Shown: piece after piece, positions 1 through 64,000 of the stretch
Layout of the letters: each line of letters begins with the position of its first letter
Position numbering within the stretch: the stretch's first letter is position 1
The notes under the pieces: model-generated
Told to the model about the DNA's origin: nothing
Database searches by the model: none
Seen by the model: the letters and a program-made list of their open reading frames with translations, nothing else
Source: Cyanophora paradoxa CCMP329
Taxonomy: Eukaryota > Plantae > Glaucophyta
Direction: 5' to 3'
Length of the DNA: 64,000 bases
NCBI GenBank assembly: GCA_004431415.1
Contig: QPMI01000483.1
Coordinates: forward strand, 62,001-126,000
Position numbers and translations under genes: made by a program

Positions 1-33
1 GACGAGGGGGAGAAGAAGGTCGCGTTCGACGCA

Positions 34-285
34 GTGGACGCCGCCCTCGAGGAAATCGCACTCCTCTTGGCGGCCGCCCCGGACCCAACGGAGGTCGAGG
101 GCGCTGACGCAGCAGCGAAGGGTCCCGCGCCGACGCCCGTGCCGACTTCTTTCCCCGCCGAGCTCGCCGCCGGCATCGTGGACGCCGCCCTTGAGGAGGT
201 CGCACTCCTCTTGGCGGCCGCCCCGGACCCAACGGAGGTCGAGGGCGCTGACGCAGAAGCGAAGGGTCCCGAGCCCGCGACGGAG
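34..285 (+). repeat. 144-bp (48-codon) in-frame tandem duplication
   Basis: GTGGACGCCGCCCT(C/T)GAGGA...GACCCAACGGAGGTCGAGGGCGCTGACGCAG at 34 and 178, encoding VDAALEE(I/V)ALLLAAAPDPTEVEGADA twice. Confidence 0.9.
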
Positions 286-2711
286 CTCGCTCCCACCAAG
301 TCGGTCCCCGAGACCGCCGCCGCCGAGGCTCCGGCGGACCCCGCCGCCGGCGTGGGCTGCTGCCTGGGGTACTCCTCGGGGCCGAGACGGTAGCGAGCCT
401 CGAGGTGACCGACGACGGCGCCTCCCTCGCCGACGAGGACGCGACCGTAGCGTCTAAGGAGACCCTGCGCCTCAACCGCGCTCGCCTCCTCAGCGCTAGC
501 CCCGGCCTAGACCTCACTCACTTCGGAGCCGTTGAGTTAGAGCCGGTGAAGGGCCGCGAGCACGAGCTGGGGCCCGTTCCTCTCTGGAACGTGGACGCGC
601 ACAAGCTGAAGGGCGCCGCGTCGGTCCCGCTCGACCGCGCGGCGTTCCTGTACCCAGCGCCGTGCGAGACTCACTGCGGCTGCACTGTGAGCGAGGGGCT
701 GATCGAGGTCCGGGACGAGCAGTGGTATGCCACTGCGTTCCGCTGCCCGGCCCGCACCCGCCAGACGCTCTCCTTCTTGCTTGCGGCGTTCTCTCAGCCG
801 CTCGCCACCGAGAGCACGTACCTCGGCTCGCGGACCCTCCCCACTGCGTTCCTGCAGATGCTGGGGCATGACCCGCTGTCCCAGGACACGCTGGCTCACG
901 CCTGGCCGACGCACTATTATGAAATCATGAGCCTCACGCACCAGGCCTCTCGCGTCGCCGCGAAGTGGGCCGGGGCCACGCGTGGCCGCACGCCGAGGGC
1001 CTCACGCCCGAGGGTCGCCCCGCAGTCGAGCCCGACGCCCACAAGCTTACGAAGCTTGGGACGAGTGCGTCGCTACCGCCGGCTGGCTGGAGCCATACCG
1101 CCGCCACTGGAGCATTGGCCAGCACTCGCCCGTGGCGGCCTCTCTCGAGCCGCACGAGATGACAGTGTCGGGCCGCCGCCAGCTAATCGAGCTGAGCGAG
1201 CTGTTGCCGGCACAGGACCGCCTCCGCCTTGCGTGCGCCTCGACTGTTGCGGGCTATTTCCTGCACCGCGTCGACTACGGTGCCCCGGGCACCGCCGGCG
1301 CCGTCGAGAAGATCCTCGGCCGCTTCTTTAAGTTCGCCGAGCCGCTCATGGTGGACGCGCGGGTCGACGCCTATGGCTTCGCCCTGCTGGCCCTCGAGCA
1401 CGCGATCCAGTGGAAGACCGTGGCTTGCATCGGCGGCCGCGCCGGTCCCCACGACGCCCACAAGAGCGCCGTTGCCCTGGCCGACGGGAACCCTCTTGTC
1501 CCCTCGGACTCGGAGTTCACGGAAGCCGTTCACTCGCTTGCCGTCCTGGCTGCCTCCGTTGAGGTTCCGATCCCGGGGCGGGCACGTCTCCGCTCGGATC
1601 GGGACGCCGAGGGATGGCTGCGGGCAGCGCTCGCGGAGCGTCTGACTGCGTACCGCGACGGCCGTGCCCCCGCCTTCCCGGTCGTGAGCGAGGGCGAGTC
1701 CCGCACGGTTGAACGCGTTCCGGTGGAGCCCCGCGTCGCCGCCGCCCGCGTTCTGCACCTCCGGGACCTGCACTTGTGCGACACCTGGCTGCACTGGCCG
1801 CGCCTGCACGGGGCAGAGCCTGGCACGTGGAGGGTCGGCCGCGTGCGCCCGATCACGCGCACCACGCAGTTGCCCCTGCACGGCACGACGCGAGGCGGGC
1901 AGCTGCCCACGATCGTGCCTGAGGAGCTCTACGTGCTGAGCCAGCTCGGCCCGCGCCCGCCGCTCACCGCCCTGTGCGATGCAGCCTGGGCCCGCACGGT
2001 TCCCGGATCCGCCGGGGCCGCGGAGCTGCTCCGGTACATCGAGGGGCCAAGGCGGGCGACCGGGCCCACCTCGTCATTCTATTCCGTAGGCTGCTGAAGA
2101 AGCGGGCCGGTTTCAATGACGAGGCTGTCAAGGACATGATCGCGCTCGTGGAGAAGTGGCGCACGGATGCGGGCAGCCGCACCCCCACTCCTCTCCACGA
2201 CCTGCCCACCACGCCGAAGCCGGCGTCGGACACGACGGGCGCCTACACGGCGAAGGCCGTCAGCGCGACGATCAAGGAGGCTAAGGCCTGCCTGCCGCCG
2301 CGCCCGCCTGTGAAGGCGCTCTCGCCGAGGGACCCGCCAGCGCCGGCGCGGCCGGCGCCCGTTCCTGTCCCGCCGCCTGCACCGACGGCGAAGCTCGTGA
2401 CCTTGCACGCCGCGGCAACATGGCCGCCGCTTGCGAGCCCGATGGCGCCGCGGCCCACCGCCGCTCCGACGCCGCCCGCCACTGAGCCCGCGCCTGTCGA
2501 GCCTCGCCTGAGCGAGCCGCTACTCGACGTCGCGCGCGCGACCGCGCCGGCTCCCCGGCAGGCCGCCCGTCGCGGCGAGCGTGGCCGCGGGACGGGGTCG
2601 TGCGCGTCAGCACCCGTGGGCGCGGCTCGCAGGGGCCACGAACCCGCAGCGCCCGCCGTGGGCAGGCTGAGGGGAAGACGCCGAGATGGGCGAGCGGGGC
2701 GACGGCGATGA
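34..2711 (+). CDS. Retroelement accessory polyprotein, segment 1 (frameshifted; unknown function)
   Basis: ORFs 34-393, 405-1331, 982-2097 and 1974-2711 each have a protein-like stretch that hands over to the next frame. No recognisable domain. Confidence 0.55.
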
Positions 2712-5691
2712 GGCGCCCGAGGAAGCGCCGCCGCCGCCGCCGCCGTCGGCTATCGATGAGAACCTGAGCCAGCGGGCCCTGTACGAGGCTATGGGCGTGA
2801 TGAGCGGCGTCCTCGCAGTGCCGGGGTGCCCGCCTCGGCTCTGTGAGGGGAAACAGATCACCGAGTGGCCCATGACGGCCCGGTCTGATCTCGCCCACCG
2901 CTGGAGCATCCCCTTCGACGCACTGAAGGGCACGTTCGAGGACCTGCGGGTCCCGCACCTCAAGGCGTTTCTCGCCAGCGAGAGGAGCACGCCAATCCAG
3001 AACCGCCTGGATGGGCCGCCCGTGCCGCACGAGGAGCCGCCGGAGGGCCGCGTCGCGCTCAGAGCCGATCGCACCGTTCGCCTCGCGCGGCTCAACGCGG
3101 CCGCGTTCGAGCTCTTCATGATCGCGCTGGGGCTCCGTGGCCCCGTCACGCCCCACTCCCACGATCTCCCGTTCCACCTGCATGAGTGGACGGAGCAGCA
3201 GTTGGAGCACTTCCTGACTCTGCGTTGGACGATCCCTGCCACGCGCCTGCCGCGGTGGACGCACGGGGGCCGCTTCAACCCGAGCGCGGCCGTCATCCCG
3301 CCGCAGTGGGCCCAGTACCTCTTGCGTGCTCACACCATGTTCCGCGCCGAGGCGGTTGGGACCACCGTTCCCTCCGCGGAACGCGCCGGCCTGGAGTTCC
3401 CGTACGGGGTTCGCTGGCTGCGCCGCCACCTGCAGCTAGGGACGCGCGCGCAGGAGGAAGCCGCCGAGAGCGACCCGCACAGGGGCTTGGCCCTGACCGC
3501 CCAGCGCGCGGCCTTCCAGGAGAAGGTCTTGCATGCCCTCGAGCGTCACGCTGCACGGCAGTCGTTCACGTTCGACGATGCGCTTGTGGGCACCTACATC
3601 GCCGATGAGCCTGAGCCCCGCCTCGAGCCGCTCGACATTGACCATGTCGAGAGCGAAGAGGAAGAGGGCGAGAAGGAAGAGGCGCCGGCTGCCATCCCTG
3701 CGGCGGCGCACAGGCCGTTCGAGCCGCACAAGGACTGGCAGCCGCGGCCGCTGTTCTCGTTGGCGGACCCGACGTACGCCAACGATCACAAGCTCTTGCG
3801 CGAGTACATGGACCGGAAACACGCGTTTTTCCGGCCCCTGGAATGCTATGAGCCAGGGTTCACTGAATGGGCAACGCTGCCCGCGATCAGCTACCCCTTG
3901 CGCTGGCAGCACGCCGGCGACGTTGACGAGTACAACGTCGACGTGCTCACGCTGCAGGACCAGCACATGGGCGAGCTGTGCTCAACTATGCTCAAGCGCG
4001 TCGGCCCCGCCGCGCGCGGCATAGTGAACTGGTTCTCGCTCGTAGGCCCGCCTCAGCGGCCGTTCGACGAGGATCCGGAGCTCTTCGACCTGCAGGGGCT
4101 TGCATTCCCGCACGCCGCCTGCGGCGTCAGCTTGGATATCGTGCAGTACCTCGCGGTCGGGACCCGTACCGCACAGTCTGCCGTCCCGACGTACACGGGC
4201 GCCTGGGATCTCACGCACGAGGGCACAGCCCACGCACCCGTGTGTTCGACCCTGGGCCAGGTCTCGCGGGTGCTGTATACCGCCTTCTTCCACGAAGGCG
4301 GCGGCGCGCGGAACGCCCCGCCGCCGTACATGCCGCACCCCGAGCGCCCCACCCTGCACACCTCAGTCTTGGGCGGTAACATCGCCGACCCGAACGAGGA
4401 GGACGCCAGGACGCCGTTCGCGACCCGCTTCGCGCGCGACGTCGCCGTGCTGGCCCTGCTGCGCCCGCTCGCCGACAAGCGCGTCGAGAACGTTGAGGGT
4501 CGCCTGCAGACGCGGCGCATCTACGCGCCCCGCCTCGTGGCAGGCACGGCCACGCCCGCGCCGAACGCTGCCTGCGACAAGGACGTCGCAGGGGGCGCGC
4601 CGCACCAGCCCGAGAACAAGAAGCTGTGGCTCGCAGTGACGGTCGCCCAGCTTGCGAGCCAGCCCAAGAAGAGCCACGCGAACCCGCGGCTCGTCACCGC
4701 GTTCGGTTACGAGCTGCCGCCTTTCCCGAACTCACCTCCGGGGACGTGCCCTTGGGCGCCGATCCCGGCGGAAGAGGAAATCCTCGCGACGGCCATCGGT
4801 TTTACGCTGGCCTGGCACGCGCGCTTCTTCCAGCGTCACGCGCCGGGCAAGCACCTCCGCAGCCAGCACTGGGCTGATGACTTTCTGTCGGCTGCGGCCA
4901 TGGACGTCGAGTCGGAACGCCCGGCTGACTACGTCCCCGAGATCGCTCGGGCGGTCGCCGATCACATGGATGACTTCAACAAGGTGTTGAACTCGTTCCG
5001 CTGCGTGGTGCCGGACGGTCTGATGGTGTTCATTCACGAGGCCTTCCTGACTAAGCCGACGGCCAAGCCGGACCGCGGGTCCGACGTCTTGCCTCAGGGC
5101 AAGAAGGTCTTCGACGCGGACGCGAGGCCGACGTACCCGGACGGTCATCCCACGCTTGCGTGGAAGTTTGGCCCGAACAATGCGGTCGTGCCGGACCACG
5201 AGGGTCGTGCGGCGATCTGTGGGCGGATCCTGCTCGCGATGCTGCAGGGCTTCCAGTATCCCCGCATCCCGCTGCTCGCGCAGCGGGTGGACAACTGTGC
5301 GCCCCTGAACGCCGCCATGCCCCAGAACGTGGCCGAGGTCTTCAGGGCCCTCTTGCGCACTATGACGAGGGATGAGTGCGCCGACTCGGATGCCCGCGCG
5401 CTGGCGGACGGCATCCGCGCGTACCTCACAAACATGCCGCACGGTCTCGGGTACCAGCGTCTTGAGCTCGGCTCGCCCCCGATGGCCGGCGCCGAGGACG
5501 CGTGGCCCGCCGGCGATGACCTTGGCGCCGGGGCAAGAGTGGGATACAGCGCCACCTTGAGGCCGCCCGCGCCGCCGAGGAGCTGGAGAACTGTCCCGGG
5601 AACTTCCCGCTGGGGCTCATCTTTACCGATGAGGCTATACCCCTGCGGCCTCAGTTCGAGACGATGCTCCGTTCGCTCTACGCCGATCTGA
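2686..5691 (+). CDS. Retroelement accessory polyprotein, segment 2 (~1000 aa, unknown function)
   Basis: Long intronless ORF with globular composition (W/F/Y/H-rich). It appears to shift into the next ORF's frame near 5535 (GIQRHLEAARAAEELENCPGNFPLGLIF... precedes MLRSLY). Confidence 0.7.
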   Translation: MGERGDGDEAPEEAPPPPPPSAIDENLSQRALYEAMGVMSGVLAVPGCPPRLCEGKQITEWPMTARSDLAHRWSIPFDALKGTFEDLRVPHLKAFLASERSTPIQNRLDGPPVPHEEPPEGRVALRADRTVRLARLNAAAFELFMIALGLRGPVTPHSHDLPFHLHEWTEQQLEHFLTLRWTIPATRLPRWTHGGRFNPSAAVIPPQWAQYLLRAHTMFRAEAVGTTVPSAERAGLEFPYGVRWLRRHLQLGTRAQEEAAESDPHRGLALTAQRAAFQEKVLHALERHAARQSFTFDDALVGTYIADEPEPRLEPLDIDHVESEEEEGEKEEAPAAIPAAAHRPFEPHKDWQPRPLFSLADPTYANDHKLLREYMDRKHAFFRPLECYEPGFTEWATLPAISYPLRWQHAGDVDEYNVDVLTLQDQHMGELCSTMLKRVGPAARGIVNWFSLVGPPQRPFDEDPELFDLQGLAFPHAACGVSLDIVQYLAVGTRTAQSAVPTYTGAWDLTHEGTAHAPVCSTLGQVSRVLYTAFFHEGGGARNAPPPYMPHPERPTLHTSVLGGNIADPNEEDARTPFATRFARDVAVLALLRPLADKRVENVEGRLQTRRIYAPRLVAGTATPAPNAACDKDVAGGAPHQPENKKLWLAVTVAQLASQPKKSHANPRLVTAFGYELPPFPNSPPGTCPWAPIPAEEEILATAIGFTLAWHARFFQRHAPGKHLRSQHWADDFLSAAAMDVESERPADYVPEIARAVADHMDDFNKVLNSFRCVVPDGLMVFIHEAFLTKPTAKPDRGSDVLPQGKKVFDADARPTYPDGHPTLAWKFGPNNAVVPDHEGRAAICGRILLAMLQGFQYPRIPLLAQRVDNCAPLNAAMPQNVAEVFRALLRTMTRDECADSDARALADGIRAYLTNMPHGLGYQRLELGSPPMAGAEDAWPAGDDLGAGARVGYSATLRPPAPPRSWRTVPGTSRWGSSLPMRLYPCGLSSRRCSVRSTPI

Positions 5692-8600
5692 ATGTCGCGA
5701 TCCGCCTCGCGCGCCCGATCGACTGGGAGACGGACGACCCCGTGCTCCCCGACTGGGACGTTGAGGCTCTGCGCCCGGCGCTGATGTGGGACGCGGTCCA
5801 GAACAAGGGCGCCGCGCCCTCGGCCCGGCGCAGCCTGACTGCGACGGCGGCTGTCGATAAGGAGGCCGAAAGCCTTCTGGTTCGCACGCCGTACCAGCCG
5901 ATCTACGAAGGAGCGGTCCGCGCGACGTGGGCGGGCGTGCGGTTCCAGCCGCCCTCAACCATCGTCGGCGGGCTCGCGGACGACCCCGCCGAGGCGGCGC
6001 CATCCGCCACCCCGTCGGCGCCCGCGCCGGCGCAGGCCGCTGCGCAGACCGCCGCGCCGCCGACGGCGCCGCAGCAGGCGCGGCCCCGGCGCAACGCGGG
6101 CCAGGCCGTTGGCCGAGGCGGCCGCGGGCAGGGTCACCAGCGGGGCGGCCGGCACCGCGGTCGCGACGGCCGAGGCCACCGTGACCGTGGCGGCGACCGC
6201 GGCGGTGGCCAGGCGCAACCCGCACAACCCGCTGTCGACCCGAACGACCCGTTCGGGCTGGATGCGTTCCTCGCGCGGCAGCAGGGGTATGACCCCAAGA
6301 CCATGCGCGTAACCGTCTCGGACGGGAAGGTGAAGGTCGAGCGGATCGCCGAGAGCGCTCCGCCAGACCAAGCCCCGCCGGCTGAGACTCCCTCCCGGAC
6401 CTTGATGCCGCCGCCCAGCTCGAGCCGCCAGGCCGAGGCAAGCTCGAGCCGCAGGGACGACACGGCCAGTCGCGCGTCGCAGGCCCGCCGGACCCCTGAG
6501 CGGGCCTCGTCTCAGCGCCGCTCGCGCACACCCGAGCCGCGCCGAGCCCCGTCCAGTCGCCGCTCTCGCACCCCAGACAGGCGCGAGACGCGGGGCCCCT
6601 CCACGCGCCGCGAGCGCTCCCCGGAGCCCCACCGGCAATCCCGGGCGCCGCCGCCGTCCCGCCGTTCGTTGGAACGCCGCGATCGCGAGGGCTCCCGACG
6701 CCCTTCGCCGGACCGCCGGGACCGCGAGGCCTCCCGCCGCCGCTCCCCGGACCGCCGTGATCGCTCGCCGCCGCGCCGCGACCGCAGCCCGCCGAGCCGA
6801 CGGTCCACGGCTCGCGACACTCGCGACAGGCGGAGCCCTCGCCGAGGCTCGCGGGAACGCCGCCGGAGCCGAACACCGTCCCGCTCTAGCTCCCGCTCGC
6901 GCTCGCGCGATCGGGGCCCGAGCCGGAGCCCCCGCCATGACGATAAGCGGCGCAAAAGCTCGAAGAAGGGCTCGCGCGACCGCGCCTCGCCGCGAGACCG
7001 CCGCAGCCCTCGCAGCAGCCAGTCCTCTCGCCGCCCGCCGGACCCGCCGCGCGGCGCCGTAGACGCTGCGTACAAGCGGCACGAGAACGACGCCCGCCTG
7101 CGAGGCTGCCCGCCCACATTGCGCGAGCTCTTCGACATGGTCTGGAAGGCGCAGTACGCTGAGATGCCAGACTCGCTCTCGGCGTCCGCGCGAGCTGAGC
7201 AGGCCACCGCGCTGGTCCTGATCAAGCTCCAGAACCAGATGGACGCTCAGTCCGCGTCGTCCTCGGCCCGCGCCGCCGCGCCACCATCGGGTGGGCAGCC
7301 GCCGACGGGCGGACGCAACGAGCGCCAGCAGCCCTTTCTAGAGGGGCCTGAGGGGCAGAGCGAAGCCGGTCCGCAGTCGGCGGCGCCGTCCAAGCCTGCG
7401 GAGGGTCGCGCCTCCATCTCTCAGGCCCAGGAGCGGTCATCGCGTGCGAGCCAGGCCGAGCCGCCGCGCGCAGACCAGTCGACGCCGGAGCAGCCGCGCG
7501 CCTCAGTGGCCGCGCCGCGCGCCTCCGCCGCCACGACTTTCAACCCCCAGGCTGACGTCCCAGCAGGGGGCCTCCTGCAGTTTGTGCGCGAGTGCTCGAG
7601 CTGCCGCGACGTGAAGATCCGGGGCCAAGGGGTCACGGAATTGGGGCTTTGGCTTCAAACAGTCGAGCGCCAGATCCGCACCGCCGCTAGCCACGCCGAG
7701 ACGCGCGCCAAGCCCGGCGGCGCTCAGAAGGTCTCAGACGAAGCCTTCGCCCAGGCAAAGCAGGCCGCTCGGCGGGCCCTGGAAGACGTCTGCCGCGCCC
7801 TCCGGGCCGGCATCGATATGCAGATCAGCCTCTCCGCTGGGGAGACGGGCATGATGATCTCGCTCCTCCCAGACGGGCCCCGTGCCGATCTCGAGGCTCT
7901 GCGGGCCACGCTCGATCGCACCAAAGACTGGCGAGCCTTGCTTGAGCGCGAGCGCCAGCACGAGGCTCGCGTGGCAATGCAGGCCGCGGCAAAAGCCAAC
8001 CCAAAGCCCTTCTTCGCGGTATACACCGTCGCAGAAGCGTCGTCACCCCGCGGGCACGAGGCCCGCGCGCCCTGTGACCTTCCCGCCCACTTGCATACGC
8101 CGGCGTCGGTCCGGGCCGCTGTGCCGGTGCCGGCGGACGAGAAGTACATCTCGATCCGCCGCGTCCAGACGGTCGTCCACGAGCCGCCCGCTCAAACAGT
8201 CGCGCCGCCGGCGCCAGCCGCGCCGCCCGCCCCGGCCCCACCAAAGAGCCGCGAGCCTGCGCCGGCCTGGGCCCGCCGCCTGCTGCACAAGCTCGGGCCG
8301 CGCTCGACCGTGCTGGTCTTCAACTGGCTGTCGAACCCCGCGCAAATGCTGCAGGTCGATCCAAAGACCCTGGAGCCCGCCTTACGCGCGGTGCATCAGG
8401 CGATCATGGACCGCTACGGCATCTCGATGCGCAAAACGGGCTACAAGGCCCCGCCACGGCCGACTCGCGCGTGGTTCTCGGGTTCAGCGCCGACAGCGGC
8501 GTTCGCCCCGCAGAACGCGCTCGAGGCCGCCGCGATCATTTACCCCGAGGGCCTGACCTCCGACGAGGAAGCTCTCATGCCCGCGGGCCACGCCCTGGGC

Positions 8601-9398
8601 TCCAAAAACCGCCCGTCCCTCGCCGTGCCCCGCCCGGCAGAGGAGACGCCGCTGGGAACGCGCGCCGGCTATGACCCGCCCAGCGACGAGTTGCTCTACG
8701 CCAACCGCCACGGCCCGGGCCCGCGCAAGCGGACCAAGCCCTCGCCGTTGGCCGACCAGGCAGAGCAGCGCCGAGTCGCCGAGCGAGCCGCGGCTCGCCA
8801 GTCCCGGCCCCCATCCCCAACCGCAAGCGCAACGGACCTGTCGGGTCCACCCGCGCCGCCGGAACCAGAATTCCACGTCCGCCGCGCCCGACCTAGCTTC
8901 CCGCGCGACCGGGCCCTGGAATTCTTCCGGCCAAAGACACTGCACATTCACGGCAGCATTGCTATGCGCCTGCCGAACGGCCGCTCCGGCGCTGAACGGC
9001 CCGCTCGCATTGTTGTCGACACGGGCGCCCAGGGAACTGTAGTTCCCCAGGAAGTCCTCGACCGCCTGCCGCCCGACGAAGTCAATTACGTCGAGGGCCA
9101 CACGATAGTCCGCGGTTTCATGGACCGGGACAAAATTCGTTGTCGCCGCGCCGACGTAGTCTTCGTTCTGGGCTCGCTCCGCTTCTGCCGCCGCGTCTTC
9201 GTCGTCCCGCGCGGCGCCATGGGCGTTGAGCCGGACATTCTGCTCGGCCTGGACGCGATCCAGGCCGTCCACGGCCAGATCGACACGACGCTGTCCGGGT
9301 GGTGCCTCCGGGCCCGTGACCACCTGCACCGCGAAGTCGTCGTCCCTTTTCGGCTCCGGACCAGCTTGGGATCCTGGTCCGAGTCCTGGGACCAGTAA
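5664..9398 (+). CDS. Gag-position protein with RGG and RS-rich domains fused to a retropepsin protease
   Basis: RGGRGQGHQRGGR tract, long RS/RD tract, then RIVVDTGAQGTVV...DILLGLD aspartic protease motifs. Confidence 0.8.
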   Translation: MLRSLYADLNVAIRLARPIDWETDDPVLPDWDVEALRPALMWDAVQNKGAAPSARRSLTATAAVDKEAESLLVRTPYQPIYEGAVRATWAGVRFQPPSTIVGGLADDPAEAAPSATPSAPAPAQAAAQTAAPPTAPQQARPRRNAGQAVGRGGRGQGHQRGGRHRGRDGRGHRDRGGDRGGGQAQPAQPAVDPNDPFGLDAFLARQQGYDPKTMRVTVSDGKVKVERIAESAPPDQAPPAETPSRTLMPPPSSSRQAEASSSRRDDTASRASQARRTPERASSQRRSRTPEPRRAPSSRRSRTPDRRETRGPSTRRERSPEPHRQSRAPPPSRRSLERRDREGSRRPSPDRRDREASRRRSPDRRDRSPPRRDRSPPSRRSTARDTRDRRSPRRGSRERRRSRTPSRSSSRSRSRDRGPSRSPRHDDKRRKSSKKGSRDRASPRDRRSPRSSQSSRRPPDPPRGAVDAAYKRHENDARLRGCPPTLRELFDMVWKAQYAEMPDSLSASARAEQATALVLIKLQNQMDAQSASSSARAAAPPSGGQPPTGGRNERQQPFLEGPEGQSEAGPQSAAPSKPAEGRASISQAQERSSRASQAEPPRADQSTPEQPRASVAAPRASAATTFNPQADVPAGGLLQFVRECSSCRDVKIRGQGVTELGLWLQTVERQIRTAASHAETRAKPGGAQKVSDEAFAQAKQAARRALEDVCRALRAGIDMQISLSAGETGMMISLLPDGPRADLEALRATLDRTKDWRALLERERQHEARVAMQAAAKANPKPFFAVYTVAEASSPRGHEARAPCDLPAHLHTPASVRAAVPVPADEKYISIRRVQTVVHEPPAQTVAPPAPAAPPAPAPPKSREPAPAWARRLLHKLGPRSTVLVFNWLSNPAQMLQVDPKTLEPALRAVHQAIMDRYGISMRKTGYKAPPRPTRAWFSGSAPTAAFAPQNALEAAAIIYPEGLTSDEEALMPAGHALGSKNRPSLAVPRPAEETPLGTRAGYDPPSDELLYANRHGPGPRKRTKPSPLADQAEQRRVAERAAARQSRPPSPTASATDLSGPPAPPEPEFHVRRARPSFPRDRALEFFRPKTLHIHGSIAMRLPNGRSGAERPARIVVDTGAQGTVVPQEVLDRLPPDEVNYVEGHTIVRGFMDRDKIRCRRADVVFVLGSLRFCRRVFVVPRGAMGVEPDILLGLDAIQAVHGQIDTTLSGWCLRARDHLHREVVVPFRLRTSLGSWSESWDQ

Positions 9399-10408
9399 AG
9401 CTCCCCGTCGGAGAGGCCCTCGTCCCATGCACGCTCAATGGGCAGGGCCCGGCAACGCGTGAGTTGCCGCACCTCTACGTCGAGCCGTCGCCGGAGTCCC
9501 CGCAAGCCTTGGGCGTACTCTGCCCTTACCAGCTGCATAATCACCCGGGAGACAAAATGTTTCACGTGCGGTTGTGCAATCCTGGCCGGCAGCCGGTAAC
9601 CCTGCCGCTAGGATCGGTAGTAGCGGTCGCTTCGGCGGTCGCCCTACCGCCTGGTGATTTTGAGTACGAACCTGAGCAAATGCCTTGTAGTGCGAGTGCA
9701 TTGACAGACCTCTTGATTCGCCGGCTGCGAATCGTGCCTGCCAAACGCCGCACTGGACTCCGCCACTTTAATAGAAAAGCACGCATGCTTGGCGCGGCAT
9801 ATGAGCCCGCCAAAGACGTTGAGAAAATAATCTCCACCCTACGTTCTGTCGTAGATGAGGCGGAAAAGCAGCGCGCTCTGTCTAGCGCAGCGCCTGCTGA
9901 GCCCGCCGACCCACCCCGCGCACCGCCCTACGACGTCGACGATATAGTCGTCACGTTTGGCGAGCTGCCCTTCGACACAGCCGACCGGCCGTTGCAGGAC
10001 CTTGATGCTATGAGCATCATTAGCCTCGACGACGATGCTATGAGCACGTCGTCACGAAGCGCGTCCCCAACGCCGGCCCCGATCACAGGCCCCTCGGTCG
10101 ACGAGTTCGTCGCCGCAGTCGAGGCAGTGTCCGTCCCAGAGACGCCACCCTGCGCTCGACCTTCCCCGGTCTCTCCGAAAAAGCGGAGCGCGACTTGCTC
10201 GATGCAGTCCGCGCCATGCGCGGCGACGTTACGGTCCGCAAGGCCGCACCGGTCGCCGACGCCGAGGCCCCACCCCAGAGTGTGGTCACAGCCTCGCTTT
10301 CGGCCCGGCCCGATGCCCCACCCCCTACGACTGCAGCACCCGACGCGAAGCCCGCTGAGGCACCGCGGCCGGTGCCTAATGCAGAGGAGGAGTGGCAAGA
10401 GCTGCTGA
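9374..10408 (+). CDS. Pol segment: degenerate dUTPase-like domain plus linker
   Basis: VLGPVKLPVGEALV...FHVRLCNPGRQPVTLPLGSVVAVA resembles the dUTPase-like fold found between PR and RT in some gypsy elements. Catalytic motifs are not evident. Confidence 0.45.
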   Translation: MVRVLGPVKLPVGEALVPCTLNGQGPATRELPHLYVEPSPESPQALGVLCPYQLHNHPGDKMFHVRLCNPGRQPVTLPLGSVVAVASAVALPPGDFEYEPEQMPCSASALTDLLIRRLRIVPAKRRTGLRHFNRKARMLGAAYEPAKDVEKIISTLRSVVDEAEKQRALSSAAPAEPADPPRAPPYDVDDIVVTFGELPFDTADRPLQDLDAMSIISLDDDAMSTSSRSASPTPAPITGPSVDEFVAAVEAVSVPETPPCARPSPVSPKKRSATCSMQSAPCAATLRSARPHRSPTPRPHPRVWSQPRFRPGPMPHPLRLQHPTRSPLRHRGRCLMQRRSGKSC

Positions 10409-11715
10409 AGAAGATTCCTGAGCTCGGCTCTCACCCGTCAATCACGACGGCGCAGAAAGCCGAACTTCACGCGCTCCTGCGGCGCTACAAGGATGTCTTC
10501 GCAGACAAGGTCGAGGCCAAAGAGGGCACCAGCAACCTGCTCTATTACGAGCACGTGATCAAACTCACGACTCGCCTTCCGGTGTTCACGCCTCCGCGGC
10601 GTATGAACCCGCACGCCGAGGAACACGCCCGCAAGGAAATTCAGAAACTCCTTGAGCTTGGGCTGATCGAGCCCTCCCAAGCGGCATATGGCTCGCCGGT
10701 AGTGCTGGCCCCCAAAAAGGACGGCACTTGGCGTTTCTGTGTCGACTATCGGAGGCTGAATCAGATCACCGAGCGGGACGTGTTTCCCCTACCCCGCATA
10801 GACGACCAGCTCGAGCGCCTCCGCGGCTCGATGGTCTTCTCGACTGCTGACGCGACTGCCGGCTTCTGGCAGCTGCCTCTGCACCCCGGCTCCCGAGCCT
10901 ACACTGCATTTGTGGTCCCCTGGGGTCACTTTCAGTGGAAGGTTACGCCGTTTGGGGTCACGAACGGGCCCGCGGCATTCTCCCGCGCGATCACTGCGAT
11001 CCTGGGCCCCTTGCTGACCACCTGCGTCGTCGCGTACATCGACGATATCACGGTCTTCTCACCGTCCATCGATCAGCACCTTCTAGACTTGAAGGCGCTC
11101 TTCGAGACGATCTCTAAGGCGAACCTGCGCCTGAAGCCGTCGAAGTGCCGCTTCTGCGTGCCTGAAATCGACCTTCTCGGCCACCGCATCTCCGCCGAAG
11201 GGATCCGCCAGGACCCTGCGAAGACCAAGGTGATCACGGACTGGCAGACGCCGAAGAACGCGGACGAGCTCCGCTCGTTCCTCGGCCTCGCCGGCTACTA
11301 CCGCCGCTTTGTCGAGAACTTCTCCAAAGTGGTGCACGCCATGCAGCGCCTTCTATTGAAGGACGCCGTCTGGAGTTGGCCAGAGGACGGCCCCGCCGAC
11401 CGCGCCTTTAAGGAGCTGAAAGAACTCCTGGGCCGCGATATTATATTGCGGTTCCCGGACTTCTCGAAGCCCTTCATTCTCCAGACGGACGCCAGCACCT
11501 ACGCTATCGGCGCAATTCTGAGCCAGGCCGACGACAAAGGCGTCGAGCGGCCGCTCGCGTTCATCAGCCGCACGCTGCTGCCGGCCGAGATGAACTACTC
11601 CGCTACGGAGCTGGAGTGCCTCGCAGTAGTCTGGGCCATTAAGTATTGGCGCCACTATCTGCTGGGCGGCCCCAGTTCCTGGTGCGGACCGACCACCACG
11701 CCCTCCAGTGGCTGA
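10195..11715 (+). CDS. pol: Reverse transcriptase and RNase H (Ty3/gypsy)
   Basis: PKKDGTWRFCVDYRRLN, FPLPRIDD, GFWQ, PFGVTNGPAAF, YIDDI, LGH, FLGLAGYYRRFV, TDAS, NYSATELECLAVVWA. Confidence 0.97.
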   Translation: MLDAVRAMRGDVTVRKAAPVADAEAPPQSVVTASLSARPDAPPPTTAAPDAKPAEAPRPVPNAEEEWQELLKKIPELGSHPSITTAQKAELHALLRRYKDVFADKVEAKEGTSNLLYYEHVIKLTTRLPVFTPPRRMNPHAEEHARKEIQKLLELGLIEPSQAAYGSPVVLAPKKDGTWRFCVDYRRLNQITERDVFPLPRIDDQLERLRGSMVFSTADATAGFWQLPLHPGSRAYTAFVVPWGHFQWKVTPFGVTNGPAAFSRAITAILGPLLTTCVVAYIDDITVFSPSIDQHLLDLKALFETISKANLRLKPSKCRFCVPEIDLLGHRISAEGIRQDPAKTKVITDWQTPKNADELRSFLGLAGYYRRFVENFSKVVHAMQRLLLKDAVWSWPEDGPADRAFKELKELLGRDIILRFPDFSKPFILQTDASTYAIGAILSQADDKGVERPLAFISRTLLPAEMNYSATELECLAVVWAIKYWRHYLLGGPSSWCGPTTTPSSG

Positions 11716-13118
11716 AGACGCTGGACCCGACGACGGGCCGCCTCGGTCGCTGGTCCCTGCTCTTGCAGGCCTACGACTTTGAGATCGTCTACCGCCCTGG
11801 CAAGCAGAACGGGGGTCCCGACGCGTGCTCGCGTCTCCCTAAGGACCACCCCGTCTGGCAGCCAGGCGGTGCAGACGGTTCCTCGTCCAAGCCCGCGGCC
11901 TACAAGGGCGCCGAAGGCTTCGGCATCCCGCAACATGCTGTAGGGGCTGAGCCTGAGGATCCCGACGTCCCGCTGGGCATCTTTAGGATGCAGCTGGGCC
12001 CGACCGAGCGGGCCCTGCGCCAGCTCGCCAACTCCGCCGGCTTCCGCGCGGAAGCCCCAGCCGAGGGTGGCCGAGCCGCTAGACGCCGAGCGCCCCGGGC
12101 GGCGCCTGCGAGCGCCCCCTCTTCCCCGCCGGGCCGCTCCTCTTATGCAGAGGAGGAGTCGCGGCCCCCTGTGCCAGCCAGTGCTCCTGAGGCCGAGCCC
12201 GACGCCGGCGCCCCTGAAGCGCCCGCGCCCGAGCCTGAGGGTGAGGCTGGCGGTGCTGCGGAAACCGATTCCGACGCCGAGCCCCCGCCGCCAGAGCGCG
12301 CGCCGCGACGCCTGCCCCGCGAGCTCGCCAAGCTTGCTGCGTCGGCTGGGTTCGCTGAGGCCAAGGCCTCCGCCTCGGCTACTGACGCCGCCACGCGCAA
12401 GCGAGCGCGGGCCGCCCCAGAGCGCTTCGCGCCTCCCGCGCCAGAGTCGGTCTCGCCGCCCCCGAAACGACGAGAGCCGGGCCCGGCGCCCGCTGTCGAG
12501 GAGCGCGAGGCTCCCTCGGACGCGGAGATGCCCGACGCCCCTGAGGGCGACCTGGGCGCCCCGGCCGCGCTGCTAGAGGACGCTCACGCAGAGGCCGAGG
12601 CCTCGGGCGAGATCGATGACGAGTCGCTGCCGGAAGGGCCTGTCCCCTCCGACGCCTGCGACGCTGACGGCTTCCCCCTCGCTCTTGCGGAGCGAGTCCC
12701 GAAGCGCTCGGAAACCGGGCCCCGTCGGTGGGGCGCCAAGGGATTTGCCGAGCCGCGGCCCCTGCATCCCGACGCGCTCTTCCCTCGCGGCCCCGCCTTG
12801 AGGCGGCAGCCTCGAGATGAGTACAACACGCGCCACTGGCGCTCCCCGGTCGACCCCTCGGATCGGCCGGTGCCGATTCATATTGAGTGGGAGCCGGAGG
12901 ACCCTGAGGGCGAGCCGCCTCCCGGGCCTCCGCGCCGACGCTCGCTCTCCCCGGAGACTGCTCGCCACCAGATCCGCGTTCGGCCGGTCCCCCGGACCCC
13001 AAGCCAGCGCCGCGGGCTCGAGGTCGCCCCTCTGCCCGCGGGCAGGCTTCCGACGACGCCGCCCCGCTCGAGCCTGAGACGGTCGCCGCCGAGGCCGCTG
13101 CCCCGCAGCGGTGGGTAG
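11646..13118 (+). CDS. RNase H C-terminus plus ~400-aa Pro/Ala/Glu-rich linker
   Basis: TDHHALQWL...RLGRWSLLLQAYDFEIVYRPGKQNGGPDACSR followed by low-complexity sequence. Confidence 0.85.
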   Translation: MAPLSAGRPQFLVRTDHHALQWLKTLDPTTGRLGRWSLLLQAYDFEIVYRPGKQNGGPDACSRLPKDHPVWQPGGADGSSSKPAAYKGAEGFGIPQHAVGAEPEDPDVPLGIFRMQLGPTERALRQLANSAGFRAEAPAEGGRAARRRAPRAAPASAPSSPPGRSSYAEEESRPPVPASAPEAEPDAGAPEAPAPEPEGEAGGAAETDSDAEPPPPERAPRRLPRELAKLAASAGFAEAKASASATDAATRKRARAAPERFAPPAPESVSPPPKRREPGPAPAVEEREAPSDAEMPDAPEGDLGAPAALLEDAHAEAEASGEIDDESLPEGPVPSDACDADGFPLALAERVPKRSETGPRRWGAKGFAEPRPLHPDALFPRGPALRRQPRDEYNTRHWRSPVDPSDRPVPIHIEWEPEDPEGEPPPGPPRRRSLSPETARHQIRVRPVPRTPSQRRGLEVAPLPAGRLPTTPPRSSLRRSPPRPLPRSGG

Positions 13119-13168
13119 AACTCGACCCTAGAGGCCGGGACGTTCGCCCGCCGTGCAAGCCGGTCTTC

Positions 13169-14829
13169 GTGGATACCGTCCTCGACGCGTGGGCCTGCGG
13201 ACCCTCGCCAGCCGTCGATGGGGCGCTCCCCGACGCGCTGCGCCGTATGTTCCCGCCCGAGAAGCGCAAGCGTCTGCTCGCCGCTCAGAAGGAGGATTCC
13301 TTCTGCAAGAAGCTTCTCGCCTTCCGCGCAGAGGGCGAGAATCCAACTGTCTGTACCCGCGGCTCGAGGCGCGACGCAGATCCCTGCTCGCCCAGCTGCG
13401 CTCACTGCCTGCGGGCCAAGGAGCGCTTTGCACGCCTGGCCGGCGAGTTCAGCCTGGCCGACGACGGCGTCATCGAGCGCAACCCCTTGGTCCCTGCCGG
13501 CCGGTTCCTACCCGTCTTGCCGGACGCTTGGATCGACAGGGTGCTCTACGCCTATCACGAGGGCTGGGCCCATCGAGGCGCGCCCGTGATAGCCCGTCGG
13601 ATCGCCCTGCGGTTCTGGTGGCCTGGCATGTACGCCTCCATCGCTCGCTTTGTGCGGTCGTGCCCGCACTGTCAGTTCGCGAAGGCCGCGAAGCCCCGCC
13701 GTACCGCCATTCAGGTGATACAGCCTTCGGGCAAGGGAGACCTGTGGCAGGTGGATATCTTCCACTTGGATATGCACGAAGACGGTTCGCGATACATCAT
13801 CGCGTACGTCGACGCATACACCAAGTTCTGCTATATCTACCCGCTCTCCCGTATCTCCGGCGAGGCCTTGCTCGCCACCGCGATCGACTTCTATACGCAC
13901 GAGGGCGTGCCCGCGCGCATCCTGACGGACCGCGGGTCCCAACTCGTTGGGGGCGCGTGGAACGCGTTCTTCAAGGAGAAGGGTACCCGGTTCGTGCACG
14001 CGGCCGCCTACCACCACGCCTCGAACGGCGGCGCCGAGCGCCTGGGCGGAGTCTACAAGACTCTCGCTTACGCCATGTGCCGTGAGCACAAGCGGCCGCT
14101 CTCTGACTGGCCTCTTTACAACGCCGATATCGTTCTCGCGTTGCGGACCACCGTGCACTCCGCCACCGGGTTCTCCCCGATGGTCTTGCACCGCGGTTCT
14201 GAAGTGCACCTGCCCTGCGAAGTGCGCTTCGGAGCCGGCGTCCGCTTCGTGAACCCCGACCACACGCACCCGGCTGATTACCTTCTCGCGATGACGCGAG
14301 CTGCCGCGAGCGCCGACGCTGCCTCGCGCGAGTACCGTCGGTTCTATCGGAACCGCATGGTTGCTCGCACCGGCAACCCGCCTCATCGTCGCCGCTTTGA
14401 GGTTGGCGACAAGGTATTGTGCTGGATGGGCGAACACAACAAAGGGCTGTACAATTCGTGGTCGGGCCCTACACTGTGACTGGTGTTAACCCTGGCGGTT
14501 ACACCTACACGGTCAAGGGGTCGGCTAAGCCCTACTCCGCCAAGGACGATGCCCGTACCCGTCCTCTGCGTGAGACTGTTGCCCACATCGACTGCATGCT
14601 TCCGTTCCGCACGCGTCTCTCCGAGTCTCAAGCCCGTCCCCGCGTTGGTCGGCCTCGGAAGACTGCTGTGAACGCCGACGAGCCGGCGATCGACCCCGCA
14701 CTCGCGGACTCGCCCGCTCAAGAACAAAATCCACCTCTCGCCCCTGACGTCGACGCCGAGGGCCCCGAGCGGGCTGCCGAGGGCGACGAGGTTGAGATGG
14801 ATGACGCGATTTTGGTCGACGACCTGTGA
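13169..14829 (+). CDS. Integrase (HHCC zinc finger, DDE core, GPY/F motif; frameshift near 14465)
   Basis: YHEGWAHRG...WWPGM...CPHCQ; WQVDI...ILTDRGSQ...NGGAERL; TGFSP; GPYTV continues in the 14419-14829 frame. No chromodomain seen. Confidence 0.95.
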
Positions 14830-15505
14830 GAAGCTCGTCCCATTGCTGTTCCCTTTGCGATCGCTGTGCTTGCGCCGTGGGGCAGATTTCTTTGCCCGCT
14901 TTGCCTCAGCCCTGGCTTCCGAGGTGGGACGTGGGTTGGCTGGTGGCCAATCACGGGGCGCCATCTGGGCCTTTCGTTCCATTTTCTGGGATCTGGGCCC
15001 GTCGCTCGTGGAGAGTGGCTGGGTGTAGGCCTCCCGGGTGCCTGCGGGTCCGTGAGGGGCTCGAGGTTGCTGGCTGGGGGTGCACTCAGTCGTGCCCTAT
15101 CCTTTCGTTGGGCCTGATGGGCGGCCCGGATACCTCCTCGCTGGTTTCTTCCCGAGGCGGTGAAACTTCCCATCCGTGCCACTCTCCTTCGGCTCTCGCC
15201 GTTGGAGCGAGTTTGGGCCAGCTTTTGGGGGTTTCGAGTTCTATGCTTTTCCATCTTTCGAGCTTGGCCTGGGGTTGCCTAGGTACATGCACTATGCTGG
15301 TATCGGCTCCTATTTCGGTCGCGAGCTATGCTACCTGGCATATCTGGTTGCTGACGACGGACATTCTACTTCGAGAGGAGTTCACTCGCCGCCGCCCTGT
15401 CGCTGCCGTGGTTGGTGCACACCCCGGCGGTGGGTGGACGCCCCGTCGAGCATGCAGACTCGACGTTCGGCTTGGCGCGGTCCGGTGCGAGGACGCACCG
15501 TATGC

Positions 15506-15516
15506 AGAGTGAGGAG
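15506..15516 (+). promoter_or_regulatory. Polypurine tract (plus-strand primer)
   Basis: AGAGTGAGGAG immediately before TGT, preceded by the hairpin CGGTGCG-AGGA-CGCACCG. Confidence 0.65.
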
Positions 15517-15517
15517 T

Positions 15518-15773
15518 TGTCGCGTGCCGCGATTCCCTCGGATTAGGCTAGCCGGCAGTCTATGCGTAGCCGCTAGCCCTAGTCTAGTGCTATCGAGCAG
15601 CTAGCTCTAGCACTCTCTGTATTCTGACTTAGCGCCGGGCGCGACTCCGTTTGGGGGTACGCGATCCCTGGACGGGTACACTTGTGAATAGACCACTTGT
15701 GCTCCCAGCTACAGCCCCAGCCCGTGCGTGACCGCACGGACGCTGCACCGGGTGGGAATCCTCTCATCCGACA
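15518..15773 (+). repeat. 3' LTR (256 bp)
   Basis: Starts TGTCG, ends CGACA (5-bp terminal inverted repeat), follows the PPT and ends exactly at the GC drop. The 5' LTR is not in the window for confirmation. Confidence 0.75.
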
Positions 15774-15983
15774 TATTGCTCTGCTTCTGTTCAGGATTGG
15801 ATTGATAATGCTGCCCACAACAGAGCAAGAATTGCAATTGATGAGATTGTTCAGAAAGAGATTCAATCTTGCATTGCAGCTGGGATTCAAATACCATCCT
15901 CAAAGGAGGCTATTGTTTTACAGGCTTTCCAAAGGGGAACTGTCAAAAAAGGTATCGAGTATAACAATGTCACAGAAGAGTAG
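15774..15983 (+). pseudogene. 5'-truncated small phage-like protein interrupted by the LTR
   Basis: Frame absent from the ORF track: YCSASVQDWIDNAAHNRARIAIDEIVQKEIQSCIAAGIQIPSSKEAIVLQAFQRGTVKKGIEYNNVTEE*. From memory it resembles small hypothetical proteins next to tail-fibre genes in aquatic phages (QDW.DNA..NRARIAIDEIV...IQIP). Confidence 0.7.
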
Positions 15984-16040
15984 CAGAGCTAGCGCTATAG
16001 CTTGTCTGCAGCCTATTTTTTTCTCTTTCGTTTCTATTAA

Positions 16041-16889
16041 ATGACCGAGTACAACCGAGTCCAGTTACCAATCTACTCACTGGGCTCTCCAGCAATCCAT
16101 ATGAGGCAGCATGAAGTTAGCGATGCCATTGCTGGATTAGAGTCCACTGAGCGTCCAAACTCAACTAATGCATTTGATCAGCGATCAGTGATTCGCTGTA
16201 AAGAATTACGCGCAGATAAAAACTCTGGGGTTGTCAAAACAACTCGATTACTGGTTACGAACGCAAATTTCTCCCAGCCCATAACAGGAGGAGTTGACTC
16301 ATATAGTGTTGACCTTCGAAGCATAAACTATGATCAAAACACTGCTGCCCTCACTGTGCGCTCCGGAGGAGCAGCTATTACCGGAGCCTGCCGAGTTAGT
16401 GGGGGCCTATCATCATCGATTGCCATCAATGATGTCCCAGACTTTTCATTAGAGAATGCCGAAAATCGTAAACGAGTTCGCATGTATGTACCTTGCTGTG
16501 ACCTTCCCTATGCACAAGCTCTAGTAGAAGTTGAAATAACCATAGCTAATTCAAGTACACCAAATGGTCTGGATGGTGAGAGGTTGCTTTCAAACAGAGA
16601 AATCCCTAAAGCATTACAATCTCTCTGTCAGGATCAAAATGACCAGATAGGGCATGTGTATACGTTCTTTGTGCAACGTCTTGGACATGCTGGGCGGGGA
16701 TACGTAGTTCGTAATATTAATACAAGGCACCTTTTCGATTTATATGCTACTGCGATAGGCCGATACTCTATCCTAATCATCGGCTATCGCTCCGATGTGG
16801 CTGCATCAGTGGCTACTAGAGGGCTGAACGTTGATCCAGCACTGAATAATATGTATGAGGAAGGCAATCCGGAAAATCCTATACCTTAA
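16041..16889 (+). CDS. Virus fibre-like protein, paralog 1
   Basis: ALTVRSGGAAITGACRVSGG beta-repeat-like motif and C-terminal GRYSILIIGYRSDVAA. Clearly paralogous to the next ORF. Confidence 0.6.
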   Translation: MTEYNRVQLPIYSLGSPAIHMRQHEVSDAIAGLESTERPNSTNAFDQRSVIRCKELRADKNSGVVKTTRLLVTNANFSQPITGGVDSYSVDLRSINYDQNTAALTVRSGGAAITGACRVSGGLSSSIAINDVPDFSLENAENRKRVRMYVPCCDLPYAQALVEVEITIANSSTPNGLDGERLLSNREIPKALQSLCQDQNDQIGHVYTFFVQRLGHAGRGYVVRNINTRHLFDLYATAIGRYSILIIGYRSDVAASVATRGLNVDPALNNMYEEGNPENPIP

Positions 16890-16917
16890 ATGAAAGTTTT
16901 ATCTTCTGTTTTCTAAA

Positions 16918-17841
16918 ATGGAAGCTGTTGAAAGAATAGTAGTTCCATCGTTGACCCTCGCCGCTCCAGCCAACCACGTCCTGCAGCATGCAGTTTCAGA
17001 CGATGTCCCCGGCCTGCAATCAACTGAGCAGCAGCCAACTCTAAACACCTTCCGAGATAATCACATCATACGTTTAGGAGAGGTTAGATGCGACAAAAAT
17101 AATGGAGTGGTCAAAACAACAAATCTTGTCGTAACAAACGCAAACTTTAATGCGCATTATGGGGATCCTGATAGCTATGATGATGCTAACAAGGTTAACA
17201 CTTTTACCTATGAATCAAGATTAGGGGCTGTTACCTGCAGGTCCGGAGGTGCTTATATTGGAGATGGCCTGAGAGTGGGTGGAGCTGCTTGCGCCCCTAT
17301 ATTTGTAAATGATCAACCTAACCCTGAAAACACTAATGAAAGAATCAGAACGTATGTTCCTGGTATGAATTTGCCTTATATCATCAAAGTCTTCACGCTA
17401 AACATAAATGAGCAAACATCGATCGTAGATAACGTTCAGCCACTCGGAAATCATTTCAAGAGTGTTGTTGATATTCCCCCGGATATCTATTTCCTTTGTA
17501 GGAGAAACGATGCTCTCCGGCCAAACATAGCTGTTTTAATTAATCCTATTGACAATTTTGGTGTCGCTTTCCATTCTACCCCAGTGGGGGTTGAAGATTA
17601 CCAGTTTATTGTGAGGGCTACGCTTATGGGCGCCTACAAAAATATTCTATTTGCTGAAAGAACAGATGTGATTGCAAGCGGGGTCAAGTATGGTGAGACC
17701 TTCAATTCGAATCGTTACTTTCCAATTGGAGGGGCTGATCCCAACCATAGAATCTTTGTTTTTATATATATTACCCCTTGTAGATGGATCTGCTCCGTAA
17801 ATGCATGGACATGTTCCATCTCAACGTCACCAGCAAATTGA
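16918..17841 (+). CDS. Virus fibre-like protein, paralog 2 (true stop probably ~17750)
   Basis: Shares QH.VSD...GL.STE, DKN.GVVKTT.L.VTNANF, RSGGA.I, R.R.YVP..LPY and G.Y...L...R.DV.A with paralog 1. CCCAACCATAG near 17741 would give a PNP* end like paralog 1 with one added base. Confidence 0.6.
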   Translation: MEAVERIVVPSLTLAAPANHVLQHAVSDDVPGLQSTEQQPTLNTFRDNHIIRLGEVRCDKNNGVVKTTNLVVTNANFNAHYGDPDSYDDANKVNTFTYESRLGAVTCRSGGAYIGDGLRVGGAACAPIFVNDQPNPENTNERIRTYVPGMNLPYIIKVFTLNINEQTSIVDNVQPLGNHFKSVVDIPPDIYFLCRRNDALRPNIAVLINPIDNFGVAFHSTPVGVEDYQFIVRATLMGAYKNILFAERTDVIASGVKYGETFNSNRYFPIGGADPNHRIFVFIYITPCRWICSVNAWTCSISTSPAN

Positions 17842-18128
17842 AATGCAGTTGCTGCGAGACAACTATCAACCTCGAAATATCTGACACTGAGGGCTCACGC
17901 ACCCCTGATACTCAGCTATCGCCTAATAACACACCCGGGACTTCTAGGTCCAATTCTCCTTTTACGCGATCTGATTCACCTATACCATGGCTTGATTCTG
18001 AAAGCCGAAGATCGTCTTGGCCACCCCCAAATATCCCGAAGCCCCTGAAAAGAAAGAAGTCCTTGCTATCAAGTTTCAGAAAGGAGAAGACTCCAGTTTC
18101 CGAAAAGCAACCAGATCAAGTGGAATGA
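17784..18128 (+). CDS. Small hypothetical protein (KLKCSCC motif, Ser/Pro-rich, basic tail)
   Basis: 114-aa ORF with an AT-rich leader in the low-GC island. Confidence 0.5.
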   Translation: MDLLRKCMDMFHLNVTSKLKCSCCETTINLEISDTEGSRTPDTQLSPNNTPGTSRSNSPFTRSDSPIPWLDSESRRSSWPPPNIPKPLKRKKSLLSSFRKEKTPVSEKQPDQVE

Positions 18129-18258
18129 GGCCGCACCAGACCGCTAAAAGGGGCCCTAATTCCTTGCCTTCGGCTTGTCTGCGACCCAGTTAACGCCTTG
18201 ATAGTCCTCGCGCTGCGCCTCGCGTTTCTTACTAAAGTCACGCCTATAGATATTGCTG

Positions 18259-18456
18259 AACGCGTTTCCTCAGTTAGCTCGATGCACACATTTATTTCGT
18301 CTAGCTATACCTTAACGCTTTTCCTCGTTTAGCTCCTCTATACACATCAATTACATCTAGCTAGAGCTTAACACGTTTCCTCGTTTAGCTTCTCTGTACA
18401 CATTAATATCGCCTAGCTATAGCTTAACGCATTTTTCTCGTTTAGCTTCTCTGTAC
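18259..18456. repeat. ~55-bp tandem repeat, about 3.5 copies
   Basis: Units begin 18259, 18314, 18370, 18426: AACGC.TTT.CTCGTTTAGCT.CTCT.TACACAT...CTAGCTA.AGCTT. Confidence 0.9.
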
Positions 18457-18558
18457 TCGCCCTCACGCCCTCCATTCTCCATATCCATGCTTTTCCCATC
18501 AACACATCTACTTGGAGCACGTCTAAAAATCTTTCAGGGAAATTGTTGATCGATGACG

Positions 18559-19709
18559 CTAGAAGGGGTGGATCCCTGAAGGTAAAACCAGACTAGTCGG
18601 TGGTCTGGTTTGGGGTGGGGTCCTCCCCTTTACAACAGAGGCTGGCGGAGCGACAGTCGTGGAGCGGCGGGAGACATCTTTCCACGGGAAGGTACGGAGT
18701 AGCCACGGGACTTCAAGTAAGAAGTTTGCTACCGCAGCGTTGCACGCCTGCACGTCGTTGAGCAAGGCAGCCGGCGGCTGGTGTTTCATCGCCAGATCCT
18801 TGACTTCCTTTGCCGCCCTCCGGGCCTGTTTGAAGTTATCCATCTTGGCGAGCTGGTAGTCACCGAGGGGGTAACGTCCACTTTCCAGGTCCCGGGCCGC
18901 GATCATTTTCTTGATAACGTCATACACCTCCATCGGTGTAGGTTGGCCTTCCAGCTTGCAGACTAGACCCGCCCCACGAAGCTAAGAATCTTGGCGACGG
19001 TGCTGACCATCTCCGGGAGCGGGTAGCCGTTGTAAGCCTGAAGGAGGACCGTCTGTGTGCGGAAGCGCTCCTGTTCCGTAATGTTGATGGCCACCCAGCG
19101 TACAAGTGACGGGAGTCCGCGGATGCAGTGGTCGCTCTCGAGCTGGTAGGTGATGTTCCGAATCGTTCGCTTGATTGTGTCACGTTTAGTCAAAAGCCGT
19201 TGGCGTGTGTTGCGCGTGTCCCGAGACCGGTCCGCCACGTCCGGGCCCTTCTCCCAAACATGGTCAGTGACTGCGTCAGCCGCGTCGCGGTGCTCCTCCT
19301 TGGCCTTGGCAAGGTCACGGGTAAGCTGACCCGTCTGGTTGATCATGTCGTGGATGGAGGCCTGGTACTGCGACGGGAGCGCCTTGGCCGCCAGAGTAGC
19401 CCCCGCGAGTGCGAGCTTCGAGCCGTCGTCGGCGTCGGAGTATCGCTTCGTGTCCCTGTCGATTGCGCGCTGCGCGTCGTCTCGCCAGGCGGCGACGCCT
19501 TGCGGCGTGAGCGGGTTGCCCGGACTGGTGATGCAGATGCCGCCGCCGCAGTCAATGAGGATCGGCCGCTCCGTGTTGGACAGCGCGTTGAGAGCTTCAC
19601 GTTCCGCTGAGGCGTTGGAGGTGACCGCAGCAACGTCCGTCAGCTCTTGAAGTAAGGTGTTGGTCGCCGAGCGCCGGCGCGGCGCGTCGTCGAAGTGCCT
19701 GGAGTCCAT
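18559..19709 (-). CDS. Orphan intronless helical protein (~380 aa, one frameshift near 18970)
   Basis: ORF 19709-18963 joins ORF 18933-18559 by a shift in a G run (…ILSFVG / AGLVCKLEGQPTPMEVYDV…). Confidence 0.5.
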
Positions 19710-19929
19710 CGTGTCTGCACGCGGCAGAGACGGAGGAAACCGACGCGGAGCCGAGAGGCGGAGGCGAGGAGGCGAGGGATCCGGCGCGGCGTCGACGCGC
19801 GACGGCGGCCGGGACCGGGGCGAAGTGAAGCGGGCGGGGAGGTGGTGCCGGCGACGAACGAGCGTCGGCTGGCGAGCGGGCGGGGCGTGGCGAGGACGGC
19901 GGCGTCGGGTGAGAGCCGGGGCGCCGCGA

Positions 19930-20730
19930 GTAGATCACCGGCCGGGCTTCCACGCGGGAAGGCCGGCTGCGAGCTAAGATCTCCTCCGGGGCTCGTAGCG
20001 TCCGCAGCGAGGCGGAGGCGAGGGAAGAGCCGAGGGGAGAGGGCGGGAAAGGGCGACGGGGGCGGTTCGAGGCGCCGCACGTAGATCACCGGCCGGGCTT
20101 CCACGCGGGAAGGCCGGCTGCGAGCTAAGATCTCCTCCGGGGCTCGTAGCGTCCGCAGCGAGGCGGAGGCGAGGGAAGAGCCGAGGGGAGAGGGCGGGAA
20201 AGGGCGACGGGGGCGGTTCGAGGCGCCGCACGTAGGTCACCGGCCGGGCTTCCACGCGGGAAGGCCGGCTGCGAGCTAAGATCTCCTCCGAGGCTCGTAG
20301 CGTCCGCAGCGAGGCGGAGGCGAGGGAAGAGCCGAGGGAGAGGGCGGGAAAGGGCGACGGGGCGGTTCGAGGCGCCGCACGTAGATCACCGGCCGGGCTT
20401 CCGCGCGGGAGGGCCGGCTGCGATCTGAGGTCTCCGCCGAGGCTCGTGGCGTCCGCAGCGAGGCGGAGGCGAGGGAGAGCCGAGGGGAGAGGGCGGGAAC
20501 GGCGGGTAACGGACGGCGCGGCGTCGTCGAGCGACGGCGGCCGGGAAAAGGAATGACGGGTGCGGAAATCGATGTCGGCGACGTATGGACGTCGGCCGAC
20601 GGGCGGGAGTGGGCGGGAAAAGCGACGAAGATGGAGGTCCGAGGAGCCGAGGGAGGGTCGCCGACCGGGCTTCCACGCGGGAAGGCCGGCTGCGATCGGT
20701 GATCTCCGGCGAGGTTCACGTGTCCGCAGC
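19930..20730. repeat. ~151-bp GC-rich tandem repeat
   Basis: GTAGATCACCGGCCGGGCTTCC recurs at 19930, 20081, 20232 and 20381, with a degenerate copy near 20660. Confidence 0.92.
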
Positions 20731-21669
20731 GCGGCGGAGACGTGGGCGGGAGAAAGTTGGGGCGGGGGAAGTGATCGCGAGGTAAGTCCGCAGCTGAGCG
20801 TCGGCGGTCCACCGGCGAGTCGAAGGGCTGAATCCGCCGGAAATTTTGGCAGAGTCTCCCCCTTCGAAAGGCCGAGAAGTGCGCGGCGCTGAAGCGGGCG
20901 GCGGGGCGAGGTCGGTCGGTCGATGTCGGTCGGTGACGGGCGCGTCCGGTCGACGATCCGCCGTTTCCGAGCGTCGCCGATGCCACTAGCAACGATTCCG
21001 CGTCCGGCGTGGGACGGGGGCGTGCCAGTCGATTCCCGCAGACTGCGGATGCACGGGGCGACCGTTAGCGAGTCCGGCGTCGGCGTGCGGCGGCGGATTC
21101 GCAATACTGTCCTCCGAAACGCGCTCCTCCGTCCACGGATCGCTTCGCCCAGCGGTCCGACCACGCCTGGCTGCGGCTGGCGGGTCGGATGGCTGGACGA
21201 GGCCCGGCGAGGGTCAGAAGAGCCTAGTTTACGGTGCGGCTAGGCTTAGCCATGCGTGCTGTGCAGTTCTAGCAAGCTGGCGGCGAGAGCGAGCAGAGCT
21301 GGTATTCCAGGAGCAAGCGCAAGTACAGGGTACAAGTGTGTGTCCCGGGGTGTGAGCCCGGGAGGGGTACATGAAAAGTAGTGGGGGTCCAATCGGCGCA
21401 CTCATTGTGAGCGCTGCGGAGACTAAGGCCAAGCACTGCGAGTAGCGAGACTCGGGGCGCCGGCTCCTGACGGCCTAAAGCCGTGAGGCAATACACCAGC
21501 TTCGAATTCCAGCCAGCCATTTGGCCGGGCAGCGCGCTGGCCAGTGCGCTAGGCCTAGGCTGCCAAGGCCTACTGTGACAGCCGCGAGAGCGTCCGCGAG
21601 GCTTCGCCGTACTTAGTGCTCCGCAGGAGCACGGATCTTGTAATTTTTTCCCAGGTGCGCGCCCGAAAC

Positions 21670-21745
21670 TCCGACCGGATTCGAACCCGGGTTTTTTTGA
21701 TACTGCTAGACGGCGACCCCCGACACCCATTGGACGCCCTTTACC
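21670..21745 (-). pseudogene. Second degenerate tRNA-like sequence
   Basis: Minus strand GTCCAATGG ... ACCCGGGTTCGAATCCGG (canonical B-box). Confidence 0.35.
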
Positions 21746-21971
21746 CGAATACCCCCCTCACAGGTCTCCCGATTCGTCGAGCCTTGTCATTTCCGAAATC
21801 CTCTCCACATTCCCTCCGCGTCAGATTCTGATTGGTCGGTGCCCTATCCTTCTCCTCAATCAAATCATATGCATATATCCTCGACCACTTCGCACGGGTT
21901 AAGGCCTCGAAATCCACCTTCGATTCTATCGGTGACCAATCGGTGCCCTGTCCGTGCCCTTAGGAGGGAAT

Positions 21972-22043
21972 CGTCCCAGCCGGATTCGAACACGGGCCTT
22001 CGACCCCCGGAACCGAGAATCCTAACCGCTAGGCTAAAACCGC
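21972..22043 (-). pseudogene. Degenerate tRNA-like sequence (tRNA-Glu-like)
   Basis: Minus strand TAGCCTAGCGGTTAGGATTCTCGG...CCCGTGTTCGAATCCGG has A-box and B-box at tRNA spacing. The acceptor stem does not pair. Confidence 0.5.
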
Positions 22044-22450
22044 AACCGAATCGGAATTTCTCAGGCGGGTATTTGAACCGCTTCCCACCCACGACTCGGA
22101 AGGAAGGTGGGACCCTGGAAAACTTTCAAGCCGCCCCGCGACACAGTGCGGCGCCGCAGCGAGCACTGCAAGCGGCGCAGCGCATGCTCATGATCGCTAT
22201 TCTAGCGCTGGAAGGGTCGAATTCATGGTCGCAGTCACCCCAAAATTTCGGAATCACTATCAGTCACCCGAAAACTTGATTCAAATGCATGGACCAGCCG
22301 ATTCCTGTCCGCCAACGCGCGAGAGCAATGCGTATAGATGCGCATAGACTAAATAGAGCGTGTGCCGTCCCTAAATTCGCCTTCGAGCCCCGCCACAGCA
22401 CGAGAAGGCGCGCGAACTGCAGAAAAATGCGATTGTGCACTCTCCCATCG

Positions 22451-22772
22451 ATCTTTCCGCGCGCCCACGCCGCAGCGCGTGCGCGGAGCAATAGGATAAG
22501 CATTTGAGATATAGAGCAAGCATTCCCCATGCTTTGCAGATGCGCCGGGCCGCGAGAGCCCAGAAGACCCCGAAAATTCGATCCTGAACGTACCTGCGCA
22601 TCTTTCCGCGCGCCCTCGCATCCTCACTTATGCCCATCGCTACAGTATTCATTTCAAAGCTTTTCAAAGCTTTGCGCAAGCTCGTCGGCGCGAAAGAGCA
22701 CGGGAATCCAGCCGACGCCAAACTTTCAATCCTGGACAAACCTGCATATATATCTTTCCGCGCGCCCTCGCC
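22451..22772. repeat. Degenerate ~150-bp periodic repeat
   Basis: ATCTTTCCGCGCGCCC at 22451, 22600 and 22752. Confidence 0.75.
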
Positions 22773-23273
22773 TCCACAGCCCTGCAGATCGATACTATAT
22801 GCATTTGAAATTCTGTTTAAGCGGATCGCAGGCTCTGCGCATGTGCATGACAACGAGAACCCCGCTCCGGCCCTCTCAGTGCACATGTACATGTCCTTTA
22901 TTAATCTAGTGCATATGCATGCAAGGCCGTTATTAATCTAGACTCTGGGATCTCCTACCCCAATATTGATACCGCCCGCACTGCATGCAGCTGGCAATGC
23001 AATCTAGCTCTCAAGAAAAATCAATGTCCTTCTCCTCTCGCTCTTGCGCGATCGGGGGGCCCGGGGGAGTCGGGGGACGAGGCGGACGGGAGTGACGGGG
23101 CGGGGGGGGGGGGGGGGGGGGGGGGGCCTTCCCGCGTGAGCGGGGTGCTTGTTATAATATTACACTAACGTTATATATAATATTATTATAACGATTAGCG
23201 TATTATAAATAACGGTCCATAGAGAGGGCACCCCCGCAGCTCTCAGTACAACTCGAAAACGTTAGAAAAGGGA

Positions 23274-26200
23274 GTTTAAATTTGCATTAGCACAACCGTA
23301 CAACACTGAAGTCGTAACGTCGACCATACCCTCACTGAAAACTATATCCAGGAAGAGAATATGAGGACTCTCGTGTGCTGTGCCTAAACATCTACCTATA
23401 TATATAACTAGCTATCCATCTAACTCTACCCCTGGGCTAGTCCTATGCTAATAGGTGGGGATGGAGCGAGGGTGGTAAAGCTGGTGGGGTGGTACTGCCT
23501 GAGTGGAGAGGTGAGGAGCTTGGTGCCTCCGGCCCCGCTAGGGCCGGGGGTTCAGAGAGGATTAGGCCTCCACTTTGGCTGGGCACTCCCGCTCCGTTGC
23601 TCCCCGACTCCAGCTGTCCGCCCCCTCCCAAGTCTACCCCCCTCTCCCCCCCCGGCATGGGCCCGCCCTCCCCTGCCTGTACGCACAACTTGCCAGTGTC
23701 CTTCACACTAGCACGTACAATCCTCGAGGCCTCTCTAGTCTTTAACTGCGGCCTGGCTGCTGGGCTGCAAGCATGGCGCCAAAATACATCGCCTGCGCCT
23801 GGTTCATCTGCATCTGCTGTGCCACCTGCTGCGGCGTCTGCTGCATCATAAATCCCGGGAACCCCCCCGGGAGCTGGGGGGAGAGGATGGGGATCGGGGG
23901 CTGAGGCGCCGCCACCTCCACCGGAGTGTGTCCTCCGCGCCCGCCGTGGGGTCCGCCGCGTCCGCGCGTCCCGCGGCCCCGCGAGTTGCGGCCACGGGTA
24001 TCGTTGCTGCTCAGCGCCGGCGCCGCTGACGTCACTGCTGCCGAGTCTATGCCCAGCTGCAGCGGCGGCCAGGATGCTGCGGGGACGCCGGCCACGACGG
24101 CAAAGAGGTCGGTCGGCGTTGCGCTGCTGCCGCCCCAGGCTGGCGCTGGCGGGGCCGTGGGAGGTACAAATGGCTGCAGCACCCGAGGGCGCTTGGCCTC
24201 CTTGGGGAAGAAAGTCTCGCGGGGGTCCGCCTCTTCCTGGTCGCGCTTGCTCCCGCGCCCGCGCCCAGCGTTCGCTGCTGCGCCGCCGCGTCCACGGCCG
24301 CGGCTGCTGGCTGCTGAGCCCGGCTGCTGGCCAGCCAACGACGCTGCTGACGCCTCAGCGTCCGCCTCGCCGCTCGTCCGCGGCTTCCAGTCCGTGCCCG
24401 GGCACTTCGAGCTCTTGTGTTCGAAGTAGGCTTGGAGGCGGTGACGGCGGCAGCCAGCGGGGCTGAAGTTCTGGAGCGCCTTCGGGGTGAGGCTCGCCGG
24501 CGGCCGGACACGCCAGAGCGAGGCCGTGTGGTCCGCCACCTGCATTGAGAGGTGAAGCGTCTCGCCGCACGAGTAGCGCACGCCAGGCGCGGCGGGCTTC
24601 ATCGCCGCCTCCCAGGCAGCCACCTTCTCCTTCTTGATAAGGAGGTGCAGCACGTCGCCGTCGGGTGGTGACTGGCCGTGACTGTAGCTGCATTGGTGGT
24701 AGACCAGCGTCACTTCTGCCGGGTTGCGCGCCACTTCCTTGAGGATGGTGGGCAGCTGCCAAGCCTTCAGCCTTCTGCGTCCGCGGGGACGGGAGGGGAA
24801 AAAGGACTCTCGGCTCACCGGGAGTTGCGCTGTCGCCGCGTGCAGAGCCAGAACAAAGGTGCCGCAGGTGTGGAGCTCGGGGGCCTCGGTTGCGAGGTTC
24901 ACCGTGATGGGACACGACTCGAACCGCAGCAGGTTCGCCTTGCTGAGTTCGATCAGTCTGCGAGCGCGGGTTGCTGTCAGCCTCAGGTCAGCCCCGGTCG
25001 CCGTGCGCGGCAACGTACTTGTTGGCCAGGTGAACGTTGCCGGTGGTGAGGGCGATGCGCGGAGGCTCGCGCATGATCATGTTCTGTTGTACCGCCGCTG
25101 GCGTGCCGGCCCATCCGAGGACTCGAAAGCCGAGGCATTCTGCCTCCAGCTGCGTACCAGCGGTTGGTTAGCGCTCGCCGCGTGGCCGGTTAGATCATCG
25201 CACCGTGCCGTCTTGCAGCGGCGTGAGTTTCTCCCGCGTCGCGGTCTTAAGCGACTTCGTCGCGTCGTGCTCCACCTGGCGCGCCAGTGTGCGGAAGAGA
25301 TGAAGCACATCGCGGCGCGTGTTCGCGGAGAAGTTGCCGTCCGGCTGGAGGCCGCCCTTGGTAGAGAACACCGGGGCGCCGTCGATGAGGATCATTGGCG
25401 CGTGCTCCTTGTCATCGAGCAGCATCCATGGTTTCGGGGCTCTCTGCGCATGCACAGTTATGGGAAGTCGTTCCGGCTCGCTCGGCGGCTTACCACTACT
25501 GGCGAATCGATCTGGTAGATCGTCACTTCGTCTCGGCGATTCGTCTTGTTCGGCAATTTCACCGCGAGGCATGTAGCGACGCGCAGTTTCGCAGCCGTGT
25601 CTTTGGTCCACTGCGAGGGGTGAGTGAGGAGACTTGGGGACGGGCGTATCGTCAGATCGGGCGTACCTTGCGAGCTTTCGCATATGTGACATCTGTCATC
25701 ACGTCCGGCGTTGCCAGTACTGCGACGCACCCCTTTGAGGGGAAGTTGGTGCGCACTCCGCCGTGGGCGATGTTCCGTTCTGAGATCACCTGTCGCACAT
25801 TCTCAGCGTGGGCGGGAGCTCGCTCGGCCGAGTCATGACGGACCGTTTGAACCATATGTTTGCGTTCATTCAGTGGGACTAGCCCGTCGCCGTTGAGGCA
25901 GAGTTGGGTCCCCGCGTACTTGGTCGGGACAAGGTCGAGCGGTTCGAAGACGACCGCAACCATGAACTTCGGGACGCGGAAGGTCTTGTTTATCGGTTGC
26001 GACTTGTCCCGTCGCTCTCCGGCCGTCGGCGCTCGCACAACTGGGCCGCTCGGCCCTGCCGCGTCATCGTCGTCGGCGTCGCCGGCATAGTCTTCATCTT
26101 CGCCGGCGTTCACCGCAGCGCCCTGCTCTCCGGCTTCTGCACCAGCGCCTTGCTCGCCGAGATCTGCGCCGTTGCCAGCATCGTCGATCTCGCCGAGGCC

Positions 26201-26618
26201 GTCCATGAGCTCATCGCCATCGGCGTCTCCGCCTTCCTGGCCAGCGCCTTCCTCAGCAGCGCCAGGCTGGGCTGGCGTTGCGAACGGGTTGAACTCCTGT
26301 TCCGCCATCGTGTGGCGCACTTCTCTGCGCATCGTCGTGTCGGTTAGACAACTGGTGCGGAATCGTGCCGGGCCTGGAGCTTGGCCGGTTAACTGGCCGT
26401 CCAGAAGACGTGGCATCTCATTTCAGGACAGGGGGTCCTGTGATTGCGGCAAAGGCCTTTGCGGCGACAAGCAGTGGCCTTTCGGCGGATTTGAGCCATC
26501 GGGCGGGCGCGAGGCACGCTAGAGGTCTCACCAGCGCAGACACTGGCTCCCACAGTGTGTAGGCGTCGTGTCGGCGCGGGTTCCGGCGCCTCGTGCTCCT
26601 TTTTCGGGGTACCGGAAT
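23274..26618 (-). mobile_element. 3.3-kb insertion bounded by a 14-bp direct repeat (putative TSD); ORF1-only non-LTR-like element
   Basis: CGTTAGAAAAGGGA at 23260-23273 and 26619-26632. GC-rich interior between AT-rich flanks. Confidence 0.65.
23742..26308 (-). CDS. LINE ORF1/gag-like protein (frameshifted)
   Basis: Acidic N-terminus (MAEQEF...), chained ORFs, knuckle-like CRRHRLQAYFEHKSSKC, RGRGRG tracts and a Q-rich end. No EN/RT. Confidence 0.5.
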
Positions 26619-27333
26619 CGTTAGAAAAGGGATAAGAACATCGGCTTAGCTATTATACTGTGGATTTCAGAATGCAGACATCTAAATTCCCGTGGTTTCA
26701 CCAGAGGGAGGCGCCGTGCCCACTGTACCCCCGTGGCTGGACAGGCGGGCGGGCGACCTGCCGGAACGCCAAAGATGCTGTACGACTCTTATAGCTTGCT
26801 GCGCATCGTTTCTTTTTGACGTAGGCGTTGCTAAGCATGAATTACGCGGCGTTCAGAGTGTTTGTAGCCTGTATCCCCCCGGTTATTTTATTGTTATCGA
26901 TAACTGCCGTCCTGGGACTATTACAGTAATGTTTATTATAATAATTATATAAATGAGTATTATTTTGCATTATAAATTAGAGACTCATCACTGCACCGCA
27001 CCCGGTGACCGTCGGACCGGGCCCCAGACTCCCCAGTGCCGCGGCAGTGCGGCGGCACTGCAGCCCCACGCCTCCGAGGGCCCGAGCCGCCCGACTCGCC
27101 GGCGAGTCGCCGCCCGAGCTCGAGCTCGAGGCCGAGCTCGCTGAGGTGGGGCTCGAAGCGTCTGGGGGGTAGGGGAGGAAGAGGTTCTGCGGTACCTTGC
27201 CTCGGCTCTTTGGAGGAGGTGTGGCGCTTCTTGGAGCTTCGAATCGGCGTCGCGATATCGATCCGTGACAATTTGACGTCGACAGTGAGTCTCAGTGACT
27301 CGCGATCGACACTGCCTGACACTGGCTGACAGC

Positions 27334-27870
27334 CAGGGTTCGCCGCCCAAAAAGTTTGGAAAAAGAATGCAAAACTTTTTGCAAAAATTTTCAGAAAATT
27401 TTTGGTCCCCGTTTCGGCCCCCCAAAATTTTTGGAAAATTTTTGCACCCCACCCCCCCTCATCCTCCGAAATATATCGTTTGCGGCGGCTCAGGCGATGT
27501 TAAATGAAGATATAAACGACATAGAAGGCAATCTGAGGCTATTCTGAACGTGGAATTCGAAGGCGAGTTCTTGAGCTTCTGGCTCCTGTTGGGGAGGCCT
27601 AGGGGGGTACTTGGCCTTGAAACACGAGCATGCGCAGGCGGATTTCATGTGCAGATAGCAGCTCTCGCAAGCCTGCTATCGATAAACATGAGTTAAACAA
27701 TGTTTTAGACGTGTTTGAACGCGATTTGAAGCACTTTAGACGATGGTTTCGATTCTTTCGGGGCAAAACTTTTCTAAAAATTTCGCAAAAATTTCACATA
27801 CAAGGCAAAAAGTTTTGCAAAAATTTTTGGACCCTCGGCCGGGGGACCCCCAAAAATTTTCCCATCCCTG
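27334..27870. mobile_element. hAT-type MITE A (537 bp)
   Basis: CAGGG...CCCTG termini, perfect 8-bp TSD CTGACAGC (27326-27333, 27871-27878), subterminal AAAATTTTT arrays at both ends. Confidence 0.88.
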
Positions 27871-27971
27871 CTGACAGCCAGTGATCATGACAGGCAGTGA
27901 ATCATGCTGATCCGATGAGCTGATCATGAATCATGATCATGATCAGGCTGACGTCGACAGTAACTCGACAC

Positions 27972-28503
27972 CAGTGATGGCTGGGTTATTGATAACATAT
28001 TTTAGCAACCATTATTTTAACCCGGTGACCCAGGTATCTTGATTATTGATAGTGGTGCCCAATTCCAGGGGTTATCGATAACACCGCTAATTAATGGGGG
28101 AACGGTGCCAAAAACCCATTTTCCTCGCGCTACATGACAGCAGAAACGATTAACTTTAGTAAGAATGACAGCAGAACGTTTAAGAATGCTGTTAGACACC
28201 AGGGAAACGCCAGCAGGCTCTGATGCGACGGATGCCGGATGACAACCCCTCGTCTTTCAAAGTTTGTGCCTGTAGACGTCTATGAGCTGGTCAGCAGCGT
28301 TTAATTGCTTTGGATAGTGGATAAGATCTAGAGAGCGTTCTAGCAGTTTGGCGACGTTTCTGCTCTGTCCGAGCGGGGTTTCTATGGCGCTTGTGGGGGT
28401 GGTTATCGATAACATACGGTGCCATAATAATAATATAAAATAATGGTGCTAAAGATTATCGATAGCGGTCACGATTTGCCAAGAATTAATAATACCATCA
28501 CTG
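27972..28503. mobile_element. hAT-type MITE B (532 bp)
   Basis: CAGTGATGG...CCATCACTG TIR, perfect 8-bp TSD CTCGACAC (27964-27971, 28504-28511), subterminal TTAT(C/T)GATA repeats. Confidence 0.9.
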
Positions 28504-29074
28504 CTCGACACTGCCTGATCATGAGCTGAGCTGATGAGCTGACTCAGTGATGAGCTGCCTGATCACCGTGGCACAGTACACTAGTACTGCCATGCGCCAG
28601 GCTGATCATGATGCATGATGAGGCAGCACTGCCGCAGCAGTGCCGCAGCACCGTGGCACTGCCGCAGCAGTGAGGCTCTTGGGGATCTAGACTCGGGGAG
28701 TCTCGGGTTCGAGGGTCCGCTGGCAGCCGCTGAGCTTGGCACATGATCTTGCATATGCACGCGCACACGAAAAGCAGTTGAATCAACTTGAATGGTTCTC
28801 GAATTCTTCAATGATAAGTTAATTGCTAGTATGAACCTGCCTAAGCCACTATAATATGATAACATGAACCTGCCTTAACCACTCAGTGTGACTGCCAGGC
28901 TGGCAGAATCTCTACAAAAAAAATGGCGAGAAAATCGGAGAAAGTAACTTCGTCAAGGCTGAGCTGCGCGCACATACATGCATAGCGACAAGATTCTGAG
29001 AGGAAGACGCGCAAGGAACTCGATCGAATGCGGACTGGGGAGGGGGCGGGGGGAGGCCCGGGGGTGGCGGGGCG

Positions 29075-32000
29075 CTAGAAGCAGGGGAGGTAGGCGCGGG
29101 GCCCGGGGAGGGGCCGGTCGCAGGGGTCGGTGCGGTAGGCGAAGGCGCGGAGGGCGAGGCCGCGGGCGAGGGCCTCCTCCACCGCCCGGCTCGCCCCGAA
29201 GTCCGCCCCGCCCTCCACCGCCGCCAGCTTCCCCTCCGTCACCATCTGCACCGCCCGGTTGGGGGGGGGAGGGGGGGAGGGGGTTGTGTGGTTGCGGCCG
29301 GGGCGCGTGCGCACGTGCATGACGCGGTGGCCGTCGCGGGCGAAGGCGGCGGAGGCGCGGCGGAGGGCGCGGCGCCAGGAGCCCGAGGGCCGCCCGCCGG
29401 AGCGCACGCGGGCGTGCTCGGCGGCGACGAGGGCGGCGTAGGGGGCGGCGATGGGGAGCAGGCGGGCGGTGCGGCGCAGCAGCGCGGCCGCCTCCGCCGC
29501 GACGCGCTCCACGCGGGCCCGCCCGAGCTCGCGCACGCCCCGCGCCACCGCCTGCCCGTCCGAGACCGCGAGGAAGGGCCCCCCCGAGGCGTCCGGCTCC
29601 GTGGGCTGCATCAGGGGCGGCCCGGCCGGCTCCTGCGTCTGGATCTCGTGGAGGCACCAGACGGCCCAGTCCGCCACCGCGTAGAATTGCACTGCGCGCG
29701 CCGAGTGAGCCGCCGCCGCGGGGGGGCGGGGGGAGGGGGGGCGGGGCGGGGGGCGGGGCGCACGGGTGGAGAACCAGAGGGAGTTAAGGTAGTTGTCGCG
29801 CCAGACGGCGAGGCAGCGCTCGAGGAGGCGCGCCGCCTTCCCGGCGTCCTGCTCGCAGCGCCACGTCGCGAGGCCCTCGAGGCAGAGCAACGAGGCCTCG
29901 ATCCACCAGAGGGCGCCTCCCTCGCCCAGCTCCACCCGCACCTCGTTGCCCCGCAGCACCCACTCCTGCCCCCGGCCGCTCAGCGGGGCAGCGGGGGCGG
30001 ACGAGGGGGCGGGGGCGGGGCCGGGGCGCGCCTGGACGCCCTCGTCGTGGCCGCGGAACCAGCTCGACCAGCCGAAGACGACCGTCAGGAAGAGGGTCAC
30101 TGCGGAGCGCGTGAGGGGCCGGCGGGGCGGGGGGAAGGGGGCGGGGCGCACGCTGGCGGGAGCCGACGCGGCGGGAGAAGTCCCAGCACTCGGCGAGGGG
30201 CGCGCGGGCCTCCTCGAGCTCGCCGAGGGTGATGGAGGCGAGGAGGTGGCAGCCCCAGGCCTCCCCGCAGGGCCCCGCCCCCACCTCCCAGTTCAGCCGC
30301 GTGCTCTCCCCGAACGCATCCCGCGCCTCCTCCATCCGCCTGCGCCCGCCGCCCCGCCCCGCCCCGCTCGGCCCCGGCAGCGGAGCGGTGCGGTGCGGTG
30401 CGATGCGGGGCGGGGGCGGACCCGAAGGAGGCGGCGCGCATGCCGCGCTGCATGGCGACGGCGCCGCGGACGGAGTCGTCGTCGAGGGCCTCCCCGATGG
30501 CCGCCGCGTTGGCGAGGAGGCGGTCCGAGAGGGCGCGCCGCCGCATGAGGCCCGTCACGAAGGCGAGCATCGCCTGCATGCGCCCCAGCACGGGGGCCTC
30601 GGGGCTGTCGCGGGGCACGCCGCCCCGGGCGAAGGCGGTCATGGCGTAGGCGCGGAGGGCGCCGTAGACGCCGAGGAAGGTGTCCCCGGAGACGATGGCG
30701 AGCCAGGCGAGGACCTCCCACACCACCGCCGAGCACGTCCCCCCGCCCCGCCCCGGCGCCCCCTCCCCCGCCGGCCCCGCCGCCGGGGGCCCGAAGGGGA
30801 CGGGGGCCGGCAGCCGCCGCACGAAGACGTCGCGCACGAGGCGGGCGAGGACGCGGAGGGCAGTGGCGGCCCCCGGGCGGGGCAGCGCCTGCCCGCACGC
30901 CTCGAGCAGCCGGCGCGCGAGCTCGAGGCCGATGTCGAGGCGCCCCGCGTGGTACTCGGCGAAGACCCAGTACTGGAGGGAGCGGAGGCGCATGCTGCGC
31001 CACGCGAGCGGGTCGTGCCCCGAGACGGTCGAGCCGCCCGAGCCCTTGCCGCCCCGCGAGTTGCGCGAGCGGCCCGAGCCGCCCGTCGAGCCGCCCGTGG
31101 AGGGCGAGGAGGGGTCCGAGGCCTCGCCGCCCTTCTCGCCGCGGTCGCGCGAGGCCGGGCGGCGCCAGCTGGAGCGGGGCACGTTGCGGAGGTCGGGGCG
31201 GGCGGGGAGCGCGGCGTCGAGCCCGAGGGCGTCCAGCTGGCGGTGGAGCTCGCGGTAGCCGTCGCGGGCCTCGCGCAGCGCGTTCGCCTCGTACGCCTCG
31301 CGCGCCGAGCGCTCGAGGTAGGCGAGGGCGCGCTGCGTGTCCCCCGAGGCGCGGATGTGGTGGTAGAGGGCGGCGGCCTCGGAGGCGGCGGCGCGGGAGG
31401 CGTCCCCGTCGGGCTCGCCGGCGGGCCCCGCGAGGCGCTTGTCGAGGCGGCGGCCCTGCGCGCGCGCCTCGAGCCAGAGGGCGACGTTGAGGTGCAGCCG
31501 CTGCCGCGTCGCGTTCGGCGTCGCCTCGTACACCGCGTCCCGCACCAGCGCGTGCACGAAGCCGTGCTCCGCGGCGAGCCACGCGGCGGGGCCCTCGAGC
31601 GGGGCCGACCCGAGCGGCTCCACGAAGGAGGCCCCCACGAGGTGCTCCAGCGCCGTCAGCGCCTCCCGCTGCGCCAGCCGCTTCGGGTCGGCCGCCATGG
31701 CCGCCTCCAGCGTGAAGATCGGCCCCGCGACGGCGGCGAGGCGGAGGAGCGCCTGCGCGTCCCGCGGGAGGGTGTCCACGCGCGAGAGGACGACGCCCTC
31801 GATGGAGGAGGGGACGGCCGAGGCGGCGAAGCTCCCCGCCTCCGCCTCCCCCATCTGCAGCAGCTGCCGCGAGAGCTCGACGAGGAAGAGCGCTATGCCC
31901 CGGCTCTTCTCGACGACGGCGGCGAGGGCCTCCCGCGAGAAGCGCTCCGCCGCCGCCCCGAGGCGGGAGCGGACGAGGAGGTAGGCGGCCTTGTCCGTCA

Positions 32001-35000
32001 GTGGCTCCACCTCGAGGATCTGCACGGGCACCTCGTGGCTCGCCTGCGGCGGCGCCGGCCCCTCGCGCTCTCCGACGCTCTCCCCGGCGACGCTCCCCGC
32101 AACCTGCGCCACCTGCGCCGCCTGCGCCACCTGCGCCTGCTGCGTCTGCGTCTGCTGCTGCTGGAGCGCCTCGGCGACGCGCTGGGCCGAGGAGAGGACG
32201 AGGGACGGGCGCCCGCCGGAGGCGACGAGGGAGGGGCGGCCCTGGGAGCCCCCGGCGAGGCTCACCGAGCCGCGGCCCGCGACGGCCACGTGGCTGAGGC
32301 TCACCAGCGGGCGCGCCGAGGAGCGCTGGCTGGCGGGGAGGCCCCCGCGGGCGCTGTTCTGCGGGGAGGCGTCGCGCGACGAGCGCTCCTCGTCGAGCGG
32401 GAAGAGGGCCGGGGCGGCGACGTGCGGCGCCTCGTCGCGGTCGGCCGGCCCCGACCAGTTGTTGACGGCCGGCGGGGGCGGCGCCAGCGAGTCGGTGTCC
32501 GAGGCGGAGGCGGAGGCGCGCCGCGAGGAGGCCGTCGAGCCGCGCCGGTTCCGCATCCGCGCCACCGCCTCCCGCGCCCGCGTCAGCGCCAGCGCGATCG
32601 TCGCCATCCCGCTCCCCCGGCCGCCCCCCGCCGGGCTCCCCGGCGCCCCCGCGCCCACCCGGGCGAGCCGCCGGCGGCGCGCTGGAGGGCGGCGCGGGCG
32701 ACGAGCGGGGGCGTGGCGTGGCCCCCGGCGGGAGTCCCCATGCTCGCCGCCTTGGGCGTGCTGCCACCGGAGATGCTCCCGCCGGGCTGCAGGTGGCCCG
32801 AGCGCTGCTGCTGGAGTGCCGCCCGCTCCGCCGCCCGCTCCGCCTCGTCCCCGCACAGGAACTTGAACTCGTGCGGCGGGTCGCTCATCGGCCGCGTCGC
32901 CAGCACCACCTGCGCGCACGGCTTCGGCCCGCCCGCCCCAAGGGCGCAGGCGAGCGGCGGGCCGCACCAGGACGTTCGTGCAGTTGCGCCGGATCTCGCT
33001 GCCGGCGCGCCCGCGGGTCAGCGGGGAGGCGGGCGCGGGCGGCGGGGCGGGCGGGGGCACCGGAGGACGGCCCAGGAGGAGGAGCAGAGGAAGTGGGCGT
33101 CTGCGGGGGCGGGGGTCGGGCGGGGCGGCGGGGGCGGGGGCGGGGCGGCAGGGCGGACCCTCGACGAGGACGGCCACGGGCGAGTGCGTGACGGCGCGGA
33201 TGAGGCTGCCACGGGGTCAGAGCCGTCCCCTCGGGCGGCGGCGGTGGCGGGCGGCGCCCACCGGACGAAGATGCGGGCGATGGCCTGCGCCCGCCCGAAG
33301 GCCGTCCGCACGTGGATGCTCGGCCCCGGCAGCTCCTCCCCGCCCCGCCCCTCCTCCGCTGCCGCACCCGTCAGCCGGCGCGCCGCGGCGGAGCGAGGGG
33401 GCGGGCGGGTCGCACTGAGGCCGTGCCCGAGCACGTAGCGCCAGAGGAGGCGCGCAGCCTGCCGGCCGCCGGCTCAGCCCGGGAGGACGGGGCGGGGGCG
33501 GGGGCGGGGCGGGGGCGCCTGCATGGGGCGGTCGACGTCGCGGCGGGTGAGGTCGGCGCGGAGGGCCGGCTCGGCGGCGAGGTCGAGCCCCGCGCAGACG
33601 AGGAGCGAGCGGAGGGCGGCGAAGGGGACGGCGGCGTGCAGCGGGCTCCCGCGCGCCACGAAGACGCGCCCCCGAGGCGCCCCACCTCCGCGCCGGCCGC
33701 CGAGAGGAGCGCCGACTTGCCGTGGCCGGCCGGGCCCCGCAGGATGACCGTTGAGCCGCGCCCCTGCAGCAGATCGACGCAGGCGGCGCGGATGGCGGCG
33801 AGCTCGACGGCCCGCCCCACGACCTCGACGTCCCCCTGCCGCCCCAGCACCAGCGAGGCCCGCCGGTTGCCCCCGGCCTCCGCCTCCCCCGCCGACCACT
33901 CCTCCGCCCCCGCCGCCGCCCCGCCCCGCCGCCGCCAAGCGAGACGGGCTCGTAGAGGCGCGGCAGGCGCCCGCGGGTCCCCGTCCCTACCGGCGCCGGG
34001 CGGAACGCGGCCACGTCGCGCGTGTACCCCTGCCGGCGGTCAGGGGGCCCCGGCAGGGCGGGGCGGCGGAGGGGCGGACCTTGAGGCGGAGCGGGGGCAG
34101 GCGGTGGAAGGCGACCTCGTAGCGGGCGGCGCCGGCGCGCACCGCCGCCGCCACCGCCTCGTCGCACAGCACCGACGTCACCCGCGCCGCCGCCGCCCCG
34201 CTCTCCTCCCCGCCCTTCTCCCCGCCTGCCCCGCCCCAGCACCTCCCGCTTCGCCGTCGCCATGAGCCTGCGGCGTGCGCTCGGGCGCGGTGGGGCGGGG
34301 CGGGCGGGGCGGGCGGGGCGCACCGGGCGGCGAGGTTGACGGCCTCGCCGATGGTCGCGTACTCCTGCCGGCACGACGCCCCCACGCGCCCGCAGAACGT
34401 CCGCCCCGCCGCGATCTGCCCGCCCTCAGCCCGCTGCCGCGCGAGGCGAGGCGAGGAGAGGCGGGCGCCGGGCGCCGGGCGCGGGGCGCACGCCGCAGGC
34501 AAAAGGCCGCTGCGTGGACTCGAACCAGCGCTCGAGGGCAAGAGCGAACAAAACGGCGCGCTCTGCGACGCAGCGCGGGGCGTCAGGGGGCGCCCGCTCG
34601 GGGCGGGGGCGGGGGGCGCGCCGGCGTCGTCCTCGTGGGTGAAGCCGCCGGGGAGGCCGAAGCAGACGAGGCACGTCGCGCCCTTGTCGTCCTGCAGGAA
34701 CTTGGAGACGCAGCCGCCGTACTCGCCCTCGGCCGCCGCGTGCACGCGCCGCACGACGGCGGCGCAGGCCTCGGCGTGGCGCGCGGCGGCGGCCGCCTCG
34801 TCGGGGCCCCCGCCGCGAGGTCGAGGCCCGGGAAGGCGAGGAAGACGGCCGTCACGTGCCGCAGGCTCGTGTTGTCCGCCGCCGCCCCGCCCGCCACCAC
34901 CGCGGGCAGGAAGGCCCCGGCGCCGCCTCCAGCCCCGCGAAGCGCGCCGCGGCCGCCCACGAGTGCGCCTCCCACGCCGGCGCACCGCACGCGCACCACC

Positions 35001-36060
35001 CGGCGTCTGCGGGCGGCGTGGGCGGGCGGGGGCGGGGCGGGGCGGGCGGGCGCACGGGAGGCGGCGGAGAGCGGGGCGGGGCGGGCGTTGGGCTCGAATG
35101 AGTCCATGAGGAAGAGCGGGGGCGCCCCCGGGGCGGCGCGGTCGAGGAGGCGGCGGGCGGCGACGCGGCCCTCGAGGCACGCCGCCGTCCCCGCCGAGAG
35201 CACGATCTCCGTCCCCTTCGACGCCGCCTGCGCGTCGATCGCTGCGCCCCGGCCCCCCCCGGCTCGGCCCCGGCGCGGCGCGGTGGCGCGGGCCGGGGCG
35301 GGGCGGACCGCCCTTGAGAGCAGAGCCTGCGTAGAGGAGCTCGTAGCGGGCGCCGGAGCTGGCGCGGACGGCGTAGACGTGCAGCTCGCCCGTGCCCAGC
35401 CCCGTGTGCGCGTTCAGCGCGTGCCCGTCCCGCTCGAAGACCACCCGCTGCACGCTCAGCGCCGCCGCCGCCCCGCGCGCCGCCGCCCCGTCGGCGCCCT
35501 CGCCGGGGAGGGTCGGCGAGAGGGCGACGATGGAGTCGCCGGCGAAGAAGAGGATGTCGAGGCCCCACTCGTGCAGGCACCGCACCAGCTTCGAGATGTA
35601 CTCGTTCAGCACCCGCGTCAACTGCCCCCGCCCCGCCCGTCAGCCCCGCGCAAGGAAGCGCCAGGCCGGCGCCGGCGCACCTCCTCGCAGGCGGCGCGCG
35701 GGTCGTTGTCTGCGCGGCGCGGGCTAAGGCGGGCAGCGGGCGCGGGGATGCGATTCGCGCGCACCGTCGACCATCGCATTGGCGAGTTGAGTGAATCCGC
35801 TAACATCCACGAACACAACCTGAGCCCCCGTCAGGCGCGCGGGAAGCAGATTAGGTCGGGCCGGGCCGGGCGAGGCTCCGGCGCACGCTTCCAGCCAGTT
35901 GAGCCACGGCTGGGCTCCGTGCCGTGAGGCTCCCTGTAGAGGGTAGCAGCGGTGCCGGCGGGGACATGCTGCCGATGCCCGTGGCCGGCGAGGCCGGGCA
36001 GTCGGGCAGCAGCGCAGTTAAGCATCGCGGAAGATAGGTGTCGGAATCGCCGGCTGCCAT
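29075..36060 (-). CDS. Soluble adenylate cyclase type 10-like protein (two class III cyclase domains, STAND-type AAA ATPase, helical C-terminus); multi-exon
   Basis: VVFVDVSGFTQL (~35800), DILFFAGDSIVAL, KFLQDDKGATCLVCFGLP, EYATIGEAVNLAAR, VVGRAVEL...GPAGHGKS, SRGIALFLVEL, VPSSIEGVVLSRVDTL, FVHALVRDAVYE. Confidence 0.9.
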
Positions 36061-37248
36061 TGCCGGCAGAGCCAAGCTCCCCGTGTGGTGAACTCCGGTT
36101 CACGCAATGGCTGGCTAACTGCTCATCCCGCGCCGCGGCGCTCCCCCGATCTCCCGCAGACTGTTGCTTCAATCAAATGACCGCCCCGGCTGTTCGGGCC
36201 GCTGAGCCGATCGAGCAGCTGGAACTAAAACGGCCGAGGCTTGCGATGCAGAATCGGCGTTAGCCGTGGCCAAGCGCTAGCACCCAGCAGCGGGCGCGCC
36301 TGCTGCTCTTTGCTTGAATTCAAGTGTGGTGGAGTCGTCCCACGCTGTTCCGAGCCGGAGCCCGCACGCCGCGCTAGATTCTCGTGTACCGCCCGCGGCC
36401 TTCGCGGCGCCGCGCTGTCTGCGGCTGGCCGGCGCAGGGCCCCTGAGCTGCGCGGAGGCGGCCTATTAGGCCTATAGCTAGGGCCTAGGCCTACTGGGCT
36501 AGGCCTCGGTCTCCCACGCGCCGCGAGGATGCGCCTCACCGGCGCCGGCCCTCACGATCACTTCGCAGGAATCGCGCGCGCGTGCCGTGCAGCTCGGAGA
36601 GAACCCTAGCACGTCGACCAATCAGAAAAGCCTACGCGATCGGGGGTACTACGTATCCGATGATGATCGCACGTTACGTATACGTACGTATACGCGTACG
36701 CATACGAACGTATACGTCCTACGTGTATATACGTAGCCGTACTACGGTAGGCTGTAGCCACGACGATTATACGTACGGCGCTGCAGCCTCTGCAGATCGA
36801 TATCGCGTCGGTAGCATTAATATTCGGTACGGTACTAGAGTACCGCGCCTCGAAATTCGGACACAAACCGCTGAACATCCGCTAAAAATAAAAAGATGCT
36901 TGCACACTCGCACAATGAGCAAGTACTGGTAGCTACGTGAAACTATACAGGTCTCGAGCTTCAAAAACTACACCTTCGTTTGATGAAAGAGGTGCTCATG
37001 ATAAAAAACCTGGCAACAAGGACAATTACGTCCTACCCGAACACCTAAGTCGTTAAGCTTGAAACGTGCCGCTTTATGATGGATATACTTATGTGAAAGC
37101 CACCAAAAGTTCCGGTGCAAAAAAGGAAAGGTAGAAACATAAATAGAAGAATCGACCGCGAGTGGTATGTATACTATTTTCAAACCTAGCTTGCTAACAG
37201 ATCACATGTCATAGAACTCTGCTGAACAGTTGACTGCACTGGAGAATC

Positions 37249-39435
37249 TCAATCGCGATCTTGGAAAACTGCAGCCGGGATGCGGCAAACGCAACTGCGG
37301 GAGAGCGATATGACAAAGTTTGAGGGGGTAGAGTCGACAGGCTCAGAAGAGGCCGATTGGTGTGCGGTATGGCGGGCCGCGCGACGAGGGAGCGACTTGG
37401 GCAGGGCCGGCCAAAGCACCCCCGGAGTACGGGGACTGGCCAGGATGCGAGGGGAAAGCGGCGACGGGGAGGCCGCGGCCGCCGGTGGCGGGGCGCGGGG
37501 CAGCCGAGAAGCCGCCGAGGACGAGCTGCGCGAGAAGCCGCTGCTGGAGGGCGACCTCGGCCTCCGCCGCCGACTGCGCCGCCAGCCGCCGGTCCGCCAG
37601 CAGCGCCGCAAACTGCCGCCGGCGTCGGGCCTCGAGCGGCGCGGGGCGGGGCGGGGCGGGGACGGAGGCGGGGGCGCACCTCCTCCTCCGAGACGGTGCG
37701 GACCTCGGGGCGGCTGTAGCCCTTGCCCGACGGGGAGCCGACGACGATGCACGCCGCGCCGATGCCGCGCGACGCCGCGAGGACGGCGTCGAAGAGGCGC
37801 TCCTGGGCCGGCAGGGCGAGGGTCGGCGAGACGAGCGCGAAGAGGGCGCGGCCGGGGTGCGAGGCTGCCAAGGCGCGGAGGTCGAGCGGGAGGCGGCCGT
37901 CGGAGAGGCGCGCCGGCGGCTCCTCGGGCTCCTGGCGGAGGGCCTCCCCGATTCGGGCAAGGGCGCCGGGTTCGCAGCCCGGAACGGACTGGGCGCGGTA
38001 GCCCTCGCCGCTGGCGATGAGGACGCCGCCGAGGCGGGCGCCGTCGAGGAGGGGACGCAGGCGCCAGGAGCGGGCGAGGGTGTCGAGGGCCGATGTGTTG
38101 CCGACAAGGTACAGAGTTATAAGCGCTGCGCCGGCCTCGGGCTCGGGCGGCGGCGCCTCCGGCACCCCGAGGGCGCACTGCAGGCCGCGCGAGACGCGCA
38201 CGAGGAGCTCGAGGGCGGCGTGCACGGGCTGCACCGCGGGAGCCCCCGCGGCGACGGCGAGCGCGGCCTGCTCGACAGCGCGCAGCGAGGCGGAGGCGGC
38301 CGCCGGCTCGGGGGCCTCCCCGGCGGCGAGGACGGCGCGCAGCGTGCCAAGGGCCTCGGCGAGGAGGCGGAGGGCGCAGTGCCAGTCTTCCTGCTGGCCG
38401 AGCGGCACCAGGCCCGTCGCGATGGAGCGCACCGCCTGCACCGCGATCCCACCGGCCGCCTGCGCGCGAGCCTCGGCTGGGGCGGAGGGGCGCGCGGGGG
38501 GCCGGCGGCGGGGGCACCTCGAGGGTGCGCAGGGCGCGCAGCAGCGCGGCCTCGGAGCTGACGGAGAGCTGGAGGACGCCGCGCAGCTCGCTCGAGGCCA
38601 GGCTGAGCGCGCGCTGCGGCTCGCTGCCTGTGCCCCGCGGCGCCGCCTTCAACGACGAGTTCGCGCCCGCCGTCGTGTGCCAGAAGATGCAGTTCTTCCC
38701 GAACACGCAGAAGCCCTCCTGCTCGCACCGGATGGTCTGCATTAAAAAGCGGCCCTTTAAATAGACGAGATATAAAATCGGGGGCACCTTGTAGAATCGG
38801 GTGCAGCCACGGAGCTTCTCTTTGTAGAACGCGGCGGCTGGGCGCTGCTCCTCCTCCGAATGGGCGAAGAAACACTCTGGATGTTTTTTTAAAAAAATCA
38901 GAATGCGATTCTGATTCCTCAAATGCTTACAAAGCGAACCTTCCGAGCGATGCTTACATGACCCGTCCTGCAGGGGAGTCAGGAAGCGCGGGCGCGTTTA
39001 AGGGACGGCTTGGGAAGGCCCATTGATACGCACCAGGAAATGGTGCCGACACAGAACCGTCTTGCATGCGTTTCCTTTACGGCAAAACGAGCCGTGCGGG
39101 CACGGAGGCGCGTCGCTGACGGCGGTGAGAGTTTTGGTAGGAAGATCGTCAACTGCAACAAACGCGCCCTCCCGTCCGCGGCGTGCAGGTGGAGCGCCCG
39201 GCATCTCCTCCCGCCCGCCCGACGAGGAGGTCTCCTCACGCTCTGCCTGACTGTTCACATCGCCTGAGAGCTTGGTGGGGGACTTGCGCTCCGCACGCGC
39301 CGACAGCGCTGACTCAGCTGCATCGGTTTGTTTCTTCATGCTTGTGTCGATGTCATTCCGCAGAGCTATCTGGGTTGGCAGGCCCATGTGGCACTCTCGA
39401 TGAAACGCTCGGCTCCGAGCCGTCCCGGAGGCCAC
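37249..39435 (-). CDS. CCCH zinc-finger protein, multi-exon (boundaries approximate)
   Basis: CKTVLCRHH, ECFFAHSEEEQR...YKEKLRGCTRF, CEQEGFCVFGKNCIFWH. Confidence 0.7.
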
Positions 39436-40479
39436 AGAGCAATGAAAGGTCCGCGGATCTCCCGAGCGAAGCGGTTATGCGACGATCCAGCGTCGGACCG
39501 GAAATGGTCGAGGTATAATGTCTACTGTGCCGTAGCAGCCGACCAGAGGCGTGAGCCTACGTGAGGTTCTGGATGAGGCGCGCGCAGAATGCGACGGACC
39601 GGCCTGGGGATTGACGCGCAGGGAATGCGACGGACCGGCCAAGCCGACCAATGCTTCTCCTTAATCTGCCCAGTTCATGGGGGGTACATGGTAGGAGACT
39701 GGGGCCATCAGTGATGGGGCCCGCGAGTTTCAATCGACCCCGAGATTTCAGACGTCACGTACGCGGAAGTTGTCGGCGAACTTGTCGCTCCGGCGGCTCT
39801 TAGGGGCAGGTCCGATCAAGCCGCCGAGTCTTAGAGTCTTAAGAAGACTCTTAGCCGACAACTTGCGACAAGCTTACCCGTGCTTGCGAGGTAAGTTGCG
39901 ACCCCCAAACTCGTGGAAGGGCGCGCGCGCGCCGCGCGCATTGATCTTGTGAATCATTTTGAATGGCGCTGCATTAAATATTGGCGCATCTACATTCGGA
40001 ATACCGGACCCTACAGACCCGGCGGACCGTGTCCGTGTGGCCGTACCCCTCCGGGAAGCCTTGAAGGGCTCCGCCGCGGGCCGCCGGCCCGGCCGACTGC
40101 GCAAGGCGACAACGCTAGCGCTAGACCCGCAGGGCATGCATATCATAGTATGCCTGCAGCGTCGCAAGCCTTGAAGCCTTACAGACGTGTCCCCGCGCCG
40201 AGAGTCGCGTCCGGTCCTCGAACGCCTTCGCCGAGTCGAAATTAAACCGTTGAACTAGGTCTTCGACTCGCCGAGTCGCCCCCGCCCCGGCCCCTGCTCG
40301 TCTCACTGAGTCAGGAAATGCAAGGTGGGGTCTAAATGAACAAAGCTTAAGTCAGCATCTAGATCTGCAGGGCCGCGACAGCAGCTTTAGACAGCATCTA
40401 AGTTCCCATTGGGCCGCGGGCCAGCCACAGATCTAGATCGAAAATGGTTCCAGAAATTAAAATATATAAGCCTTGCGCG

Positions 40480-41230
40480 CCGCGCCACCGCCCGCAGCGC
40501 CTCCGCCCGCCCGTCGAGCCGCGCCGCCGCCCGCCGCACCTCCGCCCGCCCGTCGAGCCGCGCCGCCGCCCGCCGCTCGTCTGCCCCGCCCGTCGAGCCG
40601 CGCCGCCGCCGCCGCTCCTCCGCCCCGCCCGTCGAGCCACGCCGCCGCCCGCCGCTCGTCTGCCCCGCCCGTCGAGCCGCGCCGCCGCCTGCCGCGCCTC
40701 CGCCCCGCCCGTCGAGCAACGCCGCGCCCGCCGCTCGTCTGCCCCGCCCGTCGAGCCGCGCCGCCGCCCGCCGCGCCTCCGCCCGCCCGTCGAGCCGCGC
40801 CGCCGCCCGCCGCGCCTCCGCCCCGCCCGTCGAGCCGCGCCGCCGCCCGCCGCGCCTCCGCCCCGCCCGTCGAGCCGCGCCGCCGCCCGCCGCGCCACCG
40901 CCCGCCGCGCCTCCGCCCCGCCCGTCGAGCCGCGCCGCCGCCCGCCGCGCCTCCACCCGCCTGCCGAGCCGCGCCGCCGCGCGCCGCGCCTCCGCCCCGC
41001 CCGTCGAGTCGCGCCGCCGCCCGCCGCGCCTCTGCCCCGCCGGCGAGCCGCGCCGCCGCCCGCCGCTCGTCCGCCCCGCCCTTCGAGCCGCGCCGCCGCC
41101 CGCCGCTCCTCCGCCCCGCCCGTCGAGCCGCGCCGCCGCCCGCCGCGCCTCCGCTTGGCCCGGGGAGCCGCGCAGCCGCCCGCCGCGCCTCCGCTTGGCC
41201 GGGGGAGCCGAGCAGCCGCCCTCCTCTCGT
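40480..41230. repeat. ~39-40-bp GC-rich minisatellite (roughly 18 copies)
   Basis: CCGCCCGTCGAGCCGCGCCGCCGCCCGCCGCGCCTCCGC repeated. Confidence 0.95.
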
Positions 41231-42147
41231 CCGCTTTGCCCGGCGAGCCGCCTGCGGCCCACCGCGCTCTGCCCCGCCTGGCGAGCCGCGCAGCTGCCCG
41301 CTGCGCGCCCCCGCCCACCGTGGCACGCCATATGCACGCGCACCGTTTGCGGTTGTTGTCGACTGCATGCATATGGCGCTGCGGCGCGCTGCGCGCCCCC
41401 GCCCCATCAATTGCAAGCAAGCCGGACGAGCCGCGGCAGCCGGGCAGGTTGGCTCGTGGCTGCCCTAGCCGTGGCTGGATAGTAGCCAGTCACTGAGTCA
41501 CCGCTGGATAGTAGTTGCTTCGATGTACAGTACTAGTAGCTATAGGTCGGGGCCTCGGGCCGCGCGCCGCGTCCGAACAGGAGCTAGGAGCTGCGCCGCG
41601 TTGCACGGACGACGGAGCAGGTTCAGGCCGATGCGGCGGATTTATATCATTATTATATTAGAGCATCCGCGTCCGGCCCGCTCCGGCCGCGCGCATGCAG
41701 CGCTAGCGCGGGCCGGCTGTGCACGTGCGGCCAGCCGCTGAGCTGGGGCTGGCCTGCAGCTGGGTACCTTCAAAAGACTTCCGACGTTGAGAAAAAGACC
41801 GACTTGCGAACTAGCCGGCTTGGACAGCGTGACAGACAATCCGACGGGTAGCAATTGCAAGGGGGGTTTGAGCAGCTGACCCCCCCTTGCAATATTAATT
41901 TGCCGCCAGTGCCAAGTTGGCTGGCCATGGCCCATGGCCATATGCATGCCATGATGGCCCGCCCCCGGGACCAAGCCTTGCAATTGAAGGCCTAGCTAGC
42001 GCTATATATAGGCCTCGCGATCGACGTCGACGGCCGCCGGGCCCTCGAGCTTGCATGCATCTATATATAGCTATAGCTATAACTAGCACTGCCAGGCTGC
42101 GGCAGATTCAATGATTCGAATTCTAGCTCATGATCACTGGCATTAAT

Positions 42148-43684
42148 TGCAAGGGGGGGTACCCCCTCCCTTGCTCCCCTGGTGAATTGGTGCGGCGTAC
42201 TTTCTGTGTTAGCAATTTTTGTAAGATGAGATTCTTTGCATGCGCTCTCGTGTAGGTGTGATCGCATCGTAGCCGCTGCGAGCGGCGGAAAAAAATGCAG
42301 AGGCGGGGCTGCGCAAACATGTCGAGGTCGCGCCTCACCTGCTATCGCTATATGCACCAGACCACGTGCTCCTGAATGCTCTCAATGCGACCTACAAACT
42401 CTGTCATACATGCCCGGGCTCGAGAAGTGGCGCGTGGCGCGCTAGGCCGCCTCAAGTACCTGTTGTACCGGGCGCCGGAAAAAAGTGCTCCTGCGAGTTT
42501 CGGCTTTTGCTGGGTACAGAAGCAACGACCTGCGTAGTGTGTAGTGTGTAGAGCCGTGCAACGACCTGCGCGGCTGCCATCCGGGCGTGCAACGACCTGC
42601 GCGGCTGCGGGAAGCGCTTCGCTCGGCCGGAAGAAGGCACCCGCGACGCCGCTTTCCGGTGCGCGTCGCTTGGCCGAGTGATGATCATGACTGCCCCGCG
42701 CCCGCCGCCCGGCTGCAATCAAACTCGGCTCGGCTGCAATCGCTTCAATCAGCTGCAATCGCTCGCATGCCGCCGGCAATCCCGAGCAGAGCGCGCACAG
42801 AAGCCATGTCGAACAGCTCCTCTTGCGCATCTTCTTTTCAGCCTCGCGCGCCCACTTCTCCGGCTGCGGCCTCGAGCTCGGGCCACGCCGTACGCGTTGG
42901 CCCCGTAGCAGAGGGTGGCGGCGTCGCATGCGCAGTATTCGCAGCTGGCCCCGCCCCCGCCCCGCGGCTGTCCGCGCGCGGCTGTCCGCCGCGCCGCCCC
43001 CGCACGGCCGCTGTCTGGCGCGAGCTGACGCCTCGGCTATTAAGCTTCGCAGGCTATGCGCAGGGCCCGGCGCCACCTGCCGCTCTGCCCGCTTCCTCGC
43101 CCTCCGCCCCGCCCGCTGCCTCAGCTTCGTCGACTCTAGGTTCGCCCCGCCGCTGCTGCTGCGCACCTTACCCAGCCGTCCCCGCTGGGCCTCGCCTCCG
43201 CGCCGCGGCTCTCCGGGGCGAGCTGACGCCTCGGCTCTGCGCAGGCTATGCGCAGGGCCCGGCGCCACCTGCCGCTCCGCCCGCTTCCTCGCCCGCCGCC
43301 CCCCCGCTGCCTCAGCTTCGTCGACTCCAGGTTCGCCCCGCCGCTGCTGCTGCTGCGCACCTGGCCCGGCCGCTGCCGCTGGGCCCCACCCCCGCACGGC
43401 CACTGTCAGGGGCGAGCTGACGCCTCGGCTCTGCGTATGTGCAGGCTATGCGCAGGGTCAGGTCCCACCTGTCTTTCCTCCCGCTTTCCTGCCCGCCGTC
43501 GCCCTCGCCTGCCCGCCAGCCTGCTGCGCCGCCCACCTCGCCACCCCATCCGTCCGCTCCGCCACTGGGCCACCCCACCCGCCCGCCTCGCCACCCCGCC
43601 CGCCTCTCCCGCCCGCCCGCCTTGCCTCTCTGCCCCCCCCCCCCCCTCGGTACCCTGCAATGTGTAGAAGTACCCCCCCTTGCA
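42148..43684. mobile_element. Putative non-autonomous TIR element with internal ~196-bp repeats
   Basis: TGCAAGGGGGGGTAC (42148) and GTACCCCCCCTTGCA (43670) form a perfect 15-bp inverted pair. GCGAGCTGACGCCTCGGCT occurs at 43020, 43218 and 43412. No TSD found. Confidence 0.45.
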
Positions 43685-44450
43685 CCTCCGCGCGCGGCCC
43701 GCACTTGCTGCACTTGCACTGGGCCGGGCGCGGTCTGCTAGTATTCACTGCTCCTGGACGCCGGCCGGCCAGCCTCAGGGCCTGGCGCGGCGGGCCTGCA
43801 TGCGCAGCTGGCCCCTAGCTGGCCTTGCCAGTGACGCCGTGACGGTGCTGTCATCATGATCATGATGCCATGATCATTGGGTGCACACATCATGACTCAG
43901 TGATGACGCCATCAAGATGGGATCATGATGACCTCGGATACTATGATAACTTAGTAATCATGAATATTAATGATGATCGTCATCATGCCATGATGATGTG
44001 AGGGGGGGTGTTTTCGAATTCTGGTTCACACTGTGACAAATCGCGTGTTTCTAGATCTGCAGCCATCATATTGATCAGCGGATCTTCTGCTCAAAATTGG
44101 TATTTACAGCGCTTTGTACAACAAGCTAAAGAAACGCGAACTACCACGCGCTGGTAGGCGACAAAATCGCGCTCGCGGCGCTGAACGCCTGGGCGCCACA
44201 GGAAAACCAAGGCCCTAAGGGGACAAAATTGCAGCCAGGGGGCTGGCGAAGAAATTAAACCGATTCTATACCCGAGACAAAGCAGAACCGAAGTACCTAT
44301 TTACTAAGCTAATTGTAAGAAATTGAGAAGAATACGTATACCCTGCCCGAGAGCATGAAAATATAGAGGGGCCCCCGAATGGAGTCTAACGCATGATATG
44401 AAAAGGTGCGCGGGGGCGCGCCTCGCGAGAAAGGGCCCAAAGGGAAAGCG

Positions 44451-46541
44451 TCAGGCGGCGGTGAGGTTGAAGGAGGAGGAGCGGGGGGAGAAGGGGCTGG
44501 CGGGGGCGGCGCCCGGGGCGGAGGGCTCGAGGAGCGGGGCGAGCTGGCCGCGGGAGGCGGTCTTGCGGAGGGCGAGGAGGTCCTGGACGGAGCGCACGGA
44601 GGTGAAGCGGCAGCAGCTGCTCGTCTCCAGCCGCGCCAGCTCCACCAGGAAGTCCCCCACGCTCCCCGACGCCCCCACCCCGCCGGCCCCGCCCCCGCCC
44701 AGCGCCGAGCCCCCGCTCAGCGAGCCGCCGGCCGCCGCGCGCAGGAGGTCCCCCGAGGAGCCGAGGCGGGAGAGGTCGGGGCTCCCCGGCGCCCCCGCCT
44801 CGTGGCCCAGCGCCGCGAGCAGGCCCGAGGAGCCGAACGAGGGGAGCGAGCCGAAGCTGGGGAGGGAGGCGAGGGCGGCGGCGTCCATCGGGGTCGCCGC
44901 CGGCCCCGCCGCGTCCATCGCGAGGCCCTCCAGCAGCATCGGCATCCCCGCGTCGGGCACGAGGTCCGGCAGCTCCGGCAGCGGCCCCGGCCCCGCCTCC
45001 TCCATCGGGCACGGCACCGGCGACGCCCCCGGCGCAGGCCCCGGGGAGCCAGCGCCTGCGGCGGGGCCTGCCGCGCGAGGCCCGAGAGGGAGAGGAGCGG
45101 GGGCGCGGGGCCGACGGGGGCGGCGCCGGGGCGCGGGGGCGAGAGGAGGGCGGGGCCCGGGAGGGACGGCAGGGCGGGGGAGCGCTTGGTGGAGCGGAGG
45201 GGCCCCGGGGCCGGGGACTGCGCGGCGGGCGGGAAGGGCATGGGGAGGAGGGCGGGGCTCCCCGCCGGCTGCCCCGCCCCGACGACGGGCGAGGTGCGCA
45301 TGGAGCTGCCGCCTTCCGAGGCCCCGTCCACCTCCATCTTCACCGCCTCCCCGTTCTCCGGCTCCAGCAACTGCCCCGCCCTCAGCCGGCGTCCCGGCAC
45401 GCGCCGCAGCGCGGCGTCACACCGTGGCGGGGTCGTCGGTGGCCCAGTCGAGGGAGGGCGGGAGGAGCTCCGTGGAGCGTGAGTTCATCTCCTTCCACGC
45501 GTTCCGTACCGTCAGCTCCGCCACACCCGTCACGTCCGCGATCCCTGCGCGGCGCGCGTCCGAGGGGCGGCGCGCCAGGAGCACGGGGGAGCGGCGCACG
45601 CTTCAGCGGGCGTTTCTCCGGCCCCATCTTGGAGATGAGGAGCATCGCCGCGGCGCAGCACGTCAGGGGGGACTTGCCGTGCACGACGTTGATCTCGATC
45701 GCCCGCCGCGCAACGTGGGAGCACGCGTCCAGAAAGTATCTTCGGACGTGCGCGAGGGTCAGCCGCGGGAGACACCGTATATGCCACGCCGCGATGTCCT
45801 AGTCGCAGCGCTGTGCACCGAGTGGTCTGCAGCTTGCGACAGAAGCGCTCCTGCGAGCCGGGGCGCAAGGGTCAGCAGCGCGCGGCACAGAGGTCGACGC
45901 GCAGCGCTTGCCAGAAAGTCATCGGTGCTGCTAGGTAGCATGGTGGCGTCGTCCGTAGTTAGTACATGCGCTTTGAAAGCGCGCCCCAAGTCCTTCGCGC
46001 GCGGGGTCAGTCGGGAAACGCCGAGACGGCAGATGTGGTCGCCACCTTCTTGCATACGCCTGTTGCGTCGCAGATCTCCTTGAAGGACCTGGCAAGATAC
46101 GGTTTGCGGTCTGCCAAGTTGCCCGGCGGCCTATGCGCCCCCTGTGAGGTTGCCCGGCTGACCTTGGTATTCCGTTCTGCCGACAGCCTGCGAGCAAACA
46201 CGCCGCGAGGAGAGGCTCGCGCTGCTTTTGCGCGAGGACGTTCTTTTTCACTCCCGCGGCATCCAAGACTCGGAAGTAAACTCCCGAGGCCGAGCCGACG
46301 AGCCTTACTTCCTCCTCGCTGGAGAGGCCCCCCATCGCTGCGCACCAATTGCGCAGCCTCTCAAGATTCGGGCCTAGTTGCTTATCCTTCTGGTGGGCCT
46401 GCGCCGCGAGGGAGATCAGGAATGCGCACGCGGAAACGACGTGGCAGCTCGTACCCGAGCAAGAAAGTCGGCGGCGGTGGTGCTCGCCACCATGGCCAAT
46501 GCATCTGCGGGCGCCCCGGCTGGCGGTAGCTGCGCCGCCAT
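44451..46541 (-). CDS. TFIIB-related protein (two cyclin repeats, low-complexity C-terminal tail); multi-exon
   Basis: LLAACLLAGCRQNGIP/RSFKEICDATGV, HGKSPLTCCAAAMLLIS, IADVTGVAELTVRNAWKEM. Confidence 0.85.
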
Positions 46542-46705
46542 GCTGGGGAGCGGCCGCTTGGAAAGCTGGATCGAATAGCATGTACCCCCCTCTGCCTGCC
46601 TAAGCCAGAGGCAGTGCCAGAGGCAGTACACACACAGTGCCAGTCTTGCCAGCGCGCGCGGATCCGGATGCGCGGACCCGGACGCGGATCCGGATCCTCC
46701 GGGAT

Positions 46706-46846
46706 CCTTCCGGAGCACTGGCCAGGGTAAAGTGAGCGCGCGCGGATCGCGCACGTGCGAGTACATCGGAGGCGTACCAGGGTCGCTTGACTCCAGGGAC
46801 GTTGTTCTAAAAGGAGACAGTAAGTTTGAGTGCCGCTGCGATTAGT
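46706..46846. repeat. Direct partial copy of the PsbQ-like gene (intron-microexon-intron)
   Basis: Near-identical to 48335-48480 (CCTTCCGGAGCACTGGCCAGGGTAAAGT...GCTGCGATTAGT). Confidence 0.9.
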
Positions 46847-47250
46847 ACCGCGGCCGGCGCCGTCATGATCAGGGCGCGCGCGCGCGCTTGCGCACCGTAT
46901 ACGGTATACGTACGCGTGGCACTGCGGCATGCACTTGATTTTAAGCGCTAGCTTGCCGTATCATGAACATAAAATGCATGCGCCGCTGCACTGCCGCAAC
47001 TGCGCATGCGCATGCAGTGCGTCGCTGCAGTGCGATGCGCATGCACGTCTAGATCTGTATACGTACATGTGCCGCAGTGCATGCGCGCAGCGCGCGCGCG
47101 CCGCGGCGGCATGCGAATATTAATGCGCACTGCAGCCTCGAAGTTCGTCCATCGATTAAATTAAATATTCAATGATTCCACGGCCCCGGCGGACGGCGGC
47201 GGACCGGCGGTCCGACGTCGAGCTCGCGATCGACTGGGCCACTGGGGCGC

Positions 47251-47667
47251 CCTCATCGCGGCTTCCCAGCGCGGCAGTCCGGATCCCGCGGCGCTCAATT
47301 CGAATTCGAAGCAGCGCGCGTCCGACGGTCGTGCCCGGCAACCCCGGCCCCGACGGCGGCTCCCGCCCCGGTCGTCGCCTCCAGATCTCAGCCCAAGTTC
47401 GAGGCCAAGGAAGTCGCACGCAAGACCTTCACGGCTGTCGCTGTTGCCCTTCTGTCGGCCTCGCCCGCCTTTGCCGCCGTCATCCCGGTGCGCGCGCGAT
47501 AGCTTACTTGCGCGCGACTAATCGCAGCGGCACTCAAACTTACTGTTTCCTTTTAGAACAACGTGCCTGGAGTCAGCGACCCTGGTACGCCTCCGATGTA
47601 CTCGCACGTGCGCGTTCCGCGCGCGCTCACTTTACCCTGGCAAGGCGCCAGTGCTCCGGAAGGAGGA
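47251..47667 (+). pseudogene. Inverted partial copy of the 5' half of the PsbQ-like gene
   Basis: Reverse complement of 48331-48720 with small insertions; introns retained. Confidence 0.9.
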
Positions 47668-47790
47668 TCACACATATATAATTTGTTGGACATGCTTACG
47701 CTCTACACAACTACGTAAACTGTAAATGCAACTGCGATCTGTTAAACAAATGAAAGACTAGCGCTAGGTTCAGAGAGCGCGTTCCACGGT

Positions 47791-48740
47791 TTAGAAGGCC
47801 TTGTCGCCCTTGAGAAGCGGCGTCTTGCCCTCGACGAACTTCTCGTACGCATCCTCGCGCTGGAACTCGATGCCGGCCAGAGAGAAGAACTTCTCGATGT
47901 CGCGGCGCGCGTTCTCAGCATCGATCACAGCCTGGAGAAGCGCGCGCGCATGTCGGCACGGGGCGCGGTGCGCCAGGCGATGAGGCGTAGGGCGAGCGAC
48001 CGGCGAACCTTCTCCTTGTCCTCGGTGGTCTCGAGGGCGCGGATGTCGGCGACGAAGGACTTGATGGCGGCCTCGGCCTGGCGCTCGCGAGCGCGGAAGA
48101 CGTCGGCGCTCATGATGTTGAGCGGCTTGGCGATCCCGTTAAGCTGAGCGCGCGGGAGGGAAGAACTTCGTTAGCACGGGGCGCGCTGCGCAGGAGGGGA
48201 GAAACACGCGGCTTGCAGCCGACGAACCTCGCGAGCCTCATCCTCGACCTTGCCCCAGCGGCCGGCCGCGATGTGGTCTTCGATGCGGGCAATCGAGTCA
48301 TAGCCGCGCTTAATCTCCTCGAGGTACTTCTCCTCCTTCCGGAGCACTGGCCAGGGTAAAGTACTAGTGAGCGCGCGCGGAACGCGCACGTGCGAGTACA
48401 TCGGAGGCGTACCAGGGTCGCTGATTCCAGGGACGTTGTTCTAAAAGGAAACAGTAAGTTCGAGTGCCGCTGCGATTAGTCGCGCGCAAGAAAGCTATCG
48501 CGCGCGCACCGGGATGACGGCGGCAAAGGCGGGCGAGGCCGACAGAAGGGCAACAGCGACAGCCGTGAAGGTCTTGCGTGCGACTTCCTTGGCCTCGAAC
48601 TTGGGCCGAGAGCTGGAGGCGACGACCGGGGCGGGAGCCGCCGCCGGGGCCGGGGTTGCCGGGCACGACGCGCGCTGCTTCAGCGCCGCGGGAGTGCCGC
48701 GCTGGGAAGCCGCGATGAGGCCGCCGTTCACGAACGCCAT
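47791..48740 (-). CDS. Nuclear-encoded thylakoid-lumen protein, PsbQ-like (5 exons)
   Basis: Bipartite presequence MAFVNGG...ARKTFTAVAVALLSASPAFA (A-x-A cleavage), microexon NNVPGISDP, helical mature part IEDHIAAGRWGKVEDEARE...RRDIEKFFSL. GT-AG introns. Confidence 0.65.
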
Positions 48741-49126
48741 TGCTGCTGGATGGTGGAGGCGGAAGGTGGTAGAGGTGCGAAGATGCCCGAACTGTGAGCG
48801 AAGTGATGAGTTCGCCGGTTTTGTGGCCCCGAAAAAAAAGCCCTCATCATTCGCGATCGCACGTGCACGGGCGAGCAATTTAAAACGCGTGCCACATTGC
48901 CACGGTGCGGCATGTGCAGCGGCACGCAGACGAAGATTCGAGAATAATTTTGAATGATGCAGGGCATTGCAGGCAAATCAGGCAGGAGGGGGACAGCGAC
49001 AGCGAGAGAGGAGGGCGCCTGCTGGGTTGAGCGGGAGGGGGGGAGGGGGGCGGATGGGCAAGGCCCTGAGGGTTCAACGGTTCGGAAAGGGGGCGACGCG
49101 GAGTGGGGGCAATGGAGCCCTGGAGC

Positions 49127-52100
49127 TCATTGCACGGCGCCGCCAAGCCACTCGCCGCTGCCGCCGGCGGCCGCAGCCTGGATGGCGGCGCTCTGCTGCT
49201 GCTGCTGGAGGGAGCGGGCGGCCTGGATCTGCCGCATGTAGGCGGCCATGTCCTCGGGCGCGACGCGCGCCATGGCCGCCATCTGCTGCCGCTGCCGCTG
49301 AAGCATCATCAGCTGCTGCTGCTGCGCTGGCGCCAAAGCCGCGAACTGCTGCGCCGTCATCCCCACGCCGTACCCGTAGCCGTACGTGGCCTGCCGCCGC
49401 GCGTCAGGGGCGGCGGAGGGGCCGAGACTGGACGGGTGCGGGCGCACGGCCGGGTCGTTCATGACGGCAACCGGGGCGGCCTGCGCGACGGCCGCAGCGC
49501 CCCCGTCGTGGGCCCCCAGCGCCATAGACGCCCCCGGGCCCGCGATCGCCATTCCGCCACTCGCGGGGCCCGCCCCCCCGGGCGCTGCCTGCGGGACCGC
49601 GGGGACAGGCCCCTGTGCGCCGCCTGTGCGCTCTGCGGGTGGTCGGAGACAAGGCGGGGCGCGGCGCGAGCGCCGGGGCGCACGCTGTTTGGGGGCGCCG
49701 CCAGACGCGCTCTTGCTGCTCGAGGGCCGCCCTGCTCGCCGCAGTCAGGCGGGGCAGCACGGCTGTGCCCTCCGGGGCGCGCGCACCGCGCTTCGTGCCC
49801 GACTCTGAGGACCGGCTTTTCGAAGAGGTTGGCGGGGCCGGGGCGGGGCCGCCACCCCGCGGGGCGCCGGCCTTCTCGGAGGCCGGGGCGGCGGGCCGGA
49901 GCCGGGGCCCGCGGATGCAGCCGGAACGGCGGGCACCGCAAGGGCCGGGGCGGCGGCGGCGGCGGCCTGCTGCAGGGACTTGGCCTTGGCGACGCAAGAG
50001 TGCAGGATGCGCAGCGCCTCGTTCTTCGCCTGCGCACGCGCTTGCGCGGGGGCGGCCGGGGGCGAGGCGTCGGCCGGCGCACCGCCGCCCAGGGCCCGCC
50101 GCCGCCGGCGAGGACGAAGGACAGGAACGACTCCATGCTGGGGGCTCCGTGAGGGGCGCGGCGGGGGGGCGGGCGGGGGCGGCGGGCGCCTGTGCGCGTA
50201 GGAGTGGCCCTCGGGGATGATGTCGCCGACGGTGGTCCACTGCGTGAGGCGGCGCGGGCGCAGGATCGCCGCCGTGGGGATGCGCGCCAGGCTCGAGCGG
50301 ATCTCCAGCAGCGGGTTCTCCGACAGCGGCGCCCCCGCCTCGCCGCTCGACGGCGTCGGCGAGGGCCGAACCGCCCGATCCACAGCAGCCCCTGCCGCCG
50401 CCTCCGACGCCGACGCGCCCGCAGCGTCCGCGGCCCCGCCCCCGTCGGCGGCCTTCTCCTTCTCCCCGGCCGCCTCACCCCTCTCCTCTGCCTTCGGCTT
50501 GTCGTCGCCGCCCGTCGGGCACTCCGCCGCGGTCGCGGGCGCCGCCGCCTCCTCTTTCAGCACCAACTCTCCCTCTGATCTCTCCGCTTTCGGGGGCCCC
50601 GCCTCGCCCGTCTCCTCGGCCGCCGCCTTCGCCTTCTCGTCGCCCTGGGTGGCAGCGGTCTCCCTCGCGGCGTCGCCCTTCTTGGCCGCCGGCGCCCCCG
50701 CGGCCTCCGCTGGCTTCCCCTCGTCCTCCGCCGGCTCGTCGCGCTTCTTCTCCCCCACCGCCTCCGGCCTCCTCTCGCCCTGCTCCTCGGTCTTGGGCTC
50801 CTCCTTCGCCTTCTCCCCCGCCGCCTCCTCGGGGCCGGCCTGCTGTTCCCGCGGGGAGCCGAACTCAGCGTCCAGCGTCCGCCGGAAGAGCGACTCGAAC
50901 TGCGCGGGGCGTCGGCACGGGCGCGGGGCGTGGGGCGCGGGGCGGGCCTGCTTGTGCTGCGCCGCCACGGCCGCCCGGTCCTCCGCACTCAGCGTCACAG
51001 GCCGCGGCGCTGGAGCCGCAGCCGCCGACGCCGCCCCCGACGATGTCCGCCCCGGGGCCCCCGCGGCCCCTGCGGCGCCGGGGGAGGCTGCCGCGCTCAG
51101 AGAAGCTGCAGGGCCGGCGCCGGAAGCCGCAGCCGAGGTTGTAGCGGCGCCGGCGGCCGGGACGGCGGCGGAGCCCTGCGGGAGACTACCCTCACTGCCG
51201 CTGCCTTTCCTCCGTTTCTGCGGCCGCTCATCGCCCCCCTCGCCCTCCTGACCCTTGTCTGCGCCGCCCCGCGCTTGAGACGGAGGGTGTGCGGAAGCGT
51301 GCAAGGCGGGCGCACGGTCTTTGTCTTGCGTCAAGTCCACGGTCTCTCCTTGTCTGCAAGCGGGGTGTCGGAATCCGGCGGCGCCGGAGGGCGGGGAGGG
51401 GGGGGGGGGGGGCCGCCGCGCCGGTTTTCGCCCACCTCTTAGGCTGCTGCTGTTGCTGCTGAGGAGCCTGCTGTTGTGGCTGACCTGCGGCGGTGGGCGG
51501 CTTGCCTGACGCCTTGTCGCTGGCCCTGTCCGGGGCGCCGGCTCCGCCGAGGGACTGGCCGAGGGCCTGCCCGCGGGCCTGCATCTGGGCCTGGAGCTGC
51601 GCCTGGCGCTGCTTTTCGAAGTGCGCCGCGAGCTGCACCTGCGCCCGCTGCAGCAGCACCTGCTGCTGGTCCGGCGTCAGCTGCTGCATCTGCTGCGGCG
51701 TCAGCCCGATTTGCTGGTGTAGCAGCGCCTGGTGGTGTGCCGTGAGCGCCTGCCCCACGAGCGGCTGCGGCTGGCCGACTCCCTGCCCGTGCCCGGGCTT
51801 GCCCGCGACTCCCGCCGGCCCCTGCCCGCCGGGCCCTGGAGCAACGGCCGCCCCCGGCAGAGGCCTGCCGGCTTGCGCGCCGCCGGAAGCCGCCTGCTGG
51901 CCCGCCGCGCCCGCAAGGGGCCGCTGCGGGGTCGCGCCAGCCTGCGCCTGCGACTGGCCCGCATTGCCGCTCGCCTGCGCAGCGGCAGGCTGCTGGCCCG
52001 CCGGAGCGGCGCCGGCGGGGCCGCCAGCTCCGGGCTGGGCCGCCTGCCCCGAATGGCCGACGGCGCCCTGTCCGGGACCGCGCTGGGCAGCCTGCTGCCC

Positions 52101-54046
52101 GCCAGCTGCCTGCCCGGCTGCGGCGGCCGCTGCTGCTGCGGCGGCCTGCTGCTGCTGATGGTGCACGTGCAAGTGGTACGTGAGCTGCTGTTGGTGCTGG
52201 TACAGGGCCTGGTGCAGCCCTGCGCGTCAGCAGCGCCTGTCGGTACACGGTTTGGGGGGATCCGACCTGGTACTGCTGCAGCATCGGGGCCCACTGCGGA
52301 AAAAGAGGTTCGGCGGAGGCGCAGTGATCAAGGCGCGCAGGGAGGGATACCTGTGGGTTTTGAGAGACCTGCGAGAGCATTTCTCGGGCGGCCGGCCCGC
52401 CGCTTTGCAGAACCTGCGCCGCGTCAGCGGGGGCGCCGGGGCGCCGGGGCAGGGCGTGCCTGCATGGGAAACCCGACGGCGTTGGCGGCCTGCACGAACT
52501 GCTGGTACCGCGCCTGGTACTGCTGGTACTGCTGCAGCAGCTGCGGCGGCAAGTTCCGCTGCGGCGCGCGTCTTGCCGAGCCCACGGACGATGAAGCGGG
52601 GGCGCGCACCGCGGAGAGGGGCTTGGAGGCGGAAGCGGAGGCGGCAGGAGCGGAGGTGGACGGGGCGGGAACGGTCCGGGACCCGGGGGCGCCGGCGGAA
52701 CCGGATGGCGTGCCGGCGGGGGCAGAGGGGCCTGGAGCCGCGGAGGCGGGACCCGATGCCGACACGGAGGGAGGAGGATCGGCGATCGCGGAGGCTGGGG
52801 TTGAGCCAGAGGGTTTACCGGTCGCGGGAGCCACCGTTGCAGGGGAATCCGCTGACGCGGTCGTCGGCGCCGCGCTAGTCGGAGCACTTGTGGTTACCGG
52901 CTGCAATGCGCGCTCAGCCAGAAGAGAGAACCCATGCGGCAAACATGGCGGGGGAGATGGGCTTGCCTCTTGAGCGAAGCTGGCCGCGCGAGGCAGGGAG
53001 ATGCGGGGAGGGATGAAAGGCGCCGGCGCTCCATGCGGCGCAGATGGGCTGGCGAGACTCGAATCCGAATTCCGCACAGAAGGCGGAGCAGTGACCGGCG
53101 GGGCAGCATCGGCAGCGTGCTCGTCCGATTTGAGTGTATTAAAGGGATGCGCCGATCCGAAGGCAGAAGAATCAGCTGCTCCAGTCTGTGCTCTTGCTAC
53201 ATCCGCTCCGTCTTCTGTCTTCGGTGCATCTGCCCCCGCCTCTGGTCTCACCGTATCAGCCTCGGCCTCTGCCTTCGTGACGCTTGCGCCAGCGGCCTCC
53301 ACTGTTTTCGCCGTGCTCGACGCAGCGCCCTCCTCCGTCTGCGCCGCGCTTGCGGCAGCGCTCTCCTCCGTCTGCGCCGCGCTTCTCTCCTCCGTCTGCG
53401 CCGCGCTTGCGGCAGCGCTCTCCTCTGTCTGCGCCGCGCTTGCGGCAGCGCTCTCCTCCGTCTGCGCCGCGCTTGCGGCAGCGCTCTCCTCTGTCTGCGC
53501 CGCGCTTGCGGCAGCGCTCTCCTCCGTCTGCGCCGCGCTTGCGGCAGCGCTCTCCTCCGTCTGCGCCGCGCTCGACGAAGCGCCCTCCTCCGGGTGCGCC
53601 GCGCTTGCGACAGCGCTCTCCTCCGTCTGCGCCGCGCTTCTCTCCTCCGTCTGCGCCGCGCTTGCGGCAGCGCTCTCCTCCGTCTGCGCCGCGCTTGCGG
53701 CAGCGCTCTCCTCTGTCTGCGCCGCGCTTGCAGCAGCGCTCTCCTCCGTCTGCGCCGCGCTTGCAGCAGCGCTCTCCTCCGTCTGCGCCGCGCTTGCGGC
53801 AGCGCTCTCCTCCGTCTGCGCCGCGCTTGCGGCAGCGCTCTCCTCTGTCTGCGCCGCGCTTGCGGCAGCGCTCTCCTCTGTCTGCGCCGCGCTTGCGGCA
53901 GCGCTCTCCTCCGTCTGCGCCGCGCTTGCGGCAGCGCTCTCCTCCGTTTGCGCAGCGCTTGCGGCAGCGTTCTCCGACGGTCGCTCGTTGTGGGAGCTGC
54001 CGTCATGTACCGCGAGGGGATCTGAGCTTGACGGCGGTTTTGCCAT
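49127..54046 (-). CDS. Large low-complexity Q/A/P/E-rich protein, multi-exon (may be more than one gene)
   Basis: Chain of minus-strand ORFs (52424-54046, 51228-52172, 49745-51340, 49127-49552) with poly-Q tracts and GT-AG-bounded breaks. Confidence 0.6.
53321..53972 (-). repeat. 33-bp coding minisatellite (SAAASAAQTEE, about 20 copies)
   Basis: GCAGCGCTCTCCTC(C/T)GTCTGCGCCGCGCTTGCG repeated in frame. Confidence 0.97.
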
Positions 54047-55094
54047 CGCGGGGCGAGCGGAACTCTTGCGTGGCGGATCAGGAAAGAGGCGCGACCGAGC
54101 ACAATGGTGAGCGTACCGCAGTCATCTCGGCAGGTGCATCCGCGCTATGAAAGCGCGTGACGTTATCTTGAATCGAATCGATGCCAGTGCTACACGCTGT
54201 CGACGACGTCGACTGTGGCGGCGGCGCCTGCGGCAGGGAGCTTAGCTAAGCACATAGCTCGTTTCGATCGAGTTCAAACCTCTTCGGGCTGCACATCGGA
54301 GCTCTCGGAGGGCAGTTGTGCTGCGGGCAGCTTTGCTGCGAGCGAGTCGCGTGGGGCGTCCGCCCTAGAGTTTGGGGTTTCATCCGCGGCAATGGGATCT
54401 GGAGTGCCCGAGTCGGCAGCGGCGTGCGGCTCGGCCATGCCTCTCAAGGTTGAAAAGGCCGCGGATGGTCGAGAAACGATTCGCTGCGTTTGTCCTGCCG
54501 CGCTTGATTTACATGCGTCGCGAGGCCAAAGCTGGCGGCTAATTGTAACACGGGCGGACTAGCTGCGGACTACGCAAGAGCTAGCTGCAGCTGGGTACGC
54601 CCGGACCCACGGGATCGGATTGTACCCCAGTGGCCACCCATGCCACCGATGATGCCGGTCCCATACTGTATATATGCATGCGCACGGCAGCCATGCGGAT
54701 GCCAGGCACCGGCCGCGGTACCCGGTCATGCATATGCATATGCATATGCATGGCCTTTCCTGCTAACGTTAACCCTACTGTGGTGGCACTGCGGCATAAG
54801 TGGTCAATGCAAATCCAGGTTCTCAAAGTCCCTACGCCCTGTCATTGCATGTGGGGCCTTCAACACAAATTTGCTTGAGGAGTAGGGGTGGGGCTCGTGA
54901 GGGGTGGGTGTGGACCCGGGGGGATGTTGCATCAGGAACAAGTTGATGAAAAAAAGCATGAGTATCATTTCGAGTCGATGAGCGAGAAATTACAAAGGGG
55001 GAGAAATCCTGTTCAAATAGAAGCCCAAATTCACGCTGTCGATGGGAATGGGATCAGATCCTGCACTAAGTCCCTGTGTCCTGGAGAGCACAAG

Positions 55095-55706
55095 CCCTGA
55101 GCTCTCGATGCGCTTGAGCGCCCTGCGGACTGCGGGCGCGCGCACGGAGGGCATCTGCGGGCGGATATCTCAGAGATCGTTGCGAGAGCCGCCCGGCCGC
55201 GCAGCCAGCTCACCTGACCCAAAGAGCGAGGCCCGCCGGACGAGCCCCTAGCTCTCGATGCGCTTCGGCGCCCCGCGGGCTGCGAGCGCGCGCTACGGAG
55301 GGCATCTGCGGGTGAATATCTCAGAGATCGTTGCGAGAGCCGTCCGGCCGCGCCGCCGGCTCACCTGGCCCAAAGAGCGAGGCCCGCCGGACGAGCCCCG
55401 AGCTTTCTATCCGCTTGGGCGCCCTGCGGGCTGCGAGCGCGCGCTAAGGAGGACATTTGCGGGCGGATATCTCAGAGACCGTTGCGAGAGCCGCCCGGCC
55501 GCGCAGCCAGCTCAACTAGGCCTGGCCCGAAGAGCGAGGCCCGCCGGACGAGCCCCGAGCTTTCTATCCGCTTCGGCGCCCTGCGGGCTGCGAGCGCGCG
55601 CTATGGAGGGCATCTGCGGGTGGATATCTCAGAGACCGTTGCGAGAGCCGCCCGGCCGCGCAGCCAGCTCACCTGGCCCAAAGAGCGAGGCCCGCCGGAC
55701 GAGCCT
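55095..55706. repeat. ~152-bp tandem repeat, 4 copies
   Basis: ATATCTCAGAGA(T/C)CGTTGCGAGAGCCG and AAGAGCGAGGCCCGCCGGACGAGCC each recur four times. Confidence 0.93.
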
Positions 55707-56998
55707 CGTCCCTGTCGAGAGTCTCCAGGCAGGGCTCGCAGTACTTCTGGTAGAGAGTAGAGCAGGAGCCGGTCGTTTTCATGCGAAGCGAGTGCACTGC
55801 CTCGACTCCAGAGTCTGTGCGAAGGAACCCGCGGCGGTGAGCTCGAGACGTCGACTTCAGGTGAACCTGCCGGGCGGGGCGAGCGCACCATGCACGAAGT
55901 GCGCTCGTGAGCAAGAGAGTCTTCGAATGAGCACTTGCTGTCCGCGGCCGGGTGCATCGATAGCCCCTGGCAGAGCGAGCTTTCCCAGTCCGACTGAATC
56001 GGAACGCGCACGCGTACGTCTCTCTGCGGCCAGCGCGGTCAGGGCGGCCAGCGCAGAGCGATCCAAGCAATAGCGTACATTCGCTTCGGCTTCAAGGAGC
56101 TGATCGTCTGTCCAGGATCGTCTGTCCAGGCGCGCGATGGGAGTGTTCAAGCTCTGCGAGGTCGAACAGCAGCGGAGCGGGAGGAATGAGCGGATCGGGA
56201 GGGATGAACGATGTTGCGAGCCGCGGTGCGGGCGCGATGTCAGCCGCGGGCGCAGAGCTCGAGGAATTCACCTGAAGGCGCTCTCTCCCGACCGGCGCCC
56301 GGCCCCAAAAGGCAAGGGAACTGTGATGCTGCCTCTCGGCTGCGTCTGCTGTACATGTGCGCTGCAGCTGGGGGCAGCGCTTTACGAGCAGCTGGGTCCC
56401 CTGACACGAATACCCCCCGCGGGTTTTTTTAGATCCACGGTTCAAACGCGGCCCGAATTCGAATGCCAGCGCGAGGTAAGGCCTCGCGCGCAGTCGGAAG
56501 CTGAACACCGCATCCGCGAACATTTTCGGGTGCCCTGCGGCGCGCTCCGGCGACATGCATGGACTTGCATATGCGCGATGTATGTCCCCGTTCTCGGCAG
56601 CCGGGCTAGCTACGGGCTCGCCGCTAGCTCGAGCGTGTAGAGGAGGCCGTTCCCGGTTGTCTCCAACTCGTTCCGGCGGGCAATCCCGGTCGTGGCCTCG
56701 GGGAAACGGATTTGACGAGGTGGCATATGAAGGGGTATATACAAATTGAGCCGTTGGCTGCAAATTCAGGACTAGGAAGGTAATATATGGCCATGGCCAT
56801 GGGGTGTATATATATACGTACCATGGTTATCTCCCCGCGTACAACCTGCAACGCCAGTCAAGGCCTTAAGCTTAGGCCAGTCGACGTCCAACCTCAACCC
56901 GATCGAAGCGCAACCGAAGCGCGATGGGGGCAAACTGATCTGAGCGTGCAACAGCTTCCCGTGAGCGGAACTGAGCCAAGACTGATGAGATAGGAACG

Positions 56999-58350
56999 CT
57001 ATCTATTGGACTGCTTTAACCGAGCTAACTGAGCAGCAACTATCTGCGAAACTGCCGACGAAGAATGTGACGACTTCCTCCGAGCAGAAAACTGGCGGGC
57101 GTTTGGTGAAAGGCTCCTGTTGGAGATCGGTGCTGTTTCATTTGGCGGTTGGATGGAAAGGTGCCAGAAGCCAGTTCTAGAGCACAGCGATGGCTGAGGA
57201 AGAGCATCTTGATCATGAGCATCTGTGTCACCTAAGCTGCCTCGAGAGTCTGATGGCATTAGCTGAGAGCTGCCAGGAGAGCTCAATGGAGAGACTTGTG
57301 GCTGAACATTGCCTCTTGGCCGCTCTTCCTGCTCATCGGCAGCAGCAGCTGAGCGCGGGCTGGAGCGCGGGGACATGGGGCTGCCACCGCAAAGTGCTAC
57401 TCTCTTCAGCATCTGTGAGCTCAAGCAGAACATTGCTGAGCTGAAGCAGCCAAGTTCGAGTAGGGGCTTGGTCTTCTCTAAGGTTGTGTTGCCTGTCCAG
57501 GACGGCTCCTCTATGGCCTGGTAGGTGTCGAAATCGTTTAAATCTGCAAGAGGATACGAAGGAGGTACGTTGATCAAATCAACAGCTAATCCACGAGCAT
57601 GATACGAAGGGGGGGGGGGGGGGGGGGGGGGGACCAAATCACAGCTGACCGGATACGGATGCTGTCGACGAGTTCAAACGCCCCACGCGGCCTGAGATGG
57701 ACCTGGGGACCTTTGCACGCATATGCTCAAGCATCCCTGACGAGGCAGCCGATGCTATTGAGAGGGAGCGAATGCTTGAAGTGGAGATGGACCTCCCAGA
57801 TTGAAGCTGCAATCGATTTCCGAGAGGCGGGTCGCTTTTGCGGATGGATTTTTTGCGGCGGGTCGCTTTTGCGCTGCCGCCTCGTTGTGGATGTTGAACG
57901 GGGACCCACCACGAGCGAGGAGCGTGTTCTCCCTAAGCTTTGTCACGGCGATTGACAAGATTGCAAGATTGTGACGGCGACTTACTTTTCTGAGAGAAAT
58001 TCGACAGACGCCGAGAACAACTGGGCTGCTCTTCCGAAGGAATGTAAACGAGATCTGAGCACAGAGACGTTCAGAATCCTCTCGTTCGAGCGCGAATGCC
58101 GCGCGCCCGTAGCCCAGCAAGAGCAGTTGATTACCTGCGGCGGCTCTTGTTCCACTCGAAATGACACCCATTCAGAATGATCAAAATCGATGCAGTCGAC
58201 GCCGTTTAGAACACGCCACGTGCCAGAGCGCTCGATGACCTCGGAAGTAGCATGCCGCAGCACCACGTCCACGGGCTCGGATGCTACGCAGCTTGCCTCT
58301 ATAAGCCGCGCGTTGATGTACATGTTCCTCGAAAGATAAACATCCAGCAA
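56999..58350 (-). CDS. Hypothetical gene or gene remnant
   Basis: ORFs 56999-57637 and 57982-58350 look protein-like. No domain recognised. Confidence 0.3.
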
Positions 58351-58660
58351 AAACCCAGCGGCGTATAGCTAAGAGCCGACGGCAGGCTGGAACCTCGGCG
58401 CGGTGAAGTCCTGCAGCTGCCTGCCGCAGTGCAGCACCGCTGGCTGGCTTTCCAGACGACAGAGGGGCACAGTCGCAGCTAGCTCTTGCGATGTCCGCCT
58501 AGCTTGCTTGTGTCATCAATGCGCAAGCTAGTGTCGTCAAGCAGCTTCGGTGGCTAGCTTCGCCTGATTGCAATTGAACAACCACGGCCGCAATTTTACA
58601 TCGTAATCGCAATTTCAATTCATGCCATCGTAATCGCAATTTCAATTCATGTGATAATGT

Positions 58661-59786
58661 CAGGGCCCTTGGTGTGCACCCCCCCCAGGAGCATTTGCTT
58701 CAATTCCCGGAGGGATTGTTGTATATGGTCATGGTGCAAGGCAGGGGGCGGCGAGCGGGGCGCTCCTTGGTGGAACAAATACGTAGGCACATGCACCGGG
58801 CATGGCAGCGGCCAGGCAGGCAGTCCCTGGCAGCCGATCCTGGCATAGTGAACAGGAGCCCGGGGCGCGGCGCCGGCGAGCTAGTAGCGTAAGAGGTCTT
58901 TGTATCATACATACAAGTGGTTCGTGTGGCCGGGCGGGCTGCGCGCGCGCTGCCCTGGACGCGCGCCCGTCGAGCGCGCGGGCGCCAGCTCGGGCACTCA
59001 GATGCATGCCGGCAGCGCTCAAACCTACCACGGATGCGATGCTAGGTCGCTGAAGATGCTGCGCGCGCCCGACGCGGCCCAGCACTCGGTTTTGACGACA
59101 GCGTCAAGGGAGGGGGGGGTGCAGTGAATTTTTCGACCGCGGGAACAGCCGGCGGCAGACCGCCGGAGAGCCGCCCCAGCCGGCCAAAACAGCGATAGCC
59201 TAGTGCACGGAGCTGCGGGCGCTCATTGCGGTTCGCCTCGCAATGAGCGGCTTCGAGATTTACATCGACCCGGAGATTCTGGAGGAGTATGTGGCTCAGA
59301 AGAGAAAGGCGAGGGAGATCGTGGCTCTGCTGCACGAGGAGCACCAAATCCAGATTTCGATGCGCGCCCTGCGCTACAAGCTCAGCGACCTCGACCTCTC
59401 GACGGACTACTCTCTCTCAAAGGAGGCAGTTTACGATGTCGTAGAAGAAGCACAGGAGGCTGATGTCTTCGAGCTCCTCCGACGTGCCGTCGTGGCGCTT
59501 CTCGAGCACGAATTCCATGTTCTCGGCGTCCAGATTCTGAAACACAGTCGTCTTGAGCAGCCGCAGGACAACGTCAACGGGGCGGGCGTTGAGCATGTCC
59601 GGCTTGAAATGCACAGGCGGCGCATCCGGGCTGCCCTTCCTGTGGATCACGACACGTTCGATTTCTCCCGCGGGCACGGAGCCCGCCGCGGGTGCCGCCG
59701 GTGCCGCCATGTTCAAAAATTTGCCGCCGAGTTTGAATTGACGTATACCGGGGGGGGGGGGGGGGGGTTGCACACGTTAGTCCCTG
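58661..59786. mobile_element. Putative internally deleted or Pack-type TIR element
   Basis: Left CAGGGcccttgGTGTGCACCCCCCC versus right GGGGGGGTTGCACACgttagtCCCTG. No convincing TSD. Confidence 0.5.
59243..59460 (+). pseudogene. Truncated Clr5-like HTH N-terminus of a transposase/integrase-type protein
   Basis: EIVALLHEEHQIQISMRALRYKLSDLDL matches the L..HGI.IS.RTL.R.L..LGL pattern. Confidence 0.55.
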
Positions 59787-60395
59787 ATCCATGGCCAGTG
59801 ACCTCCGACCAATTTCCCCCCTTCCGAGTCTAGTTCCGAATTCCGACGGTCCGGCCCGGCGGATCATGATCCCTCTCATGATCAGTACTAGTAATCATGA
59901 CGCATGCATATGCATATGCATATGTATGCAAAATGCTGTCGACGTCGACAGTGTCACGTACGGCACCGGCGCCGCGGGGCTCAGCGGCCGCGGCTAGCTA
60001 GCATGCGTATGACCCCGTTGTGATTTTAATTGGTGTCCAAATGCTAGAAACCAGCTGAGTGGTGTCTCGATCTGACCCCTTTTCGCGCCCCCCGGCGCCC
60101 ACCGCAGGCTGACTCCATGTCGGGCCCCCCCCATGGCCTGTAGGGGCTCCCGCCACCGCCCCGAGACGACCCCCGCCGCCGCAAGACGCGATGCAGCACC
60201 ACGCCGTGCGGGCAACTGTAGCTATTACTAGCCAGGCTGCTCGCGGGGAGGCGCATTACTCTCCTTAGGGGGCCACGCAGGGCCCGGCCGGCCAGTTCGC
60301 TGGTGGGCTGGGCCCACGGCCGCGGCAGCCGCAGTGTACATTCCCACACTTGTAGCCCGGAACTGCGTTTTGAGTACGTGTCCAAATGCGAGTGG

Positions 60396-61710
60396 TCATG
60401 GGTTGGGGACTTCGACGTAGCTGGGGGGCCAGCTTTCCTCCCCGCCCTGGCCATCCTCATGATCATCGTCAAGAAGCGGAGAGTCGTCATCGCTGTCGTC
60501 GACGCGCAAAGCCATTGCCGCCTCCTCCTGACAAAAGGTGTCAGAAAGTGGAGTCAAGCGCACGTGCATCACAGAAGTAACCTCTTCTCTTTGGTCGGCA
60601 AGCTCATCGAAGATCTCCGATAGCTGGTCGCCAACTGCTTCGTAGTCATCATCATCCAGGAGTTCAACAGTCCCGTCTGGTGCACGTCTTCCAAAGAACT
60701 ACTGCAGTTAGCGTAGAAGCAAGTCAGTGATCCATGCCCACAATCATGATCACCTGAGGAGATGGGACTGGGACCACGATCGCATATCCCGCATTGCCAA
60801 CTTTCACTCTTGTCAGAACCTGGCAGCAGACTTACAACCAGCTCGACAAACTCTGTGGGTTAAAGATACCCTGTACTCTTGAGGCTCAAAGTCATCTTCT
60901 TCCTGTGCAATAAATTTGTCGGCCTTCAAAAGACTGGGTATCTTCCCTGTTCCGACGTCATGAGGAAGGAGTCGTGTCTTTAGAAGACAACGGTGATGAT
61001 TGTGTGCACCCTGGACTGTCACTGTCATAGAGGTCCGGAGCATTTTCAGCTTGAATTTGTCAGCCATGTGCCTGCCAAGCGCAGGCCAAATGTCGCTAAG
61101 AAGAGGGCTCTCAACTGGCTCAGACAATCAGAAAGAAGAAATATTTAGAAAACGTGCTCACGGGCTTACCATGCACAGGGACGGCAAGTGTGTGCTCTTG
61201 CATTTGCGGGAGGCCCTCCTCCCATACAAACACCTCCACAGGCGTATCGAGGGCCGAGAGGAGCACGTACTCGTCCCCGTCAAACCGTGTCACCTCATCG
61301 ATGCACATCAAGATGGGCTCCAGGCCAGAGTTGTCCCTTATTGTGACGACTGGCCTAACAATGCTCCCGGGACGAGGGTTGTAAGAGACCTCGCATTCGA
61401 AGCTGCAAATAAGTGAGCTCGCAAAGGCATACAGAATTCCCACTTCGCACCGCGAGAACGCCGTCCGGACCTGCAACGGGGCTGCCGGCCGGGGCTTCCG
61501 GCCTGCGAATTTGCGCTCCTCGCGCAATGCGAAGTCGAATTTGCGACTTTTCACCTCCCCCGCGCGGCCGCGCCCCAGGATCGCAGCAGCATGTGCCACG
61601 CAGAACGGCGAGGGCTTAATGTGCGTAGAGGGCGGCGCGTACGCGACTCCTCTGCTCTGATTGCAGCCCAGAGGGGGTGCTGGGACGACGAACGCCGCCC
61701 GGAGCCGCAT
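60396..61710 (-). CDS. Plastid-targeted DUF3727-like protein of cyanobacterial type; multi-exon
   Basis: Transit-like MRLRAAFVVPA..., FDGDEYVLLSALDTPVEVFVWEE, LKMLRTSMTVTVQG, FFGRRAPDGTVELLDDDDYE. Confidence 0.75.
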
Positions 61711-61966
61711 CGAGGAGCTGCTCGTCACGATCGCTCTTCCCAAATGCGCTAATGCGCCAAAATAAGCTAGTGTGGACGTTCCAGGTCCGCTGGGAGCTCA
61801 ACCTCCGTCGGTCCGCCCGGACTCCGCCGAATCGTGGGGGGGTACAGAAGGTACTTTTTGAGGGGGGTCGGAGCATCGCAGGAGCTTAGCAGAGCGCGCG
61901 GATTCCAGCACAAAGGGCTTTGCCAGTTGTGTTGCCAGTTGTTTGCGTCGCGACACAACTGGCAAA
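61711..61966. promoter_or_regulatory. Short bidirectional promoter region
   Basis: About 250 bp between the divergent DUF3727-like and MAPK genes (inferred from geometry only). Confidence 0.4.
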
Positions 61967-64000
61967 GTGGAGCAGCTCGAGGCGCCTCCCGCGCCGCGGA
62001 GCAGCGTCGGCGGACGGCGGCAGTACTCAGTGCATGGGAATACCTTCGAGGGTGCGCTAGCTCCGTTGATCCTGAAAGGCCGCTGTCGGCCCTCGCGGCC
62101 TCATGCGTCACCTTGCAGTCGATGAGCGCTATGAGCTTGTTAAGCCCATGGGCAACGGAGCGTACGGGTGCGCCGCCTGCTGTGCCAGCTGTTTCCTCCG
62201 CCTGCCGTCCAGCTTTCGCCGGGCTCACGCTGTGGTTGTAGCCAAGTGTGCAGCGCACGGGACAATGTATCCGGTGAAATGGTGGCCATCAAGAAGGTGT
62301 CGAAGGCATTCGAGGACCTGACGGACGCAAAGCGGACGCTGCGGGAGATCAAGATCCTTTCTTCGCTCAACCACGAGAACGTGTGCCTGCTCCGGCCCCA
62401 ACGAACGAAACGAAAAAGAAAATGAAGAGCTTTGTCGAATTTGCAGGTCGTTCGTCTGCGGGGCGTGATGAAGCCCGAGAGCCGAGAGCTTTACGAGGAC
62501 ATCTACCTCGTTGAAGGTGATACAGGCTTGTTCGCCATATCTTTTTGCGCTTTAGCGTTTTTTTTCTCCTCAGATCTTATGGAGACAGGTGCTGGCGGGG
62601 GTAGAGTTTCGTTTTGAGCGTTCTCTTATTCCTTTTCAGATCTGGACTGGATTATCCGCTCACAGCAGCCGCTCACTGATGACCATGTTCAGGTGGGTTG
62701 GCTTTGCTTTGAAATACGTTTCTTTGTTGGTCTGTCTCTTTCCTGAATTTCGTTTCCAGTGGTTTGTGTACCAGATTTTACGCGCGGTGAAGTACATACA
62801 TTCTGCTTGTGTTCTGCACAGAGACCTGGTGCGCCCTGAGCAAGCCTTTACGTGTTGCATTCAATAACTTCTTTACTTTCCAGAAACCGAAAAATATTCT
62901 TGTTAATCGCAACTGCGAAATCAAGGTCGGCATCAGCTTTTTCGCAGCATCCCGTCTTTATCTTACTTGCATGCTCAGATCTGTGACTTCGGCCTGGCTC
63001 GAGTTACCGACCCCGAGGACAATGGGCCAGATATGACCCACTATGTGGTGACGCGCTGGTACCGAGCTCCTGAGCTGATTCTGCGGGGAGAGTACAGCAA
63101 AGCCAGTGAGTGGCGTTTTCTCATCTACCTCTTTGGAATCACGGATTACGCGATCTCATTTTCTGCGCCTCAGTTGATATGTGGTCTGTTGGGTGCATCC
63201 TTGCTGAGCTGCTCGCAAGGAGACCACTATTTCCTGGCAAAGATTGTCAGTGCCATCAACGAAAGCACATTGCTGCCATCTGATATCGCTTGCAGATTTG
63301 CAGCAGATCGATCTTATCACGAAGATACTAGGCACTCCGTCGGATGCAGAGCTTCAGTCCATGAAGGCCGATCAGAAGGTGCATTTGACAAATGGGGATG
63401 CTCACGTTCGTGCTGATATGTACCCCAGGCAATCACGTATGTGAAGACACTCCCGCATAGGCAACGCCAGTCGTGCTCAGCACTATTTCCTCAAGCTAGC
63501 CCACTTGGTGCGCGAGTTCCTATTCTCGATATGGACTTTGCAGCTCATTATCACGAGCAGCGATTGACCTCCTTGAGAAATTACTCTGTTTCGACCCCAC
63601 AAGGAGATGTTCGGCTGAGGATGCACTTGCGCATCCATATTTGGTCGACTACCACGATGAGCGCCTCGAGGTTGACATTGAGTACATTTGCATATGTGCC
63701 TGGATGTGTGCTGAATAGATCCGCAGCCTGTCTCCCCGCGTCTGCTGAATTTCGATTTCGAGGATCGCGACTTATCTGAACACGATCTTAAAGGTGCAGG
63801 AAGTTTTTGTTGGAAGACTCCAAAAATCGTAATGTTTGCTCAGATTTAATCTTCGATGAGATCATGCGCATATCTGCAATGCAAGAACAAAGAAGTGATC
63901 AGCAGATGGAGGATGTCGACGAGAATTCCCAGACCACAGCACCTGCTGCTGCCTCAAATCACACACCAGCACACCCCACTGCTTCTTTCTCTGCTACTCC
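61967..64000 (+). CDS. Mitogen-activated protein kinase (ERK/plant MPK-like), many short introns; runs off the window end
   Basis: [70 protein letters not shown]. Confidence 0.96.

Follow-up and report, generated by a model that had tools for sequence, protein, structure and literature searches.

The 64,000-nucleotide stretch of the Cyanophora paradoxa genome analysed here (the window) contains what is, judging from its sequence, a young multi-copy Ty3/gypsy LTR retrotransposon of this glaucophyte. The element very probably has an ORF1 of about 3,840 codons, in which about 3,200 conserved orphan residues (the cargo) lie between a likely capsid-nucleocapsid and the protease, and pol is likely expressed via a predicted -1 frameshift just after the protease; this degree of confidence applies to architecture and expression, not to the role of the cargo. 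The following features were distinguished; comparisons are with a second Cyanophora element family, present on contigs tig00000658 and tig00020849 and about 45% identical to the first (family 1).

1..9398, + strand: part of ORF1 within the window, 3,134 codons; about 705 more codons (capsid-like domain, zinc knuckles) lie 5' of the window; terminated by a real stop past the protease
17..286, + strand: two 126-nt direct repeats (acidic helix and 18-residue motif); motif identical in the second family
447..2154, + strand: block A, globular in composition and without a known family, about 570 aa; identity to the second family 52% (295/564)
2155..2754, + strand: Pro/Ala-rich linker with an RG-rich tract at its end, RG-rich also in the second family
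2755..5961, + strand: block B, without a known family, about 1,070 aa arranged as B1, an acidic spacer and B2; where the second-family model covers it, identity is 47% and 51%
6070..7010, + strand: RGG box followed by an Arg/Ser tract, predicted to be disordered and RNA-binding
7011..8873, + strand: region C, about 620 aa, mixed ordered and low-complexity, no known family; seen in family 1 only, 89-100% in a sister subfamily
8997..9260, + strand: retropepsin protease (DTG) in the ORF1 frame (Pfam)
9344..9385, + strand: predicted -1 frameshift signal, in-frame heptamer C CCT TTT (9344-9350) and hairpin (9352-9385)
9347..14829, + strand: ORF2 (pol), 1,828 codons, -1 frame (Pfam domains and heptamer overlap)
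10711-11190, + strand: RT, within ORF2
11398-11774, + strand: RNase H, within ORF2, followed by a low-complexity spacer and integrase
13520-13687, 13733-14014 and 14464, + strand: integrase zinc finger, core and GPY motif, within ORF2
15504..15773, + strand: purine-rich tract and candidate 3' LTR (15518-15773), TG...CA, 5-bp terminal inverted repeat

Assignment to Ty3/gypsy and copies in the genome

The Pfam domains are arranged in the order protease, RT, RNase H, integrase, which is that of Ty3/gypsy elements (Metaviridae). Among sequences of solved structures, the best relative of the RT-RNase H region is Ty3 RT (4ol8 and 7q5b, E 1e-75), scoring 258 bits versus 155 for the next entry and about 100 for foamy and MLV-type enzymes; BEL enzymes are absent among the 60 matches listed. 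Integrase is represented by the H2C2 finger, the core and the GPY/F motif, a mark of gypsy integrases, and no Pfam match to a chromodomain was found after it at E 0.1 (14401-14826). These data, together with a predicted ORF1-ORF2 fusion of about 5,650 aa, agree with the giant gypsy element proposed in the preliminary description. In metagenome contigs, RT gave 8 of 54 matches, the best being 40% identical.

Consecutively numbered gene models, in which gag with block A adjoins block B, were found on five named contigs. At least 22 named Cyanophora contigs carry gene models that are currently taken for host genes but are fragments of elements of this group. Recent multiplication of the family is indicated by 3 substitutions in 1-9398 relative to short-read contigs, which merge many copies and give the sequence of the family rather than of this single copy.

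The candidate 3' LTR is 256 bp long; its right junction is supported by flank contigs diverging at 15773, and its left end is putative. Searching the window with 15518-15773 returned only the query itself, so a 5' LTR is absent from it, including the interval between the upstream ORFs and pol, as had been noted earlier. The absence of an LTR at this point and the same order of ORFs in other copies place the upstream ORFs within the element.

Coding capacity and reading frame of ORF1

A codon model trained on the element's own protease, RT, RNase H and integrase traced a single chain of coding sequence, all in one orientation, between base 1 and 14826, in line with the long coding sequence upstream of the protease reported previously. 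GC3 is 0.83-0.86 in the upstream blocks and 0.82 in RT-RNase H and integrase. Read through with X at seven breaks, 1-9398 contains 3,134 codons with a single stop, the last one; the other five frames contain 55, 62, 17, 45 and 65 stops. The breaks (377, 971, 1057, 2042, 2588, 2670 and 5529) are each filled by one extra G in the short-read contigs of all four runs, and the gene model P0036 gives a single alignment of 92% identity that starts at its first Met, reaches window codon 2007 and crosses all seven breaks. Since the breaks are single-base losses closed in this way, they are most likely, on the sequence comparison, an assembly error. Accordingly, of the intronless, frame-chained coding sequence of more than 3,000 codons described earlier, the length was retained and the frame breaks were not; the proposed repair from other sequence of the family closed all seven.

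Intron-containing host genes, a form of the host-gene alternative raised in the same description, were rejected: the 'introns' of the gene models are located at differing places in differing copies. A decayed pseudogene was also rejected, with 7 single-base gaps versus 3 substitutions in 9.4 kb.

Sister gene models continue ORF1 upstream of base 1 for about 705 residues, which include a capsid-like domain and a CCHC knuckle, and the model P0020 spans block B to the identical protease stop. ORF1 is estimated at about 3,840 aa because these residues add to the 3,134 codons in the window; the coding region of the element is about 17 kb.

Capsid-like region and zinc knuckle

The knuckle is located about 190 residues 5' of base 1 (Pfam zf-CCHC, E 1.7e-6, residues 511-527 of P0009), and a zf-CCHC match with E 0.005 was found in the second family. 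The earlier statement that no CCHC knuckle is recognisable therefore does not hold. From the position of the knuckle, the extra coding sequence lies between Gag and the protease, a Burro-like arrangement, and not upstream of Gag, as had been supposed.

The region 5' of the knuckle is, by its predicted structure, a candidate capsid. The N-terminal model aligns with the Copia capsid (Z 7.9, rmsd 3.0, 82 aligned) and the PEG10 capsid-like domain (Z 7.9, rmsd 4.3, 84 aligned), both below the aligner's own caution level and in rows 45-46 of 50; a second-look alignment gave mostly generic helical hairpins. No Foldseek match at E 0.001 was obtained for the Gag model, and no Pfam gag match was found in the N-terminal region of the gene models. 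A helical hairpin of 65 residues is predicted in the capsid-like domain with pLDDT 77-90.

Junction of ORF1 and pol

The junction after the protease (9336-9486) is covered gap-free in the short-read contigs of all four runs, so the change of frame here is real. ORF1 stops at 9396-9398 and pol continues in the -1 frame; hence there are two ORFs, and the single polyprotein of about 4,900 aa suggested before is replaced by ORF1 and the predicted longer fusion.

The only in-frame slippery heptamer in the 4,962 codons of both ORFs is located in their 26-codon overlap, with a chance of about 0.5% by position alone. The hairpin begins 1 nt past the heptamer, its strong stem 6-7 nt past, and its z is -2.54; three of four folded windows at the site are no better than shuffles (z -0.5 to -0.9). 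Translation of pol from a spliced message or an internal start, with no frameshift, would be consistent with an in-frame Met at 9557, which is 70 codons past the beginning of the pol frame, and with the intron-rich host genome (PMC6704402), but the position of the sole heptamer makes this quite improbable. According to the preferred scheme of frameshifting, most ribosomes would terminate after the protease, giving blocks A, B and C and the RGG/RS tracts in a 1:1 ratio to capsid, and the protease of the element would separate them; the fusion bringing RT, RNase H and integrase would come from the minority of ribosomes that shift.

Composition and distribution of the cargo

No Pfam match was found in the window upstream of the protease, and blocks A, B and C gave nothing significant in Pfam, PHROGs or NCBIfam and no significant match among solved-structure sequences. 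The novel domains proposed earlier at 405-2150 and 2750-5800 correspond to blocks A and B, and their lack of a known family was confirmed. No segment matched MATH, BIR, BCL2-like, SUMO-like or ankyrin domains in Pfam, remote forms being possible.

Block B has 11 matches among 1.84 billion protein representatives and block A has 5 among 7,996 scored candidates (proteins of 95-1,008 aa), all of them copies of the element; in these searches no relatives outside Cyanophora-type records were found. Viral contigs gave 0 matches for B and 0 of 8 candidates for A, and metagenome contigs gave 0 of 49 for B. A protein atlas returned no usable match for part of B or for A, which speaks for neither absence nor novelty. 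The large protein collections were searched with A and B, and the orphan status of region C is based on family scans and solved-structure sequences. Foldseek rows for block B are meaningless because its AlphaFold model has a mean pLDDT of 31.6.

No membrane-spanning stretch was detected in the cargo: 19-residue hydropathy peaks at 1.77, in an acidic repeat, and does not exceed 1.31 in A or B. Identity of the cargo with Env was thus rejected, given the lack of a hydrophobic stretch of transmembrane length and a single N-glycosylation sequon in the approximately 2,260 residues of A, B and C.

Conservation between the two families

The order of the cargo is the same in both families. Second-family models end inside block B, and the comparison covers the capsid-like region through B. 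Identity is 648/1,270 residues (51%) for A and B, 109/270 (40%) for the capsid-like region, which is lower (p 0.0016), and 108/292 for linkers. In this comparison conservation is higher in blocks A and B than in the capsid-like region, which is indicative of selection.

Possible role of the cargo

Handling of the element's own unspliced RNA and building of the particle is the role favoured here, tentatively. The cargo may bind, export or condense the RNA of at least 18 kb and may help to build a particle able to hold it. This role is suggested by composition and position, as A, B and C yielded neither a fold nor a family; the composition counted for an RNA role is that of the RGG and RS tracts (6070..7010), with 36 RS/SR dipeptides, 30% Arg and 20% Ser in 245 aa. 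An export factor encoded by an element has a precedent in Cer1 (PMC10309623).

With the same architecture, blocks A and B might instead be released by the protease as a counter-defence against host DNA methylation or RNA silencing, which appears rather unlikely. No chromatin, nuclease or methylase family matched the cargo in Pfam or NCBIfam, and A and B exceed the capsid region in conservation, although rapid change is usual for proteins engaged in conflict with the host. The recent multiplication of the family is in favour of counter-defence, as are the methylation and silencing of retrotransposons and DNA transposons alike by the host (PMC12344493) and the view that the Burro cargo meddles with host systems (PMC6431247).

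A function of the cargo in transmission, as outer shell, spike or entry proteins of an element that leaves the cell as a virus, is improbable. The cargo does occupy the Env position of gag-env-pol elements, Env being located between gag and pol in Burro (PMC6431247) and in GAG-ENV-POL errantiviruses (PMC13524379); it would be produced at the capsid level, and the hairpin predicted in the capsid-like domain is compatible with this role. However, the lack of a membrane span and the single sequon make a class I or III envelope protein unlikely.

The reading of the cargo as captured host or viral sequence without a role, or as a second element nested between gag and pol, is largely refuted and very improbable: ORF capture by LTR elements is known (PMC6431247), but the cargo is in frame over 3,134 codons with pol-like codon use, its order and its conservation relative to the capsid region are maintained across the two families, no donor gene was found by the searches with A and B, and no flanking repeats are present inside the window.

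Comparison with known elements

Ty3 has the same order of protease, RT, RNase H and integrase and the closest solved RT-RNase H. Its Gag comprises a few hundred residues, and its protease is located in pol behind a +1 shift. A protease encoded in frame with Gag and then a predicted -1 shift would be reminiscent of alpharetroviruses.

The layout parallels that of Burro/GYPSM1 of planarians, described as having an N-terminal Gag with CCHC knuckles, thousands of in-frame extra residues before the protease, and then RT-RNase H-integrase; the cargo is the new part. The Burro cargo is recognisable (MATH, BIR, BCL2-like, SUMO-like, ankyrin, Env), whereas that of Cyanophora has no family or membrane segment. 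Protease through integrase of Burro is encoded in the Gag ORF (ORF1, 4,873-5,140 aa), while the Cyanophora element has a real stop and a -1 frame between protease and RT, with the predicted fusion exceeding the Burro ORF1 in length. The internal region of Burro reaches 25 kb, versus about 17 kb of coding sequence and a candidate LTR of 256 bp here, and the host is an alga, not a planarian (PMC6431247). No counterpart was detected of the dUTPase-like remnant that Burro has between protease and RT.

GAG-ENV-POL errantiviruses of nematodes, bryozoans and flatworms are likewise Ty3/gypsy elements with an extra gene between gag and pol, but their insert is a gB-type fusion glycoprotein, while the Cyanophora insert has no membrane anchor and one sequon in A, B and C (PMC13524379). 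Ogre of plants is also a large gypsy element with extra coding sequence of unknown function; its size is mostly due to LTRs of 1.9-6.5 kb and one or two extra ORFs, whereas here it is due to in-frame coding inside the Gag-protease protein (PMC6431247).

Giant in-frame Gag inserts, in the literature descriptions found, come from animals only and have recognisable cargo, and the available text of the Troyka paper mentions neither Cyanophora nor algae (PMC12440569). The occurrence of such an insert in a glaucophyte suggests that the gag-protease junction may be a general site for cargo. Architecture and orphan domains suggest that this may be a new lineage, as proposed earlier. Possibly, a glaucophyte virus-like retroelement lineage, of sufficient age for a split into families 45% identical, is represented here, with an independently evolved Gag-Pol longer than that of Burro and two or three folds new to retroelements; made at the capsid level, these could constitute a self-contained machine that exports and packages an 18-kb RNA, disarms host silencing, or allows exit from the algal cell without an envelope.

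A limit of about 10 kb on RNA export, reverse transcription and packaging of LTR elements has been discussed, and the Cyanophora element bears on how such elements pass it (PMC6431247). The three orphan blocks, with approximately 2,200 residues in all, are direct targets for structural work; in two of them conservation is higher than in the capsid region.

Coding chain and frame breaks

The element belongs to the Ty3/gypsy LTR retrotransposons, as indicated by its domain order, the affinity of its reverse transcriptase (RT) and its integrase. Pfam matches are represented by retropepsin (8997–9260), followed by RT, RNase H and integrase; none of the five ORF segments lying wholly 5′ of the protease has any match. 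A codon model trained on the element's enzyme genes reads the plus strand from base 1 to 14826 as one chain, in which all frame changes are −1 steps. GC content over bases 1–15000 is 63–78% per kb, and GC3 of cargo blocks A, B and C (0.83–0.86, versus 0.82 in pol) indicates similar codon use.

The breaks were checked against short-read contigs from public runs, seven different runs altogether. One extra base was found, in 4/4 runs, at least at 377, 971, 1057, 2042, 2588, 2670, 10134, 11669, 12988 and 14459, as well as at 5529. Substitutions in 1–9398 number at least three (4610, 6915, 7364), versus seven single-base gaps. With X placed at the breaks, this region reads as 3,134 codons whose sole stop is terminal, and each of the remaining five frames contains 17–65 stops. 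Independently of the contigs, the sister-subfamily gene model P0036 spans all seven break sites in a single 92% alignment. The preliminary description of frame-chained upstream coding holds for the single co-oriented chain leading to the protease, but the breaks are most likely assembly errors, except for the junction after the protease. Since short-read contigs merge copies, the window copy can be called only probably intact.

Junction of ORF1 and pol

The stop at 9396–9398, after the protease, is real, since 9336–9486 is covered gap-free by short-read contigs in 4/4 runs; gene models P0020 and P0021 terminate at the same stop. Pol lies in the −1 frame, open from 9320, with 1,828 codons from 9347. 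The 26-codon overlap contains C CCT TTT (9344–9350); across the 4,962 codons of the two ORFs, no other heptamer of the form X XXY YYZ occurs in frame. A hairpin at 9352–9385 has a better fold than 195 out of 200 shuffled sequences (z −2.54), but none of three longer windows folded at the site was distinct from shuffles. The combination of a −1 pol frame and a heptamer of this type is widespread among animal LTR elements (28 of 51, in the cited part of PMC5009743). On this sequence evidence, a programmed −1 frameshift between ORF1 and pol is predicted, the alternative for pol being the Met at 9557.

Residue 706 of P0036 corresponds to window base 1, which gives an ORF1 of ~3,840 aa and, with the frameshift, a predicted fusion of ~5,650 aa. 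The real stop and the −1 frame of pol thus replace the single polyprotein of ~4,900 aa or more proposed earlier. Seven gene models share the same starting Met. The start codon and the end of the candidate 3′ LTR are ~17.9 kb apart, the 5′ LTR and leader lying beyond the sequence seen.

N-terminal Gag

The N-terminal part of ORF1, outside the window, contains a CCHC knuckle at residues 511–527 (E 1.7e-6), although no recognisable knuckle had been reported from the window, and a second Cys/His cluster at residue 445. Accordingly, the cargo (~3,200 residues) sits between nucleocapsid and protease.

The AlphaFold model of this part is confident at residues 31–176 and poor beyond (mean pLDDT 50.5). 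In a structure search against 48,161 chains, most listed matches cover a 65-residue helical hairpin only. Four of the 50 matches listed begin before residue 50. Among these four, the lowest rmsd values are those of the Copia capsid (Z 7.9, rmsd 3.0 over 82 aligned residues) and a PEG10 capsid-like domain (Z 7.9, rmsd 4.3 over 84), both below the tool's caution level; Foldseek gave no match for the model. These two matches suggest a capsid domain into which a hairpin is inserted. In gene model P0009, residues ~96–160 of ORF1 (outside the window) are confidently predicted to form a long hairpin of helices as an insertion in the capsid-like domain; this hairpin would either protrude from the shell or bridge it.

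Conservation and possible role of the cargo

The cargo is large, conserved and of no known family: family scans, comparison with solved structures and protein searches with A and B found no family, structure or outside relative. A second family, defined by gene models P0028 and P0033, is 44–45% identical over the in-window part and has the same order of Gag, knuckle, A, RG-rich linker and B; its models stop inside B, so that the comparison runs from Gag into B and stops short of the RS tract, C, protease and pol. Identities are 109/270 in the capsid-like region, 295/564 in A, 118/249 in B1, 235/457 in B2 and 108/292 in the linkers, with 23 of 29 Trp conserved. A and B together show higher identity than the capsid region (Fisher p 0.0016) or the linkers (p 2e-5); both comparisons use protein identities of a single pair rather than dN/dS. 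On that pair, the cargo appears to be under selection.

Low-complexity runs of 18, 14 and 10 residues are identical between these families, otherwise ~45% alike, at window ~64–120, 208–264 and 360–400 and at the ORF1 start (outside the window). They could be sites for the protease, motifs for binding or signals at the RNA level.

Block B lies between an RG-rich tract and an RGG box with a 245-residue Arg/Ser tract; tracts of this kind are characteristic of proteins that bind RNA. Being 5′ of the frameshift, the whole cargo would be made at capsid level, and it may export, condense and package the long unspliced element RNA. This mechanism is proposed tentatively; it is favoured by the tracts, capsid-level production and the analogy with CERV, the export factor of Cer1 (cited part of PMC10309623). 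Counter-defence, ranked next because the host methylates its own transposons (cited part of PMC12344493), is rather unlikely, and non-enveloped transmission is improbable. The cargo is unlike Env, as it contains no transmembrane-length hydrophobic stretch and one glycosylation sequon.

Copies in the host

All matches in the following searches are pieces of the element: five of 7,996 scored with the block A profile, seven of 7,991 scored with block B, 11 with block B among 1,835,955,588 representatives, and 13 of 80 with the Gag linker. Accession-bearing matches are all Cyanophora paradoxa models; five of the 11 were placed by 82–99% identity to the block B query alone. Named models occur on 22 contigs, namely 19 of family 1 (insert sequence on 17 of them, Gag-only models on two), two of the second family and one with a Gag-only model 62% identical. 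On five contigs, the gag+A and B models are numbered consecutively. The element is real, young and multi-copy.

Contig depth rises toward pol at 8121 and 9174 (57, 73, ~100 in run X1), where the sister subfamily reaches 98–100% identity, which suggests recombinant subfamilies sharing pol. A joint skipping 338 bases (916–1255; 4/4 runs, ~1/8 of local depth), one side of which has only 27 letters, perhaps represents an internally deleted subfamily.

The Cyanophora paradoxa genome comprises 1.77% LTRs and 11.5% unknown repeats, and no such element is described in the cited part of PMC6704402.

Comparison with known elements

The layout is of a known kind; the host group is new. Burro, according to the cited part of PMC6431247, shares the N-terminal Gag with knuckles and the huge in-frame insert ahead of the protease, but has a single ORF, unlike the Cyanophora element, in which none of Burro's named domains was detected. 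The predicted Gag-Pol exceeds the Burro lengths (4,873 and 5,140 aa), and the coding region of ~17 kb is under that review's 20 kb line for "giant". The GAG-ENV-POL errantiviruses (cited part of PMC13524379) are parallel in layout, but the Cyanophora element lacks the marks of Env. No description of the element was found in the literature covered; Repbase and subscription journals lay outside its scope, so a catalogue entry may exist.

Other features of pol and the window

A low-complexity spacer of ~450 codons (11820–13157) separates RNase H from integrase, and a Cys-rich patch precedes the integrase finger. An AT-hook-like motif lies at 14647, 3′ of the GPY motif.

Further features of the window
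16041–16889, plus strand, first ORF of a tandem pair of paralogues, both intronless and 35% identical to each other
16894–17841, plus strand, second of these ORFs
19877–20717, array with period near 151 bp
55062–55708, separate array with period near 151 bp
53229–54092, 33/66-bp array
40479–41316, 40/79-bp array
47328–47631/48366–48669, 304-bp inverted repeat

The tandem ORFs have no significant Pfam or PHROG match (best E 0.01), and the first has no relative among viral contigs. Their stretch (GC 43–45%; CpG o/e 0.71 versus 1.0–1.2 elsewhere) may represent an endogenous virus or a mobile element of another type. It is a repeat present in multiple divergent copies, and the retrotransposon inserted into it.

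Follow-up and report, generated by a model that had tools for sequence, protein, structure and literature searches.

The retroelement and its long terminal repeat

The window, that is, the whole 64,000-nt stretch of Cyanophora paradoxa DNA that was analysed, contains a retroelement, a low-GC island and a further GC-rich repeat in succession. On the plus strand, a long ORF (5520..9398) with a retroviral-type aspartic protease at its end (PF13650, E=2e-4, under the curated cut-off) probably encodes gag-PR, the gag role being suggested by its position. It is followed on the same strand by a reverse transcriptase with RNase H (10024..11715; PF00078, E=2e-35; PF17919, E=6e-34), the RNase H extending into the frame 11643-13118, and by an integrase with an H2C2 zinc finger and an rve core (12908..14479; PF17921, E=7e-14; PF00665, E=2e-12). 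The Pfam search of the window ORFs thus gave the pol order protease, reverse transcriptase, RNase H and integrase. Among solved structures, 7q5b (a Ty3 Gag-Pol chain) and 4ol8 come nearest to the reverse transcriptase, with E of about 1e-73 against 1e-43 or weaker for others, and its placement near Ty3/gypsy follows this ranking of PDB matches without a tree. Judged from its sequence, the retroelement is a Ty3/gypsy LTR retrotransposon (Metaviridae). A Ngaro/DIRS identity was rejected, as an rve integrase was present and PF00589 was absent from the ORFs scanned. The retroelement is at least 10.2 kb long (5520-15773), and longer than 15.7 kb if the upstream ORFs are part of it. The window yielded no tRNA, and the part from 14000 to 30000 matched nothing in Rfam.

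The 3' LTR (15518..15773, plus strand; 256 bp, TGTCG...CGACA) was delimited by a contig start, depth, a branch point and a terminal inverted match, the terminal 20 nt being 70% complementary. A single T separates it from a purine-rich tract (15506..15516, plus strand), which is likely the polypurine tract. A contig of run X1 begins precisely at 15518, where the depth is 2949 compared with 1329 for the interior immediately upstream. Overall, the LTR depth in X1 was 2949-3295 and that of the retroelement interior 1206-1329, a ratio of 2.2-2.7. There are about two LTRs per retroelement, one seen directly and the second deduced from depth; no second copy was found within the window, hence the 5' LTR lies outside it, as would the primer-binding site. 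At the other end, a branch at 15773|15774 matched the depth steps, which none of the four neighbouring positions tried did. GC fell from 0.62 in the 100 nt before this junction to 0.39 in the 100 nt after it, with the likelihood change point at 15749-15789, and the abrupt GC drop that the preliminary description had placed at the LTR end CGACA (15773) was thus confirmed.

Genes and limits of the low-GC island

The first gene of the island, ORF-S (15774..15983, plus strand), is a headless homolog of a protein of about 90 aa from phage tail-gene clusters, as judged from tblastn homologs, their N-terminal lengths and uninterrupted copies. Its frame (YCSASVQDW...) opens at 15774, and the stretch from the upstream stop to that position contains no ATG. 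The family is short and its homologs were recovered by tblastn; of the 32 loci, 29 have a complete start, and in every one of these 16-17 residues precede the matching Tyr, so that ORF-S here is without its first 16-17 codons. The headless frame reported earlier therefore does start at the LTR end. ORF-S is 56% identical to a protein of Limnohabitans phage DC33 (XLZ15521.1) and 41.5% identical to one of Synechococcus phage S-SRM01 (QPX47975.1), over matches spanning 57-64 aa. The phage homologs adjoin tail-fibre and endosialidase genes, and ORF-S likewise stands next to likely fibre-type genes, but the phage protein belongs to a tailed phage and ORF-S to a eukaryotic nuclear element. Homologs were present at 30 IMG/VR loci, and comparison with longer proteins gave no match (0/14). 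The relatives of ORF-S that were found all came from tailed phages and none from Polinton-like viruses (PLVs).

Uninterrupted copies of ORF-S with non-LTR DNA upstream were found on at least 5 contigs in X1, at least 7 in X8 and at least 5 in X16, and on none among the contigs listed for run X19. One X8 contig carried 720 other letters upstream of ORF-S. Three loose-end consensuses, read by hand, encoded an identical ten residues in frame with ORF-S; they varied at synonymous sites only and resembled the N-termini of ORF-S homologs. As described earlier, the retroelement ends within a gene of the low-GC island, and the uninterrupted copies in three runs mark that island as a distinct, multi-copy element. 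In X16, a loose end lay behind 15979, so copies diverge past ORF-S. As ORF-S was also deeper than ORF-A and ORF-B, the family is modular.

ORF-A (16041..16889, plus strand; 282 aa, intronless) and ORF-B (16918..17841, plus strand; 307 aa as written) are paralogs (35% over 266 aa, E=2e-40) that likely encode fibre-type proteins, as suggested by a shared N-terminal domain and family matches. Behind 17744, where there is a one-base difference, most contig copies read otherwise than ORF-B. ORF-B matched proteins P0001 and P0021 at 61-63% over about 270 aa, the N-terminal domain of ORF-A and ORF-B is joined to C1q heads in P0002 and P0003, and the C-terminal half of P0007 matched the phage family phrog_34132 (E=6e-44). 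P0005 and P0006 were low-complexity chance matches and were excluded before alignment (5/7 sequences kept). The anchor family includes 29 C. paradoxa gene models (23 distinct sequences on 23 named contigs), and with its single conserved anchor and swapped heads it is a useful marker for such elements. Residues 150-250 of ORF-B gave a weak lectin/tailspike-like fold match (Z up to 6.1, model pLDDT 46), the single-sequence prediction of ORF-B having a pLDDT of 31. Foldseek viral matches had TM-scores of at most 0.29, the PDB fold search brought up no clear capsid-type match, a negative that rules nothing out, and ESM Atlas matches all scored below 0.9.

Searches for more distant relatives were negative. 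A homolog search with ORF-A alone gave 0/1530 candidates, and ORF-A had no match in GenBank phages. In IMG/VR, queries with ORF-A, ORF-B, P0004 and three alignments returned 1, 1, 14, 65, 90 and 17 pattern matches, none of which was confirmed; in metagenomes, the junction-side DNA pattern had no match and 0/42 were confirmed for the ORF-A/ORF-B family. PHROG matches of the island ORFs were weak (E 0.01-0.4). No relatives of ORF-A or ORF-B were found on viral contigs, so the family has no tie to a capsid gene.

The island has a GC content of 0.44 and a GC3 of 0.33-0.39. GC3 was 0.80-0.83 in the reverse transcriptase, gag-PR and the ORF of the third repeat; the value of 0.51 in the integrase region is uninformative because the measured stretch crosses frames. 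The non-coding end of the island carries three to four imperfect 56-bp tandem repeats (18247..18456). Its right end (18585..18637), recognised from a hairpin, contig starts and GC, consists of a 9-bp hairpin (18585-18611) followed by ...TTTACAACA at 18637. Contigs begin at 18638 in X1, X8 and X16, three of them carrying 20-106 other letters before this position, and the GC change point was at 18547-18639. Of the bounds given previously (15480..18550), the low-GC island itself was upheld, and the right end was moved from 18550 to 18637, inside the third repeat; about 2.9 kb of the island element is in view. The 94-bp stretch 18544-18637 (TGTTG...CAACA), which follows a purine run, was weighed as a mini-LTR and dropped, since its depth was not twice that of ORF-B. 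A presumed RNA run gave no coverage over 15757-18015.

The third repeat (18638..21240, minus strand), defined by depth and ORFs, is GC-rich and amounts to about 5 single-copy units (depth 278-295 in X1); its left extent comes from contigs and its right extent is approximate. The island end falls in its minus-strand ORF. It contains 151-bp tandem repeats (19877-20502), and its ORFs had no Pfam or PHROG match above noise. In X1 and X16, the retroelement interior amounted to 20-25 single-copy units, and ORF-B and the island end to 19-23, in terms of summed contig depth, which is not equal to true copy number. All three nested elements are multi-copy.

Origin of the junction

With moderate confidence, we conclude that the Ty3/gypsy element ends in a phage-tail-type gene, most likely by insertion, and that the low-GC multi-copy host element likely represents an endogenous PLV, of which the right arm is in view. 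The rve integrase would have attached the LTR end to the ORF-S gene some 50 bp from its start, which would leave the first 16-17 codons of the gene, along with a duplication of 4-6 bp, ahead of the 5' LTR. ORF-A and ORF-B may be virion attachment fibres in which an exchangeable head follows an anchor conserved at the N-terminus, ORF-S may be an accessory protein of these fibres, and capsid, packaging and replication genes would lie to the left of the retroelement. By inserting here, the retroelement would knock out this copy of ORF-S and lengthen the host element by more than 10 kb, probably beyond the packaging limit; this copy is thus more likely a target than a vehicle. The virus may itself have integrated earlier into another repeat, giving a three-layer nest.

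The island is likely a PLV. Contrast in GC with the host, compact intronless genes and many copies are all present, features that PLVs typically show yet that are not confined to them, and the CA end at 18637 would be compatible with an rve integrase. C. paradoxa PLVs carry phage-like fibres, and in the 156 glaucophyte viral elements tabulated in the same study, A32 ATPase occurred in 139, rve integrase in 85 and tyrosine recombinase in none (PMC12220804). RVT_1 was present in 4/156, given there as a count only, and virophage capsids in 0/156 (Table S6, PMC12220804). For an endogenous (EMALE-like) virophage, the capsid and cysteine protease of that type would be located beyond the window. As for the endogenous virus proposed in the preliminary description, a separate multi-copy low-GC element with phage-tail-type relatives was established, but no capsid, penton, ATPase, pPolB or viral integrase was detected among the window ORFs tested, a subset of all ORFs (17, 5 and 28 in three rounds).

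It is possible, though we consider it unlikely, that the junction is recurrent, most of the approximately 20-25 copies sharing this flank either because the gypsy family prefers or site-specifically hits ORF-S or because virus and retroelement were amplified as a unit. The near-equal depths of the retroelement interior and of ORF-B and the island end in X1 and X16 are consistent with this, but depth arithmetic gives empty and filled copies together (about 1700 in X1) and does not tell how they divide. The depth steps at the LTR 3' end correspond to one junction-contig layer with no second, and among the rows listed none had several contigs loose behind 15773 or before 15518, a row type that many distinct flanks might yield; flank contigs overlap the LTR by just 30 letters, however, and may go unreported. 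Among the pieces listed, one diverged single-copy LTR continues into 2145 other letters, intact ORF-S copies are common (at least 5-7 contigs per run), and an element of more than 10 kb in a virus of 15-25 kb would be hard to package. A precedent for recurrence is the type 1 Ngaro of Cafeteria, 91% of which lies inside virophages (PMC8547959). We give a low probability to a more speculative proposal, in which a giant (>15 kb) glaucophyte gypsy lineage inserts site-specifically into a single virion-accessory gene shared by a family of endogenous viruses, or travels with that family as a composite of about 20 copies; if true, a retroelement with an rve integrase would have specialised on integrated viruses, either knocking out the viral reservoir of the host or riding on it as a passenger.

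Less probable still is a genuine insertion into an island of another kind than a PLV: a DNA transposon with captured fibre genes, a piece of some other endogenous DNA virus, or an element that is degenerate or non-autonomous. The lack of a hallmark gene among the window ORFs tested points in this direction, as do the modular structure of the family (divergence behind ORF-S at 15979 in X16, greater depth of ORF-S) and the lack of viral contigs with ORF-A/ORF-B relatives among those found. The depth of the island end is also in its favour: at 18595 it equalled that of ORF-B, the last 45 bp having 1096 compared with 1202-1225 in X1 and 600 compared with 596-605 in X16, whereas twice that depth would be expected of a terminal inverted repeat several hundred bp long. 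No partner terminal repeat end was found within the window. However, only 2.9 kb of the element is in view, PLVs are abundant (156 elements) and fibre-bearing in glaucophytes (PMC12220804), and three compact intronless low-GC3 genes that all suggest virion attachment are hard to explain without a particle. The same undoubled depth, together with the uninterrupted copies and the lack of a second LTR in the window, disfavours the alternative raised earlier that the island always lies inside a further downstream LTR.

An assembly chimera of two collapsed repeat families is highly improbable: the window does depart from all aligned contigs at several sites (e.g. 16298, 16316 and 17580, in three runs), lacks one base that much or all of the contig depth shows at 14459, 15226, 15431, 17744 and 18971, and has no contig among those listed that bridges the LTR-island junction at 15773 with 31 letters on each side, and false consensus in such regions is cautioned against in PMC10120064, but the join, with a single shared letter, lies exactly at the last LTR base, the point expected of an integrase, and a misjoin would require a long shared overlap.

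Relation to known nested elements

Nesting of retrotransposons in PLVs, including Ty3/gypsy or direct-repeat elements, is already known (PMC10120064, PMC12220804, PMC12747079). The PLV of Hydrurus foetidus contains an embedded Ty3/Gypsy retrotransposon, of the same superfamily and likewise in a low-GC integrated protist virus; H. foetidus, however, is a chrysophyte with a complete PLV bearing hallmark genes, whereas here, in a glaucophyte, the right arm alone is visible and the PLV is deduced (PMC10120064). Nested retrotransposons are also described in cryptophyte and ochrophyte PLVs (PMC12220804) and in PLV-27 and PLV-155 of Tyrannomonas regina (PMC12747079). As at the present locus, the inserts in these two studies encode an RT, are rich in GC, carry direct repeats a few hundred bp long and disrupt genes, there of PLVs and here of a likely PLV; the PLVs carry phage-like fibre genes, comparable to the likely fibre-type genes here, and the inserts measure 4-9.8 kb compared with at least 10.2 kb here. 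Both studies already raised the question of target versus shuttle. The present locus extends the known nesting to a glaucophyte, with a junction defined to the base and empty sites as a control. Its significance would rise if a count of flanks revealed targeting; such a count can be made directly, since the LTR family is multi-copy and a single genome has both intact and filled sites.

In Cafeteria burkhardae, a GC-rich Ngaro retroelement similarly breaks AT-rich endogenous mavirus-like elements, but it has a tyrosine recombinase and split direct repeats, unlike the rve integrase and TG...CA LTR found here, and a preference for viruses was measured for Ngaro, whereas it is a candidate reading for the Cyanophora element (PMC8547959). 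In Halocafeteria seosinensis, viral elements lie in host repeats and are themselves invaded, forming multi-layer nests as here; the invaders there are MULE and LINE elements, in contrast to Ty3/gypsy at this locus (bioRxiv 10.64898/2026.07.28.741278).

Retroelement body and its long terminal repeat

The left part of the window contained a GC-rich retroelement on the plus strand. Domain searches located a probable gag-protease frame of 1292 aa ending in an aspartic protease (5520-9398), reverse transcriptase and RNase H running on in another frame (10024-11715), and an integrase with a zinc finger and rve core (12908-14479), all on the plus strand. Among solved structures, the reverse transcriptase was closest to two chains, 4ol8 and 7q5b, the latter from Ty3 Gag-Pol (E ~1e-73). 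The domain order, with an rve integrase, is that of Ty3/gypsy and not that of Ngaro elements. Several plus-strand ORFs were also present in 1-5691, one of which (1006 aa, 2671-5691) overlaps the gag-protease frame; none gave a Pfam or PHROG match. If they are part of the retroelement, its length would exceed 15.7 kb.

About 700 bp of non-coding sequence separated the integrase frame from a plus-strand purine run (15506-15516), which was followed by a single T and a 256-bp segment, TGTCG...CGACA (15518-15773, plus strand), with no further copy in the 64-kb window; the 5' LTR, primer-binding site, and target-site duplication would lie beyond it. Assembled contigs of public sequencing runs of one organism were placed on the window (four runs on 14000-21500, two runs on 15440-15860); at least half of the words were present in 18 of the 24 runs listed. 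In run X1, the first base of one contig fell exactly at 15518 (depth 2949), and depth was 2960-3295 in the LTR core versus 1206-1329 in the retroelement interior upstream and ~54 in single-copy-looking contigs. Among five positions tried for the right end, only a branch at 15773|15774 fitted the depth steps (2604 vs 2612). Expressed in rough single-copy units, X1 held 22-25 retroelement interiors and 55-61 LTRs, which serve as ratios only, as summed contig depth does not equal copy number. By sequence and contig depth, the 256-bp segment is a real LTR.

Probable insertion into the ORF-S gene

The LTR end at 15773 had been described as coinciding with a GC drop and a headless reading frame, and this was borne out: GC fell from 0.62 to 0.39 at the LTR/island junction (change point 15749-15789), the contigs branched at the same base, and the frame lacked 16-17 residues. 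In a phage search, 4 of 50,697 records matched this 69-aa frame from 15774 (ORF-S), among them hypothetical proteins from Limnohabitans phage DC33 (56%, E=2e-12) and Synechococcus phage S-SRM01 (41.5%, E=3e-7). The S-SRM01 homolog is neighboured by tail-fibre, virion-structural, and endosialidase genes. In IMG/VR, relatives of ORF-S were encoded at 30 loci (30 of 53 pattern matches), and the four neighbourhoods inspected by eye were tailed-phage-like. A complete start was present in 29 homologs, and in every one of these 16-17 residues preceded the Tyr that matches the start of the ORF-S frame.

Uninterrupted copies of ORF-S were detected in the same organism, as contigs continuing before 15773 with non-LTR sequence (five in X1, seven in X8, and five in X16), one of which carried 720 letters of such sequence upstream. 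Three loose-end consensuses translated by hand, differing only synonymously, gave an identical ten residues, in frame with ORF-S and resembling the N-termini of its homologs. Together with the N-terminal lengths of the homologs, the uninterrupted copies place the LTR end ~50 bp into a conserved gene. One letter at the junction was common to the LTR and ORF-S sides. That a Ty3/gypsy end lies inside the ORF-S gene is a confirmed observation, and the earlier claim of an insertion into an island gene is well supported, a true insertion being very probable.

The main rival reading holds that the junction may itself be multi-copy, through targeting or co-amplification. The retroelement interior (20-25 units) and ORF-B or the island end (19-23 units) were similarly abundant in two runs, and no row with many contigs of diverse LTR flanks occurred among the rows listed; however, depth gives only the sum of filled sites (retroelement in ORF-S) and empty, uninterrupted sites (~1700 in X1), not their split. 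We consider a giant gypsy-virus pair, site-specific or co-amplified, rather improbable. An assembly chimera is unlikely: the window departs from the contigs by single-base gaps (14459, 15226, 15431, 17744, and 18971) and private substitutions, and no contig bridging 15773 was among the pieces listed (16 of 209), but the join at 15773 is precise to the base. Some frameshifts in the window are probably assembly errors.

Over 15757-16007, ORF-S was covered far more deeply than ORF-A and ORF-B, the two ORFs downstream, and some copies diverged behind 15874 and 15979, so that ORF-S belongs to a wider set of element variants than ORF-A and ORF-B do.

The low-GC island and its probable fibre-type ORFs

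The island (15774-18637) has a GC content of 0.44 and a GC3 of 0.33-0.39. In each of the three DNA runs, 18638 was a start point of contigs, three diverged contigs carried 20-106 other letters ahead of 18638, and X1 depth fell from ~1100 to ~280-340 across 18637/18638. The contig starts and depth fall identify the last base of the island as that of ...TTTACAACA (18637); this moves the end of the low-GC island from the 18550 of the preliminary description. Depth at the island end was not doubled relative to ORF-B (1096 vs 1202-1225 in X1; 600 vs 596-605 in X16), which argues against an LTR there and fits a long terminal inverted repeat poorly. The right end lies inside a minus-strand frame of another repeat (18638-21240; ~5 units, with 151-bp tandem repeats), to which domain and family searches gave no assignment. 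Its ORF is split at 18971 in the window, where all three DNA runs are one base longer. At 21240-21500, depth rose again in the last bin (1464 in X1, 1824 in X8), a sign that one more repeat of high copy number, perhaps an LTR, begins nearby.

ORF-A (16041-16889, 282 aa) and ORF-B (16918-17841, 307 aa) share 35% identity. An ORF-B query against 1.84 billion representatives returned seven matches, five of them credible, and a profile of the N-terminal domain of the matches returned 10 proteins from 4958 candidates. Two relatives (P0001 and P0021) were 61-63% identical along the length of ORF-B; in the remainder, similarity was confined to the first ~120 residues, with 13 invariant columns over 11 sequences. 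This unnamed domain, with invariant H-x3-H and R-x2-E-x-R-x-D, occurs at 16041-16410 and 16918-17280 (plus strand) and in P0001-P0004, P0007, and P0021-P0039, and no Pfam or PHROG family covered it. Behind it, C1q heads were found in P0002, P0003, and P0026, a phage-family domain in P0007, and other heads elsewhere. Viral fibres are built in this way, from a constant N-terminal part and heads that can be exchanged. All named relatives come from Cyanophora paradoxa, as 29 gene-model accessions with 23 distinct sequences on 23 named contigs (some are fragments), and make a glaucophyte the probable source of the window; a few environmental proteins carried the domain besides. The low-confidence model of ORF-B (pLDDT 46) placed a beta-sandwich at residues 150-250. 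Its two top structural matches both scored Z 6.1: a tailspike domain from a cyanophage (rmsd 2.4 over 69 aligned residues) and an H-type lectin (rmsd 3.0 over 88); as Z below 8 is rated commonplace, the predicted tailspike/lectin-like fold is a hint only.

At the starts of ORF-A and ORF-B (16000-16043 and 16880-16920), the sequence is T-rich and closes with TAAATG or TAAAATG, a possible likeness to the late promoters of large DNA viruses.

The scanned selection of window ORFs contained no capsid, ATPase, polymerase, or viral integrase, and in six scans of IMG/VR and two of metagenomes neither the A/B family nor the junction-side DNA turned up on any contig. The virus-like island proposed earlier is retained as a separate low-GC element with phage-tail-type relatives, while the hallmark genes are absent from the ORFs scanned. 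Its viral identity is likely, and we favour an endogenous Polinton-like virus (PLV) with reasonable confidence.

Published nests, proposed order of events, and the rest of the window

Nesting of a Ty3/gypsy retroelement in a PLV is already in print, and the present one is a probable further case. PMC10120064 describes a Ty3/Gypsy element within a Hydrurus PLV; PMC12220804 describes cryptophyte/ochrophyte PLV genes interrupted by GC-rich RT elements with direct repeats, and C. paradoxa PLVs with phage-like fibres; and PMC12747079 weighs target against shuttle for two PLVs with 8.8 and 9.8 kb retrotransposons. Excerpts of bioRxiv 10.64898/2026.07.28.741278 report multi-layer nests in Halocafeteria, and those of PMC8502044 mention adintovirus-like sequences in C. 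paradoxa. The Ngaro case, in which preference was measured (PMC8547959, in part), differs from the Ty3/gypsy order seen here. By our own column counts, Table S6 of PMC12220804 lists 156 glaucophyte elements, with A32 ATPase in 139, rve in 85, RVT_1 in 4, and tyrosine recombinase in 0; five Cyanophora contig names looked up in both supplements gave no match. No published gypsy element in a glaucophyte virus was found by a search outside which most subscription papers lay, and supplementary data may hold cases.

Most likely, the retroelement was inserted by its own integrase into the ORF-S gene of a single copy of an endogenous PLV. That copy would have integrated earlier into the repeat at 18638-21240, and the retroelement then into the PLV. 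The insertion would silence ORF-S in this copy and probably make it too long for packaging, so that the PLV copy is more likely a target than a vehicle.

Elsewhere in the window, GC-rich minus-strand frames at 30100-35640 show by eye motifs like those of a nucleotide cyclase and P-loop ATPase gene, and two frames tested gave no Pfam match at E 0.001. Three near-identical segment copies in alternating orientation occupy 46718-48669, including a 304-nt inverted pair (98%). A small ORF at 48445-48957, with no Pfam match, has an Ala/Ser-rich N-terminus (MAF...) that by eye resembles a plastid transit peptide. A protein kinase gene fragment (62907-63416; PF00069, E=1e-8) marks ordinary host DNA. 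Tandem arrays were located at 22424-22835 (period ~150 nt), 40488-41234 (20-40 nt), 53229-54092 (33 nt), and 55062-55708 (151 nt).
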